From Macrostomum lignano (taxonomy: Eukaryota): DNA of 29,766 nt. The translations under genes were made by a program, and so were the position numbers. The notes below the pieces were generated by a model. The model made no database searches. It had not been told where the DNA came from and saw only the letters and a program-made list of their open reading frames with translations. Positions within the stretch are counted from its first letter, which is position 1; every line of letters begins with the position of its first letter. Positions 1 through 29,766 of this stretch are shown one piece after another. Where the stretch lies: positions 249,835 through 279,600 of the forward strand of contig NIVC01000055.1 of assembly GCA_002269645.1 (NCBI GenBank), read 5' to 3'.

Positions 1-625
1 GCAGCGCCAAAAAAACTTGATGAGATGAAATTAGATGACATCAAAAAAGCTCGTTGACGAGACGATCCGGCCGAAAAAGTCACTTGTAATTGCCGAACGC
101 ACCAGATTCCTCAGCCTGAAGCAGATCGGGTGAGAGCGTCATAGCCTACTACCGGAGGCTGAGGGCTGCTACGTCACACTGCGAGTTTGAAAAGCTGGCA
201 GCAAGCAGATAAAGGAGGACGACATGATTACCATGCGATTAATTGACGGCCTCAACTCCTCAGAGCACAAAAAAGAATCTTGGAGCGCCTACAAAACGAA
301 GATGGAGAAATGCCACTCGACAGGATTTTGCAGAATTTGCAGCAGCTTGAGCAGATCCGTGACTACAACACGCCGGCCCTGCTGACATCGCCTTCGCCGG
401 TCAACAGAGGGGAGTCTCCTCACCTGCCAAGCCGCAGCCGTCAATCAAATGCGGGTTCTGTGGCGCCAATCACTCTAGAGGCAACTGCCCAGCCTACGGC
501 AAAAAATGCTTCAAGTGCCAAAAAAGAAATCACTTTGCGGCTGTCTGCAGATCGCGAGCTGTCCATCAGGAAATCGCACTCGATGCAGAAGAAGCAGACG
601 TGTATACTCTCAGTCCCAACAGAGC
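1..625 (+). pseudogene. gag: Element A gag fragment with two zinc knuckles, several frameshifts
   Basis: Frame-hopping translation gives LVIAERTRFLSLKQ (compare LVVAERYKFNLLKQ in B) and CGFCGANHSRGNC...CFKCQKRNHFAAVC (~447-545). At least four frame changes are needed. Confidence 0.85.
621..625. repeat. 5-bp target-site duplication AGAGC of element B (partner at 4853-4857)
   Basis: AGAGC directly flanks both outer LTR ends. Confidence 0.95.
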
Positions 626-858
626 TGTTATGTTTTTCTTTTACACCGAAGAAAGACGGAAGATAGTGTTTGAGCGTTTGCGAGCTTATGCCACTCGAGA
701 GCATAGCCGTTTCAGAAACTTAATATATTTCTTTGGCTCGCGAGCCGTCTCAAGCATTTAATACTGTACGAGTATCTAGAGTTTCAACCCTAGACACTTT
801 AGAAGCAGAAAGCAAACGAGGCCGAAGTCTATAAGAAGTTAGAAGTCACGTCACAACA
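626..858 (-). repeat. 3' LTR of element B
   Basis: Matches 4620-4852 with no substitutions seen and two 1-nt indels (T5 vs T4; C vs CC). Confidence 0.97.
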
Positions 859-872
859 TCCCTCTTCCTTTC
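859..872 (-). other. Polypurine tract of element B
   Basis: The - strand reads GAAAGGAAGAGGGA abutting the 3' LTR and overlapping the gag-pol stop codon. Confidence 0.9.
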
Positions 873-3800
873 AATCTTGAGCCTGATACCTCTCCGGCGG
901 TCTTCGCGTTCGCTGAGGGTATCTGCGATCCGCCATCGGTTGATCCTCAGCACTTGGAGGTTCTCTCACTGGCTCATTCGTTGCCTCGGCTCTGTCCCTG
1001 ACATGGTCACGGTGCACGACCAGATCTCGTCCTTGCTCGTCCCGCACTCGTCTCAACTGTTCGCCGACAGCTTCGCGCAGCACTCCTTCCCTCCACTCCT
1101 TGTTAAACGGATCCTGGACCCAGACTGGGCTGTAGGCTTGGTCAATCCGCTTGTCTTGAAAGGACCGACGGTGCAGCAGTGAGAGTCTCGTGTTGAACTC
1201 GCGCCCAAACATTTCTCGGCACGGCGCGACTCCGTTGGCTCTTGGACAGACTCGCACCGCGTACAAAGCCTGTTGCATCCGAACCTCCGGATCTGGGTCA
1301 TTCAGCTGCTTCAGCTTGGTCTTCAGCTTTTTCACTGCAGCCTCTGCTACGCCATTTGATGCGGGGTGGTAGCGGGGAGACTTCAGGTGTAACACTCCCA
1401 TCCGCTTCAGCCAGGCCTCCGTCTCATGCGCCACAAACTGTCGTCCGTTGTCAGTGACTAGTACATCTGGGATACCAAAGTTGCAAAATGTTCTGCGGAG
1501 TACTCTGATGACCGACGTTGCATCGATTTCGCGCACCCATTCGGCAGCGATGAATCCCGTCTTGGCGTCTGAAACCACCAGAAAGTTGCTTCCATCCAGT
1601 TGTCCCAGGTCAGCGTGCACTCGGCACCAAGCCTCCTTTGGTACTGGCCATGGTTTGAGCACCGATTTCTGGGATGGTCTCATGCGCTGGCACGTGTGGC
1701 ATTCCGAAACGCACTTTTCTATCTCTGTCTCCATTAGCGGCCACCAGACATACTGGCGGGCCCACGCCTTCATGGCTTGCATTCCGGGATGGGAACAGTG
1801 GAGAAATTGGATGACTTGCGCTCGGAACTTCACCGGGATGACGATCCGATGGTCCAGTAGCAGTAGATGGTCGCTGCAATTCAGTCTGCACTGTACTCTT
1901 CTGTATGAGTCCGGCACGTCCTCACCAGATCGCAACCTCTGTAGAACGTCTTGGATCTCCTTGTCCTCCTTGGACGCCTGCTCCATCTGATCCTTCGTGA
2001 CTGGTCCATCTTCTGACAGGGCGATGTCCACCGCAGCAACTTCGTTAACCGCTTCAGTCGCCGTTTTGTCGCTCCAGTTATTTCCGTCAGTTGGTAGTCT
2101 CGACAACGCGTCGGCATGAGGAATTTCGTGCGTTCTTTTGCCTCTGACTAGGTACTGGTACGTAGCCAGCAACTCAGCCCAGCGCTGAACTCTCTTACTT
2201 GCTCTCTCGGGCAGGTCTTTGTGTGATGCGAATAAGAATTCTAGAGGCTTGTGATCGGTCACAATCACAAAACTCCGATAAGCTAGGAATCGATTTAGCT
2301 TCTTGACGCACCAGACCACTCCGAGGGCTTCTCGTTCTAGCTGGCTGTATCGCGACTCCGCAGGTGTGAGTTTCTTGGACACAAACGCTACAGGCCTTCC
2401 ATTCTGCTCCAGCACTCCTCCAATGCCGTAGGGCGATGCATCTGTAGTCAGAGTTAGCTCCTTACTTGGATCGTACGGCGCTAGCACCTGCCTTGATGTA
2501 ATGTCCTGCTTCAATTGCATCACGGCCTTCGTGTGTTCTTGTTGCCATGTCCAGTTGACATCTTTCTTCAGCAAGTTATACAGAATGGCAGTCTTCGTGG
2601 CCACTTGCGGGATGAACGGCGCATAGAAATTTATCAGTCCCAGAAATGTTCTCAGCTCTTCCTGGTTTCTTGGATCTTCCATGCTTTGTATTGCCGTCAC
2701 CTTATCCTCGTTCATGCAGCATCCCTCCTTTGAGATCTTAAGGGCTAGAAATTCGACCTCTTCCTTGTCGAACTGGCACTTCTTAGCATTCAGTGTGATG
2801 TCATTTTCTTGCAGCCTTTTAAGTATTATTTCCGTCTTCTCAGCTAAATTTTCCCGGTTTTTTCCACAGACTAGAATGTCGTCAATGAACACCACCACTC
2901 CGAGGACATCCCGAAGCAACTCGCATAGTGTGTTCTGAAACAATCCAGGAGCAGATGACAGTCCGTATGGTAATACCCTGTACCGAAAGTAACCAAAAGG
3001 TGTTGCGATAGTAGTGATATCCCGTGAGTCCTCGCACAGCTCCAGGTTATGGTATGCATCCTTCAAATCTAGCACAGTGAAACGGCTGCATCCTGAGATG
3101 GCTCGTTGCACATCCGCCTTTGTTGGCATATCGATTGGCGGTAGCCGTAAAAACTGGTTGACCCGTCTATAGTCTCCACACAGCCTGATGTCTCCCGAGC
3201 TTTTGGGAACGACCACAATCGGACTAGCGAACACCGGCTGTTCTACTTTTTCAATTATCTTCCGCTTTTCCAGATCTTCTAATCTTTCCTTAACGGCTGG
3301 TACCAGCGAAAATGGGAGTGGTCGGGCCTTCGATACCACCGGTCTCGTGTTTTCTCGTACTTCCAACTTCACTTGAATTCGCTTATAAGCCACTGAAGCT
3401 TGACAACGGCGTTTGGTAACTTCGATACCCAAACTACTAAACCAATTTCGGCCAATAACCGGCTTTGCGTTCATGTCCATGACTACCACAGGTAATGAGC
3501 ACTTACTTTCATCTTCGGTCTGAACTCGAACATCTGCGGTACCACATACTGGTAGGTCTTGTCCTCCGTATGATGTTAGTCGACAATTTGGGTCTGTCCA
3601 ATGCAGTCCTAGTTGTTCAGCCAAAATCTTAGAAATGCAGGTCACTGATGCACCAGAGTCCACCATCATAGCAACGTCCTTATCGTTCAGTTTTACATTG
3701 ATCCAGACGCTTGATCTGTCCCGGTCATCGCATAGGCTAAAAAGCTCATTGTCCTTGGCTGGTTCATCCTCCTCCTCGATTCCTGCACACTCTCGCATTG

Positions 3801-4596
3801 ACAACTTTCCTTTAATGGAGCCAGATGCCATCCTTCCATGTGAGCTAGCTTGCTTGTTAAGCTTACATGCAGCTTCAAAATGGTTTATTTTCCCACATTT
3901 TCGACATTTTGCTCCAAACGCAGGGCATGCCTTTGGCGGGTGCCTCTTCATACAGAAATTGCAAGCCTTGCTGAATGTGCGTCCTTGAGCTTGGGCCCTG
4001 TTTTGTTGTCGTACTCTGCCCTTAGTCGCACTGACTGTTTCCACCTTTCCATTAGCGCTTAAGGCACTCTTGCTTACTTGCTCTTGCGCCGTGGCAGTCT
4101 CCACCGCCAGCTCCAGGGTCAGCGGGTCTTTGATAAGCAGCTCTTTCACCACTGACTCACTGCGCAGTCCTGCCACGAATCTGTCTCGCAAAGCTTCTTG
4201 TAGGAAATCTCCGAATTGACATCGGTCTGCTTGAGCACGTAACCTGTTCTCAAAATCTGCCGCTGATTCGTATTCATCTTGCTTCAGTAAGTTAAACTTG
4301 TAGCGCTCAGCTACAACCAGTTTCTTCTGCGGCACGACATGCTTCTCAATTTCATCCTTCAATTCCTTGAAGGTCTTGTTCTCTGGCTTCGCCGGAGCGA
4401 CCAGGTTCCGCAGCTTGTCGTAGGCAGTTTCCCCCATGAGGCTTATGAAGAAGTCGGTCTTGGGCGAAAACCCTTCCTCCTTCTCATCCTTCACGCCGGA
4501 TCTCCTGCAGACGGCTTCAAACCGCTCGATCCAGGCCTCGAATTTGTCCTCTGTCCAGGGAAGCTCCCGCAGGTTCTCTCGAGACAGCGACGCCAT
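871..4596 (-). CDS. gag-pol: Gag-Pol polyprotein, 1241 aa (capsid, two zinc knuckles, protease, RT, RNase H, integrase)
   Basis: CNFCMKRHPPKAC / CRKCGKINHFEAAC; VDSGAS; FIDD; TDAS...EREA...TDHKP...DALS; HCSH...CHTC; HAD...TDNG...AE (DDE); RRYPQRTRRPPERY tail. Confidence 0.97.
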   Translation of the reverse strand: MASLSRENLRELPWTEDKFEAWIERFEAVCRRSGVKDEKEEGFSPKTDFFISLMGETAYDKLRNLVAPAKPENKTFKELKDEIEKHVVPQKKLVVAERYKFNLLKQDEYESAADFENRLRAQADRCQFGDFLQEALRDRFVAGLRSESVVKELLIKDPLTLELAVETATAQEQVSKSALSANGKVETVSATKGRVRQQNRAQAQGRTFSKACNFCMKRHPPKACPAFGAKCRKCGKINHFEAACKLNKQASSHGRMASGSIKGKLSMRECAGIEEEDEPAKDNELFSLCDDRDRSSVWINVKLNDKDVAMMVDSGASVTCISKILAEQLGLHWTDPNCRLTSYGGQDLPVCGTADVRVQTEDESKCSLPVVVMDMNAKPVIGRNWFSSLGIEVTKRRCQASVAYKRIQVKLEVRENTRPVVSKARPLPFSLVPAVKERLEDLEKRKIIEKVEQPVFASPIVVVPKSSGDIRLCGDYRRVNQFLRLPPIDMPTKADVQRAISGCSRFTVLDLKDAYHNLELCEDSRDITTIATPFGYFRYRVLPYGLSSAPGLFQNTLCELLRDVLGVVVFIDDILVCGKNRENLAEKTEIILKRLQENDITLNAKKCQFDKEEVEFLALKISKEGCCMNEDKVTAIQSMEDPRNQEELRTFLGLINFYAPFIPQVATKTAILYNLLKKDVNWTWQQEHTKAVMQLKQDITSRQVLAPYDPSKELTLTTDASPYGIGGVLEQNGRPVAFVSKKLTPAESRYSQLEREALGVVWCVKKLNRFLAYRSFVIVTDHKPLEFLFASHKDLPERASKRVQRWAELLATYQYLVRGKRTHEIPHADALSRLPTDGNNWSDKTATEAVNEVAAVDIALSEDGPVTKDQMEQASKEDKEIQDVLQRLRSGEDVPDSYRRVQCRLNCSDHLLLLDHRIVIPVKFRAQVIQFLHCSHPGMQAMKAWARQYVWWPLMETEIEKCVSECHTCQRMRPSQKSVLKPWPVPKEAWCRVHADLGQLDGSNFLVVSDAKTGFIAAEWVREIDATSVIRVLRRTFCNFGIPDVLVTDNGRQFVAHETEAWLKRMGVLHLKSPRYHPASNGVAEAAVKKLKTKLKQLNDPDPEVRMQQALYAVRVCPRANGVAPCREMFGREFNTRLSLLHRRSFQDKRIDQAYSPVWVQDPFNKEWREGVLREAVGEQLRRVRDEQGRDLVVHRDHVRDRAEATNEPVREPPSAEDQPMADRRYPQRTRRPPERYQAQD

Positions 4597-4600
4597 TGTT

Positions 4601-4618
4601 ATCCTGCTTGCGACGCCA
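4601..4618 (-). other. Primer-binding site of element B, probably tRNA-Ser type
   Basis: The + strand reads ATCCTGCTTGCGACGCCA, an 18-nt tRNA-like 3' end (ATCCTGCT-N5-CG-CCA as in eukaryotic tRNA-Ser), 1 nt from the 5' LTR. The tRNA identity is inferred. Confidence 0.75.
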
Positions 4619-4619
4619 T

Positions 4620-4852
4620 TGTTATGTTTTCTTTTACACCGAAGAAAGACGGAAGATAGTGTTTGAGCGTTTGCGAGCTTATGCCACTCGAGAGCATAGC
4701 CGTTTCAGAAACTTAATATATTTCTTTGGCTCGCGAGCCGTCTCAAGCATTTAATACTGTACCGAGTATCTAGAGTTTCAACCCTAGACACTTTAGAAGC
4801 AGAAAGCAAACGAGGCCGAAGTCTATAAGAAGTTAGAAGTCACGTCACAACA
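4620..4852 (-). repeat. 5' LTR of element B
   Basis: 233-bp copy of 626-858, followed on the - strand by the PBS. Confidence 0.97.
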
Positions 4853-6237
4853 AGAGCTAAAGTGGGCCTTTTCAAGACCATCAAAATCAACGCCCAGGGC
4901 ATCTCAATGCAAGTCGACACCGGAGCTGAGGTCAGCCTGATTCCGCAGAACCTCTGGCGCCAGCTGGGCCAGCCCACCCTGCGCAAGTGTAGGAGAATTC
5001 TCCGGCAGTTCGACGGCTCCAGCATCGCCTGCCTCGGGGAATTCACTGCGTCACTCGAGACCAACTCGAAATTCGTCACGATTGACCTGGTTGTCACCAC
5101 CGCGGAGAAGAAGCACGGTCTGCTTGGCATGGACAACATCAAGCTCCAAGAAGACGCGGTCACCATCAACGCGGTCCAGCAGCTCGGGTGCCTCAAAGGG
5201 TTCAAAGCTAAGATTAGACTGGTGGTAGGAGCCAAGGCGTTCTATTGTGCTGCCCGATCTGTGCCGCTACACCTCAGAGACTTGGTGGTGCGCGAGCTGC
5301 AGAGAATGGAATCCGAGGGTATCATTGAGGTGGTCCCTCCCGGAGGCAGCCAGTGGGCATCGCCTATTGTCAACGTGCTCAAACCAAATGGAAAGGTTCG
5401 CGCCTGTGCCGATTTTAAAGCTGGTGTCAATCACCAGATATGCAATGACACCTACCCGATCCCGGAGATGGAGACGATTTTTTCTGAGATGGCAGGCATG
5501 TCGCACTTTGCTAAACTGGATCTCTCTGATGCTTATCTGCAAATCGAGCTCGATGAAGATAGCCGAGAGGTGACGACAATCGCGACGCTTTGGGTCTCTT
5601 CCGCTACAAAAGGCTGGTTCCCGGGCTGAAATCTGCATAGGCCATTTTCCAGAAAGCCATGGAAACAATCCTACAGGATGTCAGCAACAAGATTGTCTAC
5701 CAGGATGACGTCCTCCTGGGAGCGAAATCCAACGCCGAATTAAGGAGCAAAGTGCAGCACGTTCTCCAGACGATGCGAGCTGCTGGAATGACAATCAATC
5801 TAGAAAAGTCCAATCTGAGCGCAACGGAGGTCAGATTCCTCGGCTACAGCATCAGCGCGGGCGGGATCACCCCGGACCCCAATCTGGTCGGAAAAATTCG
5901 CTCCGTGAACTCGCCGAAGGACAGAAAGCAGCTCGAATCGTTTCTTTGACTTTCCAACTTCTTCGGGAGGTTTATTAAGAACTACTCTGATGTCATAGAA
6001 CCGCTCAATCAACTCCGGGGCCGAAACGTTGAGTTCGTCTGGGGCCCAACCCAGGAAGCTGCCTTCACGCGAATCAAGGATCTGCTCTGCAGCGAGCCTG
6101 TAATCAAGCCGTATGACAAGCACAAAGAGACCACGCTCACTACCGATGCTAGCGAGAAAGCCATTGGAGCGATCCTCTCGCAGGGCAACCACCCGATCAT
6201 GTACTTCAGCCGGAGACTGAGCAGTGCAGAAGCACGG
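4853..6237 (+). pseudogene. pol: Element A protease, reverse transcriptase and N-terminal RNase H, disrupted
   Basis: Motifs VDTGAEV (PR), WASPIVNV, KLDLSDAYLQI, YQDD (RT) and TDASEKAIGAIL (RH). A 1-nt frameshift at ~5588 and in-frame stops at 5638-5640 (TAG) and 5947-5949 (TGA). Confidence 0.92.
6233..6237. repeat. 5-bp target-site duplication CACGG of element C (partner at 11006-11010)
   Basis: CACGG directly flanks both outer LTR ends. Confidence 0.95.
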
Positions 6238-6395
6238 TGTGACGGTGGACTTTTCTTTGTGCCACCCCATTTTTGATAAGTCTATAAATAGACCTGGTGC
6301 ACGCCAGAGGGCGATACTTGTTTTTTTTTGGTTTTGGCTCAGTTAGGAGCCTTGGACAATCAATATCATTCTTATTTATTTACAAGAATGCAACA
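6238..6395 (+). repeat. 5' LTR of element C (158 bp)
   Basis: Matches 10844-11005 except for a 6-bp gap after TATAAA and T9 versus T7. Confidence 0.95.
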
Positions 6396-7638
6396 TGGTG
6401 GCAGCGGTGCGGGCTCGAAGCACCCGTACAACCTGCGTTCCCAAGACGGGGCGCTCGGAGAAGGCTCCGAAGACAATGCTGAAGAAGCCAGCGGAATCCA
6501 AGATTCAGCTACGCTGGAGGGCGCGAATCTGATGGAGACAATGAAGATGCTCCTGACGCACCAGAGTCAGCAGCTACAAGAAATGACTCGCGCGCAAGAA
6601 AGGCAATCAGCATTTTACCTGGAGCAACTGGCTCGTCAACAAGCGGAGTTCACAAAGCTCCTGGCCGAGTCTAAGCCACGACCACAAGCAGCGGAGCCCA
6701 AGCTGTTTAAGCTGACGGACTCTGATGACATCGAGGCATTCCTGATGACCTTCGAAAGGGCAGCGGCATCGTGTGGATGGCAAAAGTCAGAGTGGACGAT
6801 TCGGCTGGCACCGCTACTGACGGGCGTTGCGCAGAGCGCATTCCACAGTCTGACGACAGCGGCGAGCGCGGACTACGACTTGGCAAAGGCGACCATCTTA
6901 GCGAGATACAACATCGGCGAGGAGACCTACCGACAGCGATTTCGGTCTTTGCGGAAGGCGCCTGAAGAGACCTTCCAGGTGTTCGCGACAAAGCTGGAAG
7001 ACCTGTTTGTCCGATGGATGACAGCTGGGCTGGACGAGGATCAGAGAGAGGAACTGATAAGTGGCGACTCCATCGTCAGGCAGAAAGTGCTTCTGGAGCA
7101 GTTTACGGACTCTCTGACAAGAGGACTCCAGGTGTGGATGCGAGAGAGAAAACCGAAGGACATCAAAGAGGCTGCGAAACTGGCCGATGACTACGCAATG
7201 GCAAGAAACAGCGACAAGGGCGGCGGAACACCAGGACACCCGAGCCAAGAGACCTCTGAGGGGGCGACGGCGTCCAATGCTATGGACAAACAAAGGACGA
7301 TTCAGAGACCGCAAAGCCTAAAGCCTAAGATTAGCTGCTTCAACTGCGGAGGCCCCCACAAGAAGTTTCAGTGTACCAACAAGCCCGCCAATGTCCACTT
7401 GGCCTCAGAGGAAAGAGCTATGGATGCTGCTTCGGGCATGTTCCTCACCGGACATGCGGATGGCAAAGAACTGCTTTTCCTGATGGATACTAGAGCTGAT
7501 CGAACTACGATTCGGCGTAGCTGTCTACCTGAAAACATTAATTGGACAGGACATCATGCACTATTGCGCTGTTTTGGCGGCGACCTACACCGTCTTCCAA
7601 TCGCTAAAGTGGAGCTGCACCTAAAGGGCTACATTTAG
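6388..7638 (+). CDS. gag: Element C Gag (SCAN-like capsid, zinc knuckle) plus N-terminal part of the protease; start codon uncertain
   Basis: DDIEAFLMTFERAA...W...LAPLLTG.AQ and YRQRFR...LEQF...LQVWMRERKP...EAAKLADDY (SCAN-like), CFNCGGPHKKFQC, protease motif reading MDTRAD. The first in-frame ATG is at 6388; the ORF track's TTG start at 6328 lies in the LTR. Confidence 0.85.
   Translation: MQHGGSGAGSKHPYNLRSQDGALGEGSEDNAEEASGIQDSATLEGANLMETMKMLLTHQSQQLQEMTRAQERQSAFYLEQLARQQAEFTKLLAESKPRPQAAEPKLFKLTDSDDIEAFLMTFERAAASCGWQKSEWTIRLAPLLTGVAQSAFHSLTTAASADYDLAKATILARYNIGEETYRQRFRSLRKAPEETFQVFATKLEDLFVRWMTAGLDEDQREELISGDSIVRQKVLLEQFTDSLTRGLQVWMRERKPKDIKEAAKLADDYAMARNSDKGGGTPGHPSQETSEGATASNAMDKQRTIQRPQSLKPKISCFNCGGPHKKFQCTNKPANVHLASEERAMDAASGMFLTGHADGKELLFLMDTRADRTTIRRSCLPENINWTGHHALLRCFGGDLHRLPIAKVELHLKGYI
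6396..6409 (+). other. Primer-binding site of element C, tRNA-Leu type
   Basis: TGGTGGCAGCGGTG is complementary to the eukaryotic tRNA-Leu(AAG/UAG) 3' end ...CACCGCUGCCACCA and sits directly after the LTR. Confidence 0.85.
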
Positions 7639-10600
7639 AACCACTGAGGTTTGTGTGGCTGACTCACTACCCGTAAGCGCGCTGGTTGGACTGGATTTGA
7701 TTAGCCAGCTCAAGTTGGGGGGTGGAGACGCCCCGAGTACAGTGCTTGGAAGAGAGACGCGCGAGAGGGTCCACGGCCAACCCCTCTCAGCCAATGAGAG
7801 AGAATGGGTGGGTGCGCCGCACCGCCTAATGCCCCAGTCAGAGGGGGACGAGAGGCTTTTCGCGGAGGGCATCGTGGCTAGCGGCCTTAACCAGATCGAT
7901 CCGGAGCCGGCTGGCAAAACAAAATCAAGAATAACTAGAGCCCAAGCGCGTAAACAACGGCAAGAGTACAACAAAACGAGACAAGAAACTGCAATGCGCC
8001 CTATAACATTGGATTACGAGGCGGCCCTACAAGACGACAAGGAGTTGCAAGCAGCGGTACAAACCAACGACTTGGTGAAGGAAAGCCGCGGCAGACTGTT
8101 TCGGCATCAAGCAGCTGGAGAGGACCAACTGGTGCTTCCGAAGGCTCTGCGTGCTTCGGCGCTGTCCCAGGCCCATGAGAGTGCATTCGCTGGCCACTTG
8201 GGAACAAGGAAGACTTGTCAACGACTAGAACAGCGATTCTGGTGGCCAACGGTGACAAAGAACGTGAAGGACTTCGTAGCAACGTGCGACAAGTGTCAGA
8301 AGACGGCTCGAGTCCCAGGCAATCACAAGGTACCACTAGTCCAAGTGCCTGGAGTGGAGGAGGCCTTCACCAAAGTTATCATCGATATCAGTGGACCGTA
8401 TACGAGGACTGCGAGTGGTCACCAGTACATCCTGTCGATTATCGATGCGGCTACTCGATTCCCCGAAGGAGTCCCGCTGCGAAAGATCGACGCTGAGTCC
8501 GTAGCGAAGGCATTGGTGGACTGCTTCGTGAGGACCGGATTCCCGAGGGAGATCCAGAGCGATAAGGGTACTAACTTTTCATCAGCACTGCTGCAGGCCC
8601 TGTACCGGTGTACCGGGGTCGAGGGCATCCAGTCGACGCCGTACCATCCGCAAAGCCAGGCGTTGGTGGAGAGGTTCCACGGCACTCTCAAGAATATGTT
8701 GAGGAGACTACCAGCTCGCGAGAAAAAGAAGTGGGACCAGTACCTACCGTATCTGCTGTTCGCCATTCGGGAGGTGCCCAACGAAACAACTGGCTTCTCC
8801 TCATTCGAACTTTTGTATGGACGCACTGTGCGGGGACCGCTAGATCTACTGCGGCAGACCTGGGATGAGCAGCTCTCCGAAGAGAAGAAGGACATCATCT
8901 CGTTCGTGCTGGCCCAGAGAGACCGACTGCGGGCTGGCCAGGAAGCGGCACGGAACAGCGAAGAGCTAGCACGGAAGCGTCAGAAACTCTGGTACGACCG
9001 GCAGTCGCGGGAACGAGAGTTGCAGCCCGGAGATCAGGTGCTGCTGCTGCTGCCATCGTCATCCAAGAAGCTTCACGCTGAATGGCGCGGTCCCTATGAA
9101 GTACTGGAGAGGTGCAGCGATGTGAACTACCGGATCCGGATGGGCCCTGCGACAAACACGTTTCATGTCAACCTGCTCAAGAAGTACAATTCACGAGAGG
9201 CGGTTTTGATGCAGCTTCCAGCGGCAGCTACGAGTGCTCCTGAGTTGTCCGATCATCTGACACCTGCCGAGAGGGATCGTCTCCTGGAGCTGGTGCAGGA
9301 CTTCGCGGGCGTCTTCAGCGAGACCCCGGGGAGGACTGACCTAGTGGAGCGCCGTATCCGGACGACATCTGACCGCGTAGTGCGCATCCGGCCGCGACGG
9401 GAGCCGCAGGCGCATCGGCAGGTGCTCCAAGAGGAGATTCAACGCATGCTGGACCTCGGGGTGATCGAACCATCTGACAGTGACTACTGCTCCCCAGTCT
9501 GTCTGGTGGCCAAGAAGGACGGCTCAGTCCGGTTCACTGTCAACTTCAAGGCGCTGAATGAGCTGGTGGCCTTCGACTCCTATCCAATGAAGAACATCGA
9601 GGACCTACTGGAGCGGGTCGCCAAGGCCAAGTTCATATCTAAGCTAGACTGCTGCAAGGGCTACTGGCAAATTCCACTGTACGAGGATTCAAAGCGATTG
9701 ACGGCTTTCGCGGCCTGCGGCAAGCTGTATCAATTTACTGTGATGCCCATGGGCTTAAACTGCAGCAGCGCGACGTACCAGAGGCTCATGGACAAGCTGT
9801 TCCAAGGGCTGGACAACGCGGACTCCTACATCGATGACATCGCCGTGTTTAGCGCGACATTCGAGCAGCACGTCGAGGACCTGAGGGAAGTATTTGGTCG
9901 CCTTAAGGCTGCCGGTCTAACGGTGCAACCCCAAAAGTGCTACCTGGGCGGCAACTCTGCTGACTACCTGGGTTTCAAGCTCGGCGGAGGCGAGATCGGT
10001 ACAAGCGAGGACCGAGTGCGGACAATCACGGCGCTGGCTCAGCCCCGGACCAAGGCTCAGCTGCGATCTGTGCTCGGAGTGCTCAACCACTACCGTCGGT
10101 TCGTGCCCGATTACTCAGAAAAGGTGGCGGCCCTGACGGACCTCACGAAGAAGTCGGCACCCGATGACCTGACGGCGGCCTGGGGAGAGCAGCAGACGCG
10201 AGCCTTTGAGGCTGTGAAATCTTTGCTGGCGAGAGAGCCGGTGCTGCGCGCGCCGGACTACAGTCGGCAGTTCACCTTGGAGACTGACAGCTCGGAGACT
10301 GGGATCGGCGCGGTGCTAACGCAAGAGTTCGAGGACGGCATCCATCCCGTGCTATTCGTATCTCGGCGGCTGACTTCGGCGGAGCGGAGCTACGCGACGA
10401 TCGAGAAGGAGTGCCTCGCCGTGCGCTGGGCGGTCGAGAAGCTGCGGCACTACCTGCTAGGCCGCCGGTTCGTCATCAAGTCCGACCATAAGCCGCTGCA
10501 GTACCTGCAGATGGACCACGCCAACCCACGACTCCAGCGGTGGGCCTTCTCGTATCTGTCCGGCTATGACTACGAGATCCAGTACCAGCCAGGCGAAAGC

Positions 10601-10678
10601 AACACGGTGGCCGATGGTCTCAGCAGGATCTGGGCTAGTGACCGACCAAGTGATTTAGTGACCGACCAAGTGATTTAG
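7625..10678 (+). CDS. pol: Element C Pol: end of protease, integrase, reverse transcriptase, RNase H
   Basis: The frame is open from 7625 (…RTTEVCVADSLPVSALVGLD, protease C-end). Then HESAFAGHLG...CDKC, IDISGP...SDKG...VERF (DDE), WRGPY, RT KLDCCKGYWQI...YIDD, and RH TDSSETGIGAVL...EKEC...SDHKP...ADGLSR. Confidence 0.93.
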   Translation, partial: RATFRTTEVCVADSLPVSALVGLDLISQLKLGGGDAPSTVLGRETRERVHGQPLSANEREWVGAPHRLMPQSEGDERLFAEGIVASGLNQIDPEPAGKTKSRITRAQARKQRQEYNKTRQETAMRPITLDYEAALQDDKELQAAVQTNDLVKESRGRLFRHQAAGEDQLVLPKALRASALSQAHESAFAGHLGTRKTCQRLEQRFWWPTVTKNVKDFVATCDKCQKTARVPGNHKVPLVQVPGVEEAFTKVIIDISGPYTRTASGHQYILSIIDAATRFPEGVPLRKIDAESVAKALVDCFVRTGFPREIQSDKGTNFSSALLQALYRCTGVEGIQSTPYHPQSQALVERFHGTLKNMLRRLPAREKKKWDQYLPYLLFAIREVPNETTGFSSFELLYGRTVRGPLDLLRQTWDEQLSEEKKDIISFVLAQRDRLRAGQEAARNSEELARKRQKLWYDRQSRERELQPGDQVLLLLPSSSKKLHAEWRGPYEVLERCSDVNYRIRMGPATNTFHVNLLKKYNSREAVLMQLPAAATSAPELSDHLTPAERDRLLELVQDFAGVFSETPGRTDLVERRIRTTSDRVVRIRPRREPQAHRQVLQEEIQRMLDLGVIEPSDSDYCSPVCLVAKKDGSVRFTVNFKALNELVAFDSYPMKNIEDLLERVAKAKFISKLDCCKGYWQIPLYEDSKRLTAFAACGKLYQFTVMPMGLNCSSATYQRLMDKLFQGLDNADSYIDDIAVFSATFEQHVEDLREVFGRLKAAGLTVQPQKCYLGGNSADYLGFKLGGGEIGTSEDRVRTITALAQPRTKAQLRSVLGVLNHYRRFVPDYSEKVAALTDLTKKSAPDDLTAAWGEQQTRAFEAVKSLLAREPVLRAPDYSRQFTLETDSSETGIGAVLTQEFEDGIHPVLFVSRRLTSAERSYATIEKECLAVRWAVEKLRHYLLGRRFVIKSDHKPLQYLQMDHANPRLQRWAFSYLSGYDYEIQYQPGESNTVADGLSRIWASDRPSDLVTDQVI

Positions 10679-10715
10679 TGACTGACCAAGTGATTTAGAG
10701 ACTGACTGAGCGATT
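10636..10715 (+). repeat. Tandem repeat, 4 x 20 bp (TAGTGACCGACCAAGTGATT), spanning the pol stop codon
   Basis: Units start at 10636, 10656, 10676 and 10696 and degenerate toward the 3' end. Confidence 0.92.
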
Positions 10716-10834
10716 TAACTTTTATTAAAGTCGTTAGTGGCCAAGTTTGCATTGTTTTTTTGTAAGACATATCCGAACTTTGCGTGACCCTGCGATTGAT
10801 TTTTGGCTTGCGATTTTTCCGGCTTCGATCTTTT

Positions 10835-10843
10835 GGTGGAGGG
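10835..10843 (+). other. Short polypurine tract of element C
   Basis: GGTGGAGGG immediately before the 3' LTR. Confidence 0.65.
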
Positions 10844-11005
10844 TGTGACGGTGGACTTTTCTTTGTGCCACCCCATTTTTGATAAGTCTATAAATACTCG
10901 TAGACCTGGTGCACGCCAGAGGGCGATACTTGTTTTTTTGGTTTTGGCTCAGTTAGGAGCCTTGGACAATCAATATCATTCTTATTTATTTACAAGAATG
11001 CAACA
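10844..11005 (+). repeat. 3' LTR of element C (162 bp)
   Basis: Copy of 6238-6395, followed by the TSD CACGG. Confidence 0.95.
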
Positions 11006-11725
11006 CACGGCATTCAAACATCGAGAGAGAGGCGCTGGCGATCGTCTGGGCTATGGAGCGTGCGAAACAGTTCCTATTAGGGTCGCGCTTCACACTCAGA
11101 ACGGATCATCCTGCTCATTCTAGTTGACGCTATGTCCGGCTGGCCCGAGGCCGTACGAGTGCAAAACAGGGACGCGGCGACAGTCAAGCGGGTGTTGCAG
11201 GCGGTCTTTGCTAGGAACGGCGTGCCTCATGTGCTGGTCAGCGACAACGCCGCCGAGTTCCACGACGCCAATCTGGTCGCCTGGCTGGAAAGAATCGGCT
11301 GCCGCGCCATCAAGACTCCCCCGCGACACCCTCAATCTAACGGCCTGGCCGAGTGGATGGTCCAGTCTATCAACAGAGCATCTGCGGCGTGGGAACAGTC
11401 CGAAAGCTACGAGTCGTTCTTGTTCACGGTACTCATAAACTACAGGTGTGTGCCGCATGCTGGGCGCCAGCAGAGCCCGTCGCAGCTCATGGGTCGACAA
11501 CTACGCAACCCGATAACCATGCGCACACCAATTGGAGCGAGCCTGTGGTACACGCCTGGAGATCAGCAGCGTCAGGAGCGAGCTGAGTTCATCGTGCAGA
11601 AAGGGACCAACACTGCCCTAATCGCTCGTCAAGGCGGTCGCATCGCCCTGGCGCATGCGGATCAGCTGAGTCGCGTTGTAGAAGACCAGGTCCAGCCAAA
11701 CCGATTCGGCCAGAGCCTACCTATC

Positions 11726-11821
11726 GAACTCGGTCAGGATCCGCCCTGCGGCCTCGGTCAGGACCCACCTGGCGAACTCGGTCAGGACCCGCCTGGCGAA
11801 CTCAGTCGGGACCCGCCCACC
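11726..11821 (+). repeat. Coding tandem repeat, 4 x 24 bp ((E/G)LGQDPP(C/G)), in the element A integrase tail
   Basis: ELGQDPPC GLGQDPPG ELGQDPPG ELSRDPPT. Confidence 0.9.
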
Positions 11822-11902
11822 GAATCCGAACAAGGCCCAAGTCAAACAGCAGCGCGTCGCTACCCAGCTCGGTCAACTCGAGGCGTGCCCCTTATCCGTT
11901 TC

Positions 11903-11914
11903 GAAGGGGGGAGA
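11903..11914 (+). other. Polypurine tract of element A
   Basis: GAAGGGGGGAGA immediately before TG at 11915. Confidence 0.8.
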
Positions 11915-12175
11915 TGAGGCAGCGCTGGATTCTGCCGCTGTACTTATGACTAAGTGACTAGCTGATTGACTATTGAAATATTGACTGTACATCCAGTGTA
12001 CCCACCACCCCGGTTTCGTGCCCCGTGTGCCCCACCACCCCAATGCGTTAATAATTATATATTGAGCATCGTTTGTGTTAGCATCGTTTATGAATAATAT
12101 ATCGAAACTGAGACATCGTTTATTTTACCAAATCATCGTGCTACTCAGTTGAACTCTTAGTTAAACGACGCGACA
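11915..12175 (+). repeat. Putative 3' LTR of element A
   Basis: Starts with TG right after the PPT. The end is placed at ...ACGCGACA (12175) because of the CA terminus and the shift to AT-rich flank. The partner LTR is outside the window, so the end cannot be verified. Confidence 0.55.
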
Positions 12176-12321
12176 TATTCTTTATAGTCCGTATTTATTT
12201 CATTATCTATATTTATGAGCGATAATGAAGTGAAAAATGTATAATTTATCCTTAATAACAATAATTTTAGTTTGTTGCTTGCAATTGGTTTGCTGGCAAT
12301 TTTGTATGGTATAATACTACT

Positions 12322-12463
12322 GGTCAAAAGTCACTGGCGGTCAAAAGTCACTGGCAGGCAAAATTCACTGACGGTCGAAAGTCACTGACGGTCAAAAGTC
12401 ACTGGCAGGCAAAATTCACTGACGGTCGAAAGTCACTGACGGTCAAAAGTCACTGGCGGTCAA
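12322..12463. repeat. 17-bp minisatellite (GGTCAAAAGTCACTGGC), 8 units plus a partial one
   Basis: Three unit variants recur as a 51-bp trimer (12356-12406 = 12407-12457). Confidence 0.92.
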
Positions 12464-13918
12464 CAGCCAAAGTCCTAGACCCCGCATCATTGCACGGATA
12501 CATGCATATTGTCGTTGTCGACTGCCTCAGGTTTGGACGCATGCCTGTCTTGAACTGCCGTGACTGACTGACTACTTCCTGTGAGCTGCAAATCTGTCGC
12601 GGAAAACCAATGCTCTGGCGCCGAAAATGTGAAGCCGCTTTGACAGTCAGTCATTAAAACAAGTTCCTATTGGGTTTTGACTACAAGACTCACACTACCT
12701 CGGCGATATTTTTGCCGTCTTACATTTAATCCCTAGCTCTGTGACATCCGCAGGTGCTAAATACAGTATTTATTATCTGTGGTAAGATCTGCCTGTCCAA
12801 CTTCTTAACTTTCTACTTTCAGTAGTTGATCTTTCCAACACATTAATATTTAGTCGAATTTTCTATCCTACGAGCTAAGATTTTAGCGACGACAAGTAGC
12901 TTTCATTAAATGTTTAAGTATACCCAGATAATCTAGGCGAAACATGGGATATTTAAACTGAAGAAATTGTCCACTCTAAGAGTGAAACGCTATCAAGGAA
13001 TCCGGGACCAGATCAGCGGTAATAAGCTCGTCCGACTCTCGCATCACAGTACCCAAGGTCAGCGGAATTAGTCTGACTGCTTTCGTCCTCACTGACTTGC
13101 TGACTTCCACCCAAAGGCCCCTGCAAACTGACCTACCAAGCCATCAGAAGGCCAATGTTAATGATTTAAAGTCGATTTTTAAGTTGAATAAAGTTTCCCA
13201 AGGCATAAAGTGAACCCTCAGTTAGATGCATATTCTGATTTTTTAAGGACTGCTTTAGAATTTTAGTCATAGCTATATTTCAATATTGAACAAATGGTCG
13301 AAGAGAGAATTTCTATTGTCGATGCGTACCAACAAGAAACTATCAGTTTCAGGACAGCACAGCTTAGTGCTATATGAGTAAACTATATAAAATATTGTTT
13401 TAATCAATAGATGGGGAGTCAAGTAAAATTCCGGAGTTGAAAAAGCGACATAATAGTCCATAGAATATGATCAGATGATACTTATATATTAATCCTTTAT
13501 CCTTTCACGCGTCAATATCGTGTAATGCCAGGTGCAAAATCTAAAAATAGGTGAGAGTACATAAAGGTATTTCGCCAGAAAATTTGATAACAAAGAAGAG
13601 AATGATAAATCAGTTCTAATGGGACAAATTATCAACAGCCAATCAATACAGAAAATATCTTGATGAAGAAAATAATTAGAATATCGGATAGCATTTAGTG
13701 TCCGCTAAAGCACTTAGTTTGTCCTTGTTTGGATTAGCTAATTTGCATTGGTAATTAGCAATCTGTGACCAATCAGAGCTTCAGGCAAGTCCGCGATCAA
13801 ATCCAGCCGGTGGTATTTGTGACTGAAGCGGAACAGAGTTATTCATCATATCTGTGTCTGACTAACTGGTGCCTCCATAGAGATTTGATTAGCAAAAAAG
13901 CTTAGATAGAGAGCTCAC

Positions 13919-14266
13919 CGTCCAGACTTTGAGTAGAATAAACCAGGCGGAATCCTTTCGAAGTAACGCTTGAGTCAGTTCTGAATCGAAGCAGCACAGG
14001 ACCTTGCAGGCTTAGTGAAACTCCAGTGGCATTGCTGTTAACCAGACTCGTTGTCAGCTTGCTATCGTCTACCTCATCAGAGATGCTGAATCTGTCGTAT
14101 ATGAAGATTTTGTCACAGCAGTTCTCAATGTCCACTTCTTCCATCCGGATGTTGACGGGGCCCGTCGCGTCGATCAGCCATTGATAGTCTTTGTTATTAG
14201 CGTATCTTGCGTACATCGACGATCCATAGTTGTTTGGACACTTGATCGTGCCCAAGTCCTCCGAAA
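13919..14266 (-). CDS. CUB exon 23 (type G3)
   Basis: ttttag|TT...G|gtgagc, 348 nt; DLGTIKCPNNYG...DIENCCDKIFIYD...FRTDSSVTSKGFRLVY. Confidence 0.9.
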
Positions 14267-17200
14267 CTAAAAGAAATGCGGTCAACTTGCACTCGATTTG
14301 CATTCTAAAGCCATTGTGTACATCGTAAAGGTTGCGACTACTAATAACAAAACTGATCAAATTAAATTCTACACTATTAATTACCTTATACACCTACGAC
14401 TACCCTTTTACTCTTAAAGTAGCTTACACTTCTTCTCAGAGACGAGGACTACTAGACGAAGTGTTCCTAGTGATCTTTGCTCAGAGAAAAGTACTCGTGT
14501 TACTCTCGCACTCAATTTGCAAGTTTGGGTAAAACGATCACACACAAACGCACACACATACCTACCGAAAAACCATTTTTAGTATAAGACAAATCTTAGA
14601 GATTTAGTATAGGTGGATTTAGTATATTTAGATTAGAGCTGCAGTTGAATAAAATCAAGCGAAGTAAATATTTAACCCTCTCAGTGGTGAATGCAATCGT
14701 AAAAAATTCAACACCTCAAGCTCACCTACAATCGGTCCGCGTCTATAAGAGAACGCAATGCCCCGACCATCAAAGCGTCTGCCAGTTTTAACTCTAATCA
14801 GCAGGGGTCCCGTCAGGACAAAGTCCGTTGACGTGGCATTCGCGTCAGTTAGAATGAACAGCAAGTTTTGCTCATCGGCATCGGCGCTTGCTTGATCAGA
14901 AATTGCAAAGACTTCAATGAAGCTTCCATCTGCTCCGAGATTTGACCAGTTGAATGCCAGCTTGTAAACATATTTGCCCGGAATCAGCCACTTATACTCC
15001 ATCCACTTCTCCATTGTCCTGTTAGCATCGGTTGGGTACTGAATCATTGCAAAACTTTGGGACTGATTGGCGAAAACTGAAACTGTTTGAAAATAGCGGG
15101 GGATCAGAGATGATTGGAAAATGTCAGAGGAAGTGTAAAAAGTGCAATTACCAGTCCTAGGCTCGATGGAATAGGACAAGTCGAAGCCCTGACCGACTAG
15201 CCGTTTATCCGTGCTAAACCGGATCAGCACGGGACCAATCAACTTATACGTTGCCGATGTCGCATTCGCCTGTGTCAGTGTGAACCTCAGCTTGCTGTCT
15301 TCTGGCTCATCGGTTTCTCCATCAGTCATCTCGTACAACTGGATGATGTCATTTCCGTAGCCAATGTCAGCAGATGTGACAGTGATGAGGACGAAATTCC
15401 TTCTGTTGATGGTCCATCTGTACTCCATCTCGTTAGCGTAAGTCGAGCCAGTCTCTTCGGGACAACTAAAGCTACCAGAGTCATTGGTCATGGCGACGTG
15501 CACTGAAAATGTGAACAAATTTTAAGCATCACATTGCCCACATTGTGCAAAGTTGGAACTTAGTGTCAATCAGCAGATTAATATTATCGCAATACAATGT
15601 GCAACTAAAGAATTCTCACCACTTCTGATCTGATAATCGAAAACAACTTGACCGCTCGCCGAAGCAGAGTTGTTGGACGAATATACAACTGCAAGGATGC
15701 CTTTGTGCGTCACGTGATTCGCAAATGGGATCCGTCTCGCACTTTTCTGCATCGCTGGGCTGCTTAGCAGATCCATGTCGCCAGCGAATATCTCTACAGA
15801 AGACGAAGTCGTGATACGGTTAAAGATGAGGTGCGTCAGGAAATCATGAGAACCAGTTGGTGCCACAATCCACTTTGTGCTCGAAGGTCTCGGGAGGACG
15901 GTGGATCCTTCCGCTGGATTGCAGAGTCTCATGCCTCTGCTGCCCCTGATTACCTCGGTTGCTGGTGAAGCCTCTGAAAGATTCAGTTGTGTTTCAGTGC
16001 TAATGATTTGGTGGTCTTTGGAATCAAATGACTGAGACGGAGGTTCTGGCCAGATTTTTCTTGGCGATGCAGTCACAATGATGGTAAACTCATAATCCTT
16101 GAATGAGGGCGTACTTGGATGTAAGAAATCGCTAAGGTGTTAACTTAAAAAGGTGATCTCTGAGTAGGAAGTTTTCTGAATCTTCAACAAAACAAGGAAT
16201 TACCTTCAGCCGAACCATCAGCTGTGTAAGTGAGCTTGAAGTCCCTGCGGCTGCCGTCGCTGTTGGCTGTGAACCGAAGCAGCACAGGACCGGACAGTCG
16301 GAACTCTGACTGGCTGGCACTCGAATCGGACACCACAAATTTCAGATTGTCCTCCGTCTCAGACCTCGTGTTTTGGTACAGGTACACTTTGTCCCCAGCA
16401 GGAAGATTGATGGAGCTGAACCTGATGCGAACCGTGCCGCTTCTGTCGATGATCCATCGATGGTCCAGGTTGCCATCAGTTGCTTCACTTTGCGAGGAGT
16501 AACTGATTTCTCCTTCGGCATCACTCAGAGAAACTGAAATTCGTGGCAGGCGTTTAGGAGGTCAAATCTAAAGGTCAAAGCGGCCTGCTTTGAACTATAA
16601 GATGCAATAAGAGGAAAGGGTGGAACTCTTTAGATGACAAAGACACAGCAGACTTCGGACTCAACTCACCATTCCCAACGGAGTAGGTGAACCTCAAGCC
16701 GAATCTGTCTCCGCTGGCTCCAGTTCTCAGCACCACGGTGACGAATCCGCTCGCTCTCAGGGTCTTCCTCTCGCCAAGTAGGCCAGTCTGACTGAATATG
16801 GGAGACTCGCTGAGCCTGGGCTCAACTCCCGTGTACACACTGACTGTATCGCCATGCGGCTGGCCTCCCTCGGCATCAAAGAGCTGCAGCTCAACCGTCT
16901 GTTGAGGGCTCACAGCGATGGACCAGGCTCTCGATGAGCCCACTGGTCCTCTGGACGGATAAATTGCTTTGCTTCCCTCAATGTTTTTGATGAGTTCAGT
17001 CGGCGTTGGTAGTTCTGGAATAATGCGAGGGTAAATATGAGTCCAGCTCTTATCCGGCCATTAGCAAACAGTGAAAGGTAAGAGTGCTGGCGATACTAAG
17101 AATGTGTTCGCTGGATAAGTTTGTTACACTGAACAGGGCAAATAATCATCGTTTCCTATCGGAGACACTATTATTATCCGCTGTCGTGTATTCTGTGGTG

Positions 17201-20200
17201 ACAGCCCGCCCAGTTTTGTCTATCCGCCCTACATGCTATTGCTGAACAGAAACACGGTCCAAATTATCGTTGTCATTTCTGCGGTTGAAATATCCCATAA
17301 ACTGGATGAATTAGTTTAGAAATAATTTTTCATTGATTTGACCAATAATGGAGCCACTGAGTCACCAACGGCAGTGCGAACCGCATTAAAAACTGAAGTA
17401 CAGTAAAAAGACGCTAAATCGATTTTCCCAGTAATGAGCTGAAGGTAAGGAACACACAGTACGAGTATAATTGTCGCATCGCTAGTGCTTTTGCTCTCAA
17501 GAAGTCGGATTTTTCTAGCGCAAAGTTTTTTCGACCGAATTATTCTATAGCGAAAGCCCCTTCAGAGCCGTGCCCTCTAGCGATTCGGAAAATATTCGGT
17601 CTTTACAAGCGTGCACCTCATTTCTAAAAAAATCGAGTGTGCCGTTCACTTCAGTTGTCCATGGCAAACCGACCTTAAGCATATCAAGCGTCTGTACACA
17701 TTGAATGCTCTGTAATGAAGGCGTGTTTATACTTATTAAACGTGTTTGAGCAGTTGAACAATCATGTATCTGGGACTCAAAAGTTTATTTACAATATTTC
17801 CTATAAATGATGAATAAATGGAAAATGATCATATTTTACCTTCGCTCCCGCTCTGATACGACAGCTTGAAGATGTTGCCACTGACCCGCTTTGTGGTGAC
17901 TTGAACCAGCACGGGACCTCTGAGCCTGAACTCTACAGAGGTCGCATTCGTCATTGACCTGTGCTCAGAGACGAAGGCCAGCCTGTCCTCGCTGGGGTCA
18001 GCAGTCATCTCGTACAGTCTGACAATATCTGCGTGAGACAGCTTCAGCGAGACCCAGCCTTGACGATCAATGAGCCACCTGTAGTCAGTCTCGAGGTCAT
18101 ACTTCATCTCTTCTTCCGCAGGAAGCTGCTCGCCTTCAGAGCAGACAACATCGGCTTTTTCGTCTGTCAGGTTTCTCGATTTTACTAAAACGGTTTCATT
18201 CAGAGCGTACTGAGGAATGTTACGAATATTAAAGATGTAAATAAGTAGTTTGACGGAAACAGTAACATCACTTTCTGTTTGTTTTGTTTTGATTTGTTTT
18301 GTCACTCTCTGTAAATTTTTACTGACTAAATATTTAATTAACAACAACTTACTTCTGCTGTCAAGAGCCGAGTAAGATAAGTTGAAGCCCGCCCGATGAT
18401 ACTAATGTCAGTAACGAATTGGATCAGCACCGGACCAACGACATGAGCTGTTTTGTTATCACTTGTCACGGTAAACCCTTTCTTAGAATCCTGAGCATCT
18501 TCAAAAAGCTGAGTCTTCTCATAGAAACTAATTTTATCGATTCCCGTTTCAACGTCATACGAGTCAACCTTCATCTCGAGCAGGCTCAGATCGCCGATCC
18601 ACCAGGCGTACGTTTTGTTGTTTAAATAGTAACCGCTGCCGAAGTTCTCTGGGCATTGAAGCTTTCCTGAGTCGACTGAAAAGGCATCGAAAATTGAATA
18701 GACGTCAGATGCTTTGCATTGGCTCAAATGTAGACCCACCTTGCGTGCTAAAATTTAACTTAAATAACAATAATTAACATTACCAATTACTATAAACAGT
18801 AATGAGAGTATCTGGAACTCAGGAATTCGAAACTCACCCACGTATCGATCGAGATAATAATCGATTATAAAGCCTCTTGACGCGTTCTGATGATCAGTTT
18901 TAAATCGGATCAACGCAGGTCCAACCAGAACATACTTTATTGAGCTCCAGCTGTCTCCAGTCAGTGTGTATTTTCTGTTCTCAGGCTGCGGTTCCGCCGA
19001 AGAGTCAGTCTTTTCATAGAATTCAAGCACATCGTTTGCGTCCTGAATGCCCATGCTTCTAACTGTCAAAAAGACAACTCTGCTCGATGGAATGTACCAA
19101 CGATAGTCCATCTGATGCTCGTAGGCTTCATACTCTTCATTCGGACACCTGATGCTGCCCGAATCGTTTAGCAGATTACGGGAAACTAAAAATGTAAAAG
19201 AAGTGGCTTGGTGGAGAAACACCCACGTGCATAGAAAACCAAGCGTCAGAATACGCAAAGCTGCAAAATTTTACACCGTGAACTCAAAATTTTAAACTAA
19301 GGAAATGCATAAAACACCAAAATGGCTCACGAGTTCGTTCCTCAACAGTATAAGACAAACTGAAGCCTTTGCCAACAAGAGACTCATCCGTGCTAAACCG
19401 GATCAGCACGGGACCAATCAACTTATACGTTGCCGATGTCGCATTCGCCTGCGTCAGTGTGAACCTCAGCTTGCTGTCTTCTGGCTCATCGGTTTCTCCA
19501 TCAGTCATCTCGTACAACTGGATGATGTCATTTCCGTAGCCAATGTCAGCAGATGTGACAGTGATGAGGACGAAATTCCTTCTGTTGATGGTCCATCTGT
19601 ACTCCATCTCGTTAGCGTAAGTCAGCTGGATTCCTCTGGACAGCGAAGGCTTCCAGAGTCCTCGCTAAGGTAGCGATGCACTGAAAGGAAGTAAGGTTTA
19701 TGGTCTCACCATGGTCTCACGGTGCACTGAAAAGGGCAAGAGCTCACCGTTTCTGATTTGATAATCGAATTGAAAGACCAAATCAGTACAGCGGTCAATA
19801 ATACTAGACTCTTCTATCTGTTCCCAGTAAACGGAAACAGGTCCACCTTTACTGATGTGCTGTGTCAGTCCACTGAACTGAGCCTCAAAGCTATCATTGG
19901 AGAGTCTCTGAGTAAGCCAATTTCCAGCATAAACGAACCAACCGCAGGTATACGAATCGTAAAATTCAAAAAATTCTTCTTCTTTGAAAAGAATATGAAC
20001 GGTGAATTCATGACTCGGCTTTGGCGCAATGACCCAAACAATTTTTGCTCTTTCAGTCCTGTCGGTGGTATCAAATTTAGGGAAGCTCCATCTGGTACCT
20101 CGACTGCTCTTCACTACTTCAACCGCATTTTCCACTGCAAGAAGGTTTGATTGGGATAAAAATGGTTCACGATTACGTACATTTAGTTTTAGTTTTAATA

Positions 20201-23200
20201 TGCACGCGACTTCTCAAAGGCTTACACTTCAAATCGGATCTGACTGATATGCCAGCCGGAAGCTTCTCGGGCTGCCGTCTCCCGCTGCCGTGATGCGAAT
20301 TAAAACAGATCCTCTCAGCCAGAACTCCGACTCGCTGGCACTCGCATCTGCTAGCACAAATCTTCTCTTGAGCTCATCCTTGGACGTGGTGTTTTCGTAC
20401 AGATGAAGCTTGTCTCCGTCCTGGAGATTGAGGGAACGAACATTGATGCGAACAGAACCGCTGCTTTGAATGATCCAGCTGTAATCCATGTCCAAGTCGA
20501 AAGCTGAACTATCCGACGAGTTTTGAGGGAACCTGATTTCTCCCGATCGTCCTGACAGTAAAACTTTAAGTGCAAAGAAGAATAGATCATGCAATGCAGA
20601 CTAAAGTAGTATGACTATATTTTTGCATTAGTTATTGTTAAAAATGAAAACAAAGTATGTATAATTACCGTTTTTCACTGAATACTGGAGGCCGAACCCT
20701 CGCTTTGCTTCATTGGCGTCGGTTCTCAGCACCACGGTGACGAATCCGCTCGCTCTCAGGGTCTTCCTCTCGCCAAGTAGGCCAGTCTGACTGAATATGG
20801 GAGACTCGCTGAGCCTGGGCTCAACTCCCGTGTACACACTGACTGTATCGCCATGCGGCTGGCCTCCCTCGGCATCAAAGAGCTGCAGCTCCACAGTCTG
20901 TTGAGGGCTCACAGCGATGGACCAGGCTCTCGCAGAACTCGGTCCGCAGCTGCTTCGACCATCAGGCATGAGGCAGCCCTGCAGTCCGTCCAAGTTTCGC
21001 AAAAGCGCAGTTGTCATCGATAAATCTGCAGGGAAGTTATTTAGAAAAGTCACTGTTCCTATCTAGAGATACAAATTGATTGATTGTCGCTTTCAGATTG
21101 CCTCACTTTGTCGGTTGACACTGAACGTCGCCCCGAACGGCACTATCGTCGGCCTCATCCTTCGCGATTGAAGCCGAACAACTGCTGGGCCTCTTAGTTT
21201 GAACTCGGTAGACATCAAATCGCTGAGCGGTGCATCAGTCAGGGAGAACACGCGACTCCTTGGAGTTGGGATCTTCGTCCTCTCGTGCAGCTCTAGCTTG
21301 TCGCAACCGCTTAGCAATTGAGCCTGCACGAATCGAATGCTGACCGCCGCTGTTGTGTCGACGACCCACCTTCGGTCAATCTCCATGTCGTAGCCATCAG
21401 TATCGCAGACATCCAGCCCAATGGCATTCCTCAAGTTGCTTGACTGCACTCCAATTTCACCTTGAGTCTGTGTCAGAACACTGGATATTACTAAAATATT
21501 ATAGAAACCGTGCATTATTTCAGACAATAGAAAATACCAAAGACGCGTAAGATGGGATCAAAAACATCAAAGTGACATCAGCATACCGAATTGGTCTCCT
21601 ATTTCATAGGAAAAGTTTAGAGCTCTTTGCATTGGTCGACCAGCTGTAACTAACTTGATCATACCAGGTCCGATCAGTCTGTATGTAGATGAAGTAGCAT
21701 TCCCCTTCGTCAGTGTAATGTTTGCAGCTGACGAGTCCTTTCTCCATAACTGGATTTTGTCGCAGCAGTCTGAGATTTCCACCCCACTGAATTTGACTGC
21801 CACAGCTGCCTTTCGGTCGATTTTCCAAATGTAGTTTACCTGGGCTTTGGTGAATGATGGCGGGTTCACCCACCGAACTTCACCCGAGTCTCCTGACAGA
21901 CCTGAAAGTTCGAATTCAACTTTTAACTTGTCTTATGAAGCAGCTTTCATAAATATAAATATAATGAACTACTGTTTGCTTGAATACATAAATTTTTTAT
22001 TTTTGAAACGAGCCAGGTAAGAAAATGCAGAAATCTATCATGAACTCCTAAATTCTAATTAAAATCAAATTACGACGTATAATCAAACTTTGATAAAAAA
22101 ATACTATACTAATTATTTCTTACTTGAGGTTTCTTCTAGATAGTATGTCATGCGAAACCCGTCACGATTGCCACTGCCGTCAGTTTTGAACCTGATGAGC
22201 ACTGGTCCCTTCAAGGTGTATGTTTCACCGTATCCGCTCCCTGTAAGCCTGTACTTTCGTTTATTTTCGTCAGGCTTCTCATGCACCGGTGAGTTTTCGT
22301 ACAAGCCGATCCAATCATAATTACTCTCAGTATCATAGCGAATGAACGTAAGCACCACCGTTTTCTGCTCATAGATGCTCCACTCGTAGTCAACGTTGTT
22401 ATCGTACTTAGAGTATCCATAGTTCTCCGGATATGAAAGGTTTCCACTGTCCACTGAAAGGATTTAAGGAAAATATAATAACGAGTAAAAAGCGGTTGTT
22501 TAGTATGTGCAGACAAAATATTCCCAGAAAGACTGAAAGCTTTTAGGCAATTATGTGCTAACAAACTTCATGGAAACATTGCGAATTGATGCTTACAGAT
22601 TTTGCTGCCAGCCTGATAGTAGAGCTGGAAGCCGGGAGCAGTAACTTGAGAGTTCGTTCTGAACCGGATGAGCACTGGTCCGACCAGCGTAATATTCGAC
22701 GCTTCTGCAGCCTCCTGAGTCACATTGAGCTTCCATCTCCGCCGATCTGGCTCTCCACTCTCATCGACCTTCTCATAGAACTCGATGGTGTCTTGAATGT
22801 CAATAAAGTCGAACCGAATGACAATGATGCTTTTTCGATTGATTGTCCATCGATAGTCCATGAACTTCTCATAGTTCACCAGTGCGGTCTCGGGGCAGAA
22901 AATATTGCCGGAGTCATAATTTAATATTCGGTGTACTGCAAACGTTAATGAGAACATGTCTACACAGTAAGTTTTATTCGAGCTATAATCATCTCTCAGT
23001 TAGTAGCTTAAAGAGAATTCTATCTAAAGAACTGGAATTCTTGATATCCACTAGAATCCACTTGTTTACTACGAGCCAAAATTCCAGTTCACAACCATGC
23101 AACTGGCTGTGCACTGTTTATACTTTCTTCGAAAAAACATGCATGTGAAACCGTAAGTTTTATCTTCAAACAACATGGTCGCATTTCGATAGGATAAGAA

Positions 23201-26200
23201 TCGGCAATTTGATAAGACCCTAAAGTCACAACTCAATGAAATGAACATACTGAGATAAGAATCGGCAATTCGATAAGACCCTAAAGTCACAACTCAATGA
23301 AATGAACATACTGAGATAAGAATCGGCAATTCGATAAGACCCTAAAGTCACAACTCAATGAAATGAACATGCTGAGATAAGAATCGACAATTCAATAAGA
23401 CCCTAAAGTCACAACTCAATGAAATGAACATACTGAGATAAGAATCGGCAATTTGATGAGACCCTAAAGTCACAACTCAATGAAATGAACATACTGAGAT
23501 AAGAATCGGCAATTCGATAAGACCCTAAAGTCACAACTCAATGAAATGAACATACTGAGATAAGAATCGGCAATTCGATAAGACCCTAAAGTCACAACTC
23601 AATGAAATGAACATACTGAGATAAGAATCGGCAATTCGATAAGACCCTAAAGTCACAACTCAATGAAATGAACATGCTGAGATAAGAATCGACAATTCAA
23701 TAAGACCCTAAAGTCACAACTCAATGAAATGAACATACTGAGATAAGAATCGGCAATTTGATGAGACCCTAAAGTCACAACTCAATGAAATGAACATACT
23801 GAGATAAGAATCGGCAATTTGATGAGACCCTAAAGTCACAACTCAATGAAATGAACATGCTGAGATAAGAATCGGCAATTTGATGAGACCCTAAAGTCAC
23901 AACTCAATGAAATGAACATGCTGAGATAAGAATCGGCAATTTGATGAGACCCAAAAGATATAACTCAATGAATTGATATTCTGACTTACAAGTCCGCTCT
24001 TTAGTAGTGTAGGACAGATTGAATCCCTGACCAACAAAATCTTTGCCCGGGACGAAACGGACCATGACTGGACCCGGAATTCGGTAGGCCCCCCGTGCTG
24101 TAGCATTCGACTGAGTCAGAACGAACTTCAGCTTGGCCTGCTGTGGCTCGTCGGTCAAATAGGCTTCCTCGTACAGCTCGATGACGCCACTCCCAATGTC
24201 CACTGTTGAGACCTCGATAACAACTAAGTTAAGCCGGTTGATTGTCCATCTGTACTCCATTTCGCTCTCTAAGGTCTCACCAGACACTTGAGGACAGCGA
24301 ATTGAACCCGAGTCTTTTACGAGAGGCTCTTGAGCTGAAAAGAAGAAAGAAAAAATGCTCTTAGCTGCTTGCAAGTGAAATAAAATTTGACTAAAATCTG
24401 AAAGCGCTTTGAGTATTTTAATAAGCATCATAGCATTTTGCAATAAAATGACTACTCATAGAAGACAAAGACTGTATCATTAGATAAAAATGCCAACATT
24501 CATTACCGTTCATTAACTGAAACTTGAACTCTCGCTGAGATCTAATGAAGCTCAAAGCCCGTGGTCGATAAACAACAGTGAGAGGACCGTTGTACCTGAC
24601 GATGCTCGCATACGGGATCCGCTGGAGTGGCTCAGAATTCGACAAGCTGGTGACGGCTCCCTCATAGAGACTTATTGCGATTCCTGACTCCACTGGCAGC
24701 TCTGGCAGGTACAGCAGAACTGAGCGCCCGGGCTTGGCTGCAATGACCCATGCAGTAGGCGACCCGTTCTCGGGGATAAGAGCTCTCGAGCCTCGATAGC
24801 TGTCAATCAGCTCAACAGCCATGTCGGTATCTGCAGTGTCACACAAGCAGTCGCGTCAATCGCATATCTATGCTTGTCACCTAAGAGATAACAATTCAAT
24901 TTTTAGGAAATTATCACTCACTGCCCGACTGGTCAGCTGCATACGACAGTCGAAAGTCTCTCGACTGACCGTCTCCGCTGGCAACTAATCGAATCATGAC
25001 GGGACCGGACAGACGGAACTCCGACTCTCTGGAGCTCGCATTGGTCACCAGGAATCTCAGAGCCGCTTCGTCCTCAGACGTTGTGTTCTCGTAGATGTAC
25101 AGCTTGCCATTGGGACGGAGGCTTATGGAGGCGAATCGGATGCTGAGTCTGATGTCTCTGCTAATGAACCAGCGGTAGTCAATGTCGCTGTTGAACTCCG
25201 CTGAGCCCTTCGGGAACCCGATCTGTCCACTCGGTTCCGCTTGAGGAGCTTAATGAAGGTGAGAAAATATTACCGATTTAGTTTTAGTTACCAACAGAGC
25301 TGCTGAAATTTGCGTAGTCAGTGCCTTGACTGTGTATATTCTGCTTCACTTTTACCTGACTCATGCATTTGGCTGTTATGCCCTACATCACATTATATGC
25401 TAAGCTTTTCGTTGCACTTCGATTATCATAGTTCAAAACGATTCTTACTGCTGTATACAGTGTAGGAGAGACCGAGCCCACGTCGTGATCGTCTGGCTTC
25501 TGTCGTCAGCACCACAGTGACGAATCCGTTCGCTCTCACGGTCTTCCTCTCACCAAGTAGTCCAGTCTGACTGAATATCGGGGACTCGCTCAGCACAGGA
25601 CGAACCCCATTATATACGCCTATCGTATCCGTATGAAGCTGACTTCCCTCGGCATCAAATAGCTCGAGCTCAACGATTTGCTGGGGATTCACGGCGATAG
25701 ACCATGCTCTTGTTGTGACATTGCTCACAGCGATGTCGGCACCTTTACTTTGGTAACAGATTCTCTCTCCTTTTTCATTTTTGATTATTTCAGTAGGCAT
25801 TTCCAGATCTGAAGCGACAATGGAATCATCATTGTAATAGTCTAAGAACGGAGTCACCCTAAACTTTAGTGATTCGTTTTAAGTCTAGAATTACCTCCGT
25901 CGCTGCTTCTGTAGGACAGCCTAAAAACTCGTCCCCTTGTCTGTGTCTTCTTAACCAGCACCAGCACCGGGCCGAACAGTCGGAAACGCGACGTCCCTTC
26001 TCTCTCTTTCGGTCCGTTGGTAAAGACGGGCTCCTTGTCGGGGGTTGTCGTCATCTGGTAGATCCGAGCGAGGTCAGAGAAGGACAGCTTGAGGTCGATT
26101 CTCCCGGGTCGGTCAATGAGCCATCTGTATTCAATGCTAACATTGCTGTCTCGATCCGAGACTTCCAGCTCTGAGCAGATTGCGTCGTCGCTGGGCTCGG

Positions 26201-27559
26201 TGAAAGTTCTGAATCGAACTAAAATTGCGAAAATAGGGTAGTTTTTCAACTATCAGCTCATTGCTTTGATATTACTTATACTATTTACCACTTATACTAA
26301 TACGTATACTTATCCTACTTATCCAAGCTTTTTTTCAGTATAGGAAGCCTTCATTAAATACATGCAGACAGTAGCCAACGTTAACAACGTTACTCACCCA
26401 AAGATTCCTCAAGCGTGTAGGTTAGGTTGAATCCCCTCTTTGCGACGCTACTATCTGTCTTAAATCGAATTAGCACAGGAGCAATGAGCACAAGCGCTTG
26501 GGATGTAGCGTTATTCGGATTGATTCGGAATTTCGGATTCCTGCGATACGATACTTCGAGGTCGTCCGTACCCTCGAAAATCTCCAAGCGGTCATATGGG
26601 GTCTCCAGTTCCGCAAAGTGGAATCGGATGGCTACAGCCTTCGGCCCGCGAATGGTCCAGTTGTAGACTTTGAGTTCTCATAGACGGCGCCGGGCTGCCC
26701 AAAGTTTTCCGGACATTGAATTGTGCCAGTGTCGGCCGGGACTGAAACTGTGGATCAGGGACCACATCAGCACTTGGATGAACATAGCTGAGCTGACAGA
26801 ACTGCTTTAATTGCAAAACAGTCTAGAACTTTGATGGGTCTGTAAACTTTGATTGACTCATCTTGACTGTCAGTCAACACTTCAACTGCTAAAAATTTAC
26901 TGCTGGTCCTAACCTATTATTGAAGTAAATCATCGGCAGAGAAACGTCAGGAACCAAATTCTGACTGTTCTTGATGATGGCAACACAATACATATATTCC
27001 CTTGATAGCTTCTGATTATAGATTTCTTAACACTGATTTAAACTTTTTAACATTCATTTCGATGCGGGCTCGTGTTTGAATGTAACCAATATTACGTGAG
27101 TTCAAATCATCATTGTTGTCTGGACTTTAAGGCCCGGACTGATTATACTGAATATTACCGATTTTTCGCGGCAGACACAATAACTTGCTGTCTTGAACGC
27201 AGACAAATCTGTAGTACATCCACTTGTACTACAGATAGCTGATGTTGAATAAAAGTGTCAAATACAGTCATCAATGATCTTAAAAATGACTGTGCAATGT
27301 TCATCCGAACTCTTGACTAAAAATCGTGGAACAAATGAAGAGCTAAAAAAATCGAGGGCAATAGAACATCCACAATCACATTGCGGTCAGTCAGTCAGTC
27401 GCAAATCTGACTTGATCAGAGGCTGCAGTTCTCAGTCCATAGCATTAGGATGTTGAAATATTGGCGTCAACAATCAGACTCACCCGCTACAGCAGAGCCG
27501 GTTTCAAATGCCAAGAGGCTGCCTAGAAAGGCGGTGAGTAGCAGTTGCAGCAAATCCAT
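13919..27559 (-). CDS. Multi-exon gene for a large secreted multi-CUB-domain glycoprotein (signal exon plus 23 CUB-like exons, ~2,680 aa; terminal exon unresolved)
   Basis: Every exon is bounded by AG and GT in phase 1. Each repeats the CUB scaffold SG.I..P...Y....Y.W.I...D.L.(I/L)YE...GPVLIRF.TD....GF.L.Y. Nineteen CUB exons have lengths divisible by 3 and four are 1 nt short. No EGF repeats are seen, so it is not called cubilin. Confidence 0.88.
14726..15082 (-). CDS. CUB exon 22 (type F3)
   Basis: aaacag|TT...G|gtgagc, 357 nt (alternative in-frame AG at 15076); MEYKWLI...LTGPLLIRVKT. Confidence 0.85.
15152..15502 (-). CDS. CUB exon 21 (type E3)
   Basis: tttcag|TG...G|gtaatt, 351 nt; DSGSFSCPEE...MEYRWTINRR...GPVLIRFSTD. 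Confidence 0.9.
15620..15973 (-). CDS. CUB-like exon 20 (type D3, divergent)
   Basis: ctttcag|AG...G|gtgaga, 354 nt; EVIRGSRG...KWIVAP...FDYQIRSG, paralogous to exons 13 and 5. Confidence 0.72.
16204..16533 (-). CDS. CUB exon 19 (type C3)
   Basis: tttcag|TT...G|gtaatt, 330 nt; EGEISY...DHRWII...SEFRLSGPVLLRF. Confidence 0.88.
16670..17014 (-). CDS. CUB exon 18 (type B3)
   Basis: ttccag|AA...G|gtgagt, 345 nt; RAWSIAV...LSESPIFSQTGLLGERKTLRASGFVTVVL. Confidence 0.88.
17840..18184 (-). CDS. CUB exon 17 (type A3)
   Basis: ttttag|TA...G|gtaaaa, 345 nt; DYRWLIDRQG...FRLRGPVLVQV. Confidence 0.85.
18353..18675 (-). CDS. CUB exon 16 (type G2), 1-nt deletion near 18388-18390
   Basis: tttcag|TC...A|gtaagt, 323 nt. 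Adding one G gives GRGFNLSYSALDSR and restores phase 1. Confidence 0.82.
18838..19185 (-). CDS. CUB exon 15 (type F2)
   Basis: ttttag|TT...G|gtgagt, 348 nt; DSGSIRCP...MDYRWYI...FKTDHQNASRGF. Confidence 0.9.
19331..19680 (-). CDS. CUB exon 14 (type E2), 1-nt deletion at 19623/19624
   Basis: tttcag|TG...C|gtgagc, 350 nt. DSGSLRCPEESS then shifts frame into TYANEMEYRWTI. Confidence 0.82.
19748..20134 (-). CDS. CUB-like exon 13 (type D2, divergent)
   Basis: ttgcag|TG...G|gtgagc, 387 nt; EVVKSSRG...VWVIAPKP...FDYQIRNG. Confidence 0.8.
20226..20563 (-). CDS. CUB exon 12 (type C2), 1 nt short, or carrying an in-frame TGA at 20229-20231
   Basis: ttaaag|TT start; 338 nt to the gtaagc donor; SGEIRFP...DYSWII...SEFWLRGSVLIRI. 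Confidence 0.75.
20669..21025 (-). CDS. CUB exon 11 (type B2)
   Basis: ctgcag|AT...G|gtaatt, 357 nt; core almost identical to exon 18. Confidence 0.88.
21107..21490 (-). CDS. CUB exon 10 (type A2)
   Basis: ttttag|TA...A|gtgagg, 384 nt; EIDRRWVV...GCDKLELHE...FKLRGPAVVRL. Confidence 0.8.
21587..21901 (-). CDS. CUB exon 9 (type X2)
   Basis: tttcag|GT...G|gtatgc, 315 nt; DSGEV...NYIWKI...EISDCCDKIQLW. Confidence 0.88.
22124..22453 (-). CDS. CUB exon 8 (type G1)
   Basis: tttcag|TG...A|gtaaga, 330 nt; DSGNLSYPENYG...YDNNVDYEWSI...DTESNYDWIGLY...FKTDGSGNRDGF. Confidence 0.92.
22597..22935 (-). CDS. CUB exon 7 (type F1)
   Basis: ttgcag|TA...T|gtaagc, 339 nt; DSGNIFCP...MDYRWTI...GPVLIRFRT. Confidence 0.9.
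23193..23983. repeat. Intronic 61-bp minisatellite, 12 full units plus one degenerate unit
   Basis: Unit GATAAGAATCGGCAATT(T/C)GAT(A/G)AGACCCTAAAGTCACAACTCAATGAAATGAACAT(A/G)CTGA, starting exactly every 61 nt from 23193 to 23925. No spacers. Confidence 0.97.
23990..24334 (-). CDS. CUB exon 6 (type E1)
   Basis: ttttcag|CT...T|gtaagt, 345 nt; DSGSIRCP...MEYRWTINR...FVGQGFNLSY. Confidence 0.9.
24507..24830 (-). CDS. CUB-like exon 5 (type D1, divergent)
   Basis: ctgcag|AT...G|gtaatg, 324 nt; ELIDSYRGSR...AWVIAAKP...YNGPLTVVY. Confidence 0.72.
24922..25248 (-). CDS. CUB exon 4 (type C1), absent from the ORF track
   Basis: cattaag|CT...A|gtgagt, 327 nt, open throughout; SGQIGFP...DIDYRWFI...KLYIYENTTS...SEFRLSGPVMIRL...DFRLSY. 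Confidence 0.88.
25449..25841 (-). CDS. CUB exon 3 (type B1)
   Basis: ttcttag|AC...A|gtaaga, 393 nt; RAWSIAV...LSESPIFSQTGLLGERKT. Confidence 0.82.
25895..26218 (-). CDS. CUB exon 2 (type A1)
   Basis: ttttag|TT...G|gtaatt, 324 nt; EYRWLIDRPG...FRLFGPVLVLV. Confidence 0.85.
26398..26747 (-). CDS. CUB exon 1 (type X1), 1-nt deletion near 26669-26671
   Basis: ccacag|TT...G|gtgagt, 350 nt. DTGTIQCPENFG...YENSK then shifts frame into VYNWTI...ETPYDRLEIFEG...FKTDSSVAKRGF. Confidence 0.82.
27484..27559 (-). CDS. First coding exon of the CUB gene: signal peptide
   Basis: ATG in gcaaATGG context; MDLLQLLLTAFLGSLLAFETGSAVA; 76 nt (3n+1) ending at a GTGAGT donor in phase 1, matching the CUB exons. 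Too short for the ORF track. Confidence 0.85.
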
Positions 27560-27618
27560 TTGCTGGTTGCTGCACAAGAATTTCTTAGGGCTCCGGTGCT
27601 GCAGCTTGACCAGCATAA

Positions 27619-27626
27619 TATTTATA
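27619..27626 (-). promoter_or_regulatory. Candidate TATA box of the CUB gene
   Basis: TATAAATT on the - strand, about 60 nt upstream of the signal-peptide ATG. Confidence 0.55.
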
Positions 27627-29766
27627 AACTTTTAAAGCCCAGGGACCTCGTGAAGCTCCGGAAATTCCATAGCCATGTTTACGTGTGTTTTCAGCTTTTT
27701 GTGAGCCCTGGACACACCTCGGGTTGTACTCGTAGCAGGGGTAGGCCATCTCGGTGCGATCTTAATGATAAAATATGCCAAAATCACGCGTGTTGAATGC
27801 AAAAGCTGCGGCGATGAAAAGCTTTCATTAGACTGCATCGCGACTTTTGTGTTGGCGAAGTAACTTTGTATTGCACCCCCGGTGACCCTTTGATTGTAGA
27901 GCCATGGTTTGACCCCTCATATAAATGAACAAGCATCGATTGTGAAAATGGCAAATATGGAATAACACTATCATTTATAGACAGTATCACATATCAGTGA
28001 CAGAATCGCTCCGGTAGTTATGATTTGTAACTGGTACTGCTGCTATCTTGAAATATTTGCAGTAGGGTTGTGGCCCAAAAATCGGAATGTGGCCCAACAA
28101 TTGGTTTGCTTCCGTTCAATACATAATTTATGTCAAATTAAATTAAGCACGTCAAATTTTTTATTGTTTTTTGTCAGTCAGTGATACTTTGTCAATGAAA
28201 ATTTAAAAAATTCATAATTCGAGAAACAACTATTAACTGTTGGCTACGCTAAAAAACAAAAACGAAAGTTGGCTGCAGCTGTGAGTCAGAGACAGGTGTG
28301 GATACGGAGTTTAAAATACATAATTCTATGGGAATTCATACAATTCGCGAATTCCCGAAAATCACGTTCCAGAATTCCGTCTTGAACCCGATCCCGAAAA
28401 AGTCGACTGCCTGCTGACTGATGCCGGCGCCCTGGACACTGCCGGCGGTGCGTCCTACGTTTGCACCCAGGCCCTGAAACGCGTCCTGTGACATTGTCTC
28501 CGCTTGACTGGCTGACAACGTATTTTGTTTTTATTTTTGTCATGAGCAATAGTTTCGTTAATTAGTAAAAAAAAGATAAGATGAATTCCGAAATCTGTAC
28601 TTACATGTAAAACTGGTCTGAGAAAAAGCATAACCATTCCAGATAGCTATGTTTAGACCTCCATGAATGAACAACGCTGATGGCCTGATTAAATCCAAGT
28701 TCGAAAGGGTTAACTAATTATTAACCCTAACAAATTGCATTAAAATGGCCAGTGATTTATCAGTTTAAGCGGGGCCAGCGCCCGAGCCCTAATCTAGAGT
28801 GGCCATCTGTCTTTCAGGTGAGGTAGGTGAGGTTGGCGATTTTTTTACCTTTTGGCGTACCGAAAATTGTTAAATATTTGTCAACAGGAAACACGGCCCT
28901 TGTCTACCATCAAAAGGAGCATTTGAAATTGCGGTCAAGTAAGCAAAATCCTCTAGAATCCAGCGATTGGCAGAGCTCCACTACTTTTATCAGATGATAA
29001 TTTGACATAAATATTTAAGGCAAACAATTTCAACGGAAGCTTGTTCTGGAAAGAAAAAGTAAGAAGATGGGAGAGGTGAAGATGACTTTGCAGATTAAGC
29101 ACAAATGTTAAGCTTAGCTTCTGATTACGAAGTAATATATTGGTCTCGTGGACCCGGCGGTTTAGGCTACTGGTTCATTATAATTATTCTTTAGAATTTA
29201 AACTGGTTTGATTTTGGTAGGTTGCTGCCACTAGGTTTCGTGATACTACGCCCTAATCCTAGAATTTAGCTATTAAAGAAGTGAGACAGGACACCAATAT
29301 AGAATTTAATTTTTCAAGCAAAATATAATAAAATTTCAGCATACAAAAGGTGTTCTGCATTAAATTTTCTTGCATGTGGTTTGGGCAAGACTCCCAGTTT
29401 AGTCGAGGCAAGACTCTTCTTGTTCGATATTAGCTATTTGTCTATGTTGGTCCCTTATTTTTTCCTTACCTTAATGCCTTAATGCCAATAAACAGATTCC
29501 TGCTTATTGTGTCTTGGCTGTCATCACTGGTAGATTATATAGTATGTATCACTGGTCATCGCTGATTATTTATCCATTGCTATGCACTTTTGGTGACAAT
29601 AACACGCGCGTGTATGCGTGTTATGTCATTTTGGACATTAACACGCAACGGCAATTTAAACATTAAAAAAGGGTAAATTTTATTTTTTTATGTTAGAAAA
29701 ACATCAAAAACTGTTCAACAAAGAAATCGTATGTTAATCAGTTTATACCAGGCCTACACAGAAACG

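Follow-up and report, generated by a model that had tools for sequence, protein, structure and literature searches.

Gene organization and locus identity

The window, by which we mean the whole 29,766-nucleotide stretch of Macrostomum lignano DNA that was analysed, carries on its minus strand a gene of 25 exons running from position 27559 to position 13797 (Table 1). A signal exon, which starts at the ATG and ends at a phase-1 donor (G/GTGAGT), is followed by 23 domain-sized exons, each bounded by AG and GT and each in phase 1. Searched with a family HMM, the window yields exactly 23 copies, every one of them on the minus strand within 26677–13905, and none outside this interval. The splice-site survey and the HMM thus confirm the signal exon and 23 domain exons proposed in an earlier sequence-only reading of this DNA, and the many introns under 110 bp described there amount to 9 of 24. 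On the publicly annotated splice sites, the domain exons measure 315–387 nt; the earlier range of 315–393 nt was right in its minimum and slightly too generous in its maximum. Use of two acceptors that were chosen initially would give 306–393 nt. Two public annotations differ at exons 2, 18 and 23, where alternative acceptors lie 6 or 21 nt apart.

The earlier reading placed the gene at 13919–27559. The start codon is indeed at 27559, but at 13919 only exon 24 ends; the coding sequence continues to 13797 through a previously overlooked 26-nt terminal exon (13822–13797), in which the stop codon lies. Exon 24 runs into a phase-1 GT donor instead of a stop codon, which at first suggested that the gene continues into or beyond the neighbouring retrotransposon cluster. 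This was rejected, since the terminal exon matches the 8-codon C-terminus of full-length relatives (P0002 and P0152). With ~1.8 kb between them and the stop codon, the retrotransposons leave the gene uninterrupted.

Splicing the window's exons gives an mRNA whose longest ORF, 1,191 aa, is identical to GenBank PAA92384.1 (P0154, 1,191 aa, annotated as a hypothetical protein), which identifies the locus as BOX15_Mlig033186g3 (g3 in what follows) of the M. lignano assembly Mlig_3_7. Read from the true ATG, the window as assembled reaches a stop after 63 codons. The length of 19 of the 23 domain exons is divisible by three, and the remaining four (exons 2, 13, 15 and 17, at 350, 338, 350 and 323 nt) are each 3n+2. 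The description of all exons as phase 1-1 therefore holds for every boundary, but not for the length of these four exons in the window sequence. The 1,191-aa GenBank ORF stops at an in-frame TGA that arises from the base missing in exon 13.

Table 1. Exons of the CUB-array gene in window coordinates; Ca-site triads are judged from alignment columns only
Feature	Position	Strand	Description
Exon 1	27484..27559	-	ATG 27559; signal peptide MDLLQLLLTAFLGSLLAFETGSAVA, judged by hydrophobicity
Exon 2	26398..26747	-	CUB type A; Ca-site triad E/D/D; 350 nt (3n+2), one A short in A4 run near 26672 (versus L001 and L002); second acceptor 6 nt downstream, at 26741; Pfam CUB 30.7 bits
Exon 3	25895..26218	-	CUB-like type E; block 1 first position; 324 nt; in-frame 3-nt deletion versus sister locus g2
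Exon 4	25449..25808	-	CUB-like type B; 360 nt; type-B AF2 model matches CUB structures
Exon 5	24922..25248	-	CUB-like type D; 327 nt
Exon 6	24507..24830	-	CUB-like type C; 324 nt; type-C AF2 model matches CUB structures
Exon 7	23990..24334	-	CUB type A1; block 1 last position; 345 nt
Exon 8	22597..22935	-	CUB type A; 339 nt; Pfam CUB 14.5 bits (below threshold)
Exon 9	22124..22453	-	CUB type A; Ca-site triad; 330 nt; Pfam CUB 28.5 bits
Exon 10	21587..21901	-	CUB type A, CCDK motif; 315 nt
Exon 11	21107..21490	-	CUB-like type E; block 2 first position; 384 nt
Exon 12	20669..21025	-	CUB-like type B; Ca-site triad; 357 nt; Pfam CUB 16.1 bits
Exon 13	20226..20563	-	CUB-like type D; 338 nt (3n+2), one C short (C3 to C2) near 20238
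Exon 14	19748..20134	-	CUB-like type C; 387 nt
Exon 15	19331..19680	-	CUB type A1; 350 nt (3n+2), one base short near 19625
Exon 16	18838..19185	-	CUB type A; 348 nt; Pfam CUB 18.3 bits
Exon 17	18353..18675	-	CUB type A; Ca-site triad; 323 nt (3n+2), one G short (G4 to G3) near 18395
Exon 18	17840..18184	-	CUB-like type E; block 3 first position; 345 nt; UniProt model takes other acceptor, 18163
Exon 19	16670..17014	-	CUB-like type B; 345 nt
Exon 20	16204..16533	-	CUB-like type D; 330 nt
Exon 21	15620..15973	-	CUB-like type C; 354 nt; sequence used for AF2 model
Exon 22	15152..15502	-	CUB type A1; block 3 last position; 351 nt
Exon 23	14726..15082	-	CUB type A; 357 nt; second acceptor 6 nt downstream, at 15076
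Exon 24	13919..14266	-	CUB type A; Ca-site triad; 348 nt; Pfam CUB 27.3 bits
Exon 25 (coding part)	13797..13822	-	26 nt; acceptor ccgcttcag/TC; (V)TNTTGWI then TGA

Domain types and the encoded protein

Across the whole protein, Pfam CUB scores 121.8 bits (E=2e-35), and Pfam finds no other domain type in it (no EGF, no sushi), as the sequence-only reading had held. Taken singly, exons 2, 9 and 24 pass the gathering score (30.7, 28.5 and 27.3 bits), and the other 20 are below the threshold or unmatched; stray weak per-exon matches (Anamorsin_N, DUF4758, FhaA_N and others) all fall below threshold and were disregarded. The earlier label ‘CUB-like’ is thus borne out by Pfam alone for three exons, and for the others it depends on profile–profile comparison and fold evidence. 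A profile of types A, D and E matches the CUBs of PCPE-1 and cubilin in the PDB; hhalign connects type B to this A/D/E profile (E=3.6e-6) and type C, the most divergent of the five types, to type B (E=1.4e-8). The AF2 model of type B (pLDDT 82.7) is matched by Foldseek to NRP2, spermadhesin, PCPE-1 and C1r CUB2 with TM-scores up to 0.68, and that of type C (pLDDT 71.6) to PCPE-1, Neto2, NRP2 and spermadhesin at 0.5–0.62, although the input alignments held clearer CUB exons and may have pulled both models towards the CUB fold. The profile and structure checks that had been suggested for each exon, with models made for types B and C, come out in favour of CUB. By these profiles and models, the products of all 23 domain exons are read as CUB folds, which fall into five diverged types.

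The domains depart from the four-cysteine, two-disulfide pattern that is typical, though not universal, of CUBs, with 0–3 cysteines each. Tyr or Arg stands in place of C2, ahead of an invariant Trp, and exons 10, 11 and 24 alone retain C3. Judged from alignment columns only, the acidic Ca-site triad is complete in exons 2, 9, 12, 17 and 24, partial in exons 4, 15, 16, 19 and 22, and absent elsewhere.

The product of the intact sister loci has 2,689 residues, 2,679 from the Met, with 39 sequons, 22 cysteines in those 2,679 residues and a pI of 5.4. Its sole hydrophobic stretch is the N-terminal signal peptide, and no transmembrane segment was found. These properties predict a secreted, N-glycosylated and acidic protein of ~2,680 aa and ~300 kDa. 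The role of such a protein would be extracellular, that of a multivalent binder or scaffold, in which the five domains that keep the triad could serve as Ca2+-dependent contact points, like the ligand-binding CUBs of cubilin or PCPE-1.

Sister copies and existing records

The neopolyploid genome has several near-identical copies of the gene, g3 being one of them, so that the search for paralogous arrays put forward in the earlier reading finds them within the same assembly. At two intact sister loci, g1 and g2, the models include the complete ordered set of 23 domain exons plus the terminal exon, as UniProt A0A1I8JLF6 (2,681 aa) likewise contains all 23 domain exons. The single all-CUB protein of ~2,680 aa, one of two outcomes envisaged beforehand, is thus what the 2,689-residue models of both loci describe. 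Other copies of the family (g4, Mlig029297g1 and Mlig028314g1) are annotated as truncated.

The Mlig_3_7 annotation is RNA-seq-guided, combining StringTie/TACO, a de novo transcriptome and TransDecoder; a TACO isoform-frac of 0.75 discards minor isoforms, alternative transcripts were pruned for GenBank, and the assembly was polished by Pilon with Illumina reads (PMC5730564). Our transcript evidence is indirect and consists of these annotation models, and since the copies are 98–99.8% identical, RNA-seq reads are not assignable to g3 alone.

A library of 1.8 billion proteins contains no close relative outside M. lignano, and cubilin is not matched at the level of orthology, which is the outcome of the orthologue search suggested for this gene. 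We found no paper on the gene or naming Mlig033186, and its gene IDs are absent from the supplements of M. lignano expression papers that were searched. The gene is nonetheless already catalogued, in GenBank as PAA92384.1 and in UniProt through sister records named ‘CUB domain-containing protein’, and the earlier designation as a candidate ‘undescribed system’ was an overstatement, even though we found no published study.

Frame breaks in the assembled copy

The four exons of aberrant length can be read in two ways. One is that g3 was recently inactivated, with the four one-base deletions present in the animal's DNA; in this neopolyploid genome with its redundant copies, the duplicate would be an unprocessed pseudogene of young age, while g1 and g2 remain functional. 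Several observations fit this: the assembled ORF ends 63 codons after the ATG and GenBank annotates only the internal ORF; the assembly has been polished with Illumina reads; retrotransposon ORFs totalling ~8 kb in the same window have no frameshift; relatives are annotated as truncated; and in the comparison with g2 the density of exonic one-base indels is similar to that of non-coding DNA. We at first favoured a real pseudogene, given the four frameshifts, the intact retrotransposon ORFs, the Pilon polishing and the fact that three of the gaps did not look homopolymer-like against g2, and reversed this view after comparing the window with a second contig (L002).

L002 is 99.8% identical to the window over 13,990 bp, from which it differs by 10 substitutions and 14 indels. 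All 13 of the single-base indels are homopolymer-length differences, and each of the four one-base exonic gaps in the window sits in a short homopolymer. At each of the four exonic sites L002 carries the additional base; its exons 2–20 are open, and exon 21 has a single-base loss of its own. Within exons the two contigs are separated by 2 substitutions and five one-base indels that go in both directions; four real frameshifts arising in so short a time would be improbable. Relative to g2, pN/pS is 0.38 (pS 1.72%, pN 0.66%) and no stop codon derived from a substitution is found, which also argues against a pseudogene. As for the polishing, it performs poorly where several near-identical copies exist. 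Because L002 carries the base at all four sites, and because indels outnumber substitutions and all the single-base ones concern homopolymer length, the four gaps are most likely PacBio consensus errors in homopolymers and not real lesions, and we regard inactivation of g3 as unlikely. At one site or several, real homopolymer slippage may nevertheless be the cause. The practical consequence for work with Mlig_3_7 is that the 1,191-aa GenBank product is probably a homopolymer-error artefact of a redundantly assembled haplotype; further family members labelled ‘truncated’ may have the same origin.

Constitutive or combinatorial splicing

The second outcome envisaged in the sequence-only reading was that the symmetric exons serve as cassettes, with regulated skipping or mutually exclusive choice generating Dscam-like strings of CUBs for recognition. 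All introns are in phase 1, so any subset of exons could be skipped in frame; some older UniProt models of homeologous copies do lack exons (type-C exons in P0001), and the acceptors at exons 2, 18 and 23 differ between public annotations. Regulated skipping, if true, would yield a family of CUB strings of varying length and composition. Against this, the RNA-seq-guided models of two intact loci hold all 23 exons, and the exon-poor UniProt models carry frameshifted peptide and look like prediction artefacts of an error-rich older assembly. The exons belong to five diverged types in a fixed block order and are not interchangeable variants. Intronic 8-, 10- and 12-mers that are shared or complementary across introns do not rise above the level in shuffled introns, self-BLAST reveals no similarity between the introns of different blocks, and there is no transmembrane segment.

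Comparison with Dscam1-type clusters leads in the same direction. In both, paralogous exons of much the same length form an array, but in those clusters one exon per cluster enters each mRNA, whereas here the public mRNA models retain all of them. Dscam uses half or whole Ig exons in a membrane receptor, selected through docking/selector RNA pairing; the present gene has neither such complementarity nor a membrane anchor. The combinatorial proposal thus finds no support here, and we give cassette splicing of the Dscam kind very little weight. We think it about equally improbable that the gene is a Macrostomum-restricted, nearly cysteine-free, CUB-only giant whose exons are skipped in regulated subsets, or to bypass damaged exons, for recognition, mating or adhesion. 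Exon skipping at low frequency may occur, given that the annotation pipeline discards minor isoforms and that alternative transcripts are pruned for GenBank.

Relation to known CUB proteins

Could the gene be the flatworm orthologue of cubilin or CSMD, that is, of a known endocytic or neuronal multi-CUB receptor? Its size is cubilin-like, its CUB array is long, and cubilin and CSMD3-like proteins are among the PDB and library matches. Cubilin in particular shares a very long tandem array (27 CUBs, against 23 here) without a transmembrane segment, and some domains of cubilin and, by alignment columns, of the present protein have the acidic Ca2+-site residues, which in cubilin bind ligand; the present protein would likewise work as a rod of binding modules. 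Cubilin, however, has an N-terminal stretch and eight EGF repeats, which are absent from the present protein, where the array begins right after the signal peptide; the module that ties cubilin to amnionless is thus missing. The canonical cysteines are absent as well. Sea-urchin cubilin reaches only 179 bits, spread over 17 stretches, compared with 1,520–1,906 bits for the M. lignano copies, and bacterial CUB proteins score equally well or better. Most CUBs of human CUBN are each encoded by two exons, whereas here each domain has one exon.

CSMD1-3 are likewise giant extracellular proteins dominated by many CUBs, and an amphioxus CSMD3-like protein is one of the library matches, but they have sushi domains between the CUBs, a transmembrane segment and a cytoplasmic tail, none of which is present here. 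With no EGF, sushi or transmembrane part, orthology to cubilin or CSMD is the least credible of the readings considered. The best structural matches of the type-B and type-C models, and the best matches of the sequence profile, are to spermadhesins, PCPE-1, TSG-6 and neuropilin a1/a2, which are secreted, ligand-binding proteins with one or two CUBs of two disulfides each, as opposed to 23 domains with few cysteines. An array of 23 CUBs and nothing else, lacking the usual disulfides and any close relative among 1.8 billion proteins outside M. lignano, is unusual, and this flatworm is a tractable model (RNAi, transgenesis, in situ hybridization) in which the biology of such a protein can be pursued.

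Growth of the exon array

We consider it probable, on balance, that g3 is one copy of a constitutively spliced, 25-exon gene for a secreted protein of 23 CUBs, which grew by exon duplication and whose frame gaps are artefactual. A block of five exons with types in the order E-B-D-C-A1 is present three times (exons 3–7, 11–15 and 18–22), and the array would have grown by tandem exon duplication that included the threefold duplication of this block. Textbooks describe one-domain exons in phase 1/1 as the usual arrangement for extracellular modules, CUB included (class 1-1 modules in Patthy's exon-shuffling rule), and this layout does not point to any special mechanism. The gene is an ordinary product of exon duplication: it shares with class 1-1 modules one module per exon, flanking phase-1 introns and tandem duplication of exons or blocks, and nothing essential differs.

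What is added here is the threefold block and intragenic tracts of near identity. Exons 12 and 19 are nearly identical over ~210 nt, and exons 15 and 22 share a 240-nt tract with one differing position. From their sequence, we read these tracts as gene conversion between paralogous exons, a process that would keep parts of such exons nearly identical. If the overall reading of the gene is right, the locus is a tidy textbook case of a giant extracellular protein built by duplication of phase-1/1 exons and blocks together with gene conversion.

Gene structure

The CUB gene lies on the minus strand and has the structure listed in the table, as derived from stretches open between stop codons and from a scan for splice sites. 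Of its 24 introns, 9 measure less than 110 bp. When the six-frame translation of the whole window was searched with a family HMM made from the exons, exactly 23 domain copies were found; they lie between 26677 and 13905, all on the minus strand. The signal exon and 23 domain exons described in the sequence-only reading are borne out. Its lower gene limit, 13919, was misplaced: exon 24 ends at this base, and the terminal exon lies beyond it. That reading had also taken all domain exons to be phase 1-1. Phase-1 introns do flank all 23, but exons 2, 13, 15 and 17 have lengths of 3n+2 in the window. Extracellular modules of this kind are known to be encoded, as a rule, by single exons flanked by phase-1 introns.

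Features of the window and classes of domain exons
Feature	Position	Strand	Details
Start codon	27559	minus	splice-site/ORF scan
Exon 1	from 27559	minus	signal exon, 76 nt, end G/GTGAGT
Exons 2–24		minus	n = 23, 315–387 nt each, AG/GT borders, phase-1 introns both sides
Exon 25	13822–13797	minus	terminal coding exon, 26 nt, acceptor ccgcttcag/TC, encodes V-TNTTGWI + TGA
Type A (incl. subtype A1)			all-against-all comparison, tree
Types D, E			clearly related to type A
Type B	exons 4, 12, 19		three copies highly conserved among themselves
Type C	exons 6, 14, 21		very divergent
61-bp tandem repeat	23193–23976		intron 7; 12.9 copies, 96% matching
17-bp (51-bp higher-order) tandem repeat	12322–12463		GGTCAAAAGTCACTGAC; downstream of CUB gene
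Young Ty3/gypsy LTR retrotransposon	626–4852	minus	LTRs 626–858 and 4620–4852; ORF 871–4596
Second LTR element	6236–11005	plus	LTRs 6236–6395 and 10842–11005, 95% identical
Third element, gypsy-like	4853–6235 and 11006–~11950		host of second element; protease-RT and integrase parts flank insertion
128-aa ORF	280–666	plus	just outside first LTR

A sister-copy UniProt model begins right after an AG (ctgcag/CACCGG; window 27598–27600), 39 nt 5′ of the ATG, and no stop codon lies upstream. This AG would fit a spliced-leader trans-splice acceptor; such trans-splicing is common in M. lignano (PMC5730564).

Identity and relatives

When the mRNA of the window is spliced, its longest ORF matches GenBank PAA92384.1 (BOX15_Mlig033186g3, 1,191 aa) exactly, which identifies the window as that locus of Mlig_3_7. 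This ORF starts at an internal Met in exon 3 and stops at a TGA in exon 13. Models of the sister loci g1 and g2 comprise 2,689 residues (2,679 from Met) and include the terminal exon as well as all 23 domain exons. Mlig_3_7 is a Pilon-polished PacBio/Canu assembly with an RNA-seq-guided annotation (StringTie, TACO, de novo transcriptome and TransDecoder), in which a name prefix is common to copies with transcripts at least 95% identical (PMC5730564).

A word-indexed search returned one relative, an M. lignano 'CUB domain-containing protein'. With a profile made from 17 exon translations, a full HMMER scan against 1.84 billion representatives gave two M. lignano proteins at 1,906 and 1,520 bits, the next match at 395 and those following at about 200; the cluster of the top two consists of ten M. 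lignano entries. Ranked after these copies are flavobacterial CUB proteins, a fish hypothetical protein, an amphioxus CSMD3-like protein and sea-urchin cubilin. No close orthologue was found in this library, from which other Macrostomum species may be absent. The CUB gene is real and complete, and is already catalogued yet uncharacterised; its product is a multi-CUB secreted protein made by exon duplication.

Domain types and comparison with known families

The whole protein matches Pfam CUB (E = 2e-35), with only exons 2, 9 and 24 exceeding the gathering score in per-exon scans. All-against-all comparison and a tree divide the 23 exons into five types. Profile–profile comparison connects type B with A/D/E (E = 3.6e-6) and type C with B (E = 1.4e-8), and among PDB entries the A/D/E profile matches CUB domains of PCPE-1 and of cubilin. 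AlphaFold models of one type-B and one type-C exon, made from alignments that included clearer CUB exons, are both all-beta (pLDDT 82.7 and 71.6), and in Foldseek they match solved CUB domains best (neuropilin, spermadhesins, PCPE-1, C1r, Neto2 and TSG-6). Several lines of evidence, from sequence, profiles and predicted folds, point to the CUB fold for every type, so the earlier observation that no other domain type is present holds.

Unlike typical CUBs, the domains lack the four canonical cysteines (0–3 Cys per domain, 22 in the whole protein). In the alignment, exons 2, 9, 12, 17 and 24 have the full acidic Glu/Asp/Asp triad that marks Ca2+-binding CUBs. The protein of an intact copy has a mass of 300.7 kDa, a pI of 5.4 and 39 N-X-S/T sequons, and its sole hydrophobic stretch is the N-terminal signal. 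Judging from triad and fold, it would be likest in its working to the cubilin CUB rod and the CUB pairs of PCPE-1 or C1r/C1s, which are ligand-binding modules, some acting via a Ca2+ site. Membership in two families was considered and rejected: cubilin has EGF repeats, which this protein lacks, and bacterial CUB proteins are at least as similar to it as cubilin is; the sushi domain and transmembrane segment of CSMD proteins are likewise missing.

The broken reading frame

The 3n+2 exons could belong to a young pseudogene or result from assembly error. Relative to the DNA of g2, which is about 1–1.6% diverged, one base is missing in each of the four. Differing sites amount to 0.90% in exons and 1.60% in non-exonic DNA, pN/pS is 0.38 and no substitution-derived stop codons were found against g2; this comparison alone is insufficient to tell the two explanations apart. 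The g5 locus (NIVC01000601.1) is far closer, being 99.8% identical to window positions 29766–15791 over 13,990 bp, with only 10 substitutions against 14 indels. Thirteen of these indels involve a single base, and each of them is a difference in homopolymer length; the window is the shorter sequence at eleven indels and g5 at three. The g5 copy keeps the extra base at all four exonic sites (A4, C3, T2 and G4, near window positions 26672, 20238, 19625 and 18395 respectively), and its exons 2–20 are all open multiples of three; its exon 21 has a one-base loss of its own. Indels that outnumber substitutions, are restricted to homopolymers, occur in both directions and are not depleted in exons are the signature of long-read consensus error, not of evolution. 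On this pattern we rate the four frame breaks as quite likely artefacts. The 1,191-aa GenBank product is probably their result, and the apparent pseudogene state of the window copy probably an assembly artefact.

GenBank gives several gene copies (g3, g4, g5, Mlig029297g1 and Mlig028314g1) as truncated proteins whose tails are out of frame. Many Mlig_3_7 gene models are probably affected by indel errors left in haplotypes that were assembled redundantly.

Origin of the array and the splicing hypothesis

The type order E-B-D-C-A1 occurs three times (exons 3–7, 11–15 and 18–22), and the three five-exon blocks can be aligned end to end. No intron similarity was found between blocks, so the block duplications are old. 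Exons 15 and 22 nevertheless share a 240-nt core with one differing position, and exons 12 and 19 a core of ~210 nt with two or three differences, while the flanks within the same exons are sharply diverged; both near-identical cores are also present in g2. This is the pattern that intragenic gene conversion would leave.

The symmetric exons had also suggested a combinatorial, Dscam-like splicing system, which the present evidence does not support. Two intact loci have RNA-seq-guided models in which no domain exon is missing, and the same is true of one UniProt model (A0A1I8JLF6). Two older UniProt models of homeologous copies are exon-poor, but they also contain out-of-frame peptide stretches and therefore look like prediction artefacts. 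The exons belong to diverged types that follow a fixed order, and are not interchangeable variants; k-mers common to, or complementary among, the introns show no excess over shuffled controls, and the protein has no membrane anchor. Where annotations disagree, it is only in the choice of acceptor at exons 2, 18 and 23, the alternatives being 6 or 21 nt from each other. Any low-level exon skipping may have escaped the models, since the annotation pipeline suppresses minor isoforms (PMC5730564).

The acceptors at exons 2 (26741/26747) and 23 (15076/15082) are tandem cag/tttcag sites and those at exon 18 lie at 18163/18184; GenBank and UniProt models choose differently among them, so that Ser-Val is gained or lost at exon 2 or 23, and a stretch of 7 residues at exon 18. 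They could represent genuine minor splice variants, or noise in the annotation.

Transposons and repeats around the gene

A cluster of LTR elements begins about 1.8 kb past the CUB gene stop codon and is missing at the corresponding point of the g2 locus. The Ty3/gypsy element has 233-bp LTRs that are 99.1% identical and an unbroken ORF of 1,241 aa (gag-protease-RT-RNaseH-integrase). In the second element, the gag matches a SCAN domain and the integrase lies upstream of RT-RNaseH, a layout we take to be that of Gmr1-like gypsy elements. The 128-aa ORF, which matches nothing in Pfam and lacks a counterpart in the g2 DNA, may be a further repeat. The g2 counterpart of the 17-bp repeat region (about 24190–25570 of the g2 DNA) is much longer, and the 61-bp repeat has only about 6 copies in g2 (13599–13956 of that DNA), so its copy number differs between gene copies.

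Follow-up and report, generated by a model that had tools for sequence, protein, structure and literature searches.

Genes with internal repeats can evolve in concert, as is known for kringle IV-2 of LPA, the super-repeats of nebulin, the CUB/TSP repeats of sea-urchin EBR1 and abalone VERL. Micro-conversion restricted to exons is a feature of old gene pairs such as RHD/RHCE and CYP21A2/CYP21A1P and of the exon patches of MHC class I/II. GC bias often accompanies conversion. The gene described here, which encodes tandem CUB-like domains in Macrostomum lignano, resembles the first set of systems in that tandem phase-symmetric domain exons within one gene appear to have exchanged sequence. In LPA, nebulin, EBR1 and VERL, however, whole units, often with their introns, are homogenised over many copies, whereas here only two exon cores out of ~23 exons are affected, in one pair of modules. 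Sharp-edged exon patches of tens to hundreds of bp are shared with the RHD/RHCE, CYP21A2/CYP21A1P and MHC systems, but overall identity in those pairs exceeds 90%, while in the present gene everything outside the patches is saturated. The closest likeness is to interlocus conversion of tandem paralogues, which has been surveyed in human (bioRxiv 10.1101/135152). In both cases a short patch is nearly identical, synonymous sites included, in otherwise diverged paralogues; the patches here measure 170-242 nt, the partners lie ~4 kb apart in the same orientation, and the process seems to slow or stop where the sequences have diverged. This locus differs in that the partners are exons of one gene and not separate genes, that the background identity of 56-65% is far below the usual, and that one of the two tracts carries no GC bias.

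The window, by which we mean the whole analysed stretch of 29,766 nucleotides (positions 249,835 to 279,600), is the end of contig NIVC01000055.1 of assembly Mlig_3_7 (GCA_002269645.1), and the gene lies on its minus strand, with a signal-peptide exon near 27470-27560. Its secreted product comprises no fewer than 23 CUB-like domains, each encoded by a single phase 1-1 exon, and the exons follow the order A-B-C-D-E-F-G-H in a repeated module. This eight-exon module is ancient and is present in about three repeats. Against the CUB profile of Pfam (PF00431, cut-off 21.4 bits) the C-type exons score 28.5-28.6 bits, and the two exon types that carry the tracts fall under the cut-off (A type, 14.5 bits; F type, 16.7 bits). 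In the sources the protein carries the name "CUB domain-containing protein". In an exhaustive protein search no close homologue was found outside M. lignano, the next match having E = 6e-36 and 32% identity. Exact look-ups gave no match for two ORFs of the window, a retrotransposon Pol frame and a read-through frame of 287 aa, and a literature search for gene conversion in tandem CUB-domain exons, or for Mlig033186, returned nothing relevant. The gene copy of the window contig (L003) was compared with the other assembled copies (L001, L002, L004, L005 and L006/L007). The gene and the first pair of exons concerned, whose limits were set by splice sites and phase, are as follows.

13919-27616, minus strand: gene in the window (Mlig033186g3 locus), matching the full-length proteins P0001 and P0151
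15152-15502, minus strand: exon 21, A type, 351 nt, phase 1-1, open frame; acceptor ttttcag/TGCACG, donor GGACTG/gtaatt
15207-15444, minus strand: A tract, exon 21 copy, encoding TYANEMEYRW...LIRFSTD, the core of a CUB-like domain; 237/238 identical to 19386-19623
19331-19680, minus strand: exon 14, A type, phase 1-1; 350 nt and frameshifted on this contig, 351 nt and open in all other copies
19386-19623, minus strand: A tract, exon 14 copy; same edges in L001, L002, L004, L005 and L006
23990-24334, minus strand: exon 6, third A-type paralogue, unconverted; 65% identical to the A tract

The original prediction had reported that the cores of exons 21 and 14 match at 237 of 238 positions with one synonymous difference, and that the ends of these exons, their introns and the neighbouring exons are strongly diverged. 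Both statements hold. The sole difference (15273 T / 19452 C) is a Thr codon on the coding strand, ACA or ACG. Outside the tract the two exons are identical at 37 of 57 positions on the 5' side and 31 of 55 on the 3' side (56-65%), a self-BLAST of the flanking introns with a word size of 9 gave no similarity, and identity between the adjoining exon pairs is 41% for the H type and 45% for the B type. Allowing a single mismatch at most, the longest run in the alignment of exons 21 and 14 spans 241 columns. When the columns were permuted, the maximum run was 95 and the observed value was reached in 0 of 10,000 permutations; by our own arithmetic the chance of 237/238 at 60-65% identity, with independent sites, is <1e-40. 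The tract is 238-242 nt long, and its GC content (0.49) is not enriched over its flanks (0.44-0.56). Apart from this tract and the one described next, exact repeats of at least 18 nt were absent from the gene.

A second tract, absent from the original prediction, joins exon 18 to exon 11, which belong to the same two modules.

16723-16933, minus strand: F tract, exon 18 copy, within exon 16670-17014; 209/211 identical to 20722-20932
20722-20932, minus strand: F tract, exon 11 copy, within exon 20669-21025; same edges in all other copies
25449-25808, minus strand: exon 3, third F-type paralogue, unconverted; ~78% identical to the F tract

Its perfect core is 170 nt long (16723-16892), and the two mismatches that follow, at 16893 and 16896, are synonymous, as are thus all three differences within the A and F tracts. 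With a length of 170-211 nt the F tract exceeded chance in the same permutation analysis, and its GC content is 0.60 against 0.47-0.57 in the flanks.

Because the identity includes synonymous sites, it goes beyond what protein constraint requires. A selected nucleotide sequence, such as an embedded RNA or DNA element, might in principle hold two exons identical with no copying at all, and the position of both tracts in exon cores and their stability across all gene copies would suit such an element. However, the third paralogous exons are of the same domain type and yet reach only 65% over the A tract and 78% over the F tract, and the tract varies among gene copies at synonymous and non-synonymous sites alike. 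It is extremely improbable that such selection accounts for the identity.

Both tracts were present, with the same edges, in all 6-7 assembled gene copies (L003 of the window, and L001, L002, L004, L005 and L006/L007, which each have private variants). The original prediction had suggested comparing the tract boundaries across haplotypes; across the gene copies the two edges were the same. The tracts also occur in the proteins P0001, P0002 and P0158, which include predictions from ML2, another and independent assembly. It had been proposed that mis-polishing or collapse in the assembly, by overwriting one core with the other, would refute the conversion. Pilon polishing of the assembly did indeed draw on Illumina and RNA-seq reads (PMC5730564), multi-mapping affects 93% of read pairs and chimeric scaffolds make up 36% of the assembly length (PMC10733133), and a patch confined to exons is what polishing with RNA-seq reads would leave. 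Nevertheless, a divergence of 35-40% blocks the mis-mapping of short reads, so that polishing can erase a few differences and cannot create a tract. Moreover, no fewer than five other contigs have the same edges, together with private variants of their own, and the tract is found in the proteins predicted from ML2. Since both tracts occur in all other copies and in ML2 proteins, they are not assembly artefacts, and we regard an overwritten core as highly improbable. We accordingly rejected an origin of the exon-confined tract in short-read or RNA-seq polishing, by the divergence argument and by the presence of the tract in all other contigs; single bases inside the tract could still have been altered in this manner.

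The distribution of differences across the 6-7 gene copies was also incongruent between tract and flanks. All flank differences were paralogue-specific, and the A tract contained no fixed paralogue-specific site and violated the four-gamete test. These results indicate that the tracts probably arose by non-allelic, intragenic gene conversion, because the patch is statistically extreme, includes synonymous sites, lies between saturated flanks, is present in every copy and has a typical length. The tract lengths of 170-242 nt fit the reported range, a few hundred bp with a mean of ~250 bp (bioRxiv 10.1101/135152). Conversion is an ordinary phenomenon that appears well documented here, and from the sequence evidence we give this explanation as a whole a probability of about 0.85. 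A break in one exon may have been repaired with the paralogous exon ~4 kb away as template, as the sequence pattern suggests. The outcome would have been a short non-reciprocal copy from the paralogue between adjacent modules, of ~240 nt for exons 14 and 21 and of 170-211 nt for exons 11 and 18.

The identity of the exons before the event was presumably ~60-65%. Homologous repair is normally strongly suppressed at ~60-65% identity. The only seeds visible for the first event are conserved stretches of 17 nt, and the low presumed identity counts against a founding conversion.

The original prediction had also called the conversion recent, and here only its intragenic nature was upheld. The other group of gene copies differs from this locus by ~3% in exons and ~5% in introns. 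As judged from sequence comparison, the occurrence of this tract with unchanged edges in both groups demonstrates that the founding conversion predates their split and is therefore not recent. The founding events thus took place before the gene was duplicated into the two copy groups, and also before the divergence of the three subgenome copies of this neopolyploid, and every copy inherited the edges.

Some exchange may have continued in the A tract after the founding event. At three sites of the tract, numbered 206, 230 (15273 / 19452) and 261 (15242 / 19421) within the exon, all four gametes occur pairwise, and by our own count these sites need at least eight changes on a paralogue-first tree instead of three. 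The derived C at site 206 (15297 / 19476) is confined to this locus, where exon 14 has it both in the window and in L006, and exon 21 has it in the window only. These patterns suggest that the tract was altered by further transfers, and one small later transfer looks recent, namely that of the derived C, which is found in both exon copies only on this contig. Of the recent conversion originally proposed, this small transfer is the only part that looks recent.

It is also possible, though unlikely, that a single old conversion was followed by nothing else, and that the shared base and the homoplasies represent recurrent mutation, contig chimerism or Pilon mosaics. The signal is carried by only three informative sites, and a haplotype switch of the window relative to L007 falls between 15697 and 15537, just upstream of exon 21. 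Because of the three sites, the partly chimeric assembly and the haplotype switch, some of the site patterns could be mosaics of assembly or polishing. In the F tract no later exchange is seen. It has two paralogue-specific sites near one end that are fixed in all gene copies, and an outgroup test with the third paralogue gave no evidence of later conversion. On the other hand, the five extra steps in the A tract are packed into 238 nt with ~10 variable sites while the flanks are without homoplasy, hypermutable CpGs are not expected at an observed/expected CpG ratio of ~0.9-1.0, and the C at site 206 stands in exon 14 on two contigs.

In the F tract the two groups of gene copies contrast, with 0 against 5-9 differences. 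Later re-conversion of the F tract in the copy group of the window was considered for this difference and rejected, since the third paralogue indicates that the five extra states of the other group are derived. Four of these five derived states sit at codon positions 1-2.

If exchange in the A tract did continue, it would have been possible only in the converted core (at least 98% similar), the flanks being 56-65% identical. Because only the core is similar enough, the island would keep its hard edges and occasionally be re-homogenised, a point that our data show in part. A more far-reaching view is that the cores are hard-edged, self-perpetuating conversion islands, founded at ~60% divergence and carried in register through gene duplication and whole-genome multiplication, which are kept by selection for sameness of the CUB cores of modules 2 and 3 (for example as a repeated binding surface) and not merely by confined recombination. 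We consider this improbable.

Exon 14 of the window lacks one nucleotide, and this is one of four 1-nt exon deletions private to the contig.

19623-19624, minus strand: missing base in exon 14; AGC-T-G-ACT in the window, AGC TCG ACT in four other copies, AGC TTG ACT in L006
18394-18395, minus strand: private 1-nt deletion in exon 16, GGGG read as GGG
~20238, minus strand: private 1-nt deletion in exon 12, in a C run
~26672, minus strand: private 1-nt deletion in exon 1, in an A run

The deletion had been placed exactly at the tract boundary and read as a possible repair scar. The gap does follow directly after 19623, but three further bases match beyond it, which places the deletion at the edge to within 3-4 nt. 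The scar itself found no support: four copies (L001, L002, L004 and L005) share the edge with TCG intact, L006 reads TTG, and most indels relative to L006 follow a homopolymer pattern. L006 covers this locus on a second contig, matches the window at 99.8% identity over 14 kb and has an open frame. Of the 14 indels between the window and L006, 13 concern homopolymer length, and in 11 of the 14 events a base is missing in the window.

A real deletion, either as a repair scar or as a frameshift in a decaying redundant copy in which exon 14 is skipped or the gene is a pseudogene, would account for a position within 3-4 nt of the tract edge, for which we estimate the chance within the exon at ~4%. 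The genome contains several redundant gene copies, which makes the loss of one plausible, and since all exons are phase 1-1, skipping one would preserve the frame. However, every other copy shares the tract edge and none shares the deletion, which therefore did not come from the founding event. The sister contig L006 has TT where the window has T, and the four private exon deletions of the window contig, which are accompanied by no stop codon, are all filled in L006. Nor was relaxed constraint observed on the window branch, which carries 12 synonymous and 13 non-synonymous substitutions; for the intact sister branch the counts are 11 and 16. Pseudogenisation of the window copy is thus unsupported by these counts, and we judge it improbable that the deletion is real.

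Going by the second contig, the deletion most likely reflects a homopolymer error in the consensus of this contig and does not belong to the conversion. The locus most probably reads TTG, a C-to-T substitution of TCG, of which the Canu/PacBio consensus would have dropped one T at the contig end. The assembly was made with Canu from PacBio CLR reads, with Pilon as the only polishing step (PMC5730564), in a genome where 93% of read pairs have more than one mapping locus (PMC10733133). The error resembles the homopolymer indels of other Pilon-polished CLR assemblies of repetitive or polyploid genomes: TT is read as T, errors cluster at a contig end, and polishing is ineffective where short reads multi-map. 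The only unusual aspect here is its chance position beside the tract edge. A frameshift beside a repeat edge in a Pilon-polished, polyploid long-read assembly calls for a comparison with sister contigs before any biological interpretation.

The annotation of this gene is likewise affected, as model Mlig033186g3 (1191 aa) is truncated through consensus errors and the real product is a secreted protein of ~2,700 aa with its at least 23 CUB-like domains. The locus opens no new question and provides a small, clean data point on the reach and the self-confinement of non-allelic conversion. In evolutionary terms, conversion islands with fixed edges have outlived gene duplication and polyploidisation within otherwise saturated exons.

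The CUB gene of the window encodes one CUB-like domain in each domain exon, with the ending GPVLIRF..D...GF.L.Y, and its introns are very short (67-188 nt among those measured). Eight exon types (A-H) form a module that is repeated about three times. The Pfam CUB model scores some exon types above threshold and the A and F types below it. An exhaustive protein search returned two near-identical long proteins, both called 'CUB domain-containing protein' of Macrostomum lignano in the source records; all else were remote CUB proteins. No close relative outside M. lignano was found among 1.8 billion representative proteins, the next match being 32% identical. A NAT[ST] motif, which resembles an N-glycosylation site, is conserved just ahead of the GPVLIRF strand in most domain exons (13919-26754, minus strand). 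Exons 14 and 21 are spaced seven exons apart, not eight, because the third module has no D-type exon; in its place lies an intron of about 825 bp (17015-17839), in which no CUB remnant was recognisable.

Features of the gene, with exon limits from splice signals and reading phase
About 13.9-27.6 kb, minus strand: CUB gene, a signal-peptide exon and at least 23 exons of about 300-400 nt
15152-15502, minus strand: exon 21, 351 nt, phase 1-1
19331-19680, minus strand: exon 14, 350 nt, phase 1-1
23990-24334, minus strand: third A-type paralogous exon, 345 nt, phase 1-1

Alignment of 15107-15544 with 19286-19723 revealed an uninterrupted block, 15207-15444 in exon 21 and 19386-19623 in exon 14, in which 237 of 238 positions are the same (the A tract). 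The sole mismatch (15273 T/19452 C) is synonymous on the coding (minus) strand, Thr ACA/ACG. Beyond the tract the two exons agree at 37/57 positions 5' of it and at 31/55 positions 3' of it, and the third A-type paralogue is only 65% identical to the tract. A self-BLAST search of the gene (9-nt words) found no intron similarity, and the neighbouring exon pairs share 41% and 45% identity. The longest run with at most one mismatch spans 241 columns, against a maximum of 95 in 10,000 column shuffles, which confirms that the near-identity far exceeds chance. The patch with one synonymous mismatch, confined to the exon core and set in diverged surroundings, was thus as the original prediction had described it.

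The same two modules share a second tract, 16723-16933 in exon 18 and 20722-20932 in exon 11, which is identical at 209 of 211 positions, with a perfect core of 170 nt and two synonymous mismatches (the F tract). It is likewise limited to the exon core, the exon ends being strongly diverged, and the third F-type paralogue (25449-25808) is about 78% identical to it. The original prediction did not include this tract, though it lies inside its span. No other exact repeats of at least 18 nt were found in the gene, and the remaining exon-type pairs are 41-63% identical.

The window is the final 29,766 bp of NIVC01000055.1 in the Mlig_3_7 assembly (GCA_002269645.1; locus L003), which was built from PacBio CLR reads with Canu and polished by Pilon only, with Illumina and RNA-seq reads (PMC5730564). 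Three subgenomes are present in the DV1 line; 93% of read pairs are multi-locus and chimeric scaffolds make up 36% of the assembly length (PMC10733133). We compared the window with six more loci of this assembly. L001 shares 98-99% identity with the window, and L006, another contig from the same locus, shares 99.8% with 29766-15791. A second group comprises L002, L004 and L005, with a divergence from the window of 2.8-3.4% across exons and 5.0-5.5% across introns. L007 aligns to 18435-3868 with a haplotype switch. Both tracts are found in every copy with both edges unchanged, the flank differences are all sorted by paralogue, and identical cores occur in the gene's proteins P0001, P0002 and P0158 (via UniProt). 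An artefact of NIVC01000055.1 is ruled out by these shared tracts and edges. Polishing is no source of the tract either, since short reads are unable to overwrite sequence that is 35-40% different.

The haplotype switch has its breakpoint between 15697 and 15537, immediately upstream of exon 21. Before that point (upstream of about 15697) the window matches L007 and not L001; over 15537-13840, L007 and L001 agree at 28 informative sites in a row, and it is the window that deviates, with 28 private variants. The switch reflects either true recombination among subgenome copies or a chimeric contig. At 19249-18705, seven substitutions between the window and L006 are packed into 550 bp, whereas nearly all other differences in this alignment are homopolymer indels; the cluster might stem either from exchange of a short segment among subgenome copies or from a local mixture in the consensus.

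A nest of LTR retrotransposons fills 1-12000 of the window.

Elements neighbouring or within the gene
LTRs 634-858 and 4627-4852, minus strand: first LTR element, intact 1241-aa gag-pol ORF
LTRs about 6236-6395 and 10842-11005: second LTR element, 1007-aa Pol with integrase ahead of RT-RNaseH, a Gmr1-like domain order
4862-5629 and 11132-11917: fragments of a third element
23071-24100: 61-bp tandem repeat, about 17 copies, 93-100% identical mid-array, filling the intron after exon 6

Judged by BLAST offsets, the 61-bp array is apparently shorter in L001, L002, L004 and L005. Two short tandem arrays, 12305-12490 (17-bp units, GGTCAAAAGTCACTGGC-like) and 10636-10715 (20-bp units, TAGTGACCGACCAAGTGATT), are located where the gene borders on the nest.

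The pattern of the tracts fits non-allelic gene conversion, with direct repeats some 4 kb from each other as the partners. Synonymous sites are copied, edges are sharp, and the tracts, 170-242 nt in size, are present in all copies; a mean of about 250 bp has been reported for non-allelic conversion tracts (bioRxiv 10.1101/135152). No GC bias was seen in the A tract. The weak point of the conversion reading is its start between exons just about 60-65% identical, in which the visible seeds are 17-nt conserved stretches only. Gene conversion is supported for the A tract, which adds a new, clean case of a well-known process and is of modest interest. The founding conversions predate the split of the two copy groups, because both tracts occur in every copy with the same edges. 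The event had been called recent, a term that applies only relative to the ancient module duplication.

A 1-nt deletion in exon 14 had been placed exactly at the tract boundary and proposed as a repair scar. The gap does follow 19623 immediately, and three further bases match beyond it. The site reads AGC TCG ACT, in frame, in L001, L002, L004 and L005, and AGC TTG ACT in L006, where the exon has 351 nt and an open frame (CPEESSLTYANE). The window has AGC T-G ACT and so a single T where L006 has two. The two contigs are separated by 14 indels, 13 of which are homopolymer-length changes, and the window is the shorter in 11 of the 14. Four 1-nt exon deletions (near 26672, 20238, 19624 and 18395) are private to the window; all lie in base runs, are filled in L006 and are found in no other copy. 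They account for the truncation of the annotated model Mlig033186g3 (PAA92384.1), which has 1191 aa against 2689 aa from intact copies. Branch substitutions gave no sign of decay of the window copy (12 synonymous/13 non-synonymous, against 11/16 on the intact sister branch). On the most likely reading, TCG became TTG by a true C-to-T substitution (Ser to Leu) located four bases within the ancestral edge of the tract, and the resulting TT was then undercalled in the consensus. The deletion is most likely an assembly error, and the scar proposal is contradicted by same-edge descendants of the founding event that lack it.

Exchange may have continued inside the A tract. The exon 14 and 21 tracts differ at one site in the window, L004 and L005, at two in L001, at five in L002, and at three plus the TTG site in L006/L007. 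No paralogue-specific site is fixed across copies. Sites 206, 230 and 261 (exon numbering) occur pairwise in all four allele combinations and need, by our count, at least eight changes on a paralogue-first tree instead of three; no homoplasy was found across copies in the flanks. At site 206 the derived C (GAC, Asp) is confined to exon 14 of the window's locus, on both contigs (window and L006), and to the window's own exon 21, while both exons of all other copies have GAG. Occasional re-conversion within the island would give such a pattern, which comprises three sites in a partly chimeric assembly. Once formed, the island is the sole stretch with enough similarity for more exchange, and its edges would thereby stay fixed.

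Two sites of the F tract, exon nt 119 and 122, distinguish the paralogues in every copy. Erasure of differences in the window's group was rejected, the five extra differences being derived changes in exon 18 of the second group; no later F tract exchange is therefore demonstrated. L002, L004 and L005 share these five substitutions in the tract of exon 18, four of them at codon positions 1-2, and share no derived substitution in exon 11. This suggests that the protein sequence of exon 18 changed faster after conversion in these copies.

Follow-up and report, generated by a model that had tools for sequence, protein, structure and literature searches.

Probable recurrent gene conversion between the cores of paralogous CUB-like exons within one gene of Macrostomum lignano

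Spidroin repeats are reportedly homogenized. Concerted evolution of metazoan domain repeats, in which recombination homogenizes units within one protein, has been described for cases such as the Drosophila C tripleX repeats, and this recombination is rare, with evidence found in 0.6–5% of the repeat families tested (PMC5100051). In close tandem paralogues, introns have diverged past the homology threshold, so that conversion usually affects exons only (PMC3966223). The C. elegans pairs fog-2/ftr-1 and col-12/col-13 (PMC3966223) show short near-identical tracts in otherwise diverged paralogues; these are usually exonic, are aided by proximity despite moderate divergence, and involve variants shared between the paralogues. 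The present study analyzes Mlig033186g3, a gene of the flatworm Macrostomum lignano that resembles these pairs in its short tracts, their restriction to exons and their proximity and, less clearly, in variant sharing; it resembles the domain repeats in that units are homogenized within a single protein. It differs from the C. elegans pairs in that its paralogues are exons (domain repeats) of one gene and in that the tract covers the inner 60% of an exon against a much higher background divergence, with dS saturated. The cases in PMC5100051 involve whole units, usually with high turnover of unit number, whereas homogenization in Mlig033186g3 is partial, affecting two of about eight exon classes and two of three modules, and five copies of the gene give no hint that units were gained or lost. 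The best explanation of the tract is that two paralogous exons of the same gene, separated by 4 kb, underwent gene conversion of the non-allelic (ectopic, intragenic) kind, a reading to which we give a probability of about 80%. Recurrent conversion of this kind adds one more example to a known phenomenon and reveals no new mechanism.

The window, meaning the whole stretch of 29,766 nt that was analyzed, is the end of contig NIVC01000055.1 in the M. lignano Mlig_3_7 assembly. Mlig033186g3 lies on its minus strand. The secreted protein that it encodes begins with a signal peptide (in MDLLQLLLTAFLGSLLAFETGSAVA, judged by inspection, without a predictor), after which come 23 domains of CUB fold, each in a phase 1-1 exon of its own. 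In the distant past, a module of 7–8 exons was triplicated to form the gene, and the array runs roughly as [F G (H) B A C D E] x3 with two terminal domains added. An exon-derived HMM had 23 matches in the window, on the minus strand only, and the gene model agrees with M. lignano proteins P0001, P0151 and P0155. Near-identical M. lignano proteins were found both by an exhaustive protein search and with P0001 as query; exact-sequence look-ups of three window open reading frames gave no match because eukaryotic exons are not called as such. Literature on the gene identifier, and on CUB domains together with gene conversion, yielded nothing specific. An earlier, sequence-only reading had numbered the two exons of main interest 11 and 18, which is right if CUB exons alone are counted but omits the signal-peptide exon upstream (about 27484–27559). 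The features are as follows.

13919..26747, minus strand: CUB-like exon array X1-X23 (n=23, each phase 1-1, about 306–387 nt)
27484..27559, minus strand: coding part of the first exon, encoding MDLLQLLLTAFLGSLLAFETGSAVA, a signal-peptide-like N-terminus that matches the N-termini of P0001, P0151 and P0155
16670..17014, minus strand: exon A3 (X18), 345 nt, phase 1-1, one CUB-fold domain, splice sites ..ttccag/AA and TG/gtgagt
20669..21025, minus strand: exon A2 (X11), 357 nt, phase 1-1, one CUB-fold domain
25449..25808, minus strand: exon A1 (X3), the module 1 paralogue
16723..16933, minus strand: A tract, module 3 copy, inside exon A3, 209/211 identical to 20722-20932
20722..20932, minus strand: A tract, module 2 copy, inside exon A2, likely donor
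15152-15502, minus strand: exon E3 (X21), containing the module 3 E tract
19331-19680, minus strand: exon E2 (X14), containing the module 2 E tract
15207..15444, minus strand: E tract, module 3 copy, inside E3, 237/238 identical to 19386-19623
19386..19623, minus strand: E tract, module 2 copy, inside E2

Like cubilin, the gene has CUB domains in a long tandem array, each encoded by a symmetric exon, and its closest relatives outside Macrostomum were Trichoplax and fish cubilin (22–23% identity, E = 1e-25 to 1e-27). It has 23 CUB domains where cubilin has 27, no EGF modules were seen, and most of its domains fall singly below the Pfam CUB threshold. Identity as cubilin was rejected, as the signal peptide is followed directly by the 23 CUB exons and identity to cubilins is only 22–23%. 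No orthologue outside M. lignano was among the protein search results; genomes of M. cliftonense and M. hystrix have been described (PMC10468722). When exons were searched singly, one of 10 tested (X8, 28.4 bits against a threshold of 21.4) passed for Pfam CUB (PF00431) and the A-class exons alone did not, so profile and fold searches were needed. A profile of 21 domain exons matched CUB domains of PCPE-1 and cubilin at E = 3e-8 to 2e-7. An AF2 model of A2, with an alignment consisting only of the gene's own domains, had nine strands, pLDDT 81.4 and pTM 0.77, and nearly all of its top Foldseek matches in the PDB were CUB domains (query-normalized TM 0.6–0.68), led by those of neuropilin-2, PCPE-1, C1r and TSG-6. 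The A-class domain is thus modeled as a beta-sandwich of CUB fold, and by inspection the A-class exons mostly lack cysteines.

The near-identity of 16723–16933 and 20722–20932, with two synonymous differences, was confirmed. The mismatches at 16893/20892 and 16896/20895 (tract positions 36 and 39) read, in the minus-strand frame, ACG/ACT (Thr) and GTT/GTG (Val). Perfect identity extends at most over 170 nt, a run for which the probability per start position would be about 1e-9 at a background identity of 89%. Identity drops abruptly at the tract ends: A2 and A3 were identical at 207/210 sites in the tract and at 60/132 in the exon flanks (Fisher p = 5e-33), the flanks beyond the tract being 44–47% identical, 45% overall. 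Comparison of dS inside and outside the tract, which had been proposed as a check with equal values as a refutation, gave about 0.06 inside (3/52.7 synonymous sites, dN 0) and at least 1.8 in the flanks (dN 0.59–0.86), and 67 of 70 third codon positions in the tract were identical. The groupings of the three A exons in tract and flanks are incongruent. Among tract sites where two of the three agree, 45 join A2 with A3, none A1 with A2 and one A1 with A3; in the same order, the counts for the 5′ flank are 15, 10 and 20, and those for the 3′ flank 6, 11 and 8. By the GENECONV criterion, the run of identity should be significantly longer than the divergence of flanking homologous sequence predicts; the tract has such a run, and it also shows the depressed dS and the tract/flank incongruence that serve as two further criteria. 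Both ends lie 50–90 nt inside the exon and adjoin indels, the 5′ edge a gap of 12–15 nt and the 3′ edge an insertion of 3 nt in gene copies L004 and L005.

The module 1 exon was drawn into an older exchange, to judge from a nested sub-tract. The region of A1 homologous to the tract (25494–25712) is 77–78% identical to A2/A3 over 219 nt, and within it 25501–25590, encoding LSESPIFSQTGLLGERKT...VVL, is 89% identical over 90 nt with a dS of 0.38, close to the earlier estimate of about 90% over some 75 bp. Between A1 and A2, pS is 0.13–0.33 in codons 70–95 and at least 0.7 elsewhere. The E tract is likewise internal to its exons, with differences between E2 and E3 at 20/59 and 24/55 sites in the flanks. 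Earlier observations that the offsets differ (3999 for A, 4179 for E) and that exons C and D, which separate the tracts, have escaped homogenization also held, with C2-C3 at 60% nucleotide identity and a dS of 1.46, and D2-D3 at 40% and saturated. The A and E tracts therefore arose independently, in the same two modules. Every other exon class shows saturated dS and 25–50% amino-acid identity between modules, and no intron similarity between modules was detected by blastn at word size 7. For GC3, the A2/A3 tract had 0.66–0.67 against 0.54 in A1, the E tract 0.63 against 0.66 in E1, and other exons ranged over 0.39–0.69; there was no consistent GC-biased signature across the A and E tracts.

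Five gene copies were compared, the window and L001, L002, L004 and L005, all taken from a single assembly of a single inbred line. All four other copies have the tract, with boundaries and fixed differences (positions 36 and 39) as in the window, so the tract is not an artefact of the window contig and is older than the copy split. Differences between A2 and A3 tracts within a copy numbered 2, 3, 11, 11 and 12. In the three copies with 11–12 differences A2 and A3 have drifted apart with no new variants in common, which indicates that conversion of the A class is not frequent. The A2 tract had zero amino-acid changes in five of five copies; among A3 tracts there were 6–8 differences per 209 nt, including 3–5 amino-acid changes. 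Sharing of variants between paralogous tracts, which had been suggested for population data, was assessed with these gene copies instead. In the A tract it was found at one site only, position 23, the sole tract difference between the window A3 and its closest copy, L001: the window A3 has the A2 state, every other A3 and every A1 have A, and a switch by chance has a roughly estimated probability of 0.005–0.01. A2 is the likely donor, since its core is protein-invariant in the five copies and the window A3 was switched to the A2 state at this position. In the E tract, copy-specific variants common to E2 and E3 occurred at three sites (148, 172 and 206); the variant at 148 is confined to the window copy yet present in both exons, and those at 172 and 206 co-vary between E2 and E3 by copy. 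A second full-length conversion of the A tract in the window/L001 lineage was considered because this lineage has 0–1 tract changes since the copy split against nine (binomial p about 0.004–0.02), but it is inseparable from faster A3 evolution in the other clade, and retention of the differences at positions 36 and 39 in all copies argues against later whole-tract conversion.

These patterns would be expected if an A-class exon that had suffered a DNA break or lesion were repaired with the A-class exon of the neighboring module as template for the invading strand, and heteroduplex repair then copied about 210 nt, probably from A2 to A3. Exchange would reach only as far as the exons are still alike, that is the slowly evolving domain core (dN against A1 is 0.125 in the tract core and 0.56–1.18 at the exon edges), and would halt at indels and heavy divergence, leaving both ends within the exon and the introns untouched. 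Homology rather than selection may thus set the tract limits, and exon restriction would follow because introns and exon edges are unalignable while exchange needs paralogue similarity. Repeated conversion, as had been proposed, is supported, and may have run as an older exchange including module 1 that left the 90-nt sub-tract, a main A2/A3 event shortly before divergence of the five present gene copies, and a later short patch that put the A2 state into the window A3, with the E-class exons of modules 2 and 3 behaving alike but independently. DNA-level conversion is enough to account for the data; there is no need to invoke a cDNA route or selection for identical surfaces. A counterpoint is that similarity before conversion was probably 78–89%, with perfect matches of at most about 17–20 nt, if A1 is a guide; so little similarity would not suit classical homologous recombination well, unless the exons had been kept alike continuously. 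The drift of A2 and A3 in three of the copies is another counterpoint.

In the leading alternative, a single microhomology-mediated switch of template during replication, of the FoSTeS/MMBIR type, could have copied about 210 nt between exons, which would suit the probably low prior similarity (77–78% for A1 against the A2/A3 tract, with short perfect matches) and the abrupt fall from 100% to about 45% identity beside indels at both ends. It is nevertheless unlikely, as the pattern is recurrent and graded, with a nested older sub-tract, a later window patch of 1–35 nt and shared E variants, which fits continuing homology-dependent exchange, and no junction insertions or scars were seen at the tract ends.

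A little less probable again is a modification of the conversion reading, in which the animal gains from having its A and E cores of modules 2 and 3 identical within a single secreted protein, for example through bivalent binding of one ligand, and selection preferentially retains conversions that would otherwise be neutral accidents, or in which a transcript was the donor. If either were true, the gene would be naturally suited to studies of how domain-repeat exchange is controlled, in a flatworm that is tractable and transgenic. Selection as the primary cause, with a nucleotide-level or ligand-binding constraint or a hidden functional element keeping the cores identical without exchange, is very unlikely. 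No part of the domain is more constrained than the tract, as the dN values against A1 show, and the A2 core does not vary in protein sequence. Protein-level selection cannot, however, produce 67 of 70 identical third codon positions in a region where A1 differs at 22% of sites, and the tract evolves at an ordinary rate among copies, as seen in A3; in three copies A3 and A2 tracts differ by 3–5 amino acids, so identity of the core is not obligatory. On the A2 model, the tract covers residues of about 31–101 of 118 and six of nine predicted strands, and is therefore the domain core and not a single surface, which goes against the proposal in the sequence-only reading that binding surfaces are kept identical. 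An embedded structured RNA was rejected because Rfam had no family match anywhere in the window and the tract RNA folds no more stably than shuffled sequence (z = -0.24).

Repair templated by RNA or cDNA, with a spliced transcript of the same gene as donor, had also been put forward, and would explain homogenization of exons only: the A and E tracts are both wholly exonic, and the gene was presumably annotated from transcript clusters in the Mlig_3_7 annotation, which we counted in favor of this route. It is still more doubtful than selection, because tract ends lie within the exon and not at or across splice junctions, no intron was lost, and C and D, which stand between A and E in the mRNA, are unconverted, so no spliced template is called for; with unalignable introns, a DNA template predicts identical exon restriction. 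Least probable of all is an artefact of assembly or polishing in which reads of one paralogous exon corrected the other in a neopolyploid genome, for although M. lignano, a hidden polyploid, is difficult to assemble (PMC10733133, PMC10468722) and the window is a contig end with four 1-nt deletions found in no other copy, the tract, boundaries and two fixed differences recur in four separately assembled copies each with its own substitutions, the tract is far shorter than a long read and has unique flanks, and the same A2 and A3 cores are carried by UniRef proteins P0001 and P0162, which do not match Mlig_3_7 models. We take these two proteins to derive from the earlier ML2 assembly.

The locus is a clean case of partial concerted evolution in one gene, with exchange in the inner exon core and saturated surroundings, and its nested order can be dated, module 1 first, the main event before the gene-copy split and copy-specific patches last. 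Paralogous exchange here runs alongside the recent genome duplication of M. lignano. In practice, the A and E classes would mislead domain trees of the CUB array, and with tracts of 210–240 nt neither short reads nor RNAi and in situ probes can tell modules 2 and 3 apart.

Three of the four single-nucleotide deletions in the window copy fall in short homopolymers. The idea that this copy is a pseudogene was set aside, since its frame breaks are confined to the contig end and are mostly homopolymeric, making consensus error at least equally likely.

Direct alignment of 16623-17033 with 20622-21032 showed a nearly identical block with abrupt ends inside two exons of one class of the CUB array, A3 (exon X18 in module 3, 16670-17014) and A2 (exon X11 in module 2, 20669-21025). 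Repeat finding and sensitive self-blastn gave 97.7% identity over 219 nt (16715-16933 against 20714-20932) and a third A copy, in module 1, at 25494-25712 with 78% identity. Only two mismatches occur in the 211-nt core (16723-16933 against 20722-20932), at 16893/20892 and 16896/20895, both synonymous in the minus-strand frame (Thr ACG/ACT and Val GTT/GTG). An E-class pair from repeat finding and self-blastn (15171-15508 against 19350-19686) lies at an offset of 4179, as opposed to 3999 for the A tract. The sequence-only reading of the match was borne out in all details checked.

The exons belong to Mlig033186g3 (PAA92384.1), the annotated model of which is truncated at 1191 amino acids because of four frame-breaking deletions:

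26747 to 13919, minus strand: array of 23 CUB exons of about 306-387 nt
26672 (X1), ~20237 (X12), 19624 (X14), and 18395 (X16): four single-base deletions that break the frame

An exhaustive HMMER search gave two very strong matches for 805 amino acids spliced from seven consecutive exons. The frame is unbroken in 19 exons, with lengths a multiple of three, clean AG/GT sites, and phase 1-1 in all, and the array is preceded by a first exon coding for a signal-peptide-like N-terminus. Profile searching with the exon products hits CUB domains of PCPE-1 and cubilin (E = 3e-8 to 2e-7), and the A2 product as modeled by AlphaFold (pLDDT 81) has CUB-domain matches in neuropilin-2, PCPE-1, C1r, TSG-6, and spermadhesins; the closest relatives beyond M. 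lignano are cubilins, at 22-23% identity. Because the exon classes recur three times in constant order, the array is an ancient threefold module. The window is the final 29.8 kb of its contig; locus L003 (NIVC01000055.1:264063-279600, GCA_002269645.1) corresponds to window 14229-29766 and is 100% identical to it.

Between modules, dS is saturated or nearly so in all exon classes (1.3 to infinity), amino-acid identity is 25-50%, and the introns (65-825 nt, 36% GC) have no detectable similarity. The A2/A3 tract has dS of 0.06 and dN of 0, compared with dS of at least 1.8 and dN of 0.59-0.86 in the remaining 5′ and 3′ portions of the exon, and matching sites make up 207/210 of the tract but 60/132 of the flanks (Fisher p = 5e-33). 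Where two of the three A exons agree, sites in the tract favor A2 with A3 by 45 to 0 to 1, while the flanks favor no grouping. The possibility raised earlier that dS inside the tract merely equals that outside fails because substitution rates, site matches, and groupings all differ from the flanks.

The tract could alternatively be an assembly artefact, as the sequence-only reading allowed, but the assembly carries four more whole-gene copies (L001, L002, L004, and L005, 92-99% identical to the window), and in all four the tract and its boundaries are unchanged and A2 differs from A3 at the two fixed sites, tract positions 36 and 39, every genomic copy compared coming from a single assembly, that of one inbred line. 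Two UniRef proteins distinct from the Mlig_3_7 models (P0001 and P0162) have these A2 and A3 cores too. Because the tract is shared in this way, it is real and the main A2/A3 event is older than the split of the gene copies. Of 209 sites, A2 and A3 differ at 2 in the window and at 3, 11, 11, and 12 in the other copies, and reconstruction from the distance matrix puts the number at the split at about two.

That exchange happened more than once is evident from three observations. First is a nested sub-tract in module 1 (25501-25590, 90 nt), where dS is 0.38 versus saturation in the remainder of the tract and sliding pS falls to 0.13-0.33. Secondly, position 23, the sole tract difference between the window A3 and that of the closest copy, has the A2 state in the window A3 and A in all other A3 and all A1 exons, and resembles a short patch copied later from A2 into A3, limited by the surviving differences at 36 and 39. 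Third is the E tract, also exon-internal, in which 15207-15444 and 19386-19623 are identical at 237/238 sites; its variant at position 148 occurs only in the window copy, yet in both E2 and E3, and at positions 172 and 206 E2 and E3 co-vary by copy. Taking the gene copies in place of a population sample, the variants shared between paralogous tracts, as the sequence-only reading suggested seeking, were these three E positions and, in the A tract, position 23 only.

C1 (24922-25239) and C3 (16204-16533) have 73.5% identity over 151 nt by blastn, with synonymous difference of 0.35-0.46 in codons 45-75 and 0.7-0.85 at the exon ends, a dip that may be the trace of an old C-class exchange. Similarity among gene copies is a mosaic: most window exons are nearest L001 (98-100%), but X19 (16204-16533) matches L002, L004, and L005 at 99.1% and L001 at only 97.6%, suggesting that exchange may also occur between gene copies, whether homeologues or haplotypes.

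On the A2 model the tract covers residues ~31-101 of 118, a slow-evolving core (dN 0.125 versus module 1). The first two strands and the last one are fast-evolving (dN 0.56-1.18) and have indels directly at both tract edges. Conversion requires local similarity, of which introns and fast-evolving edges have too little (PMC3966223, section 4.2). Conversion would then be confined to the similar core and stopped by the diverged introns and exon edges, and this requirement explains the exon restriction without a spliced template. We infer transfer from A2 to A3 and long-term concerted evolution. For the initial event a one-step replicative template switch is a minor alternative, favored in that similarity before conversion may have been only ~78-89%. 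The RNA- or cDNA-templated route proposed from the sequence is unlikely and has no positive support, the similarity limit accounting for the restriction to exons. The companion proposal, selection for an identical binding surface, is argued against by the extent of the tract, which spans six of nine predicted strands and is thus the domain core rather than a single surface. The tract has diverged among gene copies in the ordinary way, with 3-5 amino-acid changes in the A3 exons of three of them, and this argues against a hidden ultra-conserved element or obligatory A2/A3 identity; there was no Rfam family match and the RNA fold was unremarkable. GC3 shows no steady GC bias: it is 0.66-0.67 in the A2/A3 tract and 0.54 in A1, other exons spanning 0.39-0.69, and 0.63 in the E tract and 0.66 in E1.

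In its behavior the A2/A3 tract is like linked paralogues undergoing classical interlocus gene conversion (PMC3966223), and it recalls the concerted evolution that is uncommon among metazoan domain repeats (PMC5100051), but it differs in being partial, with two domain classes, two of three modules, and only the inner 60% of an exon involved. As a system it is not of a new kind; it adds one more example of a known process.

None of the four frame-breaking deletions, one consequence of which is a TGA two codons ahead of the X12 donor site, is present in the other four gene copies. Three are in short homopolymers (AAA, GG, and GGG) and the fourth falls right on the 5′ edge of the E tract. Either consensus error, at what is the end of the contig, or decay in a redundant copy is their cause. 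The window copy, alone among the five, also has a 3-nt in-frame deletion at 26147 (X2), giving SDRD-SNV in place of SDRDTSNV.

Repeats and mobile elements in and around the gene were as follows:

634-4852, minus strand: LTR retrotransposon 1, identical LTRs at 634-858 and 4627-4852
6236-11005, plus strand: LTR retrotransposon 2, identical LTRs at 6236-6395 and 10842-11005
23071-24102: tandem array of ~17 units of 61 bp, in the intron between E1 and F2

Judging from the blast pattern, the number of 61-bp units probably varies among gene copies. One copy (g1, L002 13912-24104, NIVC01000397.1) has an insert of ~10 kb between A3 and C3, and the gene there reaches 25 kb. Downstream of the gene there are short tandem arrays at 12305-12491 and 10636-10715, whose repeat units measure 17 bp (GGTCAAAAGTCACTGGC-like) and 20 bp. 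The first retrotransposon has the order protease, RT, RNase H, and integrase. The second, with a SCAN-like gag, has its integrase upstream of RT, a Gmr1-like order, and appears to have inserted into an older element whose remnants are a protease fragment (4862-5629) and an integrase fragment (11132-11917).
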